In this document: positions 1 through 64,000 of the stretch, one piece after another
Layout: every line of letters starts with the position of its first letter
Numbering within the stretch: position 1 is the stretch's first letter
Origin: an uncultured Actinomycetes bacterium
GTDB lineage: Bacteria > Actinomycetota > UBA4738 > JBBDHU01
Reading direction: 5' to 3'
Assembly: GCA_964640385.1 (NCBI GenBank)
Contig: CAZXFL010000001.1
Span: 81,609-145,608 of the forward strand
Length of the DNA stretch: 64,000 nucleotides
Program-made: the position numbers and the translations under genes
Notes under the pieces: model-generated
What the model was told of the DNA's origin: nothing
The model's database searches: none
The model's input: only the letters and a program-made list of their open reading frames with translations

Positions 1-21
1 CAGGTCCGTGCTGCTCGTCGA

Positions 22-1062
<1,041 letters not shown>

Positions 1063-1106
1063 CTACCGAGGCGCCGCGGGGGCAGCCTCGGCCACCGGGG
1101 AGCGCC

Positions 1107-2042
1107 TCAGTTCCCGCCTTTGTCCAGGTCGCGGTGCTCGATCGACACCGGCAAGTACCGACCGCGGAAGAACGTCGCCAGTTCCTCGCTGACCACGACC
1201 GACCGGTGGCGGCCTCCGGTACAGCCGATCGCGATCGTGAGGTAGTGCTTGCCCTCGGACACGTAACCCGGCAGCACGAACTCCAGCAGCGACCGGAAGC
1301 GGCGCATGAATTCGCGGTAGCCCCCCTGACCTTTGACGTACCCCCGCACCCGTTCGTCGGTTCCGGGGAGCGGCCGCAGGGTATCGACCCAGTGCGGGTT
1401 CGGCAGGAACCGGACGTCGAACACCAGATCGGCATCGCGCGGCGCCCCGTACTTGAACCCGAACGAGACGAGGGTCACCTGCAGGCTTTCCTCGGGCGGC
1501 GCCTCGGCGAAAGTCTGACGCACGCGGTCGCGCAGCTCGTGCGGGGTCAGGTCGGTCGTGTCGACGATGTAATCGGCCACCTCGCGGAGCGGCTCCATCA
1601 TCGGGCGCTCCTTGCGTATCCCCTCCACCATCCGGTCTCCCGACGCCAGCGGGTGCTTGCGCCGCGTCGCCTCGTACCGGTTCACCAGTTGCTCCTCGGA
1701 CGCCTCTAGGAACAGGATCCGGTACGGGACCCCCTGCTCCTTCAGCGCCTCGAGCGCCTCCGCCAGCTCGAGGAAGAACTGGCCCCCGCGCGCATCGACG
1801 ACGAATGCGATCCGGCTGGGACCGCCGGGACGCTGCGCCAGTTCGGCCATCTTGCTGATGAGTGCCGGCGGGAGGTTGTCCACGACGAAGAACCCGAGAT
1901 CCTCCAGGCACCGGGAGGCCTCGGAGCGGCCTGCGCCCGACAGCCCCGTGATGATCGTGAAGCCCGGCCCCGCGGGGAGCTGGGGTTGCTTGGCCTTCTT
2001 GGCCTTCTTGGCTTTCTTCGTGCGCTTCGCGGCCTCCGCCAT
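1107..2042 (-). CDS. rapZ: RNase adapter RapZ (YvcJ) family P-loop protein
   Basis: ITGLSGAGRS, VDNLP, SFGFKYG, DVRFLPNP, GCTGGRHRSV motifs; ATG overlaps uvrC stop (TGATG). Confidence 0.96.
   Translation of the reverse strand: MAEAAKRTKKAKKAKKAKQPQLPAGPGFTIITGLSGAGRSEASRCLEDLGFFVVDNLPPALISKMAELAQRPGGPSRIAFVVDARGGQFFLELAEALEALKEQGVPYRILFLEASEEQLVNRYEATRRKHPLASGDRMVEGIRKERPMMEPLREVADYIVDTTDLTPHELRDRVRQTFAEAPPEESLQVTLVSFGFKYGAPRDADLVFDVRFLPNPHWVDTLRPLPGTDERVRGYVKGQGGYREFMRRFRSLLEFVLPGYVSEGKHYLTIAIGCTGGRHRSVVVSEELATFFRGRYLPVSIEHRDLDKGGN
1989..2018. repeat. 9-bp tandem repeat (cttggcctt x3) encoding KKAKKAKKAK in the RapZ N-terminus
   Basis: cttggcctt-cttggcctt-cttggcttt-ctt read directly. Confidence 0.85.
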
Positions 2043-3949
2043 CAGGCGCCTTCTCTCACCATTGGTTCGCCATGGAGAGCAGCGTAGATGACCGCGGCGG
2101 TTTCGGGACCGATACCCGTGGTGGCGGCCAGATCCTCGGCCGACGCTTTCCGGACCTTGGCCAGCGAGCCGAACCGCGTCAGGAGGGCCTTCTTCCGCGC
2201 TGGGCCGACGCCCGCAACGTCATCAAGCGGCGAGGCCAGCGCACGCTTCTCCCGTCGCTGGCGGTGGTATGAGACCGCGAAGCGGTGCGCCTCGTCGCGC
2301 AGATGCTGCAGGACGAACAGGGCTTCCGAACCGCGAGGCACGTCCAGGGGCTCCGGATCGCCCGGGACGAAGACCTCCTCCAGCCGCTTCGCGAGCCCGA
2401 TGACGGGGATCTCCAAGCTCAGGTCCTCCAGGACCCGCGTCGCGACACCGAGCTGGCCACGGCCGCCGTCGACGACCACCAGGGCCGGCGGATAGGAGAA
2501 CGGCTGGCGGCGGCGTTCGGGTGAGGCCCCCTCTGCCGTTGGCTCGCCAGCAGCTCCGGCCTCCTCGCTGTCGGCGATCTTCGCGAACCTGCGCCGCAGC
2601 ACCTCATCCATGCTGGCGAAGTCGTCCTGTCCCTGGACGCCCTTGATCTGGAACCGCCGATACTGCGAGCGCTTCGGGAGCCCATCCTCGAACACCACCA
2701 TCGAGCCGACCTTGTCGGACTCCCCGAGGTTGGAGATGTCGTAGCACTCGATCCGCAGCGGAGCGTCGGCAAGCCCGAGCACATCACCCAATTCCGAGAG
2801 CGCTCTGGAACGAGCACCGAAATCGGAAGCGCGCTTCAGCTTGTGCCGCAGGAACACTTCCGAAGCGTTCTGGCTCGCGACCTCCACCAGGCGCCGCTTC
2901 GGCCCCCGCGCGGGGGTCCCGATCTTCACACCGGTCCCCCGCCGATCCGAGAGCCACCGCTCAAGGACCGTCGCGCCCGCCGGCGCCTCAGGTACCAACA
3001 CCCGCGTCGGGATCTCCTCTCGCTGCATGTACAACTCCTCGAGGAAGGATGCGATCAGCGCGGAGGTGTCCAGCGCCTCGACCTTGTCCACCACCCAGCC
3101 CCTGCGGCCCATCACCCTCCCGCGCCGCACGAAGAACACCTGGAACGCGGCCTCGAGATCGTCCTCGGCCACACCTACCACGTCGAGGTTCTCCTCGTCG
3201 GCCAGGACCATCTCCTGGCTCTCCGTGGCGCGCCGGGCAGCCGCGAGCTGGTCACGGGCCTTGGCGGCGCGCTCGTACTCTTGGTGCTCAGACGCCTCGT
3301 CCATCTTGGCCTCGAGACGCTTGAGCACCGGCCGGTGGTTCCCGGTCAGGAAATCCGCGAGGGCATCGACGTGCGCGCCGTAGCTCTCCTCGGTGACCCC
3401 GGTCACCTCCGGGACGCACGGACCGGCGCAGCGTTCGATGTCGTAGTAGAGACACGGACGCTTCGCGCGTGCGCGCTGATCGAAGAACGCGTTCGAGCAG
3501 GTCCGCACCGGGAAGACGCGGGTGAGCGCGTCGAGGGTTTCGCGGATCGCGTACGCGTGTCCGTATGGTCCGAAGTACTTGACACCTTTGCGCTTGCTCC
3601 CCCGCAGCACCTGTGCGCGCGGCCATCGTTCCCCAACCGTCAGCGCGAGGTAGGGGTAGGACTTATCGTCGCGGAACCGGATGTTGTAACGGGGCTCGTG
3701 CTCCTTGATGAGGTTGTACTCGAGCATCAGCGCGTCGACCTCGCCCGGGGTGACGATCCACTCCACGGTCGCGGCGTGCGCCATCATCGCCTCGGTCCGT
3801 GGGTGCTGGGTCTTGGCCCAGTACGACGAGAGGCGCTTCCGCAGCGACGCCGCCTTGCCCACGTAGACCACCCGGCCCTGCGCGTCGCGGAACAGGTAGG
3901 CACCGGGTTCGTCGGGGATCGTCGATGGCAGCAGCCGCGGAACGCTCAC
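2042..3949 (-). CDS. uvrC: excinuclease ABC subunit C
   Basis: GIY-YIG N-terminus (YVGKA, DDKSYPY), UVR domain, RIECYDISN, VDGGRGQ, RDEAHRFA, C-terminal HhH. Confidence 0.98.
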   Translation of the reverse strand: MSVPRLLPSTIPDEPGAYLFRDAQGRVVYVGKAASLRKRLSSYWAKTQHPRTEAMMAHAATVEWIVTPGEVDALMLEYNLIKEHEPRYNIRFRDDKSYPYLALTVGERWPRAQVLRGSKRKGVKYFGPYGHAYAIRETLDALTRVFPVRTCSNAFFDQRARAKRPCLYYDIERCAGPCVPEVTGVTEESYGAHVDALADFLTGNHRPVLKRLEAKMDEASEHQEYERAAKARDQLAAARRATESQEMVLADEENLDVVGVAEDDLEAAFQVFFVRRGRVMGRRGWVVDKVEALDTSALIASFLEELYMQREEIPTRVLVPEAPAGATVLERWLSDRRGTGVKIGTPARGPKRRLVEVASQNASEVFLRHKLKRASDFGARSRALSELGDVLGLADAPLRIECYDISNLGESDKVGSMVVFEDGLPKRSQYRRFQIKGVQGQDDFASMDEVLRRRFAKIADSEEAGAAGEPTAEGASPERRRQPFSYPPALVVVDGGRGQLGVATRVLEDLSLEIPVIGLAKRLEEVFVPGDPEPLDVPRGSEALFVLQHLRDEAHRFAVSYHRQRREKRALASPLDDVAGVGPARKKALLTRFGSLAKVRKASAEDLAATTGIGPETAAVIYAALHGEPMVREGA

Positions 3950-3955
3950 CAGGAC

Positions 3956-3961
3956 ATTCTA
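3956..3961 (-). promoter_or_regulatory. -10 element TAGAAT, leaderless uvrC promoter
   Basis: TAGAAT 6 nt upstream of GTG start; no SD. Confidence 0.7.
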
Positions 3962-3997
3962 GGGTCGAGCGGTCGGTCGCCCGGCGGGGGCCGGAGG

Positions 3998-5623
3998 CTA
4001 GCCGACGACGAGCGTGCCGGTCATGGTCGTCGGGTGGAAATAGCAGTTGAAGAAGTACCGGCCCGGTTTCTGCGCGTCGATCTCGTAGGTGGCAGAGGTG
4101 CCGGGATCGACCCCATCGGTGTTCGCGAAGATCGGGGTCGTGGCGCTCTGATCCGTGTAGACCGCGACGTTGTGAGCGGCGGTGTCGTCATTCGCGAACT
4201 GGATCTTGAAGCCCTTGCCCGCCTCCGCCGCGAGGCAAGTCAGATCGAACCCTGAGGCGACGGCACCGGCCGGTGCCGTTACCGCAAGGATCGTCGGTTC
4301 GCACTCGGCAGCGGGAAGCGGTGGTGCGGCCTCGTCCTGGACCGGGCTGGGGCTCGGCCGTGCGATCGGGACGTCCTCGGCCGAGGTCAGGGTGCCCACC
4401 TGCAGGTCGCCGTTCGAACGGTCGTACCAAGCGATGAAGACCTTGGCCCCGTCCGCCGACACGGCGATCGACGGGGAATCCCCTCCGTCCGTCGCTGCGG
4501 CCCTCACCGTCTCCAGTTTGCCCTCCGCGCCACGCGCGAGCTTCACCGAGTTCGACGGCAGGTCGTACCAGGTGATGTACTCGGTCCCCTCGTCGTCCAG
4601 CGCGATGCCGGTCGACCACCCGAACGGACTGCCAGCCTCCGCGCTGCCGTCGGCGATCTTCTGGGCGGTCATCCCGCCCCCGACCCCGTCGGCGAGCCGG
4701 ACCTCTCCCGTCGCTGTGTAGTAGCTGGCCAGCGCGTTGTCCCCGTCGACGTGCAGGTCGATCCCGAAGCCACCGGCACCGCGTTCGATGACCGAGCTCC
4801 CGATGTGGAAGGAGTTGTCGGCGCCCCCCACAGGATCGATGCTTGCGATGACCGGGGAGGCTCCGTCCGTGAAGGCCACCCACATCCCTTCGGCGCCGGC
4901 CGCAACCGATGTCCGCGCAGCAGGACACTCCGTGCACCCATCGACCTTGTCTACAATGATCTCGTACCAGCGCCCGCGGTCGTTCAGGGTACTCACGAAA
5001 ACCGACCCAGGTCCCCGGTAGTACGCCACCCAGGGGGCGCCTGCGGCGTCGGTGGCGATCGATGCGCCGTAGGCCATCGACGACCGGGCCACGGTCGTCG
5101 GCTCGAAGGCACCGCCGCTGTCGTTCGCGTACTTGACGCCCTCCTTGTCCGTCCACGCGACGTGGACCGACCCCGTTTCGTCGACCGCCGCCGACACACC
5201 GACGGTCGGCAGCGGCGTTTGCTTGACGTCGGGCTCCTCACCCGAGAGCTCCACGAGGTTCAGGTCGCCGGTCGGGGCCTCGCCCGGTTCCCGCTGCCAC
5301 GCGACCGCCCCGATGTTCCAGTACCCGTCGCCCTGGACGTCCGCGAACAGTATGTTGGGGACGGCCGGAAGGTGCAGCTCCCGCGTGTCCTCGATCTCGC
5401 CTTCCGGCAGCACCTGCTTGAAGCCGGCGTAGGCCACCATCGGGTTCCCCTCGCCGTCCAGGACGATCGATGGGCTCACGCCGACGTCCCTCGCGTAGTC
5501 GACGACGCTGGGGATGAACCGCTCGCCGGACCCTTGGTTGAGGGTCGGCGGGGCCTGCTTCGCGCACGCGGCCCCGACGAGGGCTGCGGCGGCGAGAACG
5601 GAGATGAGGGCCTTCCTAGACAC
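3998..5623 (-). CDS. lipoprotein with repeat/beta-propeller-like body and C-terminal cupredoxin domain
   Basis: signal peptide and lipobox (LVGAA-C); repeated 'xIAxDxxGxxxVAY/W' blades; C-terminal HNV...CYFHPTTM type-1 copper ligands; start moved to GTG 5623 downstream of TAGGAT. Confidence 0.75.
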   Translation of the reverse strand: MSRKALISVLAAAALVGAACAKQAPPTLNQGSGERFIPSVVDYARDVGVSPSIVLDGEGNPMVAYAGFKQVLPEGEIEDTRELHLPAVPNILFADVQGDGYWNIGAVAWQREPGEAPTGDLNLVELSGEEPDVKQTPLPTVGVSAAVDETGSVHVAWTDKEGVKYANDSGGAFEPTTVARSSMAYGASIATDAAGAPWVAYYRGPGSVFVSTLNDRGRWYEIIVDKVDGCTECPAARTSVAAGAEGMWVAFTDGASPVIASIDPVGGADNSFHIGSSVIERGAGGFGIDLHVDGDNALASYYTATGEVRLADGVGGGMTAQKIADGSAEAGSPFGWSTGIALDDEGTEYITWYDLPSNSVKLARGAEGKLETVRAAATDGGDSPSIAVSADGAKVFIAWYDRSNGDLQVGTLTSAEDVPIARPSPSPVQDEAAPPLPAAECEPTILAVTAPAGAVASGFDLTCLAAEAGKGFKIQFANDDTAAHNVAVYTDQSATTPIFANTDGVDPGTSATYEIDAQKPGRYFFNCYFHPTTMTGTLVVG

Positions 5624-5669
5624 AGCGGGGCACATCCTACACAACAGGCACGGGCGGGATGGGGAGGAG

Positions 5670-8537
<2,868 letters not shown>

Positions 8538-8590
8538 GGAGGGCATCTTAGCCGCGGCCCCGGGAAGGCTTGCCGTAGGCTGGGCAGCCT

Positions 8591-9955
8591 ATGGAGGGGG
8601 TCCCGGCCGCCGAGGCGGCGCACCCGACGTTCGCCGGCGCATCCCGGTTCTGGGTCAAGCTGGGCTTCATCAACTTCGGCGGCCCCACCGGTCAGATCGC
8701 GATCATGCACCAGGAGCTGGTCGATCGCCGCCGATGGATCTCCGACGGGCGATTCCTGCACGCACTGAACTACTGCATGCTGCTGCCCGGGCCCGAGGCC
8801 CAGCAGCTGGCCGTCTACGTCGGCTGGCTGCTCCATGGAACGGCCGGGGGCCTGGTGGCCGGCATCTTCTTCATCGTGCCGAGCTTCTTCTTGATGCTGG
8901 TCCTGTCCTGGCTGGCGGCCGCGCACGGCGACGTCACATGGGTGTCGGCCGTCTTCTACGGTCTCGGGGCGGCCGTCGTCGGTCTGGTCGGGGCCGCCGT
9001 GATACGCGTCGGGTCCAAGGCGCTCAAGAACCCGGTCATGATCGCGGTATCGGTCGTGTCGTTCATCGCCATCTTCTTCGTCGGGGTCCCGTTCCCCATC
9101 GTGGTGATCTCGGCGGGCCTCATCGGGCTCGCGGCCGGCCATCGGTGGCCGGCGATCTTCGCCGTCGTGAAAGGGGACGGTGGTGGCGGCGATGATGAGG
9201 CAGTTCTCCACGACGACGCGGCGACACCCGACCACGCCCACGCGAGCACGTGGCGGGCCATCCGGGTCCTGGCGATCGGTCTCGCCGCGTGGATCCTGCC
9301 CTTGCTGCTCGTCGCCTCGCTCGACTTCGGGACCGAGGTGTTCCGCGATCAGGCGCTCTTCTTCTCGAAGGCGGCGGTCGTCACGTTCGGAGGCGCGTAC
9401 GCGGTCCTCACCTACATCAACGTGGCGGCCGTTCAGACCTACGGCTGGGTGACGTCCTCGCAGATGGTGACGGGTCTGGGACTCGCGGAGTCGACACCCG
9501 GGCCACTGATCATGGTGACGCAGTTCGTCGGGTTCCTCGGCGCATACACGTTCCACGGTGACCTCTCCCCCCTCGCAGCGGGAGTCCTGGGATCGGTCGT
9601 GGTCGTGTGGGCGACCTTCGCTCCATGCTTCCTGTGGATCTTCCTCGGAGCGCCGTACATCGAGCGGCTCCGAGGCAACGTGCGCCTGACGTCGGCGCTA
9701 TCGACGATCACGGCCGCGGTGGTCGGCGTCATCGCGAGCCTGGCGGTGACGTTCGGCGTCACCACGCTCTTTGCCACGGTGACGCAGCACCCGTTCCTCA
9801 ACACCGTCCTGCCGGTCCCCGATCTTTCGACGATCGACCCGTTCGCGACGGGGATCGCCCTGGTCGCGTTCGTCGGGATCTGGCGCTTCAAGTGGAACGT
9901 GGTGCTGGTCGTGCTGGCCGCCGCAGTCGCCGGCCTCCTCCGCTCGTTCCTCTAG
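8591..9955 (+). CDS. chrA: chromate efflux transporter (CHR family, long chain)
   Basis: [21 protein letters not shown] and duplicated TFGGAY / STPGP motifs. Confidence 0.92.
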
Positions 9956-10722
9956 ACGTGTCGCCTCACCGCGAGCTGCCGGACGGCAGCGGATACCGGG
10001 ACCGGGCTCGCGATCAGGTCGCCGAGTCCTACCTCAACCTCATCGATCGCCTCGGCCCCGAATGACTCGCCCACGAACCTGTTCTCGCGCATGGTAGGAA
10101 GGTTGAGGAGGAAGATCCGTGCGATGCGGGCGGCGCCGGGGTCGAAGGTGACCACGCCGTTCACGACCACCTCGGCGTCGGGGAGTGACGACGCGGCGTC
10201 GAGGACCGGGCCAAGTCGCAACGTTGCGCCCTCCGCGGCGACCATCGCTTCGGAGATCTCCAAGTACCGGGCGACGACGGGGTGCGAAGACTCGATGCGT
10301 TCGTACTCCTCCACGGCGACTATCCCCCCGGGCTCGAGCTGCGTCACCCACGACTCAAGGACGTCCATCGGTTCCGGCAGGTGCCCTAGGACGAACCGGC
10401 AGTACAGCAGGTCCGCGCGGCCCCACGGGAATGGCACGTCCGACACGTCGTGAACGACGAACTCCGCACCTGCGACGACGCCACTCGCCTCCTCCAGGAA
10501 ACGTTCGGACCGGTCGACGCCGATCAGGCGTTCGGGAGTCAGCGCCTCGGCGAGCAGTGCCGTGGTGCCGCCGGGGCCACACCCGAGGTCGACCGCGACC
10601 CCGATCGGCCTCTCAACGAGCTCCCGCAAGAACGCCAGGCTCGACGACCCGTACACCTCGGCGAGGAGCCGCAGCCGCTCGCCAGCGATCTCGGAGTCTC
10701 CATACGTGTACCGGGCGCTCAC
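9952..10722 (-). CDS. class I SAM-dependent methyltransferase
   Basis: VDLGCGPG motif I; GTGA overlap with upstream amidohydrolase. Confidence 0.88.
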   Translation of the reverse strand: MSARYTYGDSEIAGERLRLLAEVYGSSSLAFLRELVERPIGVAVDLGCGPGGTTALLAEALTPERLIGVDRSERFLEEASGVVAGAEFVVHDVSDVPFPWGRADLLYCRFVLGHLPEPMDVLESWVTQLEPGGIVAVEEYERIESSHPVVARYLEISEAMVAAEGATLRLGPVLDAASSLPDAEVVVNGVVTFDPGAARIARIFLLNLPTMRENRFVGESFGAEAIDEVEVGLGDLIASPVPVSAAVRQLAVRRHV

Positions 10723-11756
10723 TCCTCGACCGCCCAGGCGACCTGGCCGCCCCGCATGACCAGCAGCAAGTCGTCGAACACGGACAGGTCCGAGAACGGG
10801 CTCTCGGGCAGGCCGATGAGGTCGGCCGGTCCCCCCTCCTCTATCGGCGCTCGGATCAGCCCGGCAATGATCTCGTTGTTGGACAGCCCCGCCTCGCGCA
10901 TCAGCATCAGCTCCCGCACGTGGATGCCCGGCGGGATGTCGCCGTTCCCCAGGTCGGTGCCGTAGACCACCTCACCCCCGGCATCGTGGAACCGTCGCAG
11001 GTTGTCCAGGGCCACGCGGATCTGCGGCGTGTCGTTGCCGAAGGAGAGCATGTCCAGGGTCGAGACCACCCGCACCGACCCCGCCATGGCCTGAACCGTC
11101 CGGTCCGGCAACCGATGCGACCACGGTGTGTGGGCGAGTTCCGCAACGCCCGCGCCGACGGCGCGCTCGACCTGCCCGTCTCCCTGCGCATGCACCGTGA
11201 CCGGCAGTTCATCTTCCGCCGCGGTCGCGACGATCGCGGCAAGGATCGCGTCGCTCGGGGTCGGTCCCGCCTCGCTATCGAGCGCCACCTTGATCTGTCC
11301 CGCCCCCCGCGAGATCAGGTCCTCGACCGCCCAAACCGCGTCTTCGGGTTCCGCGATCTCGAGGGCCGTTCCCTTCGGGGCCCAGCCGTCTGTCGACGGA
11401 TACCCACCCGGCGCCGTCAAGATCGGTCCCGCCGGGACGATCAGTGGCCCGGCGAATGACTCCCACTGCGACGCTTCCGCCATCGAGAAGATCGCGTCGG
11501 CCGGCCAGCCGAGGTCACGTACCGCCGTGACCCCACGTCCGAGTACCGCGACGGGGTCGGACAGACCGATATGCACGTGCCGATCTGCAGCCGCCGGCAT
11601 CAGGAACCCGTCGAGCTCGACGATCTCGTTGGCCTCGGGAGCGTCGGCCTCCTGTCCGGCGAACGTGACCCGGTCGCCGTCGGCGACGACCGCCGCACGG
11701 GCGACCAGCCGGCCGGGCCCGAACCAGGCCAGCGGAGCCCGGACGAGGACGGTCAC
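10719..11756 (-). CDS. metal-dependent amidohydrolase family protein
   Basis: [31 protein letters not shown] motifs; GTGA overlap with uvrB stop. Confidence 0.87.
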
Positions 11757-13765
11757 CTGCCGACGCCCGCCGCGCGGAGCGCCTTGAGTTCCTTGCGCAG
11801 GTCCCCTACCTCGTCTCTGATCCGGGCCGCGTACTCGAACCGCAGATCCTTGGCGGCGTCGTGCATCTCGTCCTCCAGCGTCTGGATGAGGCGTTCGAGC
11901 TCCTCCACCGGCATCTCCGGGACGTCACGCTTCCGCCGAGACTTCTTCTCGGCCTTGACCAGCGACTCCGCCTCCATCGACAGCAGGATATCGGTCACCT
12001 TCTTGCGGATCGTCTGCGGGTCGATGCCGTGCTCCTCGTTGTAGTCGAGTTGGATCTTGCGTCGGCGCATGGTCTCGGAGATGGCGTGCTTCATCGAGTC
12101 CGTCACCTGGTCCGCGTACATCAGCACCTTGCCGTCCACGTTCCGTGCGGCCCGCCCGATGGTCTGGATCAAGGACGTTTCCGATCGCAGGAACCCCTCC
12201 TTGTCCGCGTCCAGGATCGCAACCAGAGACACCTCGGGAAGATCCAATCCCTCCCGGAGCAGGTTGATCCCGACCAGGCAGTCGAACTCGCCGAGCCGCA
12301 GGTCGCGCAGGATCTCGATGCGCTGCAACGTGTCGACCTCTGAGTGCAGGTAACGCACCCGGACGCCCATCTCAACCAGGTAGTCGGTCAGGTCCTCGGA
12401 CATCTTCTTGGTAAGCGTCGTGACCAGCACCCGCTGACCGGCTTCGGCACGTCGGCGTATCTCCTCGATCAGATCGTCCACCTGACCACGGGTCGGGCGG
12501 ATCTCCACCTCCGGATCCACCAAGCCCGTCGGCCGCACGATCTGCTCCACGATCCGTTTCGAGATCCGCAGCTCGTAGTCCGAGGGCGTCGCCGACATGT
12601 ACACGACCTGGTTGACGCGCCCGGTGAATTCGTCGAACCGCAGCGGCCGGTTGTCCAGCGCCGACGGCAAGCGGAACCCGTGCTCGACCAGCGTTTCCTT
12701 CCGGCTCTTGTCGCCCTCGTACATCGCGCGCAGCTGCGGCACGGTGACGTGCGACTCGTCGATCACGCAGAGCCAGTTGTCCGGGAAGTAGTCGAGCAGG
12801 GTGTAGGGCGCGGTCCCGGCCTCGCGTCCGTCGAGGTGGCGCGAATAGTTCTCGATCCCCGAGCAGAACCCCATCTCGCGCAGCATCTCGAGGTCGTAGG
12901 TGGTCCGCATCCGCAGGCGCTGGGCTTCGAGCAGCTTCCCCTCCCCGTCCAGTTGCGCCAGCCGCTCGATCATCTCGGCTTCGATGCCCGCGATCGCGTG
13001 CTTCATGCGCTCGTCGCTCGCGACGTAATGCGACGCGGCATAGATCGTGATCTCGGGTAGCTCTCCCAGCACCTCTCCCGTGATCGTGTCGATCCGCAGG
13101 ATCCGCTCGACGTCGTCGCCCCAGAACTCGATCCGGACGGCGGTCTGCTCGTACGCCGGGAACACCTCCAGCGTGTCGCCCTGCACGCGGAACTTCCCGC
13201 GGACGAAGTTGACCTGGTTGCGCTCGTACTGGATATCGACCAGCCGCTGGATCGCGAAGTCGTGATCCAGGGACACCCCCTTGTGCACCCGCAGGATCTG
13301 GCCCATGTACTCCTCGGGCGAACCGAGGCCGTAGATGCACGACACGCTGGCGACGATCAGAACGTCCTCGCGGGTGAGCAGGGCGCTGGTGGCCGAATGC
13401 CGCAGCCGGTCGATCTCGTCGTTCACCGATGAGTCCTTCTCGATGTAGGTGTCGGTCTGCGGGACGTAGGCCTCGGGCTGGTAGTAGTCGTAGTAGCTCA
13501 CGAAGTAGCCGACCGCGTTGTCCGGGAAGACCTCGCGGAACTCGTTCACGAGCTGCGCGGCCAGCGATTTGTTCGGCGCGATGACGAGGGTCGGCTTCTG
13601 GACCTGCTCGACGAGGTGGGCGATCGTGAAGGTCTTGCCGGTCCCGGTCGCGCCCAGGAGGGTCAGCCCGGCCTCCCCTGCCCGTACGCCCTCGGTGAGC
13701 GCCGCGATCGCCTCCGGCTGATCGCCGGAGGGCCGGAAGTCCGCGCGGACCTTGAAGGATGGCAT
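11753..13765 (-). CDS. uvrB: excinuclease ABC subunit B
   Basis: [36 protein letters not shown]-terminal UVR. Confidence 0.99.
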
Positions 13766-13771
13766 GGGGGG

Positions 13772-13793
13772 ATTCTAGGCTCGGGTCCCGACA
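13772..13793 (-). promoter_or_regulatory. RecA-NDp / PafBC-type promoter TGTCGG-N10-TAGAAT, leaderless uvrB
   Basis: minus strand TGTCGG gacccgagcc TAGAAT cccccc ATG; exact match to TGTCGG-N10-TAnnnT. Confidence 0.75.
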
Positions 13794-13846
13794 TCGCATC
13801 ATCGGCCAAGCGGAGGCAGGAAGCCGATCAGATCATCGCCGCGCTC

Positions 13847-14635
13847 TTAAGGACGCCTTCCCCAGTCTCCTCGCGCCCAGAGCCGGCCGGCTTCGATGAT
13901 CCGGTCGAGGAACCGGCGCGTGCGTTCCTCGCGCGGTTCGCTGAAGATCTGCTCGGGCGGCCCCTCCTCGAGGATCCTGCCCTGATCCAGGAAGCACACG
14001 CGGTTGGCGATGTCGCGGGCGAAATGCATCTCGTGGGTGGCGATCAGCATCGTCATGCCCGACGAGGCGAGTTCCCGGATGAGGGTGAGCACTTCGGCAA
14101 CCAGTTCAGGGTCAAGGGCGCTGGTCACTTCATCCAGCAGCAAGATGTCGGGGTCCATGGCCAGTGCGCGCACGATCGCGACCCGTTGCTGCTGTCCCCC
14201 GGAGAGGCGGTCCGGATATTCGTTCCGTTTGTCGGCCAGCCCGATCCGATCGAGGAGCTCGACCGCGCGCGCCTCGGCGGACGGCCTCGGCACCCCTCCA
14301 GCCTTGATCGGCCCTAGCGTCACGTTCCGCAGGACCGTCATATGCGGGAAGAGGTTGAACGCCTGGAAGACGATGCCGATGTGCCGGCGGATGGCGTTCA
14401 CATCGACACCCCGGGCGGTGATCTCCTGGCCCTCCACGACGATCCGCCCCTCATCGATCTCTTCGAGCAGGTTGATGCACCGCAGCAGCGTGGACTTGCC
14501 AGAGCCGGAGGCCCCGATCAGGCAGACGACTTCGTGTTCGTCGAGATCGAGATCGATACCTTTCAGAACTTCGAGCGTGCCGAACGACTTGCAGAGCCCA
14601 GAGATCGCGAGTGCCCTACCGCCCTCGGCACCCAT
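13847..14635 (-). CDS. polar amino acid ABC transporter ATP-binding protein
   Basis: [31 protein letters not shown]; ATG overlaps permease stop. Confidence 0.93.
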   Translation of the reverse strand: MGAEGGRALAISGLCKSFGTLEVLKGIDLDLDEHEVVCLIGASGSGKSTLLRCINLLEEIDEGRIVVEGQEITARGVDVNAIRRHIGIVFQAFNLFPHMTVLRNVTLGPIKAGGVPRPSAEARAVELLDRIGLADKRNEYPDRLSGGQQQRVAIVRALAMDPDILLLDEVTSALDPELVAEVLTLIRELASSGMTMLIATHEMHFARDIANRVCFLDQGRILEEGPPEQIFSEPREERTRRFLDRIIEAGRLWARGDWGRRP

Positions 14636-15513
14636 CAGTCCGCTCCCGCCATCCGGCGTCGCCGGTCGCGCTCGACCAACCGGTCCGTGAACCGCGCCAG
14701 CGGGACCGTGATGGCCACGAACAGGAGGGCCGCCGCGACGTACGAGGTGTAGTTGAAGGTCTCGGCCGCGTAGATCCCGGCCGCTCGTACCGCTTCGATC
14801 GGGCCGATGATCGAGACCAGCGCAGTGTCCTTCTGCAGCCCGACGAAATCGTTCAGGAGCGGTGGCACGACTCGGCGTACCGCCTGCGGGATCACGACGA
14901 ACCGCAGCGACTGCCAACGTGACAGCCCGAGGGAGCGGGCCGCGGCGCCCTGGCTAGGATGGATCGACTCGATCCCGGCGCGGTAGACCTCGGCAACGTA
15001 GGCCGAGTAGACGAGCACCAGGGACACGACGCCCCAGAAGACCGGCGAGGTCGGGACCCCTTCCAGATCCAGCGCCGGCATCCCGAACCCCAGCAGGTAG
15101 ATCACCAGGATGAGCGGGACCCCGCGGAACAGGTCGGTGAACGCGATCACGAGGGCCCGGAGCGGGAAGAAGACCGGTCCGGGCAAGCTCCTGACCACCG
15201 CCAGGAGCAATGCGAAGACGAGGATGATCGCCTCGGCGACGAGGAACATCTGCACGTTGAGCCAGAACCCGGCCAGGATCTCGGGCAACGCGGCCTTGAA
15301 GTCCTGCCAGTTGAAGAAGGACTCCTTGACCGATGCCCACCCCGGCGAGTTCACGACCAACACGCCGAGCGCCCCGAACACGAGGATCGTGCTGACGGTG
15401 GCGATCAGCGCCCCGCGGTTCCCGCCGCCCCGTCCCGGGGACAGGATCCGGGAGCGGCGGCCGGCGACGCCGAGGTCCGGGTCGGGGAACCCTCCGCCGG
15501 CGACTCCGGTCAC
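14635..15513 (-). CDS. polar amino acid ABC transporter permease
   Basis: FRGVPL, SAYVAEVYRAGI, EAA-like loop, KDTAL; start taken as GTG 15513. Confidence 0.9.
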   Translation of the reverse strand: MTGVAGGGFPDPDLGVAGRRSRILSPGRGGGNRGALIATVSTILVFGALGVLVVNSPGWASVKESFFNWQDFKAALPEILAGFWLNVQMFLVAEAIILVFALLLAVVRSLPGPVFFPLRALVIAFTDLFRGVPLILVIYLLGFGMPALDLEGVPTSPVFWGVVSLVLVYSAYVAEVYRAGIESIHPSQGAAARSLGLSRWQSLRFVVIPQAVRRVVPPLLNDFVGLQKDTALVSIIGPIEAVRAAGIYAAETFNYTSYVAAALLFVAITVPLARFTDRLVERDRRRRMAGAD

Positions 15514-15520
15514 GGCATCG

Positions 15521-16372
15521 CTACGAGAAGACCGGCGCGTTCGTCTTGTCGGCCAGCCACGTCTGCTCGATCTCGGCGAGCGTCCCGTCTGAGCGCAGCG
15601 AGGCCATGGCCTCGTTGACGCACTCGACCAGGGGATTGCCCTTCTCCAGGACGAACCCGAACTGCTCCTGCGCCCCCCCGGTCTGCGGGAACTGGCCGAC
15701 GACCTTGGATCCGGGGATCTGGACGGCCGTGATGTAGAACGCCGTCGGCAGGTCCACGACGATGCCGTCGATCTGGCCGTTCTCGAGGGCGGACTTTGCA
15801 TCGTTGGTCGAGTCGTACACGTACGGATCTTCGGTCGGGTAGATCTCGTCCTCGATGTAGCTCAGGCTCGTCGTTCCAACCTGCGCACCTAGCTTCGCCT
15901 CCGTCAGGTCGGCCACGCTCGTCGCGTTCGCGATAGACGAATCCTTCTTCGCGACGAGCGCTTGCGCGACGTCGTAGTAGCCATCACTGAACTCCACGAC
16001 CTCGGCCCGCTCCGGCGTGATGGAAACCTGGGTCAAGTAGACGTCGAAGTCCTTCGGGCCCGGTGCGTAGGACTTGTTGAACGGCACCACCGTCCATTCC
16101 ATCTCCTCAGGTGTGAAGCCCATCCGTTCCGCGACCGCGCGCGCAACCGCGCCTTCGTAGCCCTTGCCGTTGGACGGGTCGTTGCCCACGAACCACGGCG
16201 GATACGCCGGCTTGTCCGCACCGATCGTCAGCTTCCCCGGGGTCAGGAGGTTCAGGTTCTCCTTGACGCAGGCATCAGTCCCTTGGGCCGCGGGAGGTGG
16301 CGGCGATGATCTTTGCGCACATCCGGCGAGCAATAGCGTGGCGGTGGCGATGAGAGCGAAGAACTTGCGCAT
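15521..16372 (-). CDS. amino acid ABC transporter substrate-binding lipoprotein
   Basis: lipobox LLAGC, PAYPPW, SITPER, GAQVGTT; GGGAGG SD. Confidence 0.92.
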   Translation of the reverse strand: MRKFFALIATATLLLAGCAQRSSPPPPAAQGTDACVKENLNLLTPGKLTIGADKPAYPPWFVGNDPSNGKGYEGAVARAVAERMGFTPEEMEWTVVPFNKSYAPGPKDFDVYLTQVSITPERAEVVEFSDGYYDVAQALVAKKDSSIANATSVADLTEAKLGAQVGTTSLSYIEDEIYPTEDPYVYDSTNDAKSALENGQIDGIVVDLPTAFYITAVQIPGSKVVGQFPQTGGAQEQFGFVLEKGNPLVECVNEAMASLRSDGTLAEIEQTWLADKTNAPVFS

Positions 16373-16438
16373 CCTGACCCCTCCCGGTCGAAACCCCGCG
16401 CGAGCATAGCGCAGGTACCCGTCCGCCTGTCGAGCCGG

Positions 16439-17206
16439 CTACCGGCGGGGCTCCCACGAGAAGAAGCGGATCGCCAGTGCGAGCCCGACCAGTCCCCAGG
16501 CAGCCACGACCAGCAAGTCGCTCCAGGCGAACGGCGTCCCGAGGAATCCCGCGCTCATGGCTGCAACGAACGGCCGTATCGGGAACACCCTCCCGATGAA
16601 GACGATCCAGCCAGGGGCGTCGACGCCGATGGGGATGAAGATGCCCGACAAGAACAGCAGGGGCAGGATCGACGCGTTGACGATGGCGGGGGCGGCGTCC
16701 GCGTTCGGGACGATCGCAGTGATCGCCAGCCCCAGTGCGGCGAAACTTGCGGCGCCGACCACGAGCGTCACGAGGAACTGCAGCAACGACTCGCCGGTCG
16801 GGATCGTCGCGTGATACAAGGCGGCCCCGAACGTCGCGCAGATCGTGACCAAGATCAGGGCGACGAACGCCGAATGCAGGATGCGTCCCGTGAGGTAGGT
16901 CCAGCCGGGCAGCGGCGTCCCGCGGAGCCGCTTGAGGACACCGTTCTCTCGCTGGAAGGTCACGCTCATCGCGATGTTCGTGTAGCACGCTGAGATCACG
17001 GAGAACGCCGCCATCGCGGCCACGTAGTAGCTCGACTGCCGGACCGTCGAGCCCTCGAGCTGCACCTCGCCGTTCCCGAGGAGGGCCGTGAAGATCACCA
17101 GGAACATCAACGGGAAGGCGAACGTGAAGAACGCCGACGCCGGGTTGCGCCAGAACGCCTTGTTCGTGAAGCGCACCTGGCGAAGAGTCAACCCGACGTT
17201 GCTCAC
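16439..17206 (-). CDS. ABC-2 type exporter permease
   Basis: RENGVLKRLRGTPL, FLSGIFIP, RFFSWE; about six TM segments; GTGA overlap with ATPase. Confidence 0.88.
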   Translation of the reverse strand: MSNVGLTLRQVRFTNKAFWRNPASAFFTFAFPLMFLVIFTALLGNGEVQLEGSTVRQSSYYVAAMAAFSVISACYTNIAMSVTFQRENGVLKRLRGTPLPGWTYLTGRILHSAFVALILVTICATFGAALYHATIPTGESLLQFLVTLVVGAASFAALGLAITAIVPNADAAPAIVNASILPLLFLSGIFIPIGVDAPGWIVFIGRVFPIRPFVAAMSAGFLGTPFAWSDLLVVAAWGLVGLALAIRFFSWEPRR

Positions 17207-18120
17207 GACTCCTCCCCCATCCCCGAATGTTCCGCGGTCAACTCGAGGTAGATGTCCTCGAGTGTCGGCCGGTTCACGGTGATGTCCCCGAGCGCGACGC
17301 CGGCGTCGATGGCCCACCCGGTCAGGGCATGCAGGAAGGGCGCAGGATCTTCCGCCCGGTGCTCGGCGATCCCGTCTTCGAACATGACCTGAGCCGCCAG
17401 GACGTTGGGCAGCCGCCCATCGTCGACGCGGAACCGGACGATCGCCGTCCCGGTGTCCCGTCCGCCGAGCGTCTCCGGGGCGCCCCGGGCAACGATCCGG
17501 CCCGCCGCGATCACCGCGACCTCGTCGGCGAGGACCTGTGCTTCGTCCATGTAGTGCGTCGTCAGGAACACGCTCTTGCCGAGCGCAGCCAGGTTCTTGA
17601 CCACCTGCCACGCCGCGCGGCGCGCGTTCGGATCGAACCCGGTCGTCGGCTCGTCCAGGAACAGGAGCTCCGGATCGCCGGCCAGCGCGATGGCGACATC
17701 GAGCCGCCGCTGCTGACCGCCCGAGAGCCGGGCGACCTTCGCGTCCCGCTTCTGCTGCAGCCCGACGACCTCGATGACCTCGTCCAGCGGGCGCGGCGAG
17801 GGGTAGTAGCCCCGGTACAGTTCGATCGTCTCCGCGACGGTCAGGTACGGGTCGACCCCGGTCGATTGCAGCACGATCCCGACGCGTTCGCGCAGACCGC
17901 GCGGCCGCTGCGCCGGGTCGAACCCGAGGACGCTCACCTCACCGGCGGTCTGCGTCCGGTAGCCCTCGAGGATCTCGACGGTCGTCGTTTTCCCCGCGCC
18001 GTTGGGTCCGAGGAGCGCGAACACTTCGCCCCGCGGCACCGCCAGATCGATCCCCCGGACCGCGTGCACGTCGCCGTAGGACTTCTCGAGCCCGCGCGCC
18101 TCGATCGCCAGATCGCTCAC
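17203..18120 (-). CDS. ABC-2 type exporter ATP-binding protein
   Basis: GPNGAGKTT, LSGGQQRRL, DEPTTGFD, TTHYMDEA; GTG 7 nt after TAGGCT. Confidence 0.92.
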   Translation of the reverse strand: MSDLAIEARGLEKSYGDVHAVRGIDLAVPRGEVFALLGPNGAGKTTTVEILEGYRTQTAGEVSVLGFDPAQRPRGLRERVGIVLQSTGVDPYLTVAETIELYRGYYPSPRPLDEVIEVVGLQQKRDAKVARLSGGQQRRLDVAIALAGDPELLFLDEPTTGFDPNARRAAWQVVKNLAALGKSVFLTTHYMDEAQVLADEVAVIAAGRIVARGAPETLGGRDTGTAIVRFRVDDGRLPNVLAAQVMFEDGIAEHRAEDPAPFLHALTGWAIDAGVALGDITVNRPTLEDIYLELTAEHSGMGEES

Positions 18121-18130
18121 GGCGGGGAGC

Positions 18131-18502
18131 CTACAGGGGGCGACGGCTGCTGAAGCCGGACTCCCGGTCGTGCCAGTAGCCGACCTCATCCTCGCCGAGC
18201 CGCCAGCACAGGAACACCGGCTCCCCATCCCGCTCGCTCGGGAAGTCGACCAGTCCGGACTCCGGATCGCGAACGACGATGCCCTCCGCCAAGACCTGCT
18301 CCAGCTCCTCGCGGATCGCCCGGTTGGCGTCGATCGACGCCGCGCTCTCCGCACCACCGCCGTTCCCGCCCGCGGACCGACCGACCTGCTGCGCACCGGC
18401 GATCACCGCGTGGCGCGCCTCCCGGATCCGCTCGAGCCGTCCGCGCAGGTCGACGAGCATCGCGTTCGCTTCCTCCACGGTGAACAGCCGTTCGTCGGGC
18501 AT
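18131..18502 (-). CDS. DUF2203 family protein
   Basis: FTVEEAN start, GLVDFP...LCWRLGE...WH...GF..RRPL family signature. Confidence 0.85.
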   Translation of the reverse strand: MPDERLFTVEEANAMLVDLRGRLERIREARHAVIAGAQQVGRSAGGNGGGAESAASIDANRAIREELEQVLAEGIVVRDPESGLVDFPSERDGEPVFLCWRLGEDEVGYWHDRESGFSSRRPL

Positions 18503-19204
18503 CTAGACCTCGATCAGCTCTCCGAGCTGATCGAGCGACGTGATCCGCGCCCCGACCTCGGGGTCGGCGAAGCGGTCGCGGCGGTCGATCAGGACCGGGA
18601 AAATGCCGACAGCCACAGCCGGATCCACATCGAAGTGTGGGCTGTCTCCGACGTAGGCGGTATCGCTCGGGGACACACCCGCTCGCTCCAGCGCCCGGCG
18701 GAAGAGATCGAGATCCGGCTTCTCGATCCCTTCGATCCCGGAGATGACTCGAACGGGGAAGTAGTCACGCACTTCGAGGCGCTCCAGCAGGGCCTCCAAC
18801 CAGGCTTCGAAGTTCGAGATGATGCCGAGCGCTGCTCCCGCGGAATGCAGCCGGTCGAGCGCCGGCCGAACGTCCTCGAAGAGCGCGTAGTTCGCCATGT
18901 CGCTGAAGGTGGTCCAGAGACGGTTCGGAAGGCCATCGTCAATCGGAAGATCGAGGGACACGAGCATCCGCTCGTACACATCCACCCAGAATCCCCTCGA
19001 AGCGCGCAGCGACGTCGTCCATCGCTCCCCGTCACGGGCCGCCTCCGAGAAGCGCTGGAGCACCACCTCCGACGCCGATCTGACCTCCCCGAGTTCGCGC
19101 GTCGTCCCCTCCGCCTCGAGCACCTGCACGAATAGCTCCGGAAAGGATGGGTGCGGGTGCACCAATGTCTCTCCGACATCGAAGAAGACCGCCTTGAACC
19201 TCAC
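18503..19204 (-). CDS. HAD-IA family hydrolase
   Basis: FFDVGETL, ISNF, EKPD, VGDS..FD; GTG 6 nt after TATCAT. Confidence 0.9.
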   Translation of the reverse strand: MRFKAVFFDVGETLVHPHPSFPELFVQVLEAEGTTRELGEVRSASEVVLQRFSEAARDGERWTTSLRASRGFWVDVYERMLVSLDLPIDDGLPNRLWTTFSDMANYALFEDVRPALDRLHSAGAALGIISNFEAWLEALLERLEVRDYFPVRVISGIEGIEKPDLDLFRRALERAGVSPSDTAYVGDSPHFDVDPAVAVGIFPVLIDRRDRFADPEVGARITSLDQLGELIEV

Positions 19205-19226
19205 GGTCGCATGATAGCCACGACGC

Positions 19227-19835
19227 TCAGCTGCGCTGGCCGGTGCGGTGTTCGAGTTCGCCCCAGAGCCGCTCGACCTGCCGCTGGAGGTCCTCCAGGG
19301 AACCCTCGTTGCGGATGACTGCATCGGCGAGCGATTCCTTGTCCTCCTCCGAGGCCTGCACAGCGTTGCGGGCACGGATGTCCTCTTCGCTGCGGCCCGG
19401 GTCGATCATCACGCGGCGAACGCGTTCGTCCTCAGGCGCTTCGACCACGACGATCACGTCGCACTCCGCGTCGAACCCCGACTCCAGCAGCAGCGGTGCG
19501 TCGAAGACCACGACCTTGTCGGTGCTGTGGAAGGGCTCGATGCGCTCGCGAAGCATGCGGAAGATCTCCGGATGCAGCAGCGTTTCGAGCTCCTTGCGTT
19601 CGATGTCGTTTGAGAACACGCGCTGGGCCAGCGCCGCCCGATCGATCTCGCCGCCCGGCAGCAGCACGTCGGATCCGAACAACTCCACGACGCCCACGTA
19701 GCCGCTGGTCCCGAGTTCTACCGCCTCTCGCGCGAGCTTGTCGGCATCGAACACGACCGCGCCCCGTTCGGCGAGGAGCCTGGCGACGGTGGTCTTGCCG
19801 GACCCGATGCTCCCGGTGAGGCCGACGAGCAGCAC
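19227..19835 (-). CDS. coaE: dephospho-CoA kinase
   Basis: VGLTGSIGSGKTT, DAD, LHP, DAPLLLE; follows rpsA. Confidence 0.96.
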   Translation of the reverse strand: MLLVGLTGSIGSGKTTVARLLAERGAVVFDADKLAREAVELGTSGYVGVVELFGSDVLLPGGEIDRAALAQRVFSNDIERKELETLLHPEIFRMLRERIEPFHSTDKVVVFDAPLLLESGFDAECDVIVVVEAPEDERVRRVMIDPGRSEEDIRARNAVQASEEDKESLADAVIRNEGSLEDLQRQVERLWGELEHRTGQRS

Positions 19836-21205
19836 TACTCGCCGCGTCCCTCGCGGCGCTTAAGTTCCTCGACGATCGACTCCAGGGAGACGTCCGCGTC
19901 CGCGTCCGCGTCTTCGCCCTCCGCCGCAGGTGCCGCCTCGGCGACCGCGGGCTCGAGGGCGACCTCCGCCGGCGCCGCCGGCTCGGGCGCCGCCGCGAGC
20001 TCCTCGGCCGGCTCCGGCTCGGGCTCCGCAGCGACGACTGGTTCCGCAGGAGCAACCTCGGCCGGTGCCACGGGCGCTTCCGCCTCGATCTCGGCTACCG
20101 GGACCGTGACCGACGCGCCACCGACCTGCTTCATCGACAGCGAGACCCGGCGGCGCGGAACGTCCACCTCGATGACCCGGGCGCGCACGGGATCCCCGAC
20201 GGAGATCACCTGTTCGGGCGACTCGACATGCTCCTCCGACAGTTCGGAGATGTGGACCAGGCCCTCGATGCCCTGCGACACGCGGACGAACGCACCGAAC
20301 GGCACGAGCTTGGTGACTTCGCCCTCGATGACCTCGCCGGCGCTGTACTGGCGCTCGAACTCCTTCCAGGGATCCTCCTGGGTGGCCTTCAGCGACAGGG
20401 ACACGCGCTCACGCTCCAGGTCGACGTCGAGCACTTCGACCTCGACCTCCTCACCCACCGTCACGACTTCGTTCGGGTGGTCGACGTGCTTCCAGGACAG
20501 CTCGGAAACGTGAACCAACCCGTCCACCCCGCCGAGATCGACGAACGCCCCGAAGTTCACGATCGACGAGACCGTGCCCGTGCGGCGCTCGCCCTTCTGC
20601 AGCGAGTCCAGGAACTTCTTTCGGCCCTCGGACTGCGACTCCTCGAGGAATGCGCGGCGCGAGAGCACGACGTTGTTGCGGTTGCGGTCCAGCTCGATGA
20701 TCTTGCACTCAAGCTGGGTCCCGACGAACGGGTGCAGATCGCGCACCCGGCGCAGGTCCACCAGCGACGCGGGCAGGAACCCGCGCAAGCCGATGTCCAG
20801 GATCAGGCCGCCCTTGACGACCTCGATCACGGGGCCCTCGATCGTGCCGCCCCCGTTCATGATCTCCTCGATGCGTCCCCACGCCCGCTCGTACTGCGCG
20901 CGCTTCTTCGAGAGGATGAGCCGCCCCTCCTTGTCCTCCTTCTGCAGGACCAGGGCTTCGATCCTGTCGCCGACCTTGACGACCTCGGAGGGGTCGACGT
21001 CGTGACGGATCGAGAGTTCCTTGCTGGGGATGACGCCTTCCGACTTGTAGCCGATGTCCAGGAGCACTTCGTCGCGGTCGATCTTGACGACGGTGCCTTC
21101 CATGATGTCGCCGTCGTTGAAGTCCTTGAGGCTCTCTTCGATGGCCGCTACCAGCTCCTCGGGCGTGAGGTCGCGCTCGAGTGCGGCCGTGTCCGTATCG
21201 GTCAT
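19835..21205 (-). CDS. rpsA: 30S ribosomal protein S1
   Basis: four S1 domains (DIGYKSEG, GFLPAS, GLVHVSELSW, GLVHISEL); AGGAGG SD before ATG 21205. Confidence 0.97.
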   Translation of the reverse strand: MTDTDTAALERDLTPEELVAAIEESLKDFNDGDIMEGTVVKIDRDEVLLDIGYKSEGVIPSKELSIRHDVDPSEVVKVGDRIEALVLQKEDKEGRLILSKKRAQYERAWGRIEEIMNGGGTIEGPVIEVVKGGLILDIGLRGFLPASLVDLRRVRDLHPFVGTQLECKIIELDRNRNNVVLSRRAFLEESQSEGRKKFLDSLQKGERRTGTVSSIVNFGAFVDLGGVDGLVHVSELSWKHVDHPNEVVTVGEEVEVEVLDVDLERERVSLSLKATQEDPWKEFERQYSAGEVIEGEVTKLVPFGAFVRVSQGIEGLVHISELSEEHVESPEQVISVGDPVRARVIEVDVPRRRVSLSMKQVGGASVTVPVAEIEAEAPVAPAEVAPAEPVVAAEPEPEPAEELAAAPEPAAPAEVALEPAVAEAAPAAEGEDADADADVSLESIVEELKRREGRGE

Positions 21206-21320
21206 GCGGTTGGGTCTCCTCCTGACACGCGGCCGCACCCGGTCGGCGATTGGGATTTGCCGTCGGGCACAACGCGCCCGCGCGTCGCCCGCAGATACTA
21301 GGTGACCTGCGGAAACACCG

Positions 21321-21719
21321 TCAAACGCGAGATCTTCGCGCGACCACGGTAGCGAGGCCGAACCCGAGCCATCCGGCCACGATGAGCCATTGCCAGGGCT
21401 GCAACCATTCGCCCATGAGCCCTGAGGCGAGCACCCCCAGGCCGGCCACTACGAACATCCCGACGACCGCCCACCGCTGCCTGCGACGACGGAGCGCTCC
21501 GGCAACCAGGAGCGCCATCACCCCGCCGGCGAGAAGGAATCCCCCTGGGAAGATCGCCATGTGCGCCGTGTCCGACGCGACTATCTCAACGTCCCAGTCG
21601 TTCTGGATACCGAGGGCGACCAGCCAGAAGCCCGCTGGGATCCAGATGGCAGCCGTCACCACCGCGAAGGCCAGCGCGGCCCGCCGAACCCCTTCGCCGT
21701 CGCCCGCCGACATCGTCAA
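21321..21719 (-). CDS. hypothetical 4-TM membrane protein
   Basis: four hydrophobic segments; fills gap between polA and rpsA and overlaps polA stop. Confidence 0.6.
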   Translation of the reverse strand: MTMSAGDGEGVRRAALAFAVVTAAIWIPAGFWLVALGIQNDWDVEIVASDTAHMAIFPGGFLLAGGVMALLVAGALRRRRQRWAVVGMFVVAGLGVLASGLMGEWLQPWQWLIVAGWLGFGLATVVARRSRV

Positions 21720-24367
21720 TGGCCCTCAGGCGCGGCCTCGGCCCAGTTCGGACCCCACCCGATGTCTGCCACCAGGGGGACCGTCAGGTCGACCGAGTGT
21801 TCCATCCGGTCGCGGACTAGGGCCGCCGCGTCCTCGACCTGCGATGCCCCGACCTCGAAGACCAGCTCGTCGTGCACGGTCAGAAGCATGTGCAGATCGA
21901 GGCCGGCATCCGCCACGGCCGCGTCCATCCGAACCATCGCGACCTTGAACACGTCGCTCGCGCTGCCCTGGATCGGGGCGTTCAGCGCCATCCGCCGGCC
22001 GATCTCCTGCACCCGGGGGTTGCTCGCCTGCAGCTCGGGGATGTAGCGCCGGCGCCCGAGCATGGTCTCGGTGTAGCCGTCCGCGGCCGCACGCCCGACC
22101 TGCTTGTCGAGGTACTCCTGGATGCCCGGGAAACTCTCGAAGTAGGCGTCCATGATCTCCATCGCCTCGTCGGGAGCGATGTCGAGCCGCTGGGCCAGCC
22201 CGTACGCGTTCATCCCGTACGCCAGGCCGTAGTTGACCATCTTGGCTCGCCGGCGCGATTCGGTATCGACCTTGTCGGGGGGGAGGTCGAAGACCTGCGC
22301 TGCGGTGGCAGTGTGGATGTCCGCGCCGGACGCGAACGCCGCCCGCAGCCCCTCATCCCCCGAGAGGTGCGCCAGGACCCGGAGCTCGATCTGCGAGTAG
22401 TCGGCGACCAGCAGGACCTGATCGGTCCCTCCCGGGACGAACGCGCGACGGATCCGACGGCCCAGATCGCTGCGCACCGGGATGTTCTGCAGGTTCGGGT
22501 TCGACGACGAGAGCCGGCCCGTGGCGGCGACGGCCTGGTTGAAGGTCGTATGGATACGTTCGGTCGCAGGGTCGACCAGCCGCGGCAGCGCTTCCAGGTA
22601 CGTCGAGTTCAGCTTGTCCAACTCGCGCCACCGGAGCAGCGCGTCAACGATCGGATGGTCATCCCGGAGCTTCTCCAGGACCGAGGCATCGGTCGACAGC
22701 TCCCCCTTCGGAGTCTTCTTGCCGGGGGTGAGGCCGAGCTTCTCGTAGAGCACCACGCGCAGCTGGAGCGGCGAGTTCAGGTTGAACTCCTCGCCGGCGT
22801 GATCGTAGATCTCGGCCCGGAGCCCGTCCATCTCCTCGTGGACGCCGGTCGCCATCTCGTTCAGATACGACACGTCGAGCGCGATGCCGCGCGCCTGCAT
22901 CCGGGCCAGGACCGACGACAGTGGCAACTCGACGTCGCGGAGCAGGTCCGCCAGGCCCGCCTTCTCCAGACGCTCCTGCATCACCGGCACCAGCAGTGCG
23001 ACGGCGGCAGCCGCGCCGGCTGTCTCGCGCCACAACTCGGCGAACAGCTGCCCTTCCTCCGAGCCCGTCGCCGACTCCAGCAGGTCGCTCCCCAGGTAGG
23101 TGACGCACAGATCCGCCAGCGGATAGTCGGCGGCCGCCGGATCCAGGAGGTACCCGGCGAGCAAGGTGTCGAACGCTACCCCTTCCAGCGTCCGGCCTTC
23201 GGCGACGAGGACGGTCTCGAGTTCCTTGGCCTCGTGGAGCCACTTCGGCGCGTCCTCCTCAGCGAACGCCCTGGCCAGGCCGGCGGGCATCACGCCCACC
23301 TCGGCGAACATCGCCCGCCCCTCTCCTGCAGACGCAGCGACGCCGGCGAGCTTCGACCCCTCGACCAGTCCCGCAACGGATTTCGGCGTCCGGGCGTCGA
23401 CCGCCTTCCCGACGGCCGATGCCGTTCCCTGCTCAAGATCCAGCTCGAGCGCGGGGGAAGCGTCGGACGGCCCGGTGGCCGCCGGGGTTCGTGTGGCGAC
23501 GACGGTCTCCTCCAGCCGATCCAGGAGGCTTCGGAACTCGAGCGAGATGAACAAGCTGCGGACCGCCTGCATGTCCCACTCTCCGATCCGGCAGTCCTCG
23601 GGTTCGACGTCGAGGTCCACGTCCGTCTCGAGCCGCGCGAGGTCCTTGTTCAGCTCGAGCTGCTCTTTGGAGGCTTCGACGTTCTCCTTCTGCTTGCCCT
23701 TGAGGTCGTAAGTGCGCCGGAGCAGCTCCTCGATCGACCCGAACTGCTGCACGAGCTTCGCCGCCGTCTTCTCCCCGATGCCGGGGACCCCGGGGATGTT
23801 GTCCGATGCATCGCCTTTGAGCGCGACGAAGTCCAGGTACCTCGATGGTGGGATGCCGAAGCGCGCTTCGACGGCCACCTCGTCGTAGCGGACGATGTCC
23901 GAGATCCCCTTGCGGTTGAACATCACGGTGATGCCGGGCCGCACGAGCTGGAAGAAGTCGCGGTCGGCGGTGACGATCACGGCGTCGATCCCTCGGTCGG
24001 CTGCCCGCATCGCCAGCGTGCCGATCGCGTCGTCCGCCTCGTGGCCCTCGACCTCGACGATCGGGACGTCCAGCGTCTCGAGGACCTCGTGGATCAGGCC
24101 CATCTGGTCGCGGAACTCGCTCGGAGCCTCCGGCCTGCCGGCCTTGTAGTCCTCGTACTTCTCCAGCCGCACCGTCGGCGCGCCTTTGTCGAACGCGACC
24201 GCCAGGTACTCGGGCCGCTCATCCGCCAGCAGCTTGATCAGCATGGACGTGAACCCGTAGACCGCGTTCGTGATCTGGCCGGTAGACGTGGCGAGGCTCG
24301 TCGGGAGGGCGAAGAACGCCCGGTACGACAGGCTGTGCCCGTCGAGGAGGTAGATGCGCTCGGTCAC
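21716..24367 (-). CDS. polA: DNA polymerase I
   Basis: 5'-3' exo (LDGHS..YRAFFA, EADD, GDASDNIPG), TGRLSSSNPNLQNIP, DYSQIELR, HDEL; GTG 8 nt after TACAAT. Confidence 0.99.
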   Translation of the reverse strand: MTERIYLLDGHSLSYRAFFALPTSLATSTGQITNAVYGFTSMLIKLLADERPEYLAVAFDKGAPTVRLEKYEDYKAGRPEAPSEFRDQMGLIHEVLETLDVPIVEVEGHEADDAIGTLAMRAADRGIDAVIVTADRDFFQLVRPGITVMFNRKGISDIVRYDEVAVEARFGIPPSRYLDFVALKGDASDNIPGVPGIGEKTAAKLVQQFGSIEELLRRTYDLKGKQKENVEASKEQLELNKDLARLETDVDLDVEPEDCRIGEWDMQAVRSLFISLEFRSLLDRLEETVVATRTPAATGPSDASPALELDLEQGTASAVGKAVDARTPKSVAGLVEGSKLAGVAASAGEGRAMFAEVGVMPAGLARAFAEEDAPKWLHEAKELETVLVAEGRTLEGVAFDTLLAGYLLDPAAADYPLADLCVTYLGSDLLESATGSEEGQLFAELWRETAGAAAAVALLVPVMQERLEKAGLADLLRDVELPLSSVLARMQARGIALDVSYLNEMATGVHEEMDGLRAEIYDHAGEEFNLNSPLQLRVVLYEKLGLTPGKKTPKGELSTDASVLEKLRDDHPIVDALLRWRELDKLNSTYLEALPRLVDPATERIHTTFNQAVAATGRLSSSNPNLQNIPVRSDLGRRIRRAFVPGGTDQVLLVADYSQIELRVLAHLSGDEGLRAAFASGADIHTATAAQVFDLPPDKVDTESRRRAKMVNYGLAYGMNAYGLAQRLDIAPDEAMEIMDAYFESFPGIQEYLDKQVGRAAADGYTETMLGRRRYIPELQASNPRVQEIGRRMALNAPIQGSASDVFKVAMVRMDAAVADAGLDLHMLLTVHDELVFEVGASQVEDAAALVRDRMEHSVDLTVPLVADIGWGPNWAEAAPEGH

Positions 24368-24427
24368 CAGGGCGGATTGTAGTCGGCCCCCGATGGCTGC
24401 CGGCCCGTGTCCGAGGCGATCGATCGT

Positions 24428-24456
24428 CTGACGGATTCCGACCTCCCAGATAGACT
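24428..24456 (+). promoter_or_regulatory. sigmaA-type promoter of efeU (CTGACG-17-TAGACT)
   Basis: hexamers and 17-nt spacer read directly. Confidence 0.6.
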
Positions 24457-24478
24457 TTCCCGCGCTGAAGCGAAACCG

Positions 24479-24492
24479 TTAGGTAACCCTGA
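24479..24492 (+). promoter_or_regulatory. DtxR/IdeR-like iron box TTAGGTAACCCTGA
   Basis: resembles TTAGGTTAGCCTAA core; lies between promoter and SD of an iron permease. Confidence 0.7.
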
Positions 24493-24508
24493 AAGGAACG
24501 CATCGGAT

Positions 24509-25354
24509 ATGGGCGCCGCACTCCTAGTCACCCTCCGCGAAGGCATCGAAGCAGTCCTGATCATCACCATCGTCCTCGCCTACCTGAAGCAGCTCGGCCG
24601 CTCCGACAAGGCGAGGCTCGTCTGGTGGGGAACCGGAGTCGCGACCGCCCTGAGCCTGGTCGCCGGAGGCGCCATCGTCGCTGTGGGCGCCGAGTTCGAG
24701 GGCCGCACCGAGGAGCTCTTCGAGGGACTGGTGAGCCTCGCGGCCGTCGCCGTCCTCACGTGGATGATCTTCTGGATGCGCCGCCAGGGCGCCCGCATCA
24801 AGTCCGAGCTCCAGGAGCGCGTCGACTCCGCGCTCATCGGTGGCGGGCTCGCCCTGGCCGGCGTCGCGTTCTTCGCGGTCCTGCGCGAGGGCCTCGAAAC
24901 GGTGCTGTTCCTGTTCAGCGCCAACAAGGCGACCGGCGTCAACGCGTGGACAACCGTCATCGGCGGCCTCCTCGGGCTCGCGATCGCCGCCGCGCTCGGC
25001 TACCTCCTCTACCGGGGAGGGATCAAGCTCAACATGCGGACCTTTTTCAAAGTCACGGGCGGCCTGATCCTGATCGTCGCGGCCGGACTGTTCGCGTTCT
25101 CGATCCACGAGCTGCAGGAGGCCGGTCTCCTCCCCTTCCTGACCCAGACGGCGTGGGACACGTCGGCCGTCCTGCCCGACGAGACCGGGATCGGCGCGAT
25201 CCTGCGAGCCCTGTTCGGGTATCACGCGGACCCATCGGTCTTGGAGGTGGTCGCGTGGATCGGCTACCTGCTGGTGACCGGGATCTACTTCTTCCGTCCA
25301 CCGAAGCCGCTCCCGGCGCTTGCACCGGCCCCGACGGCGGCGACGACGGGCTAA
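24509..25354 (+). CDS. efeU: FTR1/EfeU family high-affinity iron permease
   Basis: two REGxE motifs (LREGIE, LREGLE), MIFWM, HELQEAG; AAAGGA SD. Confidence 0.93.
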   Translation: MGAALLVTLREGIEAVLIITIVLAYLKQLGRSDKARLVWWGTGVATALSLVAGGAIVAVGAEFEGRTEELFEGLVSLAAVAVLTWMIFWMRRQGARIKSELQERVDSALIGGGLALAGVAFFAVLREGLETVLFLFSANKATGVNAWTTVIGGLLGLAIAAALGYLLYRGGIKLNMRTFFKVTGGLILIVAAGLFAFSIHELQEAGLLPFLTQTAWDTSAVLPDETGIGAILRALFGYHADPSVLEVVAWIGYLLVTGIYFFRPPKPLPALAPAPTAATTG

Positions 25355-25597
25355 CCACCCTCGACACCCTGAGCCCCACCGCAACCGCAACGCCGCTGCA
25401 TATCCGGCGTGTCGCGGCCGTATGGGATATCCGCATCAACGATGGCGGCGATGCGCTCGTGGCGGTCGGTCGGTTGACCCTCTCATCGGCGATCGTTGAA
25501 CGTGTCACTTTTTCCACGAACTTTTCTGTCATCGCGACGATGCCGATGACCTGCGGCGCTTCGTGCGAGACCTTGGGCCGCAATGGTTTCACGGGCA

Positions 25598-25626
25598 TTG
25601 ACACGCCTAGGGCGCCTTGCTAGTTT
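25598..25626 (+). promoter_or_regulatory. strong sigmaA promoter TTGACA-17-TAGTTT with extended TGn
   Basis: perfect -35, 17-nt spacer, TGC-TAGTTT; no protein ORF follows on +. Confidence 0.8.
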
Positions 25627-25632
25627 TCGCAC

Positions 25633-25905
25633 CGGCCCCGAGCGGTCGCAGGAACCGTAGGAGCCGAGGAGCACTCCGGACCAACGGAGCGGAACGCGGA
25701 ACGCGGAAGACGCAACGAGGCGGCAACGTCACGGAGCGACGACGGCGAGACGCGGGGCGCATCGCCGGGGGGTGACGATCCGGCACCGCGGTCCCGGGTC
25801 GCTCGGGGCCGACTCTTGGCGGGTCGAAGGACCGAGTAGATAACGCTCGCGTATGGGGAAGGCGTGAGCGGCTCCAAAGGTCCTTCGGCCCGTCCTTTCG
25901 TTTTC
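25633..25905 (+). ncRNA. candidate ~270-nt structured ncRNA (Ms1/6S-like architecture)
   Basis: 12-bp perfect closing stem 25633-25644/25800-25811 plus internal helices; 3' 16-bp hairpin 25818-25833/25879-25894 and U-rich tail; promoter directly upstream. Confidence 0.72.
25818..25905 (+). terminator. terminal hairpin / intrinsic terminator of the ncRNA candidate
   Basis: ggcgggtcgaaggacc pairs with ggtccttcggcccgtc, followed by ctttcgttttc. Confidence 0.6.
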
Positions 25906-25933
25906 ACCAACGCTTTCCCCGGGGCACGCAACG

Positions 25934-27139
25934 TCAGCGGGATCGCAGCGTCCGCACCGCCTCATCTTCCGACCCGAGCGAGACCCACTGACCCGCGTTC
26001 ACCTCGGAGACCGAGATGTCGCGTGCACCCGGCTCGAGTTCACCATTTGCCGAGAATCGGTAGGTCCGAGCAAGCCCATCAGTCTCGACGAGCTCATCCA
26101 CGGCGGCGATCAGGTCTCCTCTGGTCCTTGCGCCCGCCCGAACCGCCTCGATCAACACTTGGCCCGCGTCCCAACCCTCAGCCGAGTACACTCCCGGCGG
26201 GCCACCAAACTTCGCCTGGTACTCCTGGATGAAAGCCTGCAGGGGGAGGTCGGACCCGCCGGTCACGTCCACGCAGGGACAGACGGACAGCGTGCCGTCG
26301 GCGCCCCCTGCGGCGTGGGTCAGGTACGCATCGTTGCGCGTCGCATCGCCTCCGACGAGTCGCACGTCGGTGTCCCCGGCACGATCGAGTTCCTCGCGGA
26401 GGACGGCACCGTCCGCTCCGCCGCCGCTCCAGAACACCGCCTGGCAATGACTCGCATGGATCTCTTCGGCGAGCCCGATCATGTCTTCGGCCCCGGGTTC
26501 CACGAGGAGCGTCCCTTGCGTCTGCACGCCCCGGTCGGCCAGAGCATCCGTGACCGCCCGTCCCAGCCGAACGCTCCGCGCATCGTCCGAGCCCGCGGTG
26601 CAGACCCGGCGCGGCTCGAGCGCATCGATGACGCGTGCGGCCGCCTCCGCTTGCTCCTCATCCGAGGGGACAAGCCGCCGGTAACCGGCGGCTTCGGACC
26701 CTCCAGCCGAAGCCCCGGCGGGCGACAGGTCGATCGTCGGGACCCCTGCGCCCAGCAGCTGGCCGCGCACCTGGTCTGCCTCGGGAGCGGACGACCACGT
26801 CACGGCCGCGACGACCTCAGGATCCTCCACGACCTCCTCCCGCACGGCTTCGGCGGCTATGGTCGGATCCTCCGTCGTGTCGACGCCGAACGCCACCAGG
26901 CCGACGGGCAGTTCCCCCTGCTCGTTGATCCGGTCCAGCGCCAAGCGGGTTCCTTCCAGCGCCCGGTTCGCAGGACCGCTGTTCGGCCCGGTGAGGGCGC
27001 CGATCAAGGCGACCTTCAGGTCCGGGCGATCCGCCAGGGGTGGCCGCGTCGGAACGGCCCCCGGCGGAAGGTCGCGGCATGCGGCGAGCAAGACCGCGAC
27101 CATCATCAGGGCTCCCGCGAAGGAGCGAGTGGGCTTCAT
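25934..27139 (-). CDS. branched-chain amino acid ABC substrate-binding lipoprotein (LivK-like), orphan
   Basis: lipobox LLAAC, IGALTG, YSAEGWDA, Y.F..NGE motifs. Confidence 0.82.
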   Translation of the reverse strand: MKPTRSFAGALMMVAVLLAACRDLPPGAVPTRPPLADRPDLKVALIGALTGPNSGPANRALEGTRLALDRINEQGELPVGLVAFGVDTTEDPTIAAEAVREEVVEDPEVVAAVTWSSAPEADQVRGQLLGAGVPTIDLSPAGASAGGSEAAGYRRLVPSDEEQAEAAARVIDALEPRRVCTAGSDDARSVRLGRAVTDALADRGVQTQGTLLVEPGAEDMIGLAEEIHASHCQAVFWSGGGADGAVLREELDRAGDTDVRLVGGDATRNDAYLTHAAGGADGTLSVCPCVDVTGGSDLPLQAFIQEYQAKFGGPPGVYSAEGWDAGQVLIEAVRAGARTRGDLIAAVDELVETDGLARTYRFSANGELEPGARDISVSEVNAGQWVSLGSEDEAVRTLRSR

Positions 27140-27193
27140 GCGGGCTGTAGTCTAGGTTCGCGCGGGCGCCGGCGCGCACGGCGCTCCTGCGAC

Positions 27194-27277
27194 GCCGGGA
27201 TGGTGGAATTGGCAGACACGCGGGACTCAAAATCCCGTGGGCGAAAGCCCGTGAGGGTTCGACCCCCTCTCCCGGCA
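27194..27277 (+). tRNA. tRNA-Leu(CAA)
   Basis: acceptor GCCGGGA/TCCCGGC-A, anticodon arm CGGGA-CTCAAAA-TCCCG, long variable arm, GTTCGA T-loop; CCA not encoded. Confidence 0.97.
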
Positions 27278-27282
27278 CGTCG

Positions 27283-28062
27283 CTATGCGGGGATCGCCGC
27301 CCGGAACTCCTTGGCCAGGGCGATGGCCCCCGCGAAGTCGCCCGTGAGCATGGGAGCGACAAGCGCGCTCCCGACGGCCACCCCATCCGCGAAGGTGCAC
27401 TGCTCCGCAGCTTCGTCCGGTGTGCTGACGCCGATCCCCACGAGGAGGGGCCGGTCGGTCAGCGGCCGCAGCGCCTCGATCACGTCGCGAGATGCTCCGC
27501 TCAGCGTCCCTCGCTGGCCGGTCACCCCGTAGGTGGCCACGCAGTAGACCCAGCCGCGGGACGCGTCGGCGACCTGCTGCATCCGCTCGGTCGACGTCCC
27601 CGGCGCGGCCAGGAACACCGGGGCCAGCCCCGCCGCGTAGCATCGTTCCGCGAACCCGGCGCCTTCATCCACCGGGAGATCGGGAACGATGAACCCAGAG
27701 ACACCGGCGTCGAGCGACGCCGCGATCCAGGCCTCCTCCCCCATCGCCAGGATCGGGTTCAGGTAGCCCATCAGCAGCACCGGGATCGACAGGTTCGCTT
27801 CCTGCACGAGGGCGAACGCGTCCTTGGGATGGAACCCGGCCTCCAGCGCTCGACGCGACGCCTCCTGGATCACGCTGCCGTCGACCACCGGATCGGAGAA
27901 GGGCACCCCGACCTCGATGGCATCGGCTCCCGCCGCCTCGAACTCCTGCAGGAGTTCGGCGTCGACGCCGAAGAGGCCGCTCGTCACGTAGGGCACGAAC
28001 ACCTTGCCCCCGCCGGCGATCCGTGCGCGCAGCGCGTCCTCGAGCACGAACCCCGTGTTCAC
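27283..28062 (-). CDS. trpA: tryptophan synthase alpha chain
   Basis: [36 protein letters not shown]. Confidence 0.96.
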
Positions 28063-29276
28063 CCGAGCACCACGTCTTCACCCAGCGCCTTACGAACGCT
28101 GTCGAGGTCCTTGTCCCCTCGCCCGGAGAGACAGATGAGCACGGACGAGCCCTCCGGGAGTGGCTGATCCAACAGCCAACCGATCACGTGCGAGGGCTCC
28201 AAGGCCGGAAGGATCCCCTCGGTCCTGGCCAGCGCCTGGAACCCGGCCAGCGCCTGCTCGTCGGTCGCGGCCACGTATCGCGCCAGGCCCGCATCCTTGA
28301 GGTAGGAATGCTCGGGTCCAACGCCCGGGTAATCGAGCCCGGCCGAGATCGAATGCGTCGCTGCCACCTGCCCATCCTCGTCCTGGAGGAGGTACGAGCG
28401 AGCGCCGTGGAGCACCCCCGGCTGCCCGAGCGAGAGCGACCGGCAGTGCTCCCCGAGTCCATCCCCGCGGCCACCTGCCTCCACACCGATCAGGGCCGGG
28501 CCCTGTCCGATGAACGCGGTGAACATGCCGATCGCGTTCGAACCCCCGCCCACGCAGGCTAAGACGGCATCCGGATCGACGCCCTCCTCCTCGGCGAACT
28601 GCACCCGGGCCTCATCGCCTATCACTCGCTGGAAGTCCCGCACCATCGCGGGGAAAGGGTGACCCCCGACCACCGACCCGATCACGTAATGCGTGTCGCG
28701 AACGCTGGCTGCCCAGTCGCGCAGCGCCTCGTTGATGGCGTCCTTCAGCGTCCGGGACCCGCTGGTGACGGGAACCACCTCGGCGCCCAGCAGTTTCATC
28801 CGCGCCACGTTCGGGGCCTGGCGCACCGTGTCCTCTTCGCCCATGTACACGACGCACGGCAGCCCGAACAGTGCGCAGGCGGTCGCCGTCGCCACGCCGT
28901 GCTGCCCGGCACCGGTCTCGGCGATGATCCGCTCCTTTCCCAGCCGCCGCGCCAAGAGCACCTGTCCGATCGTGTTGTTGATCTTGTGCGCCCCCGTGTG
29001 CGCGAGGTCCTCCCGCTTGAAATAGACGCGGTACCCGAGTTCGTCGGACAGGTGCGACGCGTAGGTCAGGGGCGTCGGGCGTCCCACGTAGGAGGCGAGC
29101 AGGTCGTCCAGTTCACCGCGGAACGAGCTATCGACACGCAGCTCCGACCACCACCGGGCCAACTCGTCGTGCGCCGGGATCAGGACCTCCGGCACATACC
29201 GCCCGCCGAAAGTCCCGAACCGCCCGCGCGGGTCGGGCGATGCTTCCTCGGCCGACGCCACGTCCGTTGCGCTCAT
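28059..29276 (-). CDS. trpB: tryptophan synthase beta chain
   Basis: [15 protein letters not shown] (PLP lysine), [22 protein letters not shown]. Confidence 0.99.
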
Positions 29277-30046
29277 ACCGCTGCCCCCAGCAGTTCCCGG
29301 AGCTTCTCGCCGGGATCGTCGGCTTCCATGAGCGCCGTCCCCACGAGGATCGCGTCGGCGCCCGCATCGGTGGCGCGCCTGACCTGCTCGCGCGTCGAGA
29401 TCCCGCTCTCGAACACGGCGACCCGGTCGTCGGGCACCGCCCCAAGCAGCTCGAGCGCGCGTCCCTCGTCAACCTCCAGGGTCTCCAGGTCGCGGGCGTT
29501 CACGCCGATGACACCGGCTCCGCTCGCAACCGCACGATCGAGGTCATCGCGTCCGAACGCCTCCACCAAGGCCTCCATGCCGAGCTCGTGCGCGGCCGCC
29601 AACAGTGTCGCAAGCTCGGACGCCGACAGCGACGTCGCGATCAGCAGCACCGCGTCTGCGCCCTCCGCGCGCGATTCGATCACCTGCGAGGGATGGACGA
29701 GGAAGTCTTTCCGCAGCACCGGCACCTCCACCTCCCGCCGGACAGCGCGCAGATCGGCGAGGGATCCGTGGAAGTGCTTCGGCTCGGTCAAGACCGAGAT
29801 CCCGGCGGCGCCCGCGTCCGTGTAGGCGCGAGCCTGCGCGGCGGGGTCGGTCGTGCGGATCTCGCCGGCTGACGGCGAGGCCTGCTTGACTTCCGCGATG
29901 ACGGCCGGTGTTCCGGACCGGAGCGCCGCCGCGAAGGCCCGGGCGGGCGGCTGCAGACGAGCACGCTCGAGCAGCGTCACGTCATCCAGTGGCTGCGCGT
30001 CGAGGCCGTGACGCACCTCGGCAACATGGTCGGAGAGGAAGCCCAT
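29273..30046 (-). CDS. trpC: indole-3-glycerol phosphate synthase
   Basis: [31 protein letters not shown]; ATG 6 nt after TAGAAT. Confidence 0.96.
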
Positions 30047-30083
30047 CCCACGATTCTACGGGGCGAGTGTTCTGCAGGCCCGC

Positions 30084-30797
30084 TCAGGCGGCGTGCTCGC
30101 GGATCGCGGCGGCGAGGTCGATCCCGCCCTCGTAGACCGAGCGCCCCACGACCGCGCCCTCGGCGCCGCTGGCGGCGACCTCCTGCAGATGCTCGAGCGA
30201 CGCGATCCCCCCTGCCGCGATCACCGGCCGCCCCGTAGCGACCAGCTGTGTGATCCCTTCGAGGTTGGGTCCGGAGAGCTCCCCCACCCGTGCCACCGAC
30301 GTGCGGACGAACCGCGTGGCACCGATCTCGATCAACCAGTCGACCGTCCCGCCGATGCTGATCTCCAGTGGGGGACGTCCGCGTGGCACGATGCGCGGAC
30401 CGTCGATCTCCAGACCGATCGCCAGCCGCTCCCCGAGTTCCGCGACGAGCATCTCCACCGGCATCCGATTCGCGAGGGCAGCGGAGCCCAGGACGATGCG
30501 CTCGGCCCCGACCTCCAACATCCTCTCGATGTCGGCATGGGAGGCGACGCCGCCGCTCGCCTGCACCTTGAGCCCCAACTGACTCACCCGGGTCACCACG
30601 TCCGCATTGGCCATCGCGCCCTCGAACGCGAGGTTCATGTCCACCACGTGAACCCAGGTCGCCCCGGCCTGCGCGAACGACTCCGCCGCAGCCAGCGGGT
30701 CGCCCCCGAACTCCTCCACGGGAACCCGGGTGCCCCCGGAGAACCTCGCGAGCGTTCCATCGAACACGTCGATGGCCGGGATCACATCGAAAGCCAC
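30084..30797 (-). CDS. priA: divergent HisA/PriA-family phosphoribosyl isomerase
   Basis: IPAID, HVVD, SGG, LGSAAL, GPNL, AAGGI, VVGR; several conserved residues substituted (see findings); GTG 6 nt after TAGGCT. Confidence 0.75.
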   Translation of the reverse strand: MAFDVIPAIDVFDGTLARFSGGTRVPVEEFGGDPLAAAESFAQAGATWVHVVDMNLAFEGAMANADVVTRVSQLGLKVQASGGVASHADIERMLEVGAERIVLGSAALANRMPVEMLVAELGERLAIGLEIDGPRIVPRGRPPLEISIGGTVDWLIEIGATRFVRTSVARVGELSGPNLEGITQLVATGRPVIAAGGIASLEHLQEVAASGAEGAVVGRSVYEGGIDLAAAIREHAA

Positions 30798-30820
30798 GTT
30801 GGCAGCCTAGCCGGGATGGC

Positions 30821-33800
30821 TCATGCAGCGGTAGAGCCGCCGACCGGTTCCTGACGGACCGCGTGGGGCCCCAGCAGGACCCGCAGTTCGGAGAGCAGCC
30901 CGGCGGTCGGATCGACCTTGTAGCCATCTCCGAGGCGCAGCGGGGTCACGCCCGCCTCCCCGACCAGGCGCATCATCACCGGCGTCGTGCCGGGGTTCGC
31001 GGCCAGGACCTCCTTGAGCTGGGCGAGCATCCCGTTCGTACAGCTCGCGGCCGGGACTTCGACGATGACCGGATCTCCGGGTGCCGAGGGCGCCTCGCGC
31101 CCGCCGCCGCTGCCTCTGGCCGTTTCGAGCGGCCTGACCTCCACGGCGCGGAGTTGAAGTTCCCGGCCCCGCAGATCGACCCGGCCGGTAACCACGACCA
31201 TCTGGTCGACCGCGATCAGATCGGGCGCCTGCTCGTAGATGTTCGGGAACGCCACCGCCGACACACCGCCGGCCAGATCCTCGACGCGGAAGAGCGCGTA
31301 CGGCTCGCCCTTCTTCGTATAGCGGCGCGCCACGGTCGCGATGATGCCCCCGACGGTGACCAAGTCACCGTCGCCCTTGTTCCCCAGGTGCGTGATCTCG
31401 GTATCGGTCTGGCGGATCAGGGCATCCGTCACCTCCAGCAGGGGGTGGTCGGTCACGTACTGGCCGAGCATCTCCTTCTCCAGGCGCAGGAAGTCTCGCT
31501 TGTCGAACTCCTCGCCGGCCAGTACCGACTCGTCGATCTCCGTCGCTCCGGCTTCGTCGCCGGTCCCGCCGCCGCCGCCGAAGAGCGAGAATTGACCCGC
31601 TGCCTCGGCCTTGCGCTCGGAGACGATCGGACCCGACACCTTGTCGTAGCCCTCGATCAGCCCGCGGCGCGTGTAGCCCATCGAGTCGAACGCGCCCGCC
31701 AGGACCGAGCTCTCGAGCACCTTCTTGGTCAGCACCCCCGGATCGACCTTGCGGCAGAAGTCGGTGAACGAGGAGAACGCGCTGTACTTGTCGCGCGCCG
31801 CGATGATCTGCTGGACGGCGCCCTCGCCCACGTTGCGCACCGCCGAGAGCCCGTATCGGATCTTCGGTTTCCCGTCCGTCGTCGGGCGGAAGTTGATCCC
31901 GGACTCGTTGACGTCCGGCGGCAGGACCTCGATGTCCATCGAGCGGCACGCGTACAGGTAGAACGGCTTCTTATCCTTGTCACCCTTGACGCTGGTCAGC
32001 ATCGCCGCCATGAACTCGACCGGGTGATGCGCTTTCAGGAAGGCGGTCTGGTAGGCGACGTACGCGTAGGCGCACGCGTGCGAAGCGTTGAAACCGTAGT
32101 CGGCGAACGGCTCCATCAGGTCGAACAGCTCGCGCGCCAACTTCTCCGGGTAGCCGTTCTCGATCGTCCCGGCCGTGAACTTCTGGCGGTGCTTGGCGAC
32201 TGCGTCGCGCTTCTTCTTGCCCATGACCGAACGCAGGTCGTCGGCTTCGGCCATCGAGTAGCCGGCGACGAGCACGGCCAGTTGCATGACCTGCTCCTGG
32301 TAGACCATGACGCCGTAGGTCCCCCCGAGGATCTCCTCCAGGTCCGGATGCGGGTACGTCACCGGACGCCGCCCATGCTTGCGTTCCGCGTACTCGATGT
32401 GCATCCCCTGGTTCAGGGGTCCGGGGCGGTACAGGGCGACCAGGGCCATCAGGTCCTCGAACCGGTCCGGCGCAAGGCTCTTGATCAGCTCGCGCATGCC
32501 GCCGGACTCCATCTGGAAGACGCCGGTGGTGTCGGCACGGCAGAGCATCGCGTACGTCTCAGCATCGTCCAGGGGGATATGGTCGATGTCCAGGTCCACC
32601 CCGCGCCGACGCAGGTGCATCACCGTGTCCTCGATCACGGAAAGGTTGCGGAGGCCGAGGAAGTCCATCTTGAGCAGGCCGAGTTTCTCGACGCCGTGCA
32701 TGTCGAACTGCGTCACGATGCGCCGCGAGTCGTCGCGCGAGTCCTTGGCGAGCTTGAGCGGCAGGTAGTTCACGAGCGGCGCATCGCCGATCACGACGCC
32801 CGCGGCGTGGACCGAGTCCTCGCGCCGCAGTCCCTCCAGGGCCCGGGCGCTGTCGATGATCTCCTGCGCCTCCGGCTCTTGCAGGTACGCCGCCTTCAGC
32901 TCCGGCGACAGCTCGAGTGCCTGCTCGATCGGGTAGTCGCGGCCCATGATGGCGGGCGGGTACATCTTGGCGATGCGGTCCCCCACCGACGCCGGGAACC
33001 CGAGCACGCGCGCAGAGTCGCGGATGCCCTGCTTCCCCTTGATCGTCTGGAACGTGATGATCTGCGCGACGTGGTCCTCGCCGTACTTCTGGGCGACGTA
33101 CCGGATCACCTCGTCACGCCGACGTTCGTCGAAGTCCATGTCGATATCGGGCATCTGGATGCGGCCGGGGTTCAGGAACCGCTCGAAGATCAGGGAGTAC
33201 CGCAGCGGGTCCAGATCGGTGATCCGCAGGCAGTACGACACGACCGAGCCGGCCGCTGACCCGCGCCCCGGACCCACGCGGATCCCACTGTCACGGGCGA
33301 AACGGATCAGGTCCCACACGATAAGGAAGTAGCCGGCGAACCCCATGTCCGAGATGACGCCCAGTTCGTGGTCGATCCGCTCACGGATCTCAGAGGTGAC
33401 CTCGCCGTAGCGCTCGACGGCGCCCTCGTCGACCAATCGCCGCAGGTACGTATCCCGGTCCATCCCGTCCGGGGAATCGAAATGCGGCACCCGGAACTCC
33501 GTCCGTCCCTCGACCAGGACCCGCTCCAGCTCGGCGATCGGCTCGATCATCTCGGCGATCGCGAGTGTGGTGTCGCAGGCATCCGGGAGTTCACGGAAGA
33601 CCTGACGCATCTCCTGCGGCGACTTCAGATAGAAGTGGTCGCCGTCGAAGCGCAGTCGGTCGGTATCGGATTGCTTCTTCTGCTGCTGGATGCACAGCAG
33701 GATGTCGTGTGCCTGGGCGTCCGAGCGCTCGGTGTAATGCAGGTCGTTCGTGGCGACCATCGGGATGCCGGTCGTCGCGGCGAGCTCGATCATCATGGGG

Positions 33801-34366
33801 TTCACCTGACGCTGCTCGGCGATCCCGTGATCCTGCATCTCCAGGAAGTAGTTCCCCTTCCCGAATATGTCGCCGTACGCGCCCGCGACCTCGGCGGCCC
33901 GGTCGCGCTGGCCGGACAGCAGCAGCCGTTGGACCTCACCGGCCAGACACCCCGATAGCCCGATCAGGCCCTCCGCGTGCTCGGCCAGCAGCTCCTTGTC
34001 GATCCTCGGCCGGTGATAGAACCCCTCGAGATACGCGTCGGTGACCAGCCGCAGTAGGTTGCGGTACCCGGTCTCGTCTTTGACCAGGATCGTCAGGTGG
34101 CGGTACTTGGCTTCGGACTCACCCGGCTGGCGATCGAAGCGCGAGCCCGGCGCGACGTACGCCTCGACGCCCAGGATCGGCGTGACCCCGGCCTCGCGTC
34201 CCGCCCGATAGAACTCCAGCGCGCCGAACATCACGCCGTGGTCGGTCATCGCTAGGGCCGGCATCTGCAGCTCGCCGGCCTTCTCGAATAGCGGCCCGAT
34301 ACGGGACGCGCCATCCAGGAGCGAGTATTCGGTGTGCGTATGGAGGTGAACGAAGCCTTCGGCCAT
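30821..34366 (-). CDS. dnaE: DNA polymerase III alpha subunit
   Basis: PHP HLHTHTEYSLLDG, GRGSAAGS, MPDIDMDF, GLLKMDFLGL, YGFNASH, OB fold; no intein seen. Confidence 0.99.
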   Translation of the reverse strand: MAEGFVHLHTHTEYSLLDGASRIGPLFEKAGELQMPALAMTDHGVMFGALEFYRAGREAGVTPILGVEAYVAPGSRFDRQPGESEAKYRHLTILVKDETGYRNLLRLVTDAYLEGFYHRPRIDKELLAEHAEGLIGLSGCLAGEVQRLLLSGQRDRAAEVAGAYGDIFGKGNYFLEMQDHGIAEQRQVNPMMIELAATTGIPMVATNDLHYTERSDAQAHDILLCIQQQKKQSDTDRLRFDGDHFYLKSPQEMRQVFRELPDACDTTLAIAEMIEPIAELERVLVEGRTEFRVPHFDSPDGMDRDTYLRRLVDEGAVERYGEVTSEIRERIDHELGVISDMGFAGYFLIVWDLIRFARDSGIRVGPGRGSAAGSVVSYCLRITDLDPLRYSLIFERFLNPGRIQMPDIDMDFDERRRDEVIRYVAQKYGEDHVAQIITFQTIKGKQGIRDSARVLGFPASVGDRIAKMYPPAIMGRDYPIEQALELSPELKAAYLQEPEAQEIIDSARALEGLRREDSVHAAGVVIGDAPLVNYLPLKLAKDSRDDSRRIVTQFDMHGVEKLGLLKMDFLGLRNLSVIEDTVMHLRRRGVDLDIDHIPLDDAETYAMLCRADTTGVFQMESGGMRELIKSLAPDRFEDLMALVALYRPGPLNQGMHIEYAERKHGRRPVTYPHPDLEEILGGTYGVMVYQEQVMQLAVLVAGYSMAEADDLRSVMGKKKRDAVAKHRQKFTAGTIENGYPEKLARELFDLMEPFADYGFNASHACAYAYVAYQTAFLKAHHPVEFMAAMLTSVKGDKDKKPFYLYACRSMDIEVLPPDVNESGINFRPTTDGKPKIRYGLSAVRNVGEGAVQQIIAARDKYSAFSSFTDFCRKVDPGVLTKKVLESSVLAGAFDSMGYTRRGLIEGYDKVSGPIVSERKAEAAGQFSLFGGGGGTGDEAGATEIDESVLAGEEFDKRDFLRLEKEMLGQYVTDHPLLEVTDALIRQTDTEITHLGNKGDGDLVTVGGIIATVARRYTKKGEPYALFRVEDLAGGVSAVAFPNIYEQAPDLIAVDQMVVVTGRVDLRGRELQLRAVEVRPLETARGSGGGREAPSAPGDPVIVEVPAASCTNGMLAQLKEVLAANPGTTPVMMRLVGEAGVTPLRLGDGYKVDPTAGLLSELRVLLGPHAVRQEPVGGSTAA

Positions 34367-34407
34367 CCGGTCCTTCAGTGGGTACTGTCGCGCCGCCTCC
34401 TCAGGCC

Positions 34408-34427
34408 TGGGGAAAACCTGTGGGAAA
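34408..34427. promoter_or_regulatory. tandem degenerate DnaA-box-like pair upstream of dnaE
   Basis: TGGGGAAAA-cc-TGTGGGAAA, each 2 mismatches from TGTGGATAA. Confidence 0.35.
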
Positions 34428-34505
34428 TGACATCCTTGTGATTCGCGTGCCGCTCACTATATGCTCAGCCGGAGCGGCCTTTCAAGGGGGGAGGGACATC
34501 GAGGT

Positions 34506-35630
34506 ATGAGGCTGTCATATACGAGCCTCAACACCTACGAAACCTGCCCCGCCAAGTACCGCTTCTCCTACCTCGAACGGATCCCCGGCAAGGCCGCGCC
34601 GGCGCTGTCCTTCGGCGATTCATTGCACCAAGCCCTCTATCGCTTCCACAACCGGCCCGTGCCTGTCGCGCCGTCGCTCGATGAACTCCTCGAGACACTT
34701 GAGCACGTCTGGGTCTCCGATGGCTACGCCAGCGAGGGCGAGGAGCAGAGCTACTACGACCACGGGCGCCAGGTCCTGACCCAGTACCACGTCGAGAACG
34801 CGGACAGCTACCGGATCCCGGCGGCGGCGGAGTCGCGGTTCGCGATCGACGTCGAGGGCGTGCAACTGACCGGCGTCATCGACCGGATGGACCGGATCCC
34901 CGGCGGCGGCTACGAGATCATCGACTACAAGACCAACCGGCGCCTGCCGCCGCAGGCCCGCATCGATCAGGACCTCCAGCTATCCGTCTACTACCTCGCG
35001 GCGCGTGAGGTGTGGGGCATCGAACCCGAGCGCCTGACCCTGTACTACCTGCTCCCCGGCCAGCGGATGTCCACGACCCGCTCCTCCGCCGACGCCGACG
35101 AGTTGCGCCGCCGCATCGCGACGGCCGCCGAGCGGATCGAGGCCGGCAAGTTCGAAGCCCGCGAGAACCCCCTCTGCGACTGGTGCGACTTCCAGCGGCT
35201 GTGCCCGGTATTCCGGCACCGCTTCGAGCAGGAGGAAGGCGACCTGGCGCCGAAGATGACCGAGGTCGTAGACGAGTGGATCGGGCTCAAGCGCGAGGGC
35301 CGGCGCGTCTACAGGCGGATCGACGAGCTCGCTGGCCTGATCAACGCGTTCTGCGACGAGCACGGGTACAAGCGCCTCTTCGGAACCGACGGCGCAGCCA
35401 TCTCGCGCCGGACCCAGCACGTCTCGCAGCCGGACGAGGAGCGCCTCCGCCAGATCCTCGAACCGCTGGGACTGTGGGAGCAGATCCTGTCGGTCGACAC
35501 GCAGAAACTGAACGAGCTGATCGAGAGCCGCAGACTCCCGCCCGATGTCGAAGACGCCGTCCTCGCCTCGCGCGAAGAGGTCCGCACCCAGTTCGCCCTG
35601 TGGCTCAAGGAGCCGGCGAAGACCCGCTAG
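34506..35630 (+). CDS. PD-(D/E)XK RecB-family (Cas4-like) nuclease with 4-Cys Fe-S staple and C-terminal extension
   Basis: LSYTSL..Y.TCP, G..LH..L, GVIDRMD, IIDYKT, QLSVY, CDWCDFQRLC. Confidence 0.9.
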   Translation: MRLSYTSLNTYETCPAKYRFSYLERIPGKAAPALSFGDSLHQALYRFHNRPVPVAPSLDELLETLEHVWVSDGYASEGEEQSYYDHGRQVLTQYHVENADSYRIPAAAESRFAIDVEGVQLTGVIDRMDRIPGGGYEIIDYKTNRRLPPQARIDQDLQLSVYYLAAREVWGIEPERLTLYYLLPGQRMSTTRSSADADELRRRIATAAERIEAGKFEARENPLCDWCDFQRLCPVFRHRFEQEEGDLAPKMTEVVDEWIGLKREGRRVYRRIDELAGLINAFCDEHGYKRLFGTDGAAISRRTQHVSQPDEERLRQILEPLGLWEQILSVDTQKLNELIESRRLPPDVEDAVLASREEVRTQFALWLKEPAKTR

Positions 35631-36522
35631 CCCGGCCGAGACGATCGAGTGCCTCGCGTAGGTCCTCCGGTAGCTCGGCCTCGCAGTCGATCCGTTCACC
35701 GGTGATCGGGTGGGTGAACGCCAGCCGCCACGAGTGCAGGAACGGGCGGGTCAGGCCGAGCCGCTTCGCGTCGTCGCCGCCACCGCCGTAGGTCTTGTCC
35801 CCCAGGATCGGGTGCCCGATCGCGGACAGGTGCACGCGGATCTGGTGGGTCCGTCCGGTCCGGGGCGTTCCCTCGAGCAGCGCCGCCCGGTCGAACCGTT
35901 CCAGCACCTCGAACGCCGTCTCGGCTGCGCGCCCGGCGACCGGCCGGACCACGATCTTGGCCCGCTTCCGTTCCAGGGGTGCGTCCACCACGAACCGGTC
36001 GTTCTCGGGGACGCCCCGCACCAGCGCCAGGTACCGGCGATCGACGGCATGCTCGCGCAGCATGTCTTGCAGCGCCTCGAACGACCGGTCGTCCTTCGCG
36101 ACGATCATCAGCCCCGAGGTACCGGCGTCGAGCCGATGGACGATCCCCGGCCGCGACGGACCTCCGGCGGGAGCCAGCGGCACACCCATCCCGAGCAGCC
36201 GGTTCACCAGCGTGCCCGTCCGCCGGCCCGCCGTGGGGTGGGTCACCAACCCTGCCAGCTTGTCGATCACCGCCAGATGCTCGTCGTCCCACAGGATCGG
36301 GACCGGCGGACCCTCGGGAACCAGCGCCACGTCCGCTGCTAGGTCGACCGTGATGCGTTCCCCTCCAGTGAGACCGAAGGACTTCGAGCGCGACGCACCA
36401 TCGACCTGCACGCGGCCCGCTTCGATCGCTCGTTGAACATCGGCTCGCGGAACGCCCAGCTCCTCCGCGATCAAGCGATCGAGCCGGCCCGCGCCGATGG
36501 CGACGAATTCAGTCGCCCCCAT
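35605..36522 (-). CDS. RluA/RluD family pseudouridine synthase
   Basis: S4 domain RLD, GIVHRLDAGTSG, TGRTHQIRVH, GDKTYG. Confidence 0.95.
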   Translation of the reverse strand: MGATEFVAIGAGRLDRLIAEELGVPRADVQRAIEAGRVQVDGASRSKSFGLTGGERITVDLAADVALVPEGPPVPILWDDEHLAVIDKLAGLVTHPTAGRRTGTLVNRLLGMGVPLAPAGGPSRPGIVHRLDAGTSGLMIVAKDDRSFEALQDMLREHAVDRRYLALVRGVPENDRFVVDAPLERKRAKIVVRPVAGRAAETAFEVLERFDRAALLEGTPRTGRTHQIRVHLSAIGHPILGDKTYGGGGDDAKRLGLTRPFLHSWRLAFTHPITGERIDCEAELPEDLREALDRLGRASGSSPAP

Positions 36523-37036
36523 CGCTCGTCCCGTCGGCGCCGTCGGTCTCCGTGGCATCGCCCTCGTCATCGTGGTCCCGTCGGATCCCCGCGAGCACCA
36601 GGAGGAGCGCGCCCAGCACGATCGCGGTGTCGGCTACGTTGAACACCGGCCAGATCCGGAAGTCGATGAAGTCGGTGACCTTGCCATCCAGGGACAGGCC
36701 ACCCGAGAGCCGGTCGGCGAGGTTGCCCAGCGCCCCGCCCAGGATCATCCCCAGCGCGACCGCAACGAACGGCCGCTTGATCCGCGCCGCGGCCCATACG
36801 ATCGCGATCGACACACCGATCGTCGCCAGCGCGAACAGCCACGGCAGACCCTCCAGTAACCCGAACGCGCCGCCGGTGTTCGTCGTGTACGTGAGGTGCA
36901 GCACCCGGGGGATGACGACGATCGGCGGTCCGTCCGCAAGGAACCCACGGGCCAGGACCTTCGTTCCGGCGTCGAGCAGCAGCACGACTACCGCGGAAAG
37001 GTACAGCCAGCGCGCGGGGCGCTGCAGCAGGTTCAC
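36509..37036 (-). CDS. lspA: signal peptidase II
   Basis: NTGGAFG, GGALGNLADR, VTDFID, FNVAD; GTGA overlap with dksA-like stop. Confidence 0.96.
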   Translation of the reverse strand: MNLLQRPARWLYLSAVVVLLLDAGTKVLARGFLADGPPIVVIPRVLHLTYTTNTGGAFGLLEGLPWLFALATIGVSIAIVWAAARIKRPFVAVALGMILGGALGNLADRLSGGLSLDGKVTDFIDFRIWPVFNVADTAIVLGALLLVLAGIRRDHDDEGDATETDGADGTSDGGD

Positions 37037-37419
37037 CGAAGGCGAGCTTCGGCCTGGGCGTCTTTGATGCAGAGGGTGGCGTACGGGAGGGCCTTCACCC
37101 GGGCCTTCTCGATCATCTTGCCGCATCGCTCACAGACCCCGAACTTCCCGTCGTCCATGCGCTCGAGGGCGTGGCCGATCTTCTGGATCAGGTCGCGGAC
37201 GTTGTTCTCGATCGAGAGGGCGGACTCGCGCTCCAGCGTGAAACTCCCGGCGTCCGCGAACTCCTCGTCGAAGCCCGTCTCGCCGGACATCTCCGCCTGG
37301 GTTCCAGAGAAGGATTCCTCCTCGATGTCCTTGAGCTGGGTCGCCAGCTCTACGCGCTCCTGCTCCAGGCGCTTGCGGATGTCCTTCAGCTCGTCCCTGG
37401 TGAACGGTTTCGCCGCCAT
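37033..37419 (-). CDS. TraR/DksA family zinc-finger protein
   Basis: coiled coil with FADAGS...ERE, ALERMDDGKFGVCERCG..I..AR..ALP.A.LC; it is the C-terminal part of the listed 877-aa frame. Confidence 0.92.
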   Translation of the reverse strand: MAAKPFTRDELKDIRKRLEQERVELATQLKDIEEESFSGTQAEMSGETGFDEEFADAGSFTLERESALSIENNVRDLIQKIGHALERMDDGKFGVCERCGKMIEKARVKALPYATLCIKDAQAEARLR

Positions 37420-37596
37420 AGCTGGGGGATGGTAGCACCGAGCACCCGGCAGGGCCGAGGGTTCGCGCACGGACCTGCCTAACGGTCGGTCGGTCGTGCC
37501 TGGATATCTGGCTCGGTCCGACCCCATGCCACTGGGGGCGACCTCGGCACCACTACGGACGGCGACGGTCGCCGCCGCTGTAGGATGCTCCCTGAA

Positions 37597-37870
37597 CGGC
37601 GACGACGGGAACGAGTACGGTCGGCGCCCTCGCCAAGAGCGAGCCGGGGACGGTGCGAGCCCGGCGGCGAGACCGGCCCGAAGATCCTCCCCGAGCCGCT
37701 GCCCGAACGGACGGACGCCACGGCGGCCATCCCAGTAGACGCAGCCGGGTCCGCCCGTGACCGCGGGAGACGGTGTTCGCCGCCGGCAAGGGGTCGCGTC
37801 CGTGAGGGGGCGGCAAGCGGGGTGGTACCGCGGGGCTCGCGCCTCGTCCCCACGAGGGACGGGGCGCTTT
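37597..37870 (+). promoter_or_regulatory. Ile T-box riboswitch
   Basis: stem I with AG box and GGTGCGA loop, specifier ATC at 37684-37686, T-box AAGCGGGGTGGTACCGCG 37815-37832, hairpin 37839-37867 then TTT. Confidence 0.92.
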
Positions 37871-37893
37871 CGCGTTCCATGGGAGGAAAGCGA

Positions 37894-40800
37894 GTGAGCA
37901 GGTTCGAGCCGGTCGATCCGAAGGTGAGCTTCCCCGCGCTCGAGGAGCGCATCCTCGCGTTCTGGAAGGACGCCGAGGTCTTCGCCAAGAGCCTCGACCT
38001 GCGGGCGGGCGCGCCGGAGTGGGTCTTCTACGAGGGGCCGCCCACGGCGAACGGCCGGCCCGGCATCCATCACGTCGAACCGCGCACCTTCAAGGACGTC
38101 TACCCCCGCTTCAAGACGATGACCGGCTACTCGGTCCCGCGGAAAGCAGGGTGGGATTGCCACGGACTGCCCGTGGAACTTGAGGTCGAGAAGGAGATCG
38201 GGACCACGACCAAGAGCGACATCGAGGCGTTCGGCATCGAGGAGTTCACCCGCCTGTGCCGTGAGTCGGTGACGCGTTACGTCGACGACTGGGAAAGACT
38301 CACCGAGCGGATCGGGTTCTGGCTGGACCTGTCTGACGCGTACTGGACGATGTCGACCGAGTACGTCGAGAGTGTGTGGTGGTCCCTCAAGCGCCTCTTC
38401 GACGAGGGCCTGCTGGTCGAGGACCATAAGGTCACCGCCTACTGCCCGCGCTGCGGGACGGCGCTCTCGGACGCGGAGGTCGCGCTCGGCTACGAGGAGA
38501 CCGACGATCCGAGCGTCTTCCTCAAGCTCGAGATCACGGACTGCCCGGCGGACGAGGATCTGGTCGGCGCGAAGATCGCCGTTTGGACCACCACGCCCTG
38601 GACCCTGCTCTCGAACCTCGGCCTGGCTATCGCGCCCGGCGAGACCTACACCGTCGTCGAGCACGGCGGCGAGATGCTGATCATCGCCGAGCCGTTGCGC
38701 GAGAAGGTCCTCCCCGGCGCGAAGGAACTCGCGGACCTGCCCGGCGAGCTGCTGGTCGGCGCCCGCTACGCGCCGCCCTTCGAGAACGTCGAGGAGGGCT
38801 CGACCCACACGATCGTCGCCGGAGACTTCGTGTCGATGGACGACGGCACCGGCGTCGTGCACATCGCACCGGCGTTCGGTGCCGACGACCTCGAGATCGG
38901 CCGCGCGAACGGCTGGCCCGTGTTCAACCCGGTCGATGCGGAGGGCAAGTTCACCGGCGACGCACCGGAGTTCGTCCATGGACGGTTCGTCAAGGACGCT
39001 GACCCGCACATCATCGAGGACCTGGAGCGACGCGGGCTGCTGCTCAGGGCCGAGACCTACACGCACAGCTACCCCTTCTGCTGGCGTTGCAAGACGCCGC
39101 TCCTGTACTACGCACGCACGTCCTGGTACGTCCGTACCACCGCGAAGAAGGACCGCCTCCTCGAGGTCAACCAGGGCGTGAACTGGTTCCCCGAACACAT
39201 CAAGGACGGCCGGTACGGGAACTGGTTGGCGAACAACGTCGACTGGGCACTCTCGCGAGACCGCTACTGGGGAACGCCGCTCCCGATCTGGCGGTGCGAA
39301 GACGGCCACACGACCGCCGTCGGCTCGCTGGAGGAGCTCGGCTCGCTCGCGGGCCGTGACGTGAGCGGTGTGGATCCGCATCGGCCGGCGATCGACGAGG
39401 TCACGCTCCCTTGCCCGGGCTGCGGGAAGGAGGCTCGCCGCCTCACCGAAGTGATCGACGCCTGGTACGACTCCGGCGCGATGCCGTTCGCGCAGTGGGG
39501 TTACCCCTACGCCGACGGGAGCCGCGAACGCTTCGAGCGCCGGTTCCCTGCCGACTTCATCTCTGAGGCCATCGACCAGACGCGCGGGTGGTTCTACACG
39601 CTGATGGCCGAAGGGGTCCTGCACTTCGACGACACGCCGTACCGCAACGTGGTCTGCCTCGGACACATCGTCGACGTGGACGGGCGCAAGATGTCCAAGT
39701 CCCTCGGCAACGCGATCGACCCCTGGGACGTTCTGAACCGCCAGGGCGCCGATGCGCTGCGCTGGTTCCTGCTGACCAGCGGCTCCCCCTGGGCGTCACG
39801 GCGGATCGGCATGGAGATCCTCGACAAGAGCGTCCGCCAGTTCCTCCTCACGCTCTGGAACGTCTACTCGTTCTTCGTGACCTACGCGAACGCCGACGGA
39901 TTCGACCCGGAGGCGGCGGCGGAGGTGCCGACGGCGGATCGTCCACTGCTGGACCGCTGGCTCCTGTCCCAGCTCGCCGATACGGTCCGCACCGCGCGCG
40001 AGGGACTGGAGGCCTACGACGCGACCGGCGCTGGGCGGCGCATCGCCACCTTCGTGGACGACCTGTCCAACTGGTACGTACGGCGCGCCCGGCGGCGCTT
40101 CTGGGACCCGGGCGGCGAGGCGAACGCGGCCGACAAGGTAGCCGCGTACCGCACGCTGCACGAGAGCCTGGTGACGCTCTCCCAGCTCCTGGCGCCGTTC
40201 ACGCCCTTCGTGGCGGAGGAACTCTGGCGCAACCTCTCCGGGCCGGGAGCGCCCGAGTCGGTTCACCTGTCGGACTACCCAGAGCCCGACACGAGCGACG
40301 TCGACGCCACGCTGGACGTCACCATGCAGGCCGCGAGGGACATCGCGTCGCTCGGCCGGACCGTTCGCAGCGACGCCCGTGTCAAGGTCCGCCGACCGCT
40401 GGCGGAGGCGATCGTGCACTACTCAGGCGACCGCGAGGCACTCCAGCCGCTGCTCGGCGTCATCGCGGAAGAGCTGAACGTGAAGGAGGTTGTCTTCACC
40501 GAATCCACGGAGCAACTCGGCGGGTGGCGCGCCAAGCCCAACTTCAAGGTGCTCGGCCCCAAGCTGGGGAAGCGAGTGAAGTCACTCGCGGAAGCGCTTG
40601 CCGCCGACGACGGGACCCTCGCGGCTGCTCTCGGCCGCGGCGAACAGGTTCAGCTCTCGCTCGGCGGCCTCAAGAAGGTGGGCATCGAGCCGGGTGACGT
40701 GGACCTGACCCAGGAGACCAAGGCCGGATGGGGCGTGGCTACCGACGGCGCGTTGACCGTCGCCTTGGACCTGGAGCCCACCCCGCAGCTCAAGCAGGAG

Positions 40801-41052
40801 GGGCTCGCACGCGACCTCGTTCGGGTGATCCAGGACGCGCGCAAGGCCGCCCGTCTGGACGTGTCAGACCGCATCGAACTCGGTGTCGATGCCTCGGGTT
40901 CGGTCTCGGAGGCGCTCGATGCGTTCGGCGACTACATCAGCGGGGAAACGCTGGCGACGTCGATCACGCCGGGCGAACTCGAGGGCGACGTACACCGCGA
41001 AACCGCAGATCTCGAGGGACTCCCGATCACGGTCACACTCCGCCGCGCCTGA
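37894..41052 (+). CDS. ileS: isoleucine--tRNA ligase (type 2)
   Basis: YEGPPTANG, GIHH, GWDCHGLP, WTTTPWTL, SRDRYWGTPLP, KMSKS, no C-terminal Zn finger; GGGAGG SD before GTG 37894. Confidence 0.98.
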   Translation: MSRFEPVDPKVSFPALEERILAFWKDAEVFAKSLDLRAGAPEWVFYEGPPTANGRPGIHHVEPRTFKDVYPRFKTMTGYSVPRKAGWDCHGLPVELEVEKEIGTTTKSDIEAFGIEEFTRLCRESVTRYVDDWERLTERIGFWLDLSDAYWTMSTEYVESVWWSLKRLFDEGLLVEDHKVTAYCPRCGTALSDAEVALGYEETDDPSVFLKLEITDCPADEDLVGAKIAVWTTTPWTLLSNLGLAIAPGETYTVVEHGGEMLIIAEPLREKVLPGAKELADLPGELLVGARYAPPFENVEEGSTHTIVAGDFVSMDDGTGVVHIAPAFGADDLEIGRANGWPVFNPVDAEGKFTGDAPEFVHGRFVKDADPHIIEDLERRGLLLRAETYTHSYPFCWRCKTPLLYYARTSWYVRTTAKKDRLLEVNQGVNWFPEHIKDGRYGNWLANNVDWALSRDRYWGTPLPIWRCEDGHTTAVGSLEELGSLAGRDVSGVDPHRPAIDEVTLPCPGCGKEARRLTEVIDAWYDSGAMPFAQWGYPYADGSRERFERRFPADFISEAIDQTRGWFYTLMAEGVLHFDDTPYRNVVCLGHIVDVDGRKMSKSLGNAIDPWDVLNRQGADALRWFLLTSGSPWASRRIGMEILDKSVRQFLLTLWNVYSFFVTYANADGFDPEAAAEVPTADRPLLDRWLLSQLADTVRTAREGLEAYDATGAGRRIATFVDDLSNWYVRRARRRFWDPGGEANAADKVAAYRTLHESLVTLSQLLAPFTPFVAEELWRNLSGPGAPESVHLSDYPEPDTSDVDATLDVTMQAARDIASLGRTVRSDARVKVRRPLAEAIVHYSGDREALQPLLGVIAEELNVKEVVFTESTEQLGGWRAKPNFKVLGPKLGKRVKSLAEALAADDGTLAAALGRGEQVQLSLGGLKKVGIEPGDVDLTQETKAGWGVATDGALTVALDLEPTPQLKQEGLARDLVRVIQDARKAARLDVSDRIELGVDASGSVSEALDAFGDYISGETLATSITPGELEGDVHRETADLEGLPITVTLRRA

Positions 41053-41062
41053 GGAGAGGCCG

Positions 41063-41992
41063 TTACTCCTCGCCCCAGAAGAGCTCGCGGAGTGAACGCT
41101 GCTCTTGCGGCCTGCCCGTGTCGGTCACTTCCGTCTGGGCCTCCGCCTGCTCGAAGGAGGCCTCGTCGACCGACGGAACCTCGGCCGGCGTCCCAATGAT
41201 CGGAGCCTCGATGATGGGCGTCTCCCCGGTAGGCGTGTCCACCTCGGAGGGCGGGATAGAGATGACCGTCTCGGTCTCGGTCTCGGTCTCGGTCACCACG
41301 GGCGCGGCAGCCGGAGAAGCCGTCGCCGTCCATGCAGAATCGACGACCGGCGGTGGGACCGAGGCCCGAGCCTCGGGCGGCACCGAAGCCGACGCCGACC
41401 CCGCTGCCTCAGCGGCCTCCGGGGCCGGAGTGGGTACCGCTGATCCCGCATCCGGTGTGCTCGGCACGGCCGACGTGGCCACGCCGGTCGATGAGCCCGC
41501 CTTCATCTGCTGCTGGAAGGTCTTGGCCATCTCTCGGATGGTGTCGGCGTGCTGCTGGATCGTTCCGGCCATCCCGTGGAGGAAGTCACGTTCTTGCTTG
41601 AGGAACCCCTGCACGGCGGCCTTGTCGCCGCCCCCCGGGCTGCTCGCCTCCCCGCCCATCGCGGCCGCTCGGGCGCGCGCGTCAGCCAGAACCGCCGCGG
41701 CCTCCTGCTGCGCCTGGGCCCTGATCGCATCGGCATCAGCCGATCCGGCCGGGTTCCCTCCGACGGCCGGCAATCCGGCCCCTGAGCGCAGACGCCTGTT
41801 CTCCTCGGTCAAGCGCGTGTACTGCTCGGTCAGGGTGTCGAGGAACTCATCGACGTCCTTCTCGTTGTAGCCCCGGAATGCCTGCCGGAACGCCTGCTGC
41901 TGGATATCCAGCGGCGTCAATCCCGGTCCGGCGGGCTGATCCGCCCCCGGCTCGAGACCCGTTTCTTCCTTTTCCTTCTTCTTCTTGAACAT
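41063..41992 (-). CDS. divIVA: DivIVA domain protein with long low-complexity tail
   Basis: LTPLDI...F....RGYNEKDVDEFLD, coiled coil; position after yggT. Confidence 0.88.
   Translation of the reverse strand: MFKKKKEKEETGLEPGADQPAGPGLTPLDIQQQAFRQAFRGYNEKDVDEFLDTLTEQYTRLTEENRRLRSGAGLPAVGGNPAGSADADAIRAQAQQEAAAVLADARARAAAMGGEASSPGGGDKAAVQGFLKQERDFLHGMAGTIQQHADTIREMAKTFQQQMKAGSSTGVATSAVPSTPDAGSAVPTPAPEAAEAAGSASASVPPEARASVPPPVVDSAWTATASPAAAPVVTETETETETVISIPPSEVDTPTGETPIIEAPIIGTPAEVPSVDEASFEQAEAQTEVTDTGRPQEQRSLRELFWGEE
41268..41291. repeat. hexamer repeat (gtctcg)x4 encoding TETETET in the DivIVA tail
   Basis: read directly. Confidence 0.85.
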
Positions 41993-42039
41993 GGCTCACC
42001 CCCAGGGCCGCGGGGAAGGCAGCTTGCGAGGAAGCGTCA

Positions 42040-42327
42040 TCAGCATATCGCGGTCCGCAAGACCATCAGGATGACGAAGGCGATGATGGGCGAAAGGTCC
42101 AGCCCGACGGCTCCCGCCCGGATCGGTGGGAGCAGCTTGCTCAGGGGCTTGAGCACCGGGTCCGTGAGGTCCATCAGGAGTGTGTGGAGGGTCTTCCCGG
42201 GGCCCGAGAACGGCACCGGGAACCACGACCAGATGATCCGCGCGAACAGGATGATCCAGTAGATGGAGAGGGCGACGCAGATGATGCGGACAACGACGTT
42301 GTTGGGCGCGACTTGTGCGAGCATCAC
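42040..42327 (-). CDS. YggT family membrane protein
   Basis: ARIIWSW, LTDPVLKPL, GLDLSP motifs; between sepF and divIVA. Confidence 0.92.
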   Translation of the reverse strand: MMLAQVAPNNVVVRIICVALSIYWIILFARIIWSWFPVPFSGPGKTLHTLLMDLTDPVLKPLSKLLPPIRAGAVGLDLSPIIAFVILMVLRTAIC

Positions 42328-42339
42328 GGCGCCGACCGG

Positions 42340-42822
42340 CTAGAACTGGTTGTAGAAGCCGCCCTCACGGAGTCGTTCGCGTTCCTCCGCGGACACCTCC
42401 ATGTTGGCCGGCGTCAGCAGGTAGACGCGGTTGGCGACGGTTTCGATCGCCCCGTCGAGTCCGTACACGAGGCCCGACGCGAAGTCGACGAGGCGCCGGG
42501 CGATGGCATCGTCGGTGCTCTGGAGGTTCATGATCACCGGCACGCCCTCCTTGTACCGGTCCCCGACCTCCCGTGCGTCGTTGAAGCGCTTCGGTTCGGT
42601 CTTGTGGATAGACCCGCCCGACGGGCCGGCGCGCGCCGGCGAGATGGTCCGGACGACCGGATCGTGCGCCGCGGTACTGGTTCCAGACCTCGAGGAACGG
42701 CCCAGCCTGCGAACGGGCGCTGGCTCGGCTGCGACCTCGGCTCCGATGTCGTCCAGGTCCTCGTATTCGTCGTCCTCGACGAGCCCGAGGTACGAGAGCG
42801 TCTTCTTCCACACGCCGGCCAT
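42340..42822 (-). CDS. sepF: cell division protein SepF
   Basis: N-terminal amphipathic WKKTLSYLGLVED, PVIMNL, RRLVDFASGL, LLTP; GGAGG SD. Confidence 0.95.
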   Translation of the reverse strand: MAGVWKKTLSYLGLVEDDEYEDLDDIGAEVAAEPAPVRRLGRSSRSGTSTAAHDPVVRTISPARAGPSGGSIHKTEPKRFNDAREVGDRYKEGVPVIMNLQSTDDAIARRLVDFASGLVYGLDGAIETVANRVYLLTPANMEVSAEERERLREGGFYNQF

Positions 42823-42833
42823 CTCCGATCCTC

Positions 42834-43532
42834 CTACGGTGTCCGGGTCACCGGCCGTTCGCCGAACAGCGCGGTTCCGACCCGCACCATCGTAGCGCCT
42901 TCCTCTACCGCCACGCCGTAATCCAGGGACATTCCCATGGAAAGTTCCACCGCCTGGGGGTGGGCCTCGACGACCCGGTCCCGCAGCTCCCGGAGGCGAA
43001 CGAACCAGGGGCGGGCGTCCTCGGCCGTTTCCGGGATCGGCGGCAAGGTCATCAGGCCCCGGAGCTCGACCCCCTCGAGGCCGGCGACCAGGTCGGCGAA
43101 GGCCTCCACGCCGTGGGCCGGGGTCCCGGTCCGCGCTCCGGTGAAGTCCACCTGGATCAGGGCCGGGATCCGCCGGCCCTGGGCCGCTGCTCGTTTGGCC
43201 AGCCGCAGTGTCGCCCGTCCCGGGACCAGGGTGTGGACCCAGTCCGCGGTTTCGGCCACGCGGTGTGCGGTATTGCTCTGGAGGGTTCCGATGAAGTGCC
43301 ATGCGACGCCGGCCACCGCCTCGCGCTTGACGACGAGTTCCTGGACGTAGTTCTCGCCGAAGTCGCTCACGCCGAGTGCTGCGGCTTCGGCGAGGTACCC
43401 GGCCGACACGTACTTACCGATCGCCACGAGAGTGACGTCCTCGGCGGACCTCCCCGATCGCGCCGCCGCATCCTCGATCCCGGCCCGGGTCGACGCGAGC
43501 CGCGAAGGCATGTCGGAGGCAGCGCCGTTCAT
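42834..43532 (-). CDS. YggS family PLP homeostasis protein
   Basis: VAIGK, FGENYVQE, WHFIGTLQSN, GLMT, LSMGMS, VRVGTALFG. Confidence 0.95.
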   Translation of the reverse strand: MNGAASDMPSRLASTRAGIEDAAARSGRSAEDVTLVAIGKYVSAGYLAEAAALGVSDFGENYVQELVVKREAVAGVAWHFIGTLQSNTAHRVAETADWVHTLVPGRATLRLAKRAAAQGRRIPALIQVDFTGARTGTPAHGVEAFADLVAGLEGVELRGLMTLPPIPETAEDARPWFVRLRELRDRVVEAHPQAVELSMGMSLDYGVAVEEGATMVRVGTALFGERPVTRTP

Positions 43533-44305
43533 GAGCGGCGCATCCCGATCGCCATCTGGCGGCCGCACGCCCCAGCGCGCCGATGGGAGAAGAAGCGGTC
43601 GGTCTCGTGGATGGTGCAGAGGCGCGTTTCCTCCGCCTCGACCCCGAGGCCCGCAAGCGTTCCGGCGATCGTCGCGGACAGGTCCAGGTAGAGCGAGCCG
43701 CCGCGTTCCTCGGTGACTGCTCCCCCGGTGGTTCCGGCCGACACCGCCAGGGCCACATCCGGCCCGACCTCGTAGTGGCATACCCCCGCGCAAGGTCCGA
43801 TGGCGGCCAGGGCACGCCCGGGTTCGGCGAACAGGGCCACGGCCTTCTCGATCATGCCCGCAGCGACCCCGCGCCAGCCTGCATGGACCACCGCGAGCCG
43901 GCTCTCGGTGGCGGAGGCGACGATGACTGGGACGCAGTCGGCCGTCGCCACGGCCACGGGCAGGCCAGCACTACGGGTGGTCAGACCGTCGGTTTCAGAG
44001 ATGACTCCGTCGGGCCCGTCCCAACCGCTGGCAGCCTTGGCCGGTCCGACCTGGGCGATGGTGGCGCCGTGCACCTGGCCGCCGAGCGCGAAGGGGGCGA
44101 TCTCGAGTGCCTCGACGACCTGGGTCCTGTTCGCCGCCACCTTCGCAGGTTCGTCGCCCGACGAGTACGACAGGTTCAGGGAGAAGAATTCCTCGCTCGA
44201 GACTCCCCCGGTCCGCTCAGTGAAGGCGGCGAGGAAGCCCGCCTCTTCCAGGGTCGCGGAGACCAGTGCGTGCGCTCCGTCGCCGAGGTCACGCCGCTCG
44301 ATCAT
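43529..44305 (-). CDS. pgeF: PgeF/YfiH family protein
   Basis: QVHG, ADCVP, HAGWRG, IGP, FFSHRR. Confidence 0.93.
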   Translation of the reverse strand: MIERRDLGDGAHALVSATLEEAGFLAAFTERTGGVSSEEFFSLNLSYSSGDEPAKVAANRTQVVEALEIAPFALGGQVHGATIAQVGPAKAASGWDGPDGVISETDGLTTRSAGLPVAVATADCVPVIVASATESRLAVVHAGWRGVAAGMIEKAVALFAEPGRALAAIGPCAGVCHYEVGPDVALAVSAGTTGGAVTEERGGSLYLDLSATIAGTLAGLGVEAEETRLCTIHETDRFFSHRRAGACGRQMAIGMRRS

Positions 44306-44360
44306 GGACGCATCGTCTCAGAAGGGTCGGGACAGGAGGGATGGATCGGAAGGGTGGTGC

Positions 44361-44426
44361 GGGGACGGAGAGGAACCGTTCACGAGAGGCGGGGGAAGGG
44401 CGCCTATCGTTGTCCTCTCCGTCCCC
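44361..44426. repeat. 14-bp perfect inverted repeat enclosing a second stem, downstream of ftsZ
   Basis: ggggacggagagga (44361-44374) / tcctctccgtcccc (44413-44426); inner aggcg/cgcct stem. Confidence 0.8.
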
Positions 44427-44457
44427 ATGACCGCCGGGCCACGCGGGGCGGTCGGGT

Positions 44458-45630
44458 CTAACTCTTGAGGAAGTCCGGGATGTCGAGATCCTCCTCGGCG
44501 TCGAAGACCACGGTCTCCGGCGCCGGACGGAACAACGCGTCCTCCTCTTCCTCCAGGATCGAGGAGACCGGTGCCGGTTCTCTGGCGGCTGCCGGGGCCC
44601 GCGCCGTGATCTCCTCGCCGAGCAGTGGTGTGGGCTCCTCGAGGATGCGCGACAGACGGGAGTCCAGCGCCGCCGTCGAGGTGAGCTTGTCGAACCCGGC
44701 GGCGATGACCGTCACACGGACCTCGTCGCCCAGTTCGTCGGCGACCACCGCGCCGAAGATGATGTTCGCGTCCGGATGCGCGACGCGGGTGATGGCCTCG
44801 GCCGCCTGGTTGACCTCGTGGAGCGTGAGGTCGGACGGCCCGGCGATCGACAGAAGCACGCCCTTCGCGCCGTCGATCGAGGACTCGAGCAACGGCGACG
44901 AGATCGCAGCCTTCGCGGCTTCCGAGGCCCGGTCATCGCCGGAGCCGTGACCGATGCCCATGAGGGCCGAACCGGCGCCGGTCATCACGGTCTTCACGTC
45001 GGCGAAGTCCAGGTTGATCAGGCCCGGCGTCGTGATGAGCGACGTGATGCCCTCGACGCCTTGGTAAAGGATCTGGTCCGCCATGCGGAACGCGTCCACC
45101 ATCGGGGTGCTGGCATCGGATACCTGGAGGAGCCGGTCGTTCGGGACGATGATCAAGGTGTCGACCGACTGCTTCAGCTCGTTGATCCCGACGTCTGCTT
45201 GCGTCGCGCGCTTGCGTCCCTCGAATCCGAACGGTCGCGTGACGACGCCGATGGTCAACGCGCCCATGTCGCGTGCGACCTCGGCGATGATGGGTGCCGC
45301 ACCCGTCCCGGTTCCGCCGCCCTGGCCGGCGGTGATGAACACCATGTCCGCGCCCTTGAGGGTCTCCTGGATCTCGTCGGAGTGCTCCTCTGCGGCGGAG
45401 CGTCCGACCTCCGGATCCGATCCGGCTCCGAGGCCGCGGGTTGTCTCACGACCGATGTCCAGCTTCACGTCCGCGTCGGACATCATGAGGGTCTGCGCGT
45501 CCGTGTTCACCGCGACGAACTCGACGCCCCGCAGGTCGGCCTCGATCATCCGGTTGACGGCGTTCACGCCGCCGCCGCCGATGCCGACGACCTTGATGAC
45601 CGCCAAGTAGTTGGAAGGAGACTCCATCAT
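44458..45630 (-). CDS. ftsZ: cell division protein FtsZ
   Basis: [25 protein letters not shown]-terminal DLDIPDFLK; GGAGG SD. Confidence 0.99.
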
Positions 45631-45711
45631 CGTTTCTCGACCTCCGTATCCCGTGGCCCGACGGGGGAAGCGCCCGAGGGGTTCGCGCTCAAGGTCCCTC
45701 CGTGCCTGCAA

Positions 45712-45760
45712 ACATCAACCTCAAGTACAACTTAATTGTTATCTATAGTGAACCTTAAGC
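45712..45760 (-). promoter_or_regulatory. AT-rich putative FtsR/Rv1828-type operator in the ftsZ leader
   Basis: minus strand TTAAGTTGTACTTGAGGTTGATGTT with AAGT-N3-ACTT palindrome, in a ~70% GC background. Confidence 0.5.
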
Positions 45761-45766
45761 TGACGG

Positions 45767-45795
45767 AATGTACTACGTAGGCGCAGGCGCGTCAA
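45767..45795 (-). promoter_or_regulatory. dedicated ftsZ promoter TTGACG-17-TACATT
   Basis: hexamers and spacer read directly. Confidence 0.75.
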
Positions 45796-45834
45796 GCTTC
45801 ACTGCCTCGCCCGTTGTCGGCATGGGTGACACAT

Positions 45835-46686
45835 CTACGGCGTCGGAGAGGGTGACTCCTCGCTCGTCCGATCGCGTTCGCCAGCGTTCCCGTCGTCCTT
45901 CCCGCCGCCTGCGTCGGTATCGGGTGAGGCTTCCGAGACCGTCCGCTTGCTCCCGTCATCGAGCTCGGCCGCCGGCGCTCCGGGAACGCGGAGGTCGATC
46001 GATACCAGACGCTCCTTCTTCCGCTGCGACCAATCCAGTACCCCGGCGAGGGCCTGTGCCTTCAGACCCGGATCGGTCGGCATCCCGTAGTCGACCACGA
46101 CGTCCCGGCGGAGCTGGATCGAGATCGTCCCGTCCGGCGCGATCTCGATCTGGGGATCCTCGGCCAAGACCACCTCGGGCCACGCTGCGGCGACCGCGGC
46201 GGCCGTTGCAACGGGGGCTGACGACTCCCCAACCGGAGCCGGGCGTGCGCCCCTGACGGGCGGCAGCTTCGGGTCCCGTGACGACTCCTCCAGTGTCACG
46301 CCGTCGGTCGCCACGATCCAGTAGGCGCCGTTCCTGCGAACCGTGACTACGGGACGTCGCTCGGTGATGCCGATGACCAGCGTCGAGGGGAACTGCCGCT
46401 CAACCGTCGCCTCCTGGATCCACGGGCCTGCTTCCAGCCGGCCCTCCAGCGCGCCGGGCGACAGGGTGATCAGGTTCGTGTCGGACCGAAGTCCTGCCGC
46501 GCGCAGGACGTCGTCGCGGCCGAGCTCCGAGGTACCGCTGATCTCCACCGTCTTGATCTGGAACAGCGGAGAGGCGGCCACTGCGAAGGCGACCCCGGCC
46601 AGGACGGCGAGCGACGCGGCCGTCACGGCCCATACCTTCCATCCGTGTGCGCCGAAGCGCCTAGAGAGGTGTTTGGGAGAAGTCAC
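45835..46686 (-). CDS. ftsQ: cell division protein FtsQ/DivIB
   Basis: one TM, POTRA domain (PWI..ATVERQFPSTL...ITER.P), IDLR; position before ftsZ. Confidence 0.9.
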   Translation of the reverse strand: MTSPKHLSRRFGAHGWKVWAVTAASLAVLAGVAFAVAASPLFQIKTVEISGTSELGRDDVLRAAGLRSDTNLITLSPGALEGRLEAGPWIQEATVERQFPSTLVIGITERRPVVTVRRNGAYWIVATDGVTLEESSRDPKLPPVRGARPAPVGESSAPVATAAAVAAAWPEVVLAEDPQIEIAPDGTISIQLRRDVVVDYGMPTDPGLKAQALAGVLDWSQRKKERLVSIDLRVPGAPAAELDDGSKRTVSEASPDTDAGGGKDDGNAGERDRTSEESPSPTP

Positions 46687-47608
46687 CGATCAGATGCACC
46701 TCCGGTTCGAGTTCGACGCCCGAGCGTTCGCGGACGACCTCCCGGATCCGCCGGATCAACGCGACGACGTCGGCGGCCGTGGCTCCCGGGGACGCCACGA
46801 TGAAGTTCGCGTGTTTCTCCGATACCTGGGCGCCGCCGACGGCCAGCCCCTTGCCGCCGGACTCTTCGACCAGCCTGGCCGCATGATCCTCGGGAGGGTT
46901 CTTGAAGACGCTCCCGCAGTTCGGCTCGGCGAGCGGCTGCGTGGCCCTTCGCCACTCCCGCGCCTCGTCCATGTGACCCTTGATCCGGTGGCGATCCCCC
47001 TCGGCCAGATCCAGCACGGCACTCACCACGATGCCGTCATCGGGCAGGTTCGATCGCCGGTAGGAGAGGCCGGCGTCTGCAGCCGACACCGGGCGCATAC
47101 GCCCCTCGCCCAGCAGGAAGACGTTCACCTCGCTCAGCACCTCCGACATCGAATGGGAATGCGCCCCGGCGTTCATCCGGACCGCGCCGCCGAGTGTCGC
47201 GGGGATGGCCACACCGAACTCGAGCCCGGCGAGACCGTGCTGGAACGCGACCCCTGCGAGGGCAGGGACCGGCATCGCACTGCCGGCGGTGAGCGTCGTC
47301 CCGTCTCGTCCCGTCCAACGGAAGCCCTTCCCTAGGCGGAGCACCAGACCCCGGAAACCATCGTCGGAGATCAAGACATTCGACCCTTTCCCGAGAACCG
47401 CGAATGGCACCTCCGTGTCGCGGATCGCCTCACCCGCGGACTCCAGGTCGGTCACCGACTCCGGCTCCAGGTACAGGGCCGCAGGGCCGCCGATCCGGAA
47501 CGTCGTCAGGGGTGCGAGCGGGTAGTCGGTCCGAACGCGGTCGCCACACGCCCGCCGGAGGATATCCTCGGCTCGAGTGATCGCCTCTTCGCCGCCGGCC
47601 GGGCTCAC
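46661..47608 (-). CDS. murB: UDP-N-acetylmuramate dehydrogenase
   Basis: TTFRIGGPA, GKGSNVL, MNAGA, GSVFKNP, SEKHANF, LEPEV. Confidence 0.97.
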   Translation of the reverse strand: MSPAGGEEAITRAEDILRRACGDRVRTDYPLAPLTTFRIGGPAALYLEPESVTDLESAGEAIRDTEVPFAVLGKGSNVLISDDGFRGLVLRLGKGFRWTGRDGTTLTAGSAMPVPALAGVAFQHGLAGLEFGVAIPATLGGAVRMNAGAHSHSMSEVLSEVNVFLLGEGRMRPVSAADAGLSYRRSNLPDDGIVVSAVLDLAEGDRHRIKGHMDEAREWRRATQPLAEPNCGSVFKNPPEDHAARLVEESGGKGLAVGGAQVSEKHANFIVASPGATAADVVALIRRIREVVRERSGVELEPEVHLIGDFSQTPL

Positions 47609-49026
47609 GCCTCCCCCCGGATCCGCTCCAGCGTTTCGTCGGCGACGACGGTGATGTCGCCGGCCCCGAGCGTCAGGACGAGGTCGCCGCTGCGGGTCTC
47701 GTCCGCGAGGAACCGAACCACGTCCAGGCGTCGTGGCAGGTACACCAGCCGGTTCCGCCAGCCGGTGCCCGCGAGCGCGTCGACGAGCAGCTTCCCCGAC
47801 ACACCCGGGATCGGATCCTCCCCAGCCGCGTAGATGTCGGTCACGACCACGACATCCGCCTCCGCCAGGCTCTCCCCGAGTTCCCGCCAGAGGGACTGCG
47901 TCCGGGTGTACCGGTGTGGCTGGAAGACCGCAAGGAGGCGTTCGTGGCCGGAGCGCCGCGCGGCCGCCGACAGCGTGGCCACGATCTCCGTCGGATGGTG
48001 CGCGTAGTCGTCGAAGAACTCCGCGCCGCCGCCGGAGCCCCGGTACTCGAACCGCCGGCGCACGCCGGTGAACCCCGCGAGCGCTTCAGCCGCCGCACCC
48101 GGCTCCACCCCCGCTTCCCGGGCCGCGAGGACCGCTGCGGTGGCGTTGAGCAGGTTGTGGGTCCCGGGGACCCGCAACCGCAGTTCCACGCTGTCGCCCC
48201 CGATATCGAGGGTCCCCTCGGCGTCCCAGCCATCGGGCTCGCGGATGGCCAGCCGGACATCGTTCTCATCTCCGAGACCGTAGGAAAGCGGTGTCGCCGA
48301 CGACAGTGCCGACGACGCGCGCACCCCCTCGTCGTCACCACCCGCGATCACCGTCGTGCAGCGGTCCATGAACACCGCGAAAGCCTCACGGATCTCGGCC
48401 TCGCCGCCACGGTAGAAATCCAGATGGTCTTCCTCGATGTTCGTGACGATCCCGACGTCGCCGGCGAGCAGCAGGAACGACCCGTCGCTCTCATCGGCCT
48501 CCGCCACGAACGCATCCCCGGATCCGGCCCTGGCGTTCGAACCGCTCTCGTTGAGGTCGCCGCCGATCGAGTAGCTCGGATCGAGTCCCGCCCGTTCCAG
48601 GATCACGGCCAGCATCGAGGTCGTCGTGGTCTTGCCGTGGGTCCCGCTGACAGCGAACGAACGCCTGCCGTTTGCAAGCGCCGCCAGTATCTGCGCGCGC
48701 GCGAGGACCGGGGTCCCCCGGCGGCGCGCCTCCCTGAGTTCGGGATTGGTCTCCGGGATCGCTGTTGAGATCACGACGGCGTCCGGGTCTCCGAGGTGGT
48801 CCGAACGATGCCCGACCTCGATCCGGGCGCCACCGGACCGCAGGCCCGCCAGTCCGCTCGAGTCCTTGAGGTCCGTCCCGCTCACCTCGATGCCCTTGGC
48901 TAAGAGCAACAGCGCGATCCCGCTCATCCCGGCACCGCCGATGCCGATCATGTGCACGCGTCGGATCCCGCCGAGATCGGGAACCTCGAGGGTCGGGATG
49001 CTGCCGGGTGGCGGGGTGTAGGTCAT
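47605..49026 (-). CDS. murC: UDP-N-acetylmuramate--L-alanine ligase
   Basis: HMIGIGGAGMS, GTHGKTTTT, EADESDGSF, DDYAHHPTE, FQPHRY. Confidence 0.98.
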   Translation of the reverse strand: MTYTPPPGSIPTLEVPDLGGIRRVHMIGIGGAGMSGIALLLLAKGIEVSGTDLKDSSGLAGLRSGGARIEVGHRSDHLGDPDAVVISTAIPETNPELREARRRGTPVLARAQILAALANGRRSFAVSGTHGKTTTTSMLAVILERAGLDPSYSIGGDLNESGSNARAGSGDAFVAEADESDGSFLLLAGDVGIVTNIEEDHLDFYRGGEAEIREAFAVFMDRCTTVIAGGDDEGVRASSALSSATPLSYGLGDENDVRLAIREPDGWDAEGTLDIGGDSVELRLRVPGTHNLLNATAAVLAAREAGVEPGAAAEALAGFTGVRRRFEYRGSGGGAEFFDDYAHHPTEIVATLSAAARRSGHERLLAVFQPHRYTRTQSLWRELGESLAEADVVVVTDIYAAGEDPIPGVSGKLLVDALAGTGWRNRLVYLPRRLDVVRFLADETRSGDLVLTLGAGDITVVADETLERIRGEA

Positions 49027-50135
49027 CGGATCTCCCCGACGACGATATCGGCAACCGTCGCAGCCGCCCCCGGCTTCGCCCACTCCGCCGCAGCCGATGC
49101 CATCCGGCCGAGCTGGTCGGGCTGATCGAGCGATCCGCGGACCCGATCGCTCAGTGACCGCGCGGTGAGCTCAGCGTCGAGCAGGACGACGGCGCCTCCG
49201 GCGCGCTCCAGAGCGCGCGCATTCGCCTCCTGGTGGTTCGCGGTCGCATGCGGATACGGGATCAGGACCGACGGGAGTCCGCACGCGGAGATCTCAGCAA
49301 GCGTCGTCGCCCCGGATCGGCACACGATCAGATCCGCCACGGCGTACGCCAGTTCCATCCGGTCGAGGAACGGGAGCACGTGGACCCGCAGACCCGGGCC
49401 GTCGGGGGCCGCGATCGACGCCCGCACCGCATCCGCGTGCCCGCGTCCCGCGAGGATCAACACCTGCAGATCGGTCCGTGAGCCGAACCGTTCGCTACAC
49501 GCTGCGGCGGCGGCTTCGTTGAGGTGCAGCGCCCCCTGGCTGCCCCCGAAGACCACCAACGTCCTGCGGTGTGGTTCGAAGCCGAACACCTCGAGAGCCT
49601 CATCCCGGATCCGCGCCCGGTCCGGCACCATGTCGAGCACCTGCTGACGGACGGGGTTCCCGGTGACGACGGTCCGCACTCGACGGGGGAAGCGATCGCG
49701 AGCCTCCTCGAACGAGACGCAGACGACGCGCGCCCATCGGGCGGCCAACCGGTTGGCAGCTCCGGGGACCGCGTTCTGCTCATGCACGACGACGGGACGA
49801 TGGCCCCGCCGCGCCGCCATCACCGCGGGCCCGCTGGCGTAGCCGCCCATCCCAAGCACCACGTCGGCGACGTCGGTCAGCGGTCGGCACTCGCTCACCG
49901 AACGCAGCAGCGCGATGGGAGCGCGGGCCGCTCCCATCGACACCCTCCGGACGAACGGCCTCGCATCGATCGTCGTCAGCCCGAAGCCGGCCTCCGGGAC
50001 GAGGTCTCGCTCCAATCCTTTGTCCGTGCCGATGAACCGGACCTCGGCGCCGTGGTCGTCCACGAGCCGCCGGGCGACGGCCAGCGCGGGGAACACGTGA
50101 CCAGCGGTGCCTCCGCCGGCGACGACGATGTTCAC
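49023..50135 (-). CDS. murG: lipid II GlcNAc transferase
   Basis: GGGTAGHVFP, GGYAS, HEQN, GNPVR, GGSQGA, RSGATT. Confidence 0.98.
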   Translation of the reverse strand: MNIVVAGGGTAGHVFPALAVARRLVDDHGAEVRFIGTDKGLERDLVPEAGFGLTTIDARPFVRRVSMGAARAPIALLRSVSECRPLTDVADVVLGMGGYASGPAVMAARRGHRPVVVHEQNAVPGAANRLAARWARVVCVSFEEARDRFPRRVRTVVTGNPVRQQVLDMVPDRARIRDEALEVFGFEPHRRTLVVFGGSQGALHLNEAAAAACSERFGSRTDLQVLILAGRGHADAVRASIAAPDGPGLRVHVLPFLDRMELAYAVADLIVCRSGATTLAEISACGLPSVLIPYPHATANHQEANARALERAGGAVVLLDAELTARSLSDRVRGSLDQPDQLGRMASAAAEWAKPGAAATVADIVVGEIR

Positions 50136-51418
50136 CGCTGCCGCTTCCTCCGACCCTGCTTCCTTTGCCCGGCCATCGCGGGCGCGCGGCTCGTCCCGCG
50201 GCGCGCGATGTTCACGAGGATCCCGATCGCCGCGAGGGTCGCGATGAGCGAGGACCCGCCTGCGGAGATCAGCGGCAGCGGCACGCCGGTGATCGGCAAC
50301 AAGCCGGTGACCGCGCCCAGGTTGATGAGGATCTGCATGCCCAGCCACGCGACGATGCCGCCGGCCAGCAACCGCCCGAACAGATCGGGCGCGCGACCCG
50401 CGATCCGGATCCCGGCATAGAGGAAGACGGCAAACAATCCGATCACGACCACCGCGCCGAGCAGACCGAGTTCCTCGCCCAGGATCGAGAAGATGAAGTC
50501 GGTGTGTGCGTTCGGGACGTAGAGCCACTTCTGACGGCTCGCGCCGAGCCCCTCCCCCGTCAAGCCGCCGGAGCCGAGTGCGATGAGCGACTGGATCAGG
50601 TGGTAGCCGGTGTTCTGGGGATCACTCCAGGGGTTCAGGAACGAGGTGAACCGGTCCCATCGGTAGCTGGAGCTCGCGATCAGTGCGAACGTCAGGATCC
50701 CGCCCGTCGCCGTGGCGAACGCGAGCCACGACAGCCGGACGCCGGCTAGGAACATCAACGCGAACACCGTGCCGGCGACGATCAGGGTGGTCCCGAGGTC
50801 GGGCTGCAGCATGATCAGGATGCAGACCAGGACGGTGATCGGCAGGATCGGCAGCAGCAGCGCGGATGGTTCGTCCAGCCGCTTCCACCGCCTCGCCAGC
50901 ACGCCGGCCACCAGAGCAACGATCGCGAGCTTGACGAACTCCGAGGGCTGGATCGTGACCGGCCCCACGGCGATCCAGCGCGACGAACCGCCGACGACGG
51001 TCCCCGCGGCCGGGAGCAACACCAAGACCAACAGCAGGAGACACACCGCCAAGAACGGCGGAGCAAGGCGGCGCCACGATCCATAGGGCATCCGAGCGCA
51101 CAGCACCAGCACGCCGACGCCGACCACTCCGTAGAGCGCCTGTCGCCACGCGAACAAGAAACTCGAGCCGTACTGCGCGTACGCCGCGACCGAACTCGCC
51201 GAGAGCACCATCACGAGGCCCAGGACGGTCAGGGCGGCGCTCGAGCCGAGCAGCAAGATGATGAACCGCCGGTTCGTCTGGGCCGGAGTCCTCGGCCGCT
51301 CGCCGGGCTTGACCACCCGCAGGTGGCGGCCGGGCTGCTTGCCCTTCGGCTTGCGGGTGACAGCGCGAGAGCGCCCGCGGGCAGGCTGCGTCGACCCCTT
51401 GGCGGCGCTCCGGGCCAT
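50132..51418 (-). CDS. ftsW: SEDS family protein FtsW
   Basis: IQPSE, QPDLG, PNAHTDFIF, EELG, PITGVPLP.IS.GGSS. Confidence 0.97.
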   Translation of the reverse strand: MARSAAKGSTQPARGRSRAVTRKPKGKQPGRHLRVVKPGERPRTPAQTNRRFIILLLGSSAALTVLGLVMVLSASSVAAYAQYGSSFLFAWRQALYGVVGVGVLVLCARMPYGSWRRLAPPFLAVCLLLLVLVLLPAAGTVVGGSSRWIAVGPVTIQPSEFVKLAIVALVAGVLARRWKRLDEPSALLLPILPITVLVCILIMLQPDLGTTLIVAGTVFALMFLAGVRLSWLAFATATGGILTFALIASSSYRWDRFTSFLNPWSDPQNTGYHLIQSLIALGSGGLTGEGLGASRQKWLYVPNAHTDFIFSILGEELGLLGAVVVIGLFAVFLYAGIRIAGRAPDLFGRLLAGGIVAWLGMQILINLGAVTGLLPITGVPLPLISAGGSSLIATLAAIGILVNIARRGTSRAPAMAGQRKQGRRKRQR

Positions 51419-52767
51419 CAGGAGCCCTCAGGGCCGCGCTCGGCCGCGAGCCCTCGCGCCGCCTGGGCGAACCGCTCTCCGCGTTCTCGGTAGTCCTTGA
51501 ACATGTCCTGACTCGCACACCCCGGGGCCAGGACGACGGTGCCCCCGTCCGGGGCCATCTCGAACGCCGCCGCCGCTGCCTGTTCGATCGATTGTGCCCT
51601 GCGTACGGGCACGATTCCTGAGAAAAGGTCCTCGATCTCGGCTGCCGCGCTCCCTATGGCCACGACACCAGCCAGCCGGTCGGCGGCCCGCGTCAGAGGG
51701 GCAAGGTCAACTCCCTTGGCTAGCCCCCCCGCGATCAGAACGACCCGGCTCCTCCCCTCGAGCGCAGCGAGGGTGGCATGGGGGTTCGTGGCCTTGGAAT
51801 CGTCTACGAACCCGATGCCGGCGGCCGTCGCGACGGTCTCACCGCGATGGGCCAGCGGCCGAGCGGCGGTGAGAGCCGTCCGGACGGCGGTCGCATCGAG
51901 CCCGAACGACAGCGCCGCGGCCGCAGCTGCTGCGGCATCCGCGCGGAACCCGGCGTGGTCCGAGGCCGGGAACCCGAGGGGAACGTCTTCGCTGTCTCCG
52001 AGACGCGCGTGCAATTCCTTCCCTCGGTATCCGACCTCACCCTCACTCGGATCCCCAAGCCGGAACCAGACGACCTCGCAAGGCGCCTCCCGCGAGATCC
52101 CGGCCGCATCCGGATCGTCCGCGTTCCCGACGTGGGTGTCGCCGGAGCCCTGGTTCGCGAAGATACGGGCCTTCGCGGCCGCGTACGCGTCCATCGATCC
52201 GTGCCAGTCGAGGTGATCCTCGGCGATATTCAGCAGCACCGACGCGCGCGGGTGGAACGACTCTTGGAACCGGAGCTGGAACGACGACGCCTCCACCGCG
52301 AGCGCTGCATGACCCTCGCGCGCTGCGAGCGAGAACGGATGGCCGATGTTGCCGCACGCGATCGCATCGAGTCCGGTGGCGCGCATGCAGGCCGCAACCA
52401 TCTCCGTCGTCGTGCTCTTGCCATTGGTCCCGGTGATCCCGACGTAAGGCACATCGCAGAGCAGGGCGCCGAGTTCCAGTTCACTCCAGACTGGGAGGCT
52501 GCGCGCCTGCGCCCATCGGACGATGTCGGCGTCCTCGGGGACGCCGGGGCTCACCACCACGAGCGTTACGCCGTCGAGATGTTCCTCTCGGTGACCACCC
52601 GCGAGCAGTTCGATGTCCAGGTCCTCGATGCCGGATGTATCGATAGAATCCGCAGGGCCCTGCTCACTGATCCGGACCGACGCACCCTCCTCCGCCAGGA
52701 CCCGCGCTGCGGCCGCGCCGCTCGCGCCGAGACCGACCACCACTGCGCGCCGGCGGGCGAACCTCAC
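51418..52767 (-). CDS. murD: UDP-MurNAc-L-Ala--D-glutamate ligase
   Basis: GLGASG, VSPG, ITGTNGKST, GNIG, SSFQL, DDSKATN, P.CAS.DMF..Y.ERG. Confidence 0.97.
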   Translation of the reverse strand: MRFARRRAVVVGLGASGAAAARVLAEEGASVRISEQGPADSIDTSGIEDLDIELLAGGHREEHLDGVTLVVVSPGVPEDADIVRWAQARSLPVWSELELGALLCDVPYVGITGTNGKSTTTEMVAACMRATGLDAIACGNIGHPFSLAAREGHAALAVEASSFQLRFQESFHPRASVLLNIAEDHLDWHGSMDAYAAAKARIFANQGSGDTHVGNADDPDAAGISREAPCEVVWFRLGDPSEGEVGYRGKELHARLGDSEDVPLGFPASDHAGFRADAAAAAAAALSFGLDATAVRTALTAARPLAHRGETVATAAGIGFVDDSKATNPHATLAALEGRSRVVLIAGGLAKGVDLAPLTRAADRLAGVVAIGSAAAEIEDLFSGIVPVRRAQSIEQAAAAAFEMAPDGGTVVLAPGCASQDMFKDYRERGERFAQAARGLAAERGPEGS

Positions 52768-53816
52768 CCAACGCCGCCGCGCGCGAGGAAGTCGGCGTAG
52801 AACAGACCCAGGCCCACTGCCACGCACAGACCGGCGATGATCCAGAACCGCACGATCACGGTGAACTCCGGCCAACCGAGCAGTTCGAAGTGGTGATGGA
52901 TCGGCGCCATCCGGAAGACGCGCCGATGGAACCCGCGGAACGAGATCACCTGCACGATCACCGAGGTGGTCTCCAGGACGAACAGGCCCCCGAGGACAAC
53001 CAAGAGCAGCTGGGTGCTGGTCACGATCGCAAGCGCCGCCATCAGTCCGCCGAGCGCCAGCGAGCCGGTATCGCCCATGAAGATCCGGGCTGGCGCGGCG
53101 TTCCACCATAGGAACCCCGCTGCTGCACCCATCGCCGCGGCCGCGATGATCGCCGTATCCAGCGATGCGGAGATGTCCTGGATGTAACAGGCGGGAATGT
53201 CGAACTTCCCGCAGGAGTGGCGGAACTGCCAGAACGCGATGATCACGTAGGCCGCCAGGACCAGGATCGAGGACCCCGATGCCAGTCCGTCGAGCCCGTC
53301 CGTCAGGTTCACGGCGTTCGACGACGCGGCCAGCATGATGAACACCCAGAGGATGAAGAAGATGCCGAGGTTCAGTCCGACATCGCGGATGAACGAGAGC
53401 TGCGTACCGGTCCCCGCGAGCTGCACGATCATCACCGTGAACACCACCGCGACGATCGCCTGCCCGATCACCTTCGCGGTCTTCGACAGCCCCAGGGAAC
53501 GCTGGCGCCGGACCTTCGTGTAATCGTCTACGAACCCGAGCAGCCCGAGCCCGACCGTCGCCACCAAGATGGACACGCCCGCCCACGTCGCGCCGCGCGC
53601 CGAGAACATGTGCGCTACGATGTAGCCGGCGAGCAGCCCGCCCAGGATGACGGCCCCGCCCATCGTCGGCGTCCCCATCTTCTCCAGATGCGTATGCGGC
53701 CCGTCTTCTCGGATCCGTTGCCCCCAGCCCCAGAGCCGGAAGAGCCGGATCGCGAATGGCGTCCCCAGCAGGGTGAAGAACAGCGCGATGGCGGCCGCCA
53801 CGAGGATCCCGGTCAC
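52764..53816 (-). CDS. mraY: phospho-N-acetylmuramoyl-pentapeptide transferase
   Basis: GTPTMGG, DDY, NAVNLTDGLDGL, FMGDTGS, MAPIHHHFE. Confidence 0.98.
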   Translation of the reverse strand: MTGILVAAAIALFFTLLGTPFAIRLFRLWGWGQRIREDGPHTHLEKMGTPTMGGAVILGGLLAGYIVAHMFSARGATWAGVSILVATVGLGLLGFVDDYTKVRRQRSLGLSKTAKVIGQAIVAVVFTVMIVQLAGTGTQLSFIRDVGLNLGIFFILWVFIMLAASSNAVNLTDGLDGLASGSSILVLAAYVIIAFWQFRHSCGKFDIPACYIQDISASLDTAIIAAAAMGAAAGFLWWNAAPARIFMGDTGSLALGGLMAALAIVTSTQLLLVVLGGLFVLETTSVIVQVISFRGFHRRVFRMAPIHHHFELLGWPEFTVIVRFWIIAGLCVAVGLGLFYADFLARGGVG

Positions 53817-55177
53817 GAACGCATCGCCTCCGCCAGCCGCTCGAGCCCGACGGCACGGGAACCCTTGAACAGGACGACGTCTCCCGGCCGGACCCAGTTC
53901 CGCACGTCCGCAAGCGCCTCGTCGGCGTCCTCATAGCTGGCAACGTCATCGGGCGGCGTTCCTTCGCGCAGCGCGGCGACCGCCATCTGGCGGGCCTCTT
54001 CGCCCACGGTGATCAGCCGGTCCACGTGCAGGCGGGCCGCCATGTCGCCGATCCGCTCGTGCTCCTCTCGCGAAACCGGACCCAGCTCACGCATCGTCCC
54101 GAGCACGGAACACAGCCTCGAGCCTCGAGCCAGATGGCGCGCGGCCTTCAGGGCCGAGGCCATCGACGTCGGATTCGCGTTGTAGGCATCGTTGATGACC
54201 CGCACGCCCTCGGGTGAGTCGAAGACCTCCATCCGCCAAGCCGAGCCTTTCGCTTCGGCCAGCGCCTCGGCGACCTCGGTCGCCGGGACCGCCAGCGTCA
54301 GTCCGACAGCTGCGGCGGCCAGCGCGTTGGACACCATGTGCTCGCCGGGGATCGTCAGACGCACCGGCACGCGTTCGTCGCCGGCGATCAGGTCGAACCG
54401 GGCGGTCCCATCGTCCTCCAGCCTCACCCCCGCGGCGCGAACGTCGGCATCGGCCTGCTCCCCGAAACGCACGACGCGCGCATCGGTCAACGTCTCGTAG
54501 GAGCTCACGACCGCGTCGTCCGCGTTCAAGATGGCCGTCCCGCCGGCATCCAGTGCGGCGATCAACTCGCCCTTGGCCTTCGCGATGTTCTCTGCAGAGC
54601 CGAACCGCTCCATGTGAGCGACACCCACGTTCGTGACGATCCCGACGTCGGGCGCAGCGACGCGGCAGAGCGCCTCGATGTGGCCGATCCCCCGGGCGCC
54701 CATCTCCGCGACGATGACGTCCGTTGCCTCCGTCGCCGCCAGCAGGGTCAGCGGAAGTCCGATCTCGTTGTTGAACGAACCCGGACTCGCGACGACCTCC
54801 AGACGCACCGACAGGACGGCCGACACCAGATCCTTCGTCGTCGTCTTCCCCGTCGAACCTGTCACCCCGATCACCGTCGCCGACATCGCGCGCCGTTCGT
54901 CCGCGGCGAGGCGTTGGAGCGCATCCTGTACGTCATCGACGACGATACTCGGGCCGGATGCCTCGTTGGTGCGGGTGACGACCGCCCCGGCAGCACCGCG
55001 TCCCAGCGCATCCGCGACGAAAGCGTGACCGTCGTCGTGTTCGCCCGCGAGGGCGAAGAAGAGGGCACCCTGCACCGCCTCGCGGCTGTCGATCGTCACC
55101 GACCGCACCTCGGCCTCATCGCCCGTCAGCAGTCCACCGATGGCGTTCGCGATGTCCGAGAGCGTCCGGCGTCTCAT
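53813..55177 (-). CDS. murF: UDP-MurNAc-tripeptide--D-Ala-D-Ala ligase
   Basis: IDSR, DGH, VTGSTGKTTTK, NNEIGLP, EMG, NDAYNANP, KGSR. Confidence 0.98.
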   Translation of the reverse strand: MRRRTLSDIANAIGGLLTGDEAEVRSVTIDSREAVQGALFFALAGEHDDGHAFVADALGRGAAGAVVTRTNEASGPSIVVDDVQDALQRLAADERRAMSATVIGVTGSTGKTTTKDLVSAVLSVRLEVVASPGSFNNEIGLPLTLLAATEATDVIVAEMGARGIGHIEALCRVAAPDVGIVTNVGVAHMERFGSAENIAKAKGELIAALDAGGTAILNADDAVVSSYETLTDARVVRFGEQADADVRAAGVRLEDDGTARFDLIAGDERVPVRLTIPGEHMVSNALAAAAVGLTLAVPATEVAEALAEAKGSAWRMEVFDSPEGVRVINDAYNANPTSMASALKAARHLARGSRLCSVLGTMRELGPVSREEHERIGDMAARLHVDRLITVGEEARQMAVAALREGTPPDDVASYEDADEALADVRNWVRPGDVVLFKGSRAVGLERLAEAMRS

Positions 55178-56631
55178 CCGTCTCCGTTCCGCAACGCCAG
55201 CAGCTCCTCGGCCGCGACGATCCGGTCGTCGAAGGGGATCGTGCGGTCGGCGAACTGTTGGCCGGTCTCGTGGCCCTTCCCGGCGATCACAACCACGTCG
55301 CCGGGGCCGGCAGCCCGCACGGCACCGCGGATCGCCAGCCGTCGGTCGGGTTCGATCTCGAAGGGACCTCCGCCCTCACGCGCACCGGGTTCGATGTCCG
55401 AGATGATCGCCGCTGGGTCCTCGGAACGAGGATTGTCGCTGGTCACGAAGGCCAGGTCGGCCAGGCTCGTCGCCGCACGGCCCATCAGCGGGCGCTTCGT
55501 GCGGTCACGATCGCCCCCGCAGCCGAGTACCACGATCACCTTGCCGTCCGTCAGCGGGCGGGCGGCGCGAAGGACGTTCTCCACGCTGTCGGGGGTGTGC
55601 GCGTAGTCGACCAGGACCGTGAATAGCTGTCCCTGCTCGACGGGTTCGAGCCGGCCCGGCACCCCGCGCAGCGCACCGATGCCTTCGACGATCGCGGCGT
55701 CCTCGATCCCCAGGCTCCGCGCCGCGGCGAACGCGGCCACACAATTCTCGACGTTGTAATGACCACGGAGCGGCGACATCACGACAACGCCATCGATCTC
55801 GAAGGAGACGCCCTCGGCCGTCGAGGACACCGCCGTCGCGCGGATGTCGGCGCCCGCGCCGGTCCCGTAGCTCAGCATCGGGATCTCGGCTTCCATGAGC
55901 CGCATCCCGTACTCGGAATCCATGTTGGTCACGCCGCGATCGGACAGCGCCGGCGTGAACAGCCTCGCCTTGGCGCCGAAATACTCCTCCATCGTCTCGT
56001 GGTAGTCCAGGTGATCCTGCGACAGGTTGGTGAACACCGCGCATGCGAACCGGATCCCGCCGACACGGTGCTGATCCAGCCCGTGAGACGACACCTCCAT
56101 CGCGACGGCGTGGACGCGCGCGTCCCTCATCCGGCGGAGCAGCCGGTGCAGGTCGGGCGCCTCGGGTGTCGTGCGCGGCGACGGGAACGGCTCGCCGCCG
56201 ATGCGGACGCCGGTCGTGCCGATCACCCCCGGCCCCATTCCGGCAGCCCGGAAGATGGACTCGAGCAGGTACGTGGTCGTCGTCTTCCCGTTCGTGCCGG
56301 TGATGCCGGCGACCGACAGCTCGTGCGACGGGTGCCCGAAGAACACCGCCGAGACCGGCCCCATCGCCTCGCGGACCGACGGAACGCGCGCCTGTGGGAC
56401 GTCAACATCGACGAACCGCTCCACCAGCATGGCCACGGCCCCCGCGCTGTAGGCAGACGGCGCGAAGGTGTGACCGTCCACCACCTGACCCGGGGCGCAG
56501 AAGAAGAGGGTTCCTCGGCGGCACTCGTGCGAGTCGTAGGCGACGTCGGTGATGGGGACGGAGGGGTCGCCCCGCATCTCGACGGATGGGAGCGATGCAA
56601 CCAGGTCGTTGAGCGTCTTGATGTCGGCCAC
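55174..56631 (-). CDS. murE: UDP-MurNAc-dipeptide--meso-DAP ligase
   Basis: GTNGKTT, TTP, MEVSSH, DHLDYH, DYAHTPD, DNPR (DAP-type), AGKGHE; start taken as GTG 56631. Confidence 0.96.
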   Translation of the reverse strand: MADIKTLNDLVASLPSVEMRGDPSVPITDVAYDSHECRRGTLFFCAPGQVVDGHTFAPSAYSAGAVAMLVERFVDVDVPQARVPSVREAMGPVSAVFFGHPSHELSVAGITGTNGKTTTTYLLESIFRAAGMGPGVIGTTGVRIGGEPFPSPRTTPEAPDLHRLLRRMRDARVHAVAMEVSSHGLDQHRVGGIRFACAVFTNLSQDHLDYHETMEEYFGAKARLFTPALSDRGVTNMDSEYGMRLMEAEIPMLSYGTGAGADIRATAVSSTAEGVSFEIDGVVVMSPLRGHYNVENCVAAFAAARSLGIEDAAIVEGIGALRGVPGRLEPVEQGQLFTVLVDYAHTPDSVENVLRAARPLTDGKVIVVLGCGGDRDRTKRPLMGRAATSLADLAFVTSDNPRSEDPAAIISDIEPGAREGGGPFEIEPDRRLAIRGAVRAAGPGDVVVIAGKGHETGQQFADRTIPFDDRIVAAEELLALRNGDG

Positions 56632-56723
56632 GGCAGGGATGTGCCGCCTCCTCCATCGTCCGGGAGGGGCTAGCGACCCGTATCGTACCGCGTCCCCGGG
56701 TGTCCGCCGAGCACGCTGCGCGT

Positions 56724-58454
56724 TCATCGCTGGGCGGTCGGGGGCAGGTCGGGACGGCCGCCCGCGGGTATCCGCAACCGGGCGATCGCCTCCTTCCCGA
56801 ACTGCTGGAACAGCGGCGCGGCGGCGAGCCCCCCGTACTGCTGCGCCGGTTCGTCCAGGATGACCGCGATGACGATCTGGGGGTCGTCCGCAGGGAGGAA
56901 TCCGATGAACGACGCCATGTACCGATGCGAGTAGCCGCCCCCGTCCTCGCGCGGCTTCTGCGCGGTGCCGGTCTTGCCCGCCACCCAATACCCTTCGATC
57001 GCGGCCTCGGTCCCCGTCCCCCGGCTCGAGGAGACGACGTTCGCCAGCATCCCGGTGACGATATCCGCCGTCTCCTTCGAGATCACCCGACGCGTCGGCG
57101 AGCCCGGCATCGGGTGCACGGTCCCGTCGGCATCCCGGGTCGCGCGGACGAGCCGCGGCTGGACCCACACGCCGTCGTTCGCGACCGTCGCGTACACCGA
57201 CGCCATCTGCAGCGGCGTCACGGACACGCCTTGCCCGATCGGGATGTTCAGCATGGTCGCGCCGGACCACTGGTACGGCTCGGGAAGGATCCCGCCCGAC
57301 TCGTACGGGAAGTCGATGCCGGTATCGCGGCCGAACCCGAACTTCGAGAGATACGTCGCCATCTCGTCCTCGCCGAGCTCGCCACCGATCATGATCGTCC
57401 CGACATTGCTCGACTCGGTGATGATGTCCCCCAGCGTCATCGTCTCGGGCGCGTGCGGATGTGAATCGTGCACGGTGATGGGGTTCCCGTCGCCGAAGTC
57501 CTTCGAGATGCTGTCGTAGACGCGGAACTTCTCGGTCAGCCCGACCGCGTGTTCCTCGACCGCTGCCGCCGCCGTGATGACCTTGTTCACCGATCCCGGC
57601 TCGAACAGGGCCTGGACCGCGGGGTTGCTCAGCTCGACCTCCTTGGCCCGATCCAGTTCGTTCGGGTCGAACCACGGGTCCGAGGCCATCGCCAAGATAT
57701 CGCCCGTCTCCGGGTCCATCGCGATCAGGGTGCCGCCATCCGCCCGTTCCCGCTTCACGGTCTCGGCCAGGGCGAGCTGCGCCCGGTACTGCAGGGGAGC
57801 GTCGATCGTCGAGATGATGTCCTGCCCCGGCATCGGGGGGGTCACCACCTGGATGCCTTGCGGGATCTGGTGGCCGGCGGGGTCGATCTCCTCCTGCCGC
57901 TCCCCCGGCGTGCCGGCGAGGATGCCTTCGTATTGCAGTTCCAGCCCGGCCAGTCCCTGTCCGTCGATCCCCACGAACCCGATCACCTGCGGGGCGCCCA
58001 TGTCGCCCGCGGGATAGTGACGCTTGCTCTCCTCGAGGAACCCGATCCCCGGGATGTTCATCGCGGCGATCTGCTCGGCGACCTCGCGATCCACCTGCCG
58101 GGCCACGTAGACGAACGAGGCCTCTCCCTTGAGGGTCTGCGCCAGCTCCATCGGCTTGATGCCCAGCGGTCCGGACATCCGGACCGCCGCAGCCATCGGA
58201 TCCGGGATGAACCGCTGGTCCGCGTAGATGGCCTTCGCGTCCAGAGAAAGAGCCAGATCGCGCTCGTTCCGGTCGAGGATCGCGCCGCGGACCGCGGGGA
58301 GGGGAACCGTGCGGACCCGCTGCTGCATCGCCTTGCTCTCGTACCTGCCCCGGTCGACGACCTGGAGGTACCCCAGCCGGACGGTGACCGCTACGAGCCC
58401 GATCGCGAAGACGATCAGGAGTGCGCCGAGACGACCGAGCGACGGCTCCCTCAT
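56724..58454 (-). CDS. ftsI: class B penicillin-binding protein (FtsI-like)
   Basis: RG.I.DR, R.YP.G, G..GLE, EPGSVNK (SxxK), SSN, KTGTA. Confidence 0.95.
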   Translation of the reverse strand: MREPSLGRLGALLIVFAIGLVAVTVRLGYLQVVDRGRYESKAMQQRVRTVPLPAVRGAILDRNERDLALSLDAKAIYADQRFIPDPMAAAVRMSGPLGIKPMELAQTLKGEASFVYVARQVDREVAEQIAAMNIPGIGFLEESKRHYPAGDMGAPQVIGFVGIDGQGLAGLELQYEGILAGTPGERQEEIDPAGHQIPQGIQVVTPPMPGQDIISTIDAPLQYRAQLALAETVKRERADGGTLIAMDPETGDILAMASDPWFDPNELDRAKEVELSNPAVQALFEPGSVNKVITAAAAVEEHAVGLTEKFRVYDSISKDFGDGNPITVHDSHPHAPETMTLGDIITESSNVGTIMIGGELGEDEMATYLSKFGFGRDTGIDFPYESGGILPEPYQWSGATMLNIPIGQGVSVTPLQMASVYATVANDGVWVQPRLVRATRDADGTVHPMPGSPTRRVISKETADIVTGMLANVVSSSRGTGTEAAIEGYWVAGKTGTAQKPREDGGGYSHRYMASFIGFLPADDPQIVIAVILDEPAQQYGGLAAAPLFQQFGKEAIARLRIPAGGRPDLPPTAQR

Positions 58455-58879
58455 CCGGCCCCTGCCGTGAGGGCATCACGGGAGGGGCCGCTGCCGGATG
58501 CGCCTGATGCGGCGTCCCGGACGTTGATGATCTCGATGCTCGGTGGGTACACGAGTTTGCTGCGCTTCGCCCACTTGTCGATCCGCTCCTCGGACATCAA
58601 GACGGCGATGTGCGCGCGTAGCTCGCGGTTGGATCGGGTCAACGTGCTCTGTTGTTCGGCGAGGTCGCGCATCTGGAACGCCACCTGCGCCGTCAGCGCG
58701 TACGTCACGGCGATCCCGACGACCATCGTCCCGACCAGCACCGCCGTGAGGACCCAGAACCCCACCGACCGTCGGCGCGACCCGCGTGGGACCACCCGCA
58801 AGGGCGGGCGAGAGGGGGTGGTCCGGGCCGGCGGCCGAACGGCCTGCCGGGCCCGGACCTGTCGCGCGGGGGCACTCAT
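58451..58879 (-). CDS. ftsL: FtsL-like cell division protein
   Basis: basic N-terminus, one TM, coiled coil; coupled between rsmH and ftsI. Confidence 0.75.
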   Translation of the reverse strand: MSAPARQVRARQAVRPPARTTPSRPPLRVVPRGSRRRSVGFWVLTAVLVGTMVVGIAVTYALTAQVAFQMRDLAEQQSTLTRSNRELRAHIAVLMSEERIDKWAKRSKLVYPPSIEIINVRDAASGASGSGPSRDALTAGAG

Positions 58880-59757
58880 GATCCGTTCATCTCATCAACC
58901 CGCTGCGCCGCTCGCAGCTTCGCGCTGCGCGCTCGGGGGTTCTCCGACACCTCGTTCTCGCCCGGCCGAAGCGGCTTCTTGGTCAGGATCTTCAGGCGCT
59001 GCTGTTCGCGCTCGCCCACCAGGTACCGCTTCACGATCCGGTCCTCCACCGAGTGGTAGGCGATCACTACGATGCGGCCACCGGGAGCGAGGAGTCCGAC
59101 CGCCTGAGGAAGGGAGGCGGCGAGCTCCTCGGTCTCCCGGTTGACCGCGATGCGGAGCGCCTGGAACGTCCGACGCGCGGGGTGGGGGCCCCCCGGGCGT
59201 CTCCCGACCGCACTCGCCACCACCGACGTCAACTGGTCGGTGGTCTCGATCGGCGCGCGACCACGCGCGCGCACGATGGCCCGTGCGACGATCCTTGCTC
59301 GGCGCTCCTCTCCGAAGTCCCGGATGATGGCTGCCAGCTCTTCCTCCGAGGCTTCGTTGACCAACTCCATCGCCGTCCGGCCCTCCTGGCCCATCCGCAT
59401 GTCCAATGGGCCGAAGGAGCGGAAGCTGAATCCACGTTCGGGTTCGTCCAGTTGCATGGACGAGACGCCCAGGTCGTAGAGCACTCCGTCCACAGGCGCG
59501 ACGTCCGGGGGCTGGGAGAACCGGGCAACGGTGAGAGCAGATCTGGATCCAAAACGTGCGAGGCGTTCCGACGCGAGGTCGATGGCGCGCGGGTCCCGGT
59601 CGACGCCGATGAGCTCCTCGGTGCCGGCATCGAGCAGCGCCTGTGCGTGGCCACCCGCACCGACCGTCATGTCCAGGACGCGACGCCGTCCGCCCAGGAA
59701 GTCCAGGACCTCCCGCGCCATGACCGGCACGTGCGATGGCTGCGATCCCGTGTCCAC
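58876..59757 (-). CDS. rsmH: 16S rRNA m4C1402 methyltransferase
   Basis: HVPV, GAGGH, DLGVSSMQLD, RGFSF, LDMRM, FQALRIAVN, NPRARSAKLR. Confidence 0.98.
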   Translation of the reverse strand: MDTGSQPSHVPVMAREVLDFLGGRRRVLDMTVGAGGHAQALLDAGTEELIGVDRDPRAIDLASERLARFGSRSALTVARFSQPPDVAPVDGVLYDLGVSSMQLDEPERGFSFRSFGPLDMRMGQEGRTAMELVNEASEEELAAIIRDFGEERRARIVARAIVRARGRAPIETTDQLTSVVASAVGRRPGGPHPARRTFQALRIAVNRETEELAASLPQAVGLLAPGGRIVVIAYHSVEDRIVKRYLVGEREQQRLKILTKKPLRPGENEVSENPRARSAKLRAAQRVDEMNGS

Positions 59758-59771
59758 CCGTCACGTCCTAC

Positions 59772-59888
59772 TCACCCCAGCAGGTGGGCCATCAACAGAC
59801 CGAGGCCCACGTACAGGGAAACGGTGATCGCGGACCACGCGAGCAACGTGAAGCTCTCGCGCGTCTCTTTCGTCAGTTGCTCTTTCAC
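59772..59888 (-). CDS. unannotated 38-aa single-TM small protein (MKEQLTKETRESFTLLAWSAITVSLYVGLGLLMAHLLG)
   Basis: GTG directly after mraZ TAG, GGGGA upstream, 33/38 codons end in G/C, fills the mraZ-rsmH gap. Confidence 0.7.
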   Translation of the reverse strand: MKEQLTKETRESFTLLAWSAITVSLYVGLGLLMAHLLG

Positions 59889-60311
59889 CTAGTCCCCCAA
59901 CGTTCCGGACTGGTACGCGCTGTTGTGAACGTTCCAATAGCGCTCCCAGGCATCGGCGTCCCAGATCTCCATACGGTCCTCGACGCCGACGACGACCGCC
60001 TCTTTGCCGATGCTCGCCAGTTTCCGGAGCCGCTGCGGGATGAGCAGCCGGCCCTGCGAATCGAGTGATGCCGATTCGGCCGAACCGAAGAACATGCGCG
60101 CGAGCGCCCGTCCCTGCTGATCCGAGAGCGGCCGGTCGCGAAGCTCCGCGATCCGGCGGTCCCACTCGTCCGCGGGGAAGACGAACACGCACCCGTCCTG
60201 GCCAAGGGTGAGGGTGGCCCCGTCGGACAGGATCTCCCTGAAGCCCTTCGGCAGGGACACCCGACCCTTCGGATCCAATTGATAGCGATGCGTACCTAGA
60301 AGCCCGGCCAC
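59889..60311 (-). CDS. mraZ: dcw transcriptional repressor MraZ
   Basis: LDPKGR and LDSQGR repeats, EIW; GTG 60311 after AGGGGAGG SD. Confidence 0.97.
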   Translation of the reverse strand: MAGLLGTHRYQLDPKGRVSLPKGFREILSDGATLTLGQDGCVFVFPADEWDRRIAELRDRPLSDQQGRALARMFFGSAESASLDSQGRLLIPQRLRKLASIGKEAVVVGVEDRMEIWDADAWERYWNVHNSAYQSGTLGD

Positions 60312-60333
60312 AGCGCGACTTCCTCCCCTTCTC

Positions 60334-60379
60334 CTCCACTGGCGCTCCACTTTATCCCACTATTACTCCACCTTGTCAA
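60334..60379 (-). promoter_or_regulatory. mraZ/dcw promoter with four MraZ-binding repeats
   Basis: GTGGAG/GTGGGA/GTGGAG/GTGGAG at 10-11 bp period, overlapping TTGACA (60379-60374) and TAAAGT (19-nt spacer). Confidence 0.85.
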
Positions 60380-60470
60380 GCGTAAAGAGTCCAGGCAGAG
60401 ATCCGTGCCTGGAAGCGGTTTGGGGCGGAGGGGTCTGTTGGTGGAGCCTCCCGGAGGGAGGTTCGGTCAG

Positions 60471-60953
60471 CTAGGCGAGGTAGTTCTCCCAGCCGGGCTC
60501 GAGTTTGCCCAACGACAGACGGAACCCGTCGGACGGGAAGAACGGCTGGCGGGCCAGGGACAGACCGGACTCGTGGGGGAGGCGATTCTCCTTCTTCGAG
60601 TTGCAGCGCCGGCACGCGGCCACGACATTGTCCCAGGTATGGGTGCCTCCCTTGGACTTCGGGTTGACGTGGTCGACGTTCTCGGCAGGTTTGCCGCAGT
60701 ACTGGCAAGCCCAGCCGTCCCGGGCGAAGACGGCTCTTCGCGTGAGGGCAGCGTGGGCGCGGTACGGGACCCTCACGAAATACCGCAGGCGCACGACGGA
60801 CGGCGCCTCGATCTCGAGACGCTCCGACCGGAAGATCATCCCGTTCGAGGCGACGACGTCAGCCTTCTCCTTGAGGACGAGCACCACCGCCCGCCTCGCG
60901 GGCACCACCGCGAGCGGCTGATCGGAACCGTTGAGCACGAGGGCTCTTCCCAT
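60471..60953 (-). CDS. HNH endonuclease (McrA-like, LVLN...PSVVRL family)
   Basis: CQYCG, VDHVNP..KGG, W.N, CRRCN; own -10 TATACT at 60993-60988. Confidence 0.92.
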   Translation of the reverse strand: MGRALVLNGSDQPLAVVPARRAVVLVLKEKADVVASNGMIFRSERLEIEAPSVVRLRYFVRVPYRAHAALTRRAVFARDGWACQYCGKPAENVDHVNPKSKGGTHTWDNVVAACRRCNSKKENRLPHESGLSLARQPFFPSDGFRLSLGKLEPGWENYLA

Positions 60954-61018
60954 CGGTAGTTGACCGCCCTTCCTGGGACTAGGAGCGAGTATAGCCAGCG
61001 ACTATCGATAGAAGGTGC

Positions 61019-61048
61019 TTGACGACTGCGAATCACAATGGTGTTATT
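61019..61048 (+). promoter_or_regulatory. promoter TTGACG-17-TGTTAT overlapped by McdR box AATCACA-ATGG-TGTTATT
   Basis: 61031-61048 fits AATnACA-N4-TGTnATT exactly; McdR-like gene lies about 150 bp away. Confidence 0.75.
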
Positions 61049-61055
61049 CATGCTT

Positions 61056-61158
61056 GAGGGCGGCGGTCATCGTCGGATCCCGGTCAGAGGGCGCCTTGAG
61101 AGCGATAAAGGGGCCGCGCGGGGTGTCCGAAGTGTTGGGATCCGAGACCGCCGCCTTC
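61056..61158 (+). ncRNA. candidate ~105-nt rod-shaped small RNA
   Basis: three nested helices of 13, 11 and 10 bp; seven G-U pairs form only on the + strand; begins just after the promoter. Confidence 0.6.
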
Positions 61159-61202
61159 CCATCTCTGCGTTTCGCGATCAAGGTTTCGGAGGCGGATCGG
61201 TC

Positions 61203-61721
61203 TTAGCCGGCGGATCGTCGCCGCGTACCGCCTGGGGTCGGGGAGTGCTGTTCCACGTCCTTCGCGGCGCTCCTGAGCGTACGGATGAACCGGTCGCGAT
61301 CCTGACGGAACTCGGAGACGCCGGACTCCACACTCTGTGCGATCTCGTCGATGGCCACGAAGAAAGCCATCTGGCCCTCACGCAGGGCGTCTAGGACCTC
61401 CCCGTCGCGCCGGCAGATCTTGAAGATGGACTGGCCGTCTGTGACCAGCCGAACCTCGGCCAGGTGATCGTCGAGCCCGGCCGTCTTGTTCAGGTAGTCC
61501 CAGCTGCGACGGACCTTCTGCAGCGACATACCCCCATCGAGCAGGGATTTCACGACCTTCAGGGCGATCAGATCGCGGAAGGAATAGAGGCGCGGGACCC
61601 CGGGGCGGCCGCCGGTCTGTTGGACCGACGGCTGGACCAAGCCGATGCTGTCCCAATACCTGAGCTGACGTGGGGTACAACCTGTGAACTTCGTAGCTTG
61701 GTGTGCAGTGAAACCTTCCAT
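61203..61721 (-). CDS. MerR-family regulator, Rv1830/McdR-like
   Basis: G.T.RQL.YW..GLV.PS, RLYSFRD...LKVVK.LLD.G.SLQ..R, L..GQ..F signature. Confidence 0.85.
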   Translation of the reverse strand: MEGFTAHQATKFTGCTPRQLRYWDSIGLVQPSVQQTGGRPGVPRLYSFRDLIALKVVKSLLDGGMSLQKVRRSWDYLNKTAGLDDHLAEVRLVTDGQSIFKICRRDGEVLDALREGQMAFFVAIDEIAQSVESGVSEFRQDRDRFIRTLRSAAKDVEQHSPTPGGTRRRSAG

Positions 61722-61901
61722 CCAGCGCGCTCCCGACGTACTCCATGCAACCGATACTTCATGCCGGGATGCCGACCGCGCGGGCGTGCGGCCTCCGGGC
61801 GTCTGGGGAAGGTGCCGCTCTTTGTATCGCGTGACGCGCCGCGACGCAAGGCCGGAATGGCGATGAGTGACAGTAGGGAGTCTATCGCGCGAGCCAGCGA
61901 G

Positions 61902-62270
61902 TTACGACTGCGGGTTCTCGCCCGGCGGGAAACGCCCGGTCAGACGGGCCAACAGCGCCGGCAACGAGAAGCGGCCTTCGCGAACCATCGTCCGGATCTG
62001 ATCCTGGCCGAGTTGTTTCAGCGACCGGTAACACAACAACGCGGCGACCAACATAACGACGAATCCGGCGAGCGCGATCCATATCGACACGAAGAACAGC
62101 AGCAGCAACACGAATCCGGCGAGGAAGGCGAGCGAGGCCCAGCGGATCCGCCGCGCGAGATGCGAATACAGCGAGGTGCTGCTGACGGTCTCGACGAACC
62201 GCGGGTCGTCCTCGGACAGGCGGCGTTCGATGTCTTCGAGGATCCGTTGTTCGTGTTCGGAAAGAGGCAA
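61902..62270 (-). CDS. DUF3040 membrane protein
   Basis: MPLSEHEQR.L..IE..L..DDP.F then two TM; TTG start, GGAGG SD, TATAAT upstream. Confidence 0.92.
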   Translation of the reverse strand: MPLSEHEQRILEDIERRLSEDDPRFVETVSSTSLYSHLARRIRWASLAFLAGFVLLLLFFVSIWIALAGFVVMLVAALLCYRSLKQLGQDQIRTMVREGRFSLPALLARLTGRFPPGENPQS

Positions 62271-62299
62271 CGCTTCCTACCTCCGTATCGGTAGAACCA

Positions 62300-63517
62300 T
62301 TATAGGAACCCTCGCGCGTTCCGGGGAGGGGGCGTACCCGAGCCCCGTTCGCGTCCCCGCTCCAGTAAGGTCGCCGGCATCGCTGCATCGCGCCCGAACC
62401 GCGCCTCGATCCGGTCGACAACCCGGTCCACATCGCCCCAGCGTTCGCCCCGGAGCAGGGCGAGCTGCTCGGCGCCGGCGGACACGAGGCCCGTCGCCGC
62501 CACCCCGATCAGCCGGATGCGCCGGCGGGCACCGGGCAGCGACCGGAACAGATCGGATGCCGCCGCGGAGATCTCGGAGCTCCCGTCGGTGGGAGCCGCG
62601 AGGGTCCGGGAACGGGTCAGCGTCGTGAAGTTCGCCAGACGCGCCTTCAGCGTGACCGTCCGGGCACGATAGCCGCCCTTGCGCAGACGCGAGGCGACCT
62701 TCCGCGAGAGCGCGAGGATCTCGCGCAGCAGTTCGGCTTCGTCGTCCAGGTCGTATTCGAATGTCTCCTCGTGGCTGAGGGATCTCGGCGCCTCGTAGGG
62801 CACGACGTCGCGCTCGTCGTCGCCGCGGGACAGCGCGAGCAGGTGCTCGGCTTGCGAGTCCCCTAGCAGCCGCGTCAGCACCGCCTTGGGGGTCTGCGCC
62901 AGTTCCTCGACCGTCCGCACGCCGAGCTTGGACAGCGCATCAACGGTCTTGGCCCCCGCCCCCCAGAGCGCGCCCACCGGCAGCGGCTCCAGGAACGCGT
63001 CCACACCGTCCGCGGGCACGTGCAGCAGCCCGTCGGGCTTGGCCTGCTCGGAGGCAAGTTTGGCCAGGAACTTGTTGGACGCGACCCCGACCGAGCACGT
63101 GATCCCGAGTTCGGTTTGCACCTCGGCCCGGATCTTCGCGCCGATCTCGACCGGCTGGCCGAACAGCTTCACCGCACCACCGACGTCCAGGAACGCCTCG
63201 TCCAGCGAGATCGGCTCGACGAGCGGCGTGTGCGCCATCAGGATCTCGCGGAACCGGTTCGAGTACGCGCGGTAGGACGTGAAGTCCGGCGCGATGAAGA
63301 CGGCGTCGGGACACAAGCGGCGCGCGCGGACGATGGGCATCGCCGAGTGGATCCCGAACTTCCGGGCTTCGTAGGACGCGGCGGAGACGACACCGCGCGT
63401 GCCGGTGCCGCCGACGACGACGGGCTTGCCCTCGAGCGACGGATCCTTGTGGATCTCGACGGACGCGTAGAACGCGTCGAGGTCCACATGTAGGATCGGT
63501 TCGGGTGGCCTAGCCAT
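62300..63517 (-). CDS. dinB: DNA polymerase IV
   Basis: HVDLDAFYASVE, ASYEAR, SLDEAFLD, NKFLAKLAS..KPDG, little-finger domain. Confidence 0.98.
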   Translation of the reverse strand: MARPPEPILHVDLDAFYASVEIHKDPSLEGKPVVVGGTGTRGVVSAASYEARKFGIHSAMPIVRARRLCPDAVFIAPDFTSYRAYSNRFREILMAHTPLVEPISLDEAFLDVGGAVKLFGQPVEIGAKIRAEVQTELGITCSVGVASNKFLAKLASEQAKPDGLLHVPADGVDAFLEPLPVGALWGAGAKTVDALSKLGVRTVEELAQTPKAVLTRLLGDSQAEHLLALSRGDDERDVVPYEAPRSLSHEETFEYDLDDEAELLREILALSRKVASRLRKGGYRARTVTLKARLANFTTLTRSRTLAAPTDGSSEISAAASDLFRSLPGARRRIRLIGVAATGLVSAGAEQLALLRGERWGDVDRVVDRIEARFGRDAAMPATLLERGRERGSGTPPPRNARGFL

Positions 63518-63998
63518 CGTTGCGCGATCGCATGCGCCGAACCGCCCGCAGGCCCAGCAACCCCACCAGGACCATCGCCACTCCGACGCCGATCAGGACG
63601 GCTTGTACCGCATCGGTGCTGAGCCCGGAAACGATGATCAAGAGCGATCCGACCAGCGCCATGAACTCCTGCAGCGAGAACAGCACCGCGGACACGCGGC
63701 CGCGTTCCTCTTCTTCGACGACGCGCTGGACCAGCGCCAACGCCGCCGGGAACATGTACGCGAGCCCGGCGCCCATGAAGGCGGCGCCGATGAAAGAAAG
63801 GGCGTAGATCGCCGGACCGGCGTAAAGCAGCAGGCCGATCCCGGACGTCGTGACGCCGGCGCCCACCAGGAGCAGCTCTTTTCCGGAAGCGTTCTTGAAC
63901 CTCGCGACGGCGATCGCTCCCAGGATCGCGCCGAACCCGTGAGCCGACCACAGGTACAGCACCGCCTCGTCGCCCTTTCCCAGCACGTAGCGGATGTA
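63510..63998 (-). CDS. MFS transporter, C-terminal part (runs off the window)
   Basis: multiple TM segments, Q..V....RGRV motif; frame open to window end. Confidence 0.8.
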   Translation of the reverse strand, partial: YIRYVLGKGDEAVLYLWSAHGFGAILGAIAVARFKNASGKELLLVGAGVTTSGIGLLLYAGPAIYALSFIGAAFMGAGLAYMFPAALALVQRVVEEEERGRVSAVLFSLQEFMALVGSLLIIVSGLSTDAVQAVLIGVGVAMVLVGLLGLRAVRRMRSRNDG

Positions 63999-64000
63999 GA

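Follow-up and report, generated by a model that had tools for sequence, protein, structure and literature searches.

A predicted small RNA gene with an invariant G-rich hairpin loop in an uncultured order of Actinomycetota

The locus considered here raises the question of whether a 579-nt intergenic gap in the genome of an uncultured actinobacterium holds an RNA gene of its own and, if so, whether its product belongs with 6S and Ms1, the RNAs with which a preliminary description of the DNA had compared it, or with none of the known families. The gap lies within a 64-kb stretch of DNA, which was analysed as a whole and is referred to below as the window, and the features discussed are collected in Table 1. 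Judged from sequence comparison and predicted folds, the gap carries a genuine, independently transcribed sRNA gene on the + strand, and its family is without a match in Rfam 15 and was previously uncatalogued in the RNA catalogues that were searched.

Promoter, transcript and neighbouring genes

Over both strands of the window, the pattern TTGACA-N16-18-TANNNT occurred once, against 0.05 matches expected, and this sole match (TTGACA-17-TAGTTT, with TGC ahead of the −10) is the site that the preliminary description had picked as the best promoter of the window. A generic sigma-70 scanner did not report it, by our reading because TAGTTT agrees with TATAAT at three of six positions and the scanner requires a minimum of four. 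The terminator scanner likewise reported no site at the terminal hairpin (H2) and its U-rich tail, again by our reading because the T run is interrupted; among homologues, H2 is followed by a pyrimidine-rich tail. The promoter accompanies the RNA from locus to locus: of 165 loci with the loop motif described below, 160 have TTGAC(n)-16/18-TAnnnT upstream of the RNA, and four of the five exceptions are truncated by a contig end. The comparison of loci thus shows a promoter predicted to be near-consensus and of the housekeeping type, at a fixed distance from the RNA.

The DNA further upstream is partly conserved as well, over ~110 nt 5′ of the −35 in the flanks of homologues, and contains three motifs. 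TGTCAC was found within the −170 to −70 region of 71 of 137 distinct loci, while ACCTG starts exactly 49 nt 5′ of the −35 in 65 of these loci and at 45–50 nt in 97, and a motif of the ACCTG type is also present in families outside the order. The third motif, the imperfect palindrome TTGGGCCGCAA, is a possible regulator site, and a loose pattern of the TTGnnnnnCAA type precedes the −35 in 47 of the 137 loci. The conservation of DNA upstream of the −35 suggests that transcription of the RNA is regulated. A peptide encoded upstream of the −35 was also considered and discarded, its reading frame not being kept in homologues.

Table 1 Features of the RNA locus and its surroundings (positions within the window; position 1 is the first base).
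Feature	Position	Strand	Basis or remark
FTR1-type iron permease gene	24407-25354	+	upstream flank
TGTCAC + T-run motif	25503-25514	+	~95 nt before −35; seen in homologue flanks
Motif ACCTGCGG	25549-25556	+	first base 49 nt before first base of −35
Imperfect palindrome TTGGGCCGCAA	25573-25583	+	family form TTGCGnCGCAA; ~15-25 nt before −35
−35 hexamer TTGACA	25598-25603	+	part of the window's sole match to the promoter pattern
Extended −10, TGC + TAGTTT	25618-25626 (TAGTTT 25621-25626)	+	TAnnnT type; 17-nt spacer
Predicted transcript, ~270-275 nt	25631-25905	+	start inferred from −10, end from U-rich tail
H1, unbranched rod, 179 nt	25633-25811	+	MFE fold; lineage-specific 5′ extension
H1 closing stem, 13 bp, CGGCCCCGAGCGG / UCGCUCGGGGCCG	25633-25645 / 25799-25811	+	MFE fold
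Single-stranded linker ACUCUU, 6 nt	25812-25817	+	U-rich in most homologues
H2, conserved terminal hairpin, 77 nt, probable intrinsic terminator	25818-25894	+	MFE fold and covariation
H2 outer stem, 16 bp	25818-25833 / 25879-25894	+	MFE fold
H2 internal loop, 5′ strand, GAGUAGAUAA	25834-25843	+	conserved form GAGUAGAnAAC
H2 internal loop, 3′ strand, GCUCCAAA	25871-25878	+	CCAAAGG conserved
GGGGAAGG within 9-11-nt apical loop	25855-25862	+	the family's invariant element
U-rich tail CUUUCGUUUUC	25895-25905	+	directly after H2
Periplasmic-binding-protein gene	25934-27139	−	downstream flank, convergent to the RNA
tRNA	27194-27277		Rfam match at gathering score in the window

It had also been stated earlier that no protein gene follows the promoter, and the next gene is indeed the convergent one for a periplasmic-binding protein. 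We surveyed 53 selected flanking ORFs at 28 related loci, which fell into the families FTR1, ZIP, DUF554, 4HBT, Bpa, ABC transporter and others. The same-strand upstream genes vary by locus (FTR1, ZIP, DUF554 or a 4HBT thioesterase), and elsewhere polA lies upstream on the other strand. Downstream, the bacterial proteasome activator gene bpa (PF10759) follows on the same strand in five loci (L013, L017, L020, L022 and L028), and other loci have convergent transporters in this place. Because the neighbours differ among loci, the RNA is not the leader of one fixed gene. The recurrence of bpa, together with the resemblance of H2 to an intrinsic terminator, could be taken to mean that the element acts in cis, either as a leader or attenuator of a downstream gene (bpa in several families) or as a mere shared terminator. 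We consider this very improbable: the next gene in the window is convergent, the downstream neighbours change from family to family, bpa, where it follows, has by our reading a −10-like box of its own ahead of its start, and the promoter and loop of the RNA are kept whatever the context.

Distribution and conserved hairpin of the family

A BLAST search with the 321-nt locus retrieved the RNA in 56 of 61 related genomes, and its conservation within the order was uneven: the 3′ 100 nt were 73–93% identical and the promoter and the 5′ stem were conserved, but the middle was not. Scanning 185,579 species genomes for an exact pattern with the H2 apex gave at least 119 loci, and among the matches listed, 77 of 80 titles were those of Actinomycetota, Actinomycetes or actinobacterial MAGs. 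By record titles and run labels, the habitats of the relatives are soil, groundwater and sediment metagenomes. A covariance model built on H2 (R1) then served for searches at two taxonomic levels. At class level, R1 detected the RNA in 146 of 151 genomes and in 100 of the 101 high-quality ones; the class equals one order in this collection, since all 151 genomes are labelled as the same order. At phylum level, 21 genomes outside the order carried it, namely 10 of 10 in family f14, 8 of 10 in f18, the single genomes of f11 and f40, and 1 of 10 in f9, where the match was weak. The model did not find the RNA in the remaining families of the phylum that were sampled, a Streptomyces-like family included. 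Twelve of the sampled genomes are flagged as unpublished; they are counted in the totals and provide three rows of the alignment described next, and no claim depends on them alone. The comparison shows, at the level of sequence, a putative RNA family that is almost universal in the window's uncultured order, with shorter versions in at least four families of other classes of Actinomycetota.

Public RNA data contain traces of the family. Small shares of the locus's sequence words occurred in 16 RNA-labelled runs from 13 studies, and in four runs examined, contigs of 132–282 nt from three RNA-labelled metatranscriptome studies (X2, estuary; X3, riverine; X4, soil) match the locus. These matches fall within 25697–25892 only, after which the contigs run into the relatives' own H2 or tail sequences. 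This hints that the RNAs of relatives may be abundant enough to assemble, and we treat it as a hint only, because contigs cannot show ends, strand or level.

The whole RNA (~25631–25905) is predicted to fold with an MFE of −148.1 kcal/mol (z = −4.65 against 200 dinucleotide shuffles) into two hairpins joined by a short linker. Several elements of the preliminary description reappear in this fold, namely the pairing of the 5′ end as a closing stem (CGGCCCCGAGCGG / UCGCUCGGGGCCG) and the 16-bp 3′ hairpin with its U tract (CUUUCGUUUUC). Among the inner helices that it listed, accgt/gcggt and gccg/cggc are part of the MFE structure, whereas cgtcac/gtgacg, cggcga/tcgccg and ctccg/cggag are absent from it. 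The purine-rich open region that these helices were thought to surround is not predicted: the 5′ arm of the first hairpin (H1) is 66% purine, and the MFE structure pairs it into a rod whose internal loops in the window are at most 3×3.

The evidence for an RNA structure is strongest in H2. In an alignment of 136 sequences (A1) with 17 consensus H2 pairs, 98.4% of the cells are paired, vs. 28–52% when the partners are slid along each other. Compensatory changes, the lack of which in homologues the preliminary description would have held against the RNA, are present in 11 of the 17 pairs, and the observed values were reached by none of 500 shuffles. The same alignment bears on the strand, as one of its U-G pairs is invariant and a G-U pair occurs in 74 rows; these would be mismatches on the opposite strand, and in genome G002 the model R1 scored 113.5 bits on the + strand vs. 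32.7 bits on the reverse, so that the RNA is assigned to the + strand.

At the tip of H2, GGGGAAGG was present in every examined locus found by BLAST or by the covariance model, with the exception of the weak BLAST matches L048 and L049. Loci L050–L168 were not counted for this purpose, because the pattern used for their selection contained GGGGAAGG itself. The internal loop of H2 (GAGUAGAnAAC / CCAAAGG) is kept in the long forms of the RNA and in families f14, f18, f11 and f40, and in most short forms of family f4 it is replaced while the apical loop stays. Within this internal loop, the GAGU/GCUC pairing of the MFE fold finds no support, because the two positions that precede CC change without compensatory changes opposite them. 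In several f18 genomes the RNA is present as two paralogues whose stems differ and whose loop is identical, as one would expect if the loop were a recognition element common to both.

The rod H1 behaves differently. The spacing between the −10 and the H2 loop, compared in 138 distinct sequences, extends from 42 to 254 nt, with 12 sequences at 42–77 nt, 49 at 91–121 nt, 71 at 172–225 nt (the long forms, among which the window has 225) and 6 at 244–254 nt; it follows from this spread that H1 ranges across the family from nothing to about 210 nt. In homologues outside the order, H1 has just 0–40 nt and GGGGAAGG is kept. A single unbranched H1 hairpin is predicted for 61 of the 71 long forms and for all 49 short forms tested (49/49), and H1 is two-tipped in five of the six extra-long ones. 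The stability of long H1 exceeds that of shuffled sequences (z from −3.5 to −7.5 in 20 sampled, mononucleotide shuffles). Over the 71 long forms, its closing stem of 13–14 bp is near-invariant in sequence and contains one compensatory column (G-C in 28, A-U in 25 and G-U in 18). When MAFFT and RNAalifold were applied to the middle of H1, no alignment resulted and just the closing stem and an apical hairpin were recovered; as the rod middle is not conserved, comparison does not decide for either model of it. Taken at the level of sequence and prediction, the comparison shows the conserved core to be the promoter plus H2 with its putatively exposed G-rich loop, and not the rod, H1 being an add-on of variable length.

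Comparison with 6S, Ms1, CoRP and other RNAs

In the window, Rfam 15 at gathering score gave nothing at the RNA locus and the tRNA of Table 1 as its sole match. Lowering the threshold to E ≤ 10 over 25400–26100 added just one meaningless eukaryotic UTR match, and at E ≤ 1 nothing relevant appeared in 16 homologous loci. A narrow literature search found no description of this RNA. The earlier suggestion of a new ncRNA class has thus held up, in that a conserved, structured, stand-alone gene has no Rfam 15 match within these limits. SRP RNA (RF00169) was rejected as an identity, the SRP RNA of the genome lying on contig C11 with 74.5 bits.

The other suggestion of the preliminary description, a divergent RNAP-binding RNA of Ms1/6S-like architecture, fared less well. 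It had named the 6S model of Rfam as a check; RF00013 has no match at its gathering score (46.4 bits) in the window, at the locus at E ≤ 10 or in the whole genome at E ≤ 0.001, in a search that detected 6S in control genomes and for a genome that is 94% complete. RF00013 was likewise found in none of 11 genomes of the order and in none of 10 genomes of f18. Among 151 genomes of the phylum it was present in 56, including 8 of 10 in f14 as well as the f11 and f40 genomes. All 10 f14 genomes carry the RNA described here, and in seven of them RF00013 scores above its cut-off on other contigs than this RNA (e.g., G301, G108 and G236). Since canonical 6S and this RNA coexist in f14, the latter is not simply "the 6S" of these bacteria. 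6S binds the sigma-A/sigma-70 holoenzyme, templates pRNA and has, between its closing and terminal stems, a large single-stranded bubble that mimics an open promoter. The two are alike in being stand-alone, highly structured RNAs of the abundant type, rod-shaped and with a closing stem made from 5′ and 3′ parts; unlike 6S, this RNA has no match to the model and no predicted large central bubble, its rod is dispensable in relatives and it has an additional invariant 3′ hairpin.

According to PMC4191392 and PMC9130861, Ms1 (MTS2823/scr3559) is defined by binding of the RNAP core, for which its central bubble is required, and by synteny with a HAD hydrolase. Ms1 resembles this RNA in being actinobacterial and ~300 nt long, in having a sigma-A-like promoter, in combining a long hairpin with one or more 3′ hairpins and in forming a single-gene unit that has a terminator (PMC4191392). 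The bubble needed by Ms1 to bind core RNAP (PMC4191392) is not predicted in any of the 71 long forms of this RNA, in which the largest internal loops of H1 in MFE predictions range from 3×3 to 5×5, and which therefore do not yield a central bubble of the 6S/Ms1 type. The Ms1 neighbourhood consists, according to PMC9130861, of a HAD-family hydrolase (SerB-like) and an oxidoreductase, whereas this RNA is flanked by FTR1 and a periplasmic-binding protein; no HAD family was found at the flanks of the window or in the 53 selected flanking ORFs of the 28 related loci. The window's lineage falls, by our reading, outside the 14 orders in the taxon table of PMC9130861. No family of Rfam 15 matches the locus at E ≤ 10, a result that bears on Ms1 only if the library includes an Ms1 model. 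A HAD-flanked intergenic region beside 6C in a Streptomyces-like genome, the place given for scr3559/Ms1 and taken as Ms1 by synteny only (PMC9130861 and PMC6582537), was compared directly, because Rfam gave only 6C in that neighbourhood, and this putative Ms1 region has no similarity to the RNA, being branched and more AT-rich.

CoRP is described in PMC11077062 as an RNA of 516 nt with tRNA-gene flanks, confined to one genus (Corynebacterium) and cleaved into two parts. It is a structured and abundant actinobacterial RNA, restricted to its lineage and present where 6S and Ms1 are missing; to this extent it is comparable to the RNA described here, and its two-part cleavage may parallel the two domains of the latter. 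Its length, its flanks and its confinement to one genus set it apart.

These comparisons bear on the idea that the RNA is an RNA-polymerase decoy of the 6S/Ms1/CoRP kind, in which the long rod H1 would bind RNAP core or holoenzyme in an order without detectable 6S. Such a role would suit a rod-shaped, strongly structured and strongly promoted RNA of a single-copy gene, in a genome (94% complete) and an order (11 genomes) where RF00013 was not found, and it would have precedents in unrelated actinobacterial RNAs with a 6S-like role, i.e., Ms1 (PMC4191392, PMC9130861) and CoRP (PMC11077062). We nevertheless consider the decoy model improbable: Rfam offers no family at E ≤ 10, the folds predicted for the 71 long forms show no large central bubble, and related lineages in which the rest of the RNA is conserved have a short H1 or none. 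Moreover, canonical 6S stands beside this RNA at separate loci in 7 of 10 f14 genomes, f18 has no detectable 6S and yet no rod, the HAD-hydrolase synteny is absent and the putative Ms1 region of the Streptomyces-like genome is dissimilar. The missing 6S match and HAD synteny, the lack of a predicted bubble, the dispensable rod and the coexistence with 6S in f14 tell against the Ms1/6S-like identity that had been proposed, and the RNA is not to be classified as 6S or Ms1.

Short hairpin sRNAs of Hfq-less Gram-positives, such as 6C (RF01066), which has two hairpins, and RsaE/RoxS, have C-rich loops. In 6C and RsaE, as in the RNA described here, an invariant, homopolymer-rich apical loop is conserved across a class or phylum and is shared by paralogues. 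The loop of this RNA differs from theirs in being G-rich, not C-rich, on a strand that is fixed by the G-U pairs, which means that the sequences it could target would be rich in C/U and would not resemble a Shine-Dalgarno sequence. RF01066 itself has no match at the locus, and among 61 phylum genomes searched with strict filters, 6C was found in the Streptomyces-like family only.

Candidate modes of action

The reading that we tentatively favour, at a probability just short of even, is that of a trans-acting sRNA that recognises its partner via the exposed G-rich loop, by pairing with a C/U-rich RNA sequence. Loop pairing is favoured because an unpaired element of 8 nt is invariant, the hairpin that presents it covaries, paralogues have the loop alone in common, and Hfq and CsrA were not found in the order. 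The single-stranded, G-rich apical loop of H2 would be the "seed" for a C/U-rich site (complement CCUUCCCC) in another RNA, a mode of action akin to that of the loop-seed sRNAs of Hfq-less Gram-positives (6C, RsaE) and of opposite polarity. H2 would also end transcription and shield the 3′ end, and H1 would shield or scaffold the 5′ end and, in the long forms, may add a second, dsRNA-dependent function.

Searches for a partner gave little. The motif CCTTCCCC occurred in 7 of 1851 crude translation-initiation windows of the window's genome vs. 2.9 expected, a weak excess, and the seven genes concerned are mutually unrelated (a phage-tube-like protein, two response regulators, DivIVA, an aquaporin and others), so that no regulon emerged from the motif search of this genome. 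Among stable RNAs, there were trivial matches only, to two tRNA-Arg genes, in an assembly that is without rRNA, including the 16S 3′ end.

Other explanations of the loop were tried and rejected. A small ORF at the loop (AUG GGG AAG GCG UGA) loses its start in UUUGGGG variants, has UUG or another codon in many homologues and lacks its in-frame stop in about half of them. Against a pseudoknot between loop and tail, GGGGAAGG did not complement the tails better than permuted loops did (rank 23 of 28). A sponge for CsrA or Hfq was dismissed after a search of 11 genomes of the order, none of which gave a match to CsrA (PF02599) or to Hfq; CsrA was also missing from all 10 f18 genomes and was detected in 2 of 10 of f14.

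Two observations speak against the seed model. The conserved internal loop of H2 looks more like a site of protein or tertiary contact than like an accessory of a seed, and the model does not explain the stable H1 rod, single and unbranched in 61 of 71 long forms, with its near-invariant closing stem of 13–14 bp. Both the internal loop and the sequence-invariant closing stem would be better explained by a protein-binding RNA, in which H2 would dock a protein via its internal and G-rich apical loops, so that the RNA sequesters, scaffolds or delivers it, while H1 may serve as a ligand of a dsRNA-binding protein or as a substrate of RNase III. The unpaired nucleotides of H2 are invariant in sequence across classes, the closing-stem sequence of H1 is conserved beyond the needs of pairing, H1 stays a rod despite the divergence of its sequence, and the RNA target search gave nothing convincing. 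We still regard a protein-binding role as rather unlikely: the RNA has no protein gene as a constant neighbour, a search of 11 genomes of the order detected neither CsrA nor Hfq, and most f4 short forms have another sequence in place of the internal loop while keeping the apical one.

The two parts of the RNA might also have separate roles. An ancient hairpin sRNA with the GGGGAAGG loop, common to several deep classes, could have been extended by a rod of 50–210 nt, with its sequence-invariant closing stem, in the order without detectable 6S, giving a dual-function RNA in which the loop recognises a partner and the rod titrates RNAP or another dsRNA-binding machine. We hold this to be distinctly improbable; if true, a regulator of the 6S kind would have arisen independently once more, as Ms1 and CoRP did before.

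To our knowledge, the lineage has no model organism and nothing is known of its RNA regulators. With the RNA in 146 of 151 genomes and an eight-base loop unchanged across classes, its conservation is on the scale of housekeeping RNAs (6C, 6S, SRP RNA). The promoter, the loop and the predicted rod offer a handle on global RNA-based control in deep-branching Actinomycetota in which Hfq, CsrA and 6S were not detected (11 genomes of the order), and the new covariance model can be used for annotating metagenomes and metatranscriptomes. The RNA is thus a candidate for a new and very conserved regulator in a major uncultured actinobacterial lineage, with roots in other classes.

Canonical 6S RNA and paired minimal forms

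In our phylum-level sample, canonical 6S RNA was detected in 56 of the 151 Actinomycetota genomes and some families possess it throughout; it was not found in the order to which the window belongs (0/11), in f18, a family outside that order with minimal forms of the RNA (0/10), or in the Streptomyces-like family (0/3). Each of four f18 genomes encodes two minimal-RNA paralogues (see table), the members of a pair sharing an identical loop, GGGGAAGG, with divergent stems and internal loops.

Features of the sRNA family and its surroundings
Feature	Location	Strand	Remark
f18 paralogue pair, G266	L187/L201		
f18 paralogue pair, G292	L188/L202		
f18 paralogue pair, G227	L189/L203		
f18 paralogue pair, G279	L200/L204		
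Copy of H2 apex, 47 nt	G000 C82:2324-2370 (L002:1501-1547)		89% identical
Gene pair with loop complements	G000 C40:6380-10932		
Bpa gene (PF10759)	L013, L017, L020, L022, L028	same as sRNA	~60-100 nt past H2
tRNA gene	window 27194-27277	+	54.9 bits
Conserved upstream DNA	window 25503-25597		5' of -35
ACCTG	49 nt upstream of -35		conserved in homologue flanks
TTGCGnCGCAA-like palindrome	upstream of -35		conserved in homologue flanks
TGTCAC + T-run	farther upstream than ACCTG and palindrome		conserved in homologue flanks

A copy of the H2 apex, weak second matches and complements of the loop

Outside the window, the same genome (G000) carries a copy of the apex of H2, the conserved 3' hairpin, at the extreme end of a 2.4-kb contig, where our reading of the sequence places it inside an apparent open reading frame that reaches the contig end. 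This copy could be an assembly join, the remnant of a site within the sRNA gene used for integration, or else a partial paralogue. Searches with R1, the covariance model of H2, returned weak second matches (34-42 bits) in G014, G007, G024, G025 and G132.

The best-placed complements of the loop in G000 lie in genes of unrelated function, namely two neighbouring genes on C40 (one with a phage tail-tube domain), each with CCTTCCCC(C) positioned precisely between its Shine-Dalgarno sequence and its ATG, and an OmpR-type response regulator gene on C18 that carries GGAGGTCTTCCCCATG.

Genomic neighbours and conserved upstream DNA

In several families of the order the sRNA is followed by the gene for the bacterial proteasome activator Bpa, but in the window, unlike at the five tabulated loci, no Bpa gene follows it. 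The tRNA gene of the window begins 55 nt past the point where the convergent gene for the binding protein starts.

Comparison of homologue flanks revealed in-register conservation upstream of the -35 across the sRNA family, also outside the order, including three motifs (see table). This stretch is probably a regulatory region for some factor.

What the first reader, a model, noticed from the sequence alone, without database searches (positions are those of the whole stretch)
60953..61721. McdR box driving an unannotated ~105-nt structured RNA beside its own McdR-like regulator, upstream of the dcw cluster
Seen: TTGACG (61019-24) and TGTTAT (61042-47) with a 17-nt spacer, overlapped by AATCACA-ATGG-TGTTATT (61031-48). 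Directly after it is a rod hairpin: gagggcggcggtc/gaccgccgccttc, tcggatcccgg/ttgggatccga, gggcgccttg/cggggtgtcc, with seven G-U pairs that form only on +. No credible ORF follows. A Rv1830-like MerR gene converges on it. Known (recalled): mycobacterial McdR (Rv1830) binds AATnACAnnnnTGTnATT and controls whiB2, division and DNA-repair genes; it normally sits in the garA-Rv1828-Rv1829 cluster, not between DUF3040 and mraZ. Inference: a whiB2-style promoter drives a small RNA here instead of a WhiB protein, giving a regulator-sRNA-HNH module that may control cell division. Read-through would be antisense to the regulator's 3' end and could give feedback.
Basis: partly seen in the sequence, partly recalled or inferred. 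Interest (0 to 1): 0.85.

Follow-up and report, generated by a model that had tools for sequence, protein, structure and literature searches.

The report
New conserved small RNA beside dcw cluster
The hairpin is a real, previously undescribed structured small RNA gene, conserved across an uncultured order of Actinomycetota, whose promoter carries the binding motif of a known cell-division and DNA-repair regulator.

Summary
TTGACG (61019-24), TGTTAT (61042-47), the box AATCACA-ATGG-TGTTATT (61031-48) and a 39-pair rod hairpin (61056-61158) with 7 G-U pairs are all there.

The element is a single-copy structured RNA on the + strand. A covariance model finds one copy in each of 79 of 151 genomes of the window's order and in 0 of 140 other genomes of the phylum. 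In 67 published sequences, 24 of 36 pairs show compensatory changes. Rfam has no match.

The box matches the published mycobacterial McdR motif exactly. It occurs 4 times in this genome against 0 for the control, once in front of a WhiB gene.

- The MerR gene touches the RNA only in this genus, which lost a moxR operon. Elsewhere it lies 4.5-5 kb away.
- The syntenic McdR ortholog is a different gene.
- The RNA does not replace WhiB.

The constant neighbour is the divergent HNH gene, in 71 of 75 loci. Function is inferred: probably a McdR-repressed small RNA. The main rival is a moxR leader. No expression data exist.

The parts
61054..61163 (+). Structured small RNA (covariance-model hit). Rod of P1 (61056-61068/61146-61158), P2 (61073-61083/61135-61145) and P3 (61089-61098/61119-61128), with an apical domain.
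   Evidence: CM R2 hit at G000 C1:142662-142771, 88.8 bits. Fold. Covariation.
61110..61123 (+). 14-nt core GGGGCCGCGCGGGG at the apex, with an inner 8-nt palindrome CCGCGCGG. It is nearly invariant across the family.
   Evidence: In the alignment print it is unchanged in 66 of 67 rows (L095 has one substitution). Also seen.
61019..61024 (+). -35-like hexamer TTGACG
   Evidence: A TTGnnn hexamer is found in 60 of 65 family members, 17 nt before TGTNAT in 52.
61042..61047 (+). -10-like hexamer TGTTAT (TGTAAT in most relatives). It lies 4-8 nt before the base of P1.
   Evidence: TGTAAT in 52, TGTGAT in 9 and TGTTAT in 2 of 65. It fails the consensus scan because it has no A at position 2.
61031..61048 (.). 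McdR-type operator AATCACA-ATGG-TGTTATT, overlapping the -10
   Evidence: Exact match to AATnACAnnnnTGTnATT (PMC9040748). 4 sites in the genome against 0 for the control.
61159..61175 (+). Pyrimidine-rich tail after P1; possible 3' end (inferred)
   Evidence: In the 16 nt after P1, 66 family members average 25.5% T and 70% pyrimidine, against 15.2% and 50% background. No canonical U tract.
60988..60993 (-). TATACT, a -10-like element of the divergent HNH gene (AGTATA on +)
   Evidence: GAGTNTA[GC] lies upstream of the RNA promoter in 59 of 75 loci. Sequence.
60471..60953 (-). 160-aa HNH protein gene, the constant divergent neighbour, directly upstream of mraZ
   Evidence: Pfam HNH_5/HNH. Divergent from the RNA in 71 of 75 loci. 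Found in 107 of 151 genomes of the phylum.
61203..61721 (-). MerR-family gene, a paralog of the syntenic McdR ortholog. It converges on the RNA in this genus only.
   Evidence: Pfam MerR_1. Paralogy and synteny.
34426..34443 (.). Second exact box in the window, between a dnaE-like gene and a PD-(D/E)XK nuclease gene (same putative regulon)

Best explanation
The finding is a separate small RNA gene of about 105-115 nt on the + strand (about 61054-61163).

Shown:
- A conserved TTG-N17-TGTAAT-type promoter-like element ends 4-8 nt before the base of a long rod hairpin.
- The hairpin's stems co-vary.
- Its apex carries a nearly invariant 14-nt G/C element.
- The gene is single-copy and is shared by most families of one uncultured Actinomycetota order.
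- It always sits back-to-back with the HNH-mraZ-dcw genes.

Inferred:
- A McdR-type MerR regulator binds the 18-bp dyad over the -10 and represses transcription, as McdR does at whiB2 in mycobacteria. Either of the two paralogs could be that regulator.
- The RNA therefore belongs to the same regulon as the WhiB gene and the DNA-repair and replication genes.
- Transcription ends mostly in the pyrimidine-rich tail after the rod.
- The RNA acts in trans through its invariant apex, by base pairing or by binding a protein.
For: Conservation: blastn of the spacer hits 18 of 61 relatives over window 61013-61165 only. CM R2 finds exactly one copy in 79 of 151 order genomes. Shorter variants exist in three genomes that the filtered search missed.

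Structure:
- In 67 published sequences, 90.0% of cells are paired.
- 24 of 36 pairs show changes on both sides (206 cells).
- 0 of 500 shuffles reach these values.
- Slid controls pair at 54% or less.
- The 18-sequence set agrees.

Strand: reverse-strand CM hits reach 22.5-29.4 bits, against 46.5-134.6 bits forward. P3 holds conserved G-U and U-G pairs, for example U-G in 59 and C-G in 7 of 67.

Promoter: TGTAAT in 52 of 65, TTGnnn in 60 of 65, a 17-nt spacer in 52, and the -10 ending 4-8 nt before P1 in 57 of 65.

Operator:
- The box matches the published McdR motif exactly.
- It has 4 genomic sites against 0 for the control.
- One site lies about 20 nt before a WhiB gene, Pfam 99.7 bits.
- Another lies between dnaE and a nuclease gene.
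- One-mismatch sites lie at recA, dnaB and smc.
- The motif is order-wide: 40 of 41 genomes, control 0 of 41.
- A syntenic McdR ortholog is present.

Independence from moxR:
- The window's genus lacks the moxR operon.
- It still keeps the RNA and promoter at 95% identity over 165 nt, while the 3' flank no longer aligns.
- Four loci keep the RNA with gaps of 830-930 nt to moxR.
- About 20 of 75 loci have an ECF-like GGGAAC motif between the RNA and moxR.
Against: - There is no expression evidence.
- The -10 lacks the A at position 2, and the consensus scan calls no promoter and no terminator here.
- The tail is C/U-rich rather than a U tract.
- In 71 of 75 loci moxR follows on the same strand, at a median of about 139 nt. 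That layout is typical of a cis leader.
- The box is exact in only 9 of 65 members. It has 1 mismatch in 22, 2 in 30 and 3 in 4. Regulator control may therefore be lineage-specific, and conservation of the right half could reflect the -10 alone.
- No target or protein partner is identified.
- Pairing in the apex is unresolved between two models.
- The covariation counts rest on alignments fitted to the model.
Confidence: 0.55

Rival explanations
1. The RNA is a cis-acting 5' leader of the moxR-DUF58 operon. It would be made from the boxed promoter and would control stability, termination or translation of the downstream mRNA. In the window's genus it would be a leftover after the operon was lost.
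For: moxR follows on the same strand in 71 of 75 loci, at a median of about 139 nt (range 58-926) after the rod. There is no canonical U-tract terminator.
Against: - The RNA and promoter are kept at 95% identity in two species of the genus that lacks the operon, while the flank has diverged.
- Family f7 has the HNH and moxR genes adjacent without the RNA.
- About 20 of 75 loci hold an ECF-like promoter motif between the RNA and moxR.
- Four loci have gaps of 830-930 nt.
- No alternative pairing with the moxR ribosome-binding site was looked for.
Confidence: 0.3
2. The hairpin is only the intrinsic terminator of the minus-strand MerR gene, or a bidirectional terminator.
For: In this window the hairpin starts 45 nt after the MerR stop codon.
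Against: - In the relatives whose coordinates I compared, the MerR ortholog lies 4.5-5 kb from the hairpin, which stays next to HNH.
- G-U pairs and CM scores favour the + strand.
- The terminator scan finds none on either strand here.
- An invariant 14-nt apex is not expected of a terminator.
Confidence: 0.02
3. The RNA works with the neighbouring HNH protein, as a guide, scaffold or inhibitor of that nuclease.
For: RNA and HNH are adjacent and divergent in 71 of 75 loci. The HNH domain is most similar to IscB/Cas9-type HNH domains (NCBIfam 53.7 bits; PDB TbaIscB, E 4.7e-9).
Against: - The protein is present in 107 of 151 genomes of the phylum, while the RNA is in 0 of 140 outside the order.
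- 18 HNH loci from other orders have no CM hit and no box.
- f7 genomes without the RNA keep HNH at 75-77% identity, within the 73-83% range of RNA-bearing genomes.
- The protein has 160 aa and no RuvC domain.
- The RNA is on the opposite strand, and Rfam gives no HEARO match.
Confidence: 0.05
4. The conservation is at the DNA level only: divergent promoters plus a protein-binding palindrome, with no functional RNA.
For: The core contains the palindrome CCGCGCGG, and the region holds two back-to-back promoter-like elements.
Against: Compensatory changes occur in 24 of 36 pairs across P1-P3. G-U pairs are strand-specific, and forward CM scores far exceed reverse ones.
Confidence: 0.03

Closest known systems
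McdR/ResR (Rv1830) operator at the whiB2 promoter of mycobacteria (PMC9040748, passages read; PMC10336103, passages read)
   Same: Identical 18-bp motif AATnACA-N4-TGTnATT over the -10/start region. The same genome has a WhiB gene with the motif and a MerR gene in the garA/Rv1828/Rv1829-type cluster.
   Different: The driven gene is a non-coding RNA rather than whiB2. The organism belongs to a distant uncultured order. There are two paralogous MerR candidates, and binding is untested. Most family members carry 1-3 mismatches.
6C RNA (Rfam RF01066), an actinobacterial small RNA linked (recalled) to cell division and DNA replication
   Same: A small, highly structured actinobacterial RNA with conserved loop sequences and a possible cell-cycle link.
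   Different: No sequence or structure match. 6C was not found in this genome. 6C loops are C-rich (recalled), whereas this apex is G-rich.
mraW RNA motif (Rfam RF01746; name and context recalled)
   Same: A structured RNA near the start of the actinobacterial dcw cluster.
   Different: The Rfam E-value scan of 55000-64000 gives no match to any family but chance microRNA hits. This RNA is on the strand opposite to mraZ/rsmH, beyond the HNH gene.
IscB omega-RNA / HEARO (HNH-associated RNAs)
   Same: A structured RNA next to a gene with an IscB/Cas9-like HNH domain.
   Different: Opposite strand, a 160-aa protein without RuvC, a phylum-wide protein against an order-restricted RNA, and no Rfam hit.
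Rod-shaped housekeeping RNAs (SRP 4.5S RNA, 6S RNA)
   Same: A single-copy rod hairpin of about 100 nt with internal loops.
   Different: The SRP RNA is found elsewhere (C11, 74.5 bits). The 6S model gives no hit, and this RNA has no large central bubble.

Membership tests
McdR-type operator / regulon | 18-bp dyad AATnACAnnnnTGTnATT with a 4-nt spacer | tested here: met
   61031-61048 matches with 0 mismatches. The motif wording was taken from PMC9040748.
McdR-type operator / regulon | Motif over-represented and placed in promoter regions, including whiB2 | tested here: met
   4 sites against 0 for the control in G000. One lies about 20 nt before a WhiB gene. 40 of 41 relatives carry the motif, control 0 of 41.
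McdR-type operator / regulon | Motif conserved at this promoter across the RNA family | tested here: inconclusive
   0 mismatches in 9, 1 in 22, 2 in 30 and 3 in 4 of 65. The right half coincides with the -10.
McdR-type operator / regulon | Bound and repressed by the regulator | not testable with these tools
   Needs EMSA or a reporter assay.
McdR (Rv1830) ortholog, for the window's MerR gene 61203-61721 | MerR-type HTH | tested here: met
   Pfam MerR_1, 48.4 bits.
McdR (Rv1830) ortholog, for the window's MerR gene 61203-61721 | Position after the Rv1829-like bifunctional nuclease gene in the FHA/MerR cluster | tested here: not met
   That position is held by the paralog at C1:30394-30846, 36% identical. 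The window's gene lies between DUF3040 and the RNA.
McdR (Rv1830) ortholog, for the window's MerR gene 61203-61721 | Sequence closer to Rv1830 than to other MerR proteins | not tested
   No tool gave me the Rv1830 sequence. NCBIfam gives only weak HspR and other sub-threshold hits.
Any Rfam 15 family | Covariance-model score at or near gathering | tested here: not met
   The only hit at the site is mir-1288, 20.5 bits against a gathering score of 70, E 2.3.
Intrinsic terminator | G+C stem followed by a T run | tested here: not met
   The scan finds no site at 61056-61175 on either strand. The tail is 25.5% T.
Sigma-70-type promoter | TTGACA-like and TATAAT-like hexamers 16-18 nt apart, with A at position 2 and T at position 6 of the -10 | tested here: inconclusive
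   The scan rejects it for lack of A2. TTG-N17-TGTAAT is conserved in 52 of 65 and lies 4-8 nt before P1. A TAATYN reading gives a spacer of 19 nt, or 17 nt in family f6 (read).
Structured non-coding RNA | Compensatory base changes, strand asymmetry and no conserved ORF | tested here: met
   Indels are not in threes.

The most novel reading that the evidence does not exclude
The RNA is the partner of the adjacent, phylum-wide 160-aa HNH protein, whose HNH domain is IscB/Cas9-like. Together they would form a minimal RNA-directed or RNA-regulated nuclease at the head of the cell-division cluster. The invariant GGGGCCGCGCGGGG apex would serve as the protein handle or the target-recognition element, and the whole would be switched by the McdR/WhiB2 checkpoint circuit.
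Probability: 0.04. Interest if true: 0.85.

Novelty: new member of a known kind. Interest (0 to 1): 0.55.

Why it matters
If the reading is right, the McdR-WhiB2 circuit has an RNA output. In mycobacteria that circuit couples cell division to error-prone DNA repair and has been linked to drug resilience. It would also be far older than the mycobacteria, because the motif, the regulator cluster and a boxed WhiB gene are all present in a distant, uncultured Actinomycetota order.

The RNA is well defined. It has a promoter-like element, a co-varying rod and an invariant apex, with at least 79 genomes and at least 119 named MAG contigs behind it. It could be added to Rfam and tested in a heterologous host.

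The finding also corrects the local annotation. The MerR gene is next to the RNA only because this genus lost an operon, so the two do not form a conserved regulator-target pair.

Tried and rejected
- Rfam E-value scan of 55000-64000: only chance microRNA-type hits.
- SRP, 6S and 6C identities: rejected.
- MerR-terminator reading: rejected by synteny.
- RNAalifold on a plain MAFFT alignment recovered only P1, because the middle stems were misaligned. I therefore built CM R1 from 8 well-aligned sequences with a hand-mapped structure, realigned all loci, and built R2. The counts lean towards that structure for this reason.
- Expression: the look-up of sequencing runs listed no RNA holder.
- Wider homologs: CM with filters off on 18 HNH loci of other orders plus L057, L059, L062 and L063 gave a best E of 0.13, which is noise. 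No box with 1 mismatch or fewer was found in the 18 other-order loci.
- Apex structure: an alignment-free test checked a hairpin CCU(U)/(A)AGG just 5' of the core. Pairs 1-3 were mostly kept, but pair 4 was G-A in 25 of 52 distinct sequences. Some anchors in that script were mis-picked. The rival pairing with GGGG varies on one side only. This is left unresolved.
- Literature: 'moxR' + 'RNA motif' + 'Actinobacteria' returned 0 papers. 'mraZ' + 'HNH endonuclease' + 'small RNA' returned 0 papers. These two searches are the only basis for saying I found no prior description.
- Supplements of PMC9040748 (Tables S3 and S4, the lists of motif-bearing genes) are closed. They may list further McdR targets that bear on this.
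- The HNH structure was not predicted, and no target prediction was run.
- In one search, four loci fell outside the HNH count. L078 and L098 sit at contig ends. L094 was oriented wrongly by my script. L093 has no HNH within its 1.2-kb flank.
- Unpublished genomes:
  - The tallies include genomes flagged unpublished (G007, G015, G027, G030, G031, G039, G049, G052, G069, G148, G162, G178, G206, G238, G273, G299).
  - Alignment A4 and the 18-locus counts include L011 (G007), L016 (G015) and L017 (G039).
  - Alignment A5 and searches exclude them.
Full report
**The locus.** All credible genes around the finding lie on the minus strand:
- dinB, 62300-63517
- a DUF3040/SCO2097-family gene, 61902-62270
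- a MerR-family gene, 61203-61721
- a 249-nt spacer, 60954-61202
- a 160-aa HNH gene, 60471-60953
- mraZ, rsmH, ftsL, ftsI and murE

The finding is the spacer.

**The observation.**
- The + strand folds into one rod of 39 pairs at -66.7 kcal/mol (z -3.41). The - strand reaches only -52.0 kcal/mol.
- Seven of the pairs are G-U.
- The consensus scan calls neither a sigma-70 promoter nor a terminator here. The -10 candidate lacks the A at position 2.
- Rfam 15, scanned permissively over 55000-64000, gives only a chance mir-1288 hit at 20.5 bits.

**It is a conserved, structured, strand-specific RNA.** blastn of the spacer found matches in 18 of 61 related genomes. The matches were confined to about 61013-61165, which is the promoter-like region plus the hairpin.

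A plain alignment supported only the outer stem. I therefore built a covariance model from eight well-aligned sequences, realigned, and rebuilt it.
- On 18 sequences, three of them from unpublished genomes, 92.2% of cells pair and 16 of 36 pairs show compensatory changes.
- On 67 published sequences, 90.0% of cells pair and 24 of 36 pairs (206 cells) show changes on both sides. None of 500 shuffles reaches this, and sliding the partners drops pairing to 54% or less.
- P1 and P2 carry most of the covariation. P3 varies mainly through G-U/G-C and A-U/G-U exchanges, which pair only on the + strand.
- Reverse-strand model hits score 22.5-29.4 bits, against 46.5-134.6 bits forward.

These alignments are fitted to the model, so the counts lean towards it.

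**Distribution.**
- The model finds exactly one copy in 79 of 151 genomes of the window's class draw. All of these belong to the eight families of its order. Family f7 scored 0 of 10.
- It finds no copy in 140 genomes of the phylum outside the order.
- Three 'negative' f4 genomes turned out to hold a shorter variant with the same box and core. Two f7 genomes have HNH next to moxR with nothing between them.
All are metagenome-assembled 'Actinomycetota' or 'uncultured Actinomycetes' records, and one is labelled Solirubrobacterales. The lineage therefore appears to have no cultured member.
- The 14-nt core GGGGCCGCGCGGGG is unchanged in 66 of the 67 aligned rows.

**Promoter and box.** These counts cover the 65 family members with a recognisable -10.
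- The hexamer is TGTAAT in 52, TGTGAT in 9 and TGTTAT in 2.
- A TTGnnn hexamer precedes it in 60, at 17 nt in 52.
- The -10 ends 4-8 nt before model position 1 in 57. A transcript would therefore begin at the base of P1.
- In family f6 the TTGACG is 2 nt closer, so TAATTA at 17 nt is an alternative -10 there. The same reading gives TAATYN at 19 nt in the other families (read).

The dyad matches the motif reported for mycobacterial McdR, AATnACAnnnnTGTnATT. That motif lies around the whiB2 start site and mediates repression. Changing its spacer length abolishes regulation (PMC9040748, passages; PMC10336103, passages).

In this genome the motif occurs four times and the reversed control never. 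The four sites are:
- this RNA
- a site about 20 nt upstream of a 75-aa WhiB protein, Pfam 99.7 bits
- window 34426-34443, between a dnaE-like gene and a PD-(D/E)XK nuclease gene
- a site after a sigma/anti-sigma gene pair

One-mismatch sites lie upstream of recA, dnaB and smc, after crgA, and near nrdR. The motif is present in 40 of 41 relatives, and the control in none.

A McdR-type regulon is therefore credible here. At the RNA promoter, however, the box is exact in only 9 of 65 members. It has one mismatch in 22, two in 30 and three in 4. The common f4 form is AATCCCA-N4-TGTAATC.

**The MerR gene.** The genome has two paralogs, 36% identical.
- The second paralog, at C1:30394-30846, follows a bifunctional-nuclease (BFN) gene. 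Upstream lie an FHA protein gene and another MerR gene. This is the arrangement of garA-Rv1828-Rv1829-Rv1830, whose gene order I recalled. It is the syntenic McdR ortholog.
- The window's gene has orthologs of 63-81% identity in most of the 61 relatives searched, all 61 of which gave a match. In the genomes whose coordinates I compared, they lie 4.5-5 kb from the RNA.
- The stretch between them holds moxR, a DUF58 gene and further genes. moxR follows the RNA on the same strand in 71 of 75 published loci, at a median of about 139 nt.
- The window's genome has only a 54%-identical MoxR paralog elsewhere.

The MerR gene therefore abuts the RNA only because this genus lost that operon. That applies to 2 of 18 first loci, and to 2 of 75 published loci.

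**The constant neighbour.** The HNH gene is divergent from the RNA in 71 of 75 loci. Of the four exceptions, two are contig ends, one was mis-oriented by my script, and one has no HNH within its flank.
- The protein is 73-83% identical across the order.
- It is found as a mostly single-copy gene in 107 of 151 genomes of the phylum.
- Its HNH domain is nearest to IscB/Cas9-type domains.
- 18 HNH loci from other orders hold neither the RNA nor the box.
- f7 genomes keep HNH at 75-77% identity without the RNA.

The protein therefore does not depend on the RNA.

**How it most likely works.**

Shown: a single-copy, co-varying, + strand rod RNA with a conserved promoter-like element and an invariant apex.

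Inferred:
- It is a separate small RNA. A McdR-type MerR protein binding over the -10 represses it, which places it in the WhiB and DNA-repair regulon.
- It ends in the C/U-rich tail after P1. In the 16 nt after P1, T is 25.5% against 15.2% background, and pyrimidines are 70% against 50%.
- It acts through its apex.

The best argument for independence from moxR is the natural deletion. Two species of the genus keep the RNA and promoter at 95% identity over 165 nt, while the sequence beyond no longer aligns. Four loci keep the RNA despite gaps of 830-930 nt to moxR. About 20 of 75 loci have an ECF-like GGGAAC-N15-18-[CG]GT[CT] motif between the RNA and moxR.

The main rival, a moxR leader, remains plausible at about 0.3 because of the 71 of 75 co-orientation.

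No RNA run was listed, so nothing here bears on expression. Pairing in the apex is unresolved. The CCU(U) after P3 can pair either with the core's second GGGG or with the (A)AGG just before the core.

**Comparison and novelty.** The RNA matches no Rfam family. It is not the SRP RNA, which lies on C11, nor 6S or 6C. Two literature searches found nothing on such an RNA. It is a new RNA family of a familiar kind, a regulator-controlled small structured RNA. Its link to the McdR motif is new but untested.

Noticed in passing
window 34426-34443: A second exact McdR-type box, AATGACATCCTTGTGATT, lies between a dnaE-like gene (32924-34366, -) and a PD-(D/E)XK nuclease gene (34461-35630, +). It suggests the regulon covers DNA repair and replication genes, as reported for mycobacteria.
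   Followed up: partly
window about 60331-60379 (- strand): Upstream of mraZ there is a TTGACA hexamer followed by four GTGG[AG][GA] direct repeats 10-11 nt apart. This looks like an MraZ operator array (read; the MraZ box is recalled).
   Followed up: no
G000 C12:13922-13939 and the gene ending at 14184: An exact box lies about 20 nt upstream of a 75-aa WhiB-family protein (Pfam 99.7 bits). The McdR-whiB2 pairing known from mycobacteria therefore seems conserved in this distant order.
   Followed up: partly
G000 C9:51209-51226: An exact box lies downstream of a sigma/anti-sigma gene pair and is followed by about 250 nt without a clear ORF. This could be another non-coding target.
   Followed up: no
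G000 C13:5966, C3:136429, C22:11664, C6:28978, C33:5256: One-mismatch boxes lie upstream of recA, dnaB and smc, directly after crgA, and near nrdR.
   Followed up: no
Relatives' loci, for example L060, L096 and L100-L103, between the RNA and moxR: About 20 of 75 loci carry GGGAAC-N15-18-[CG]GT[CT], an ECF-sigma-like promoter motif, in front of moxR.
   Followed up: partly
window 61164-61202 compared with relatives: The window's genus lacks the moxR-DUF58 operon that separates the RNA from the MerR-DUF3040-dinB block elsewhere in the order. Only a 54%-identical MoxR paralog remains, on C12.
   Followed up: yes
G000 C1:26071-30846 (outside the window): A cluster of FHA protein, MerR (Rv1828/FtsR-like; names recalled), a peptidase-like gene, hpt, a BFN nuclease and a McdR-like MerR. 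It mirrors the mycobacterial garA-Rv1830 region.
   Followed up: partly
G009 C4:19099-19116: In one f8 genome with no RNA match, an exact box sits just past the 3' end of the HNH gene (C4:19179-19655), on the side where mraZ lies in this window. I did not check that mraZ is there in G009.
   Followed up: no
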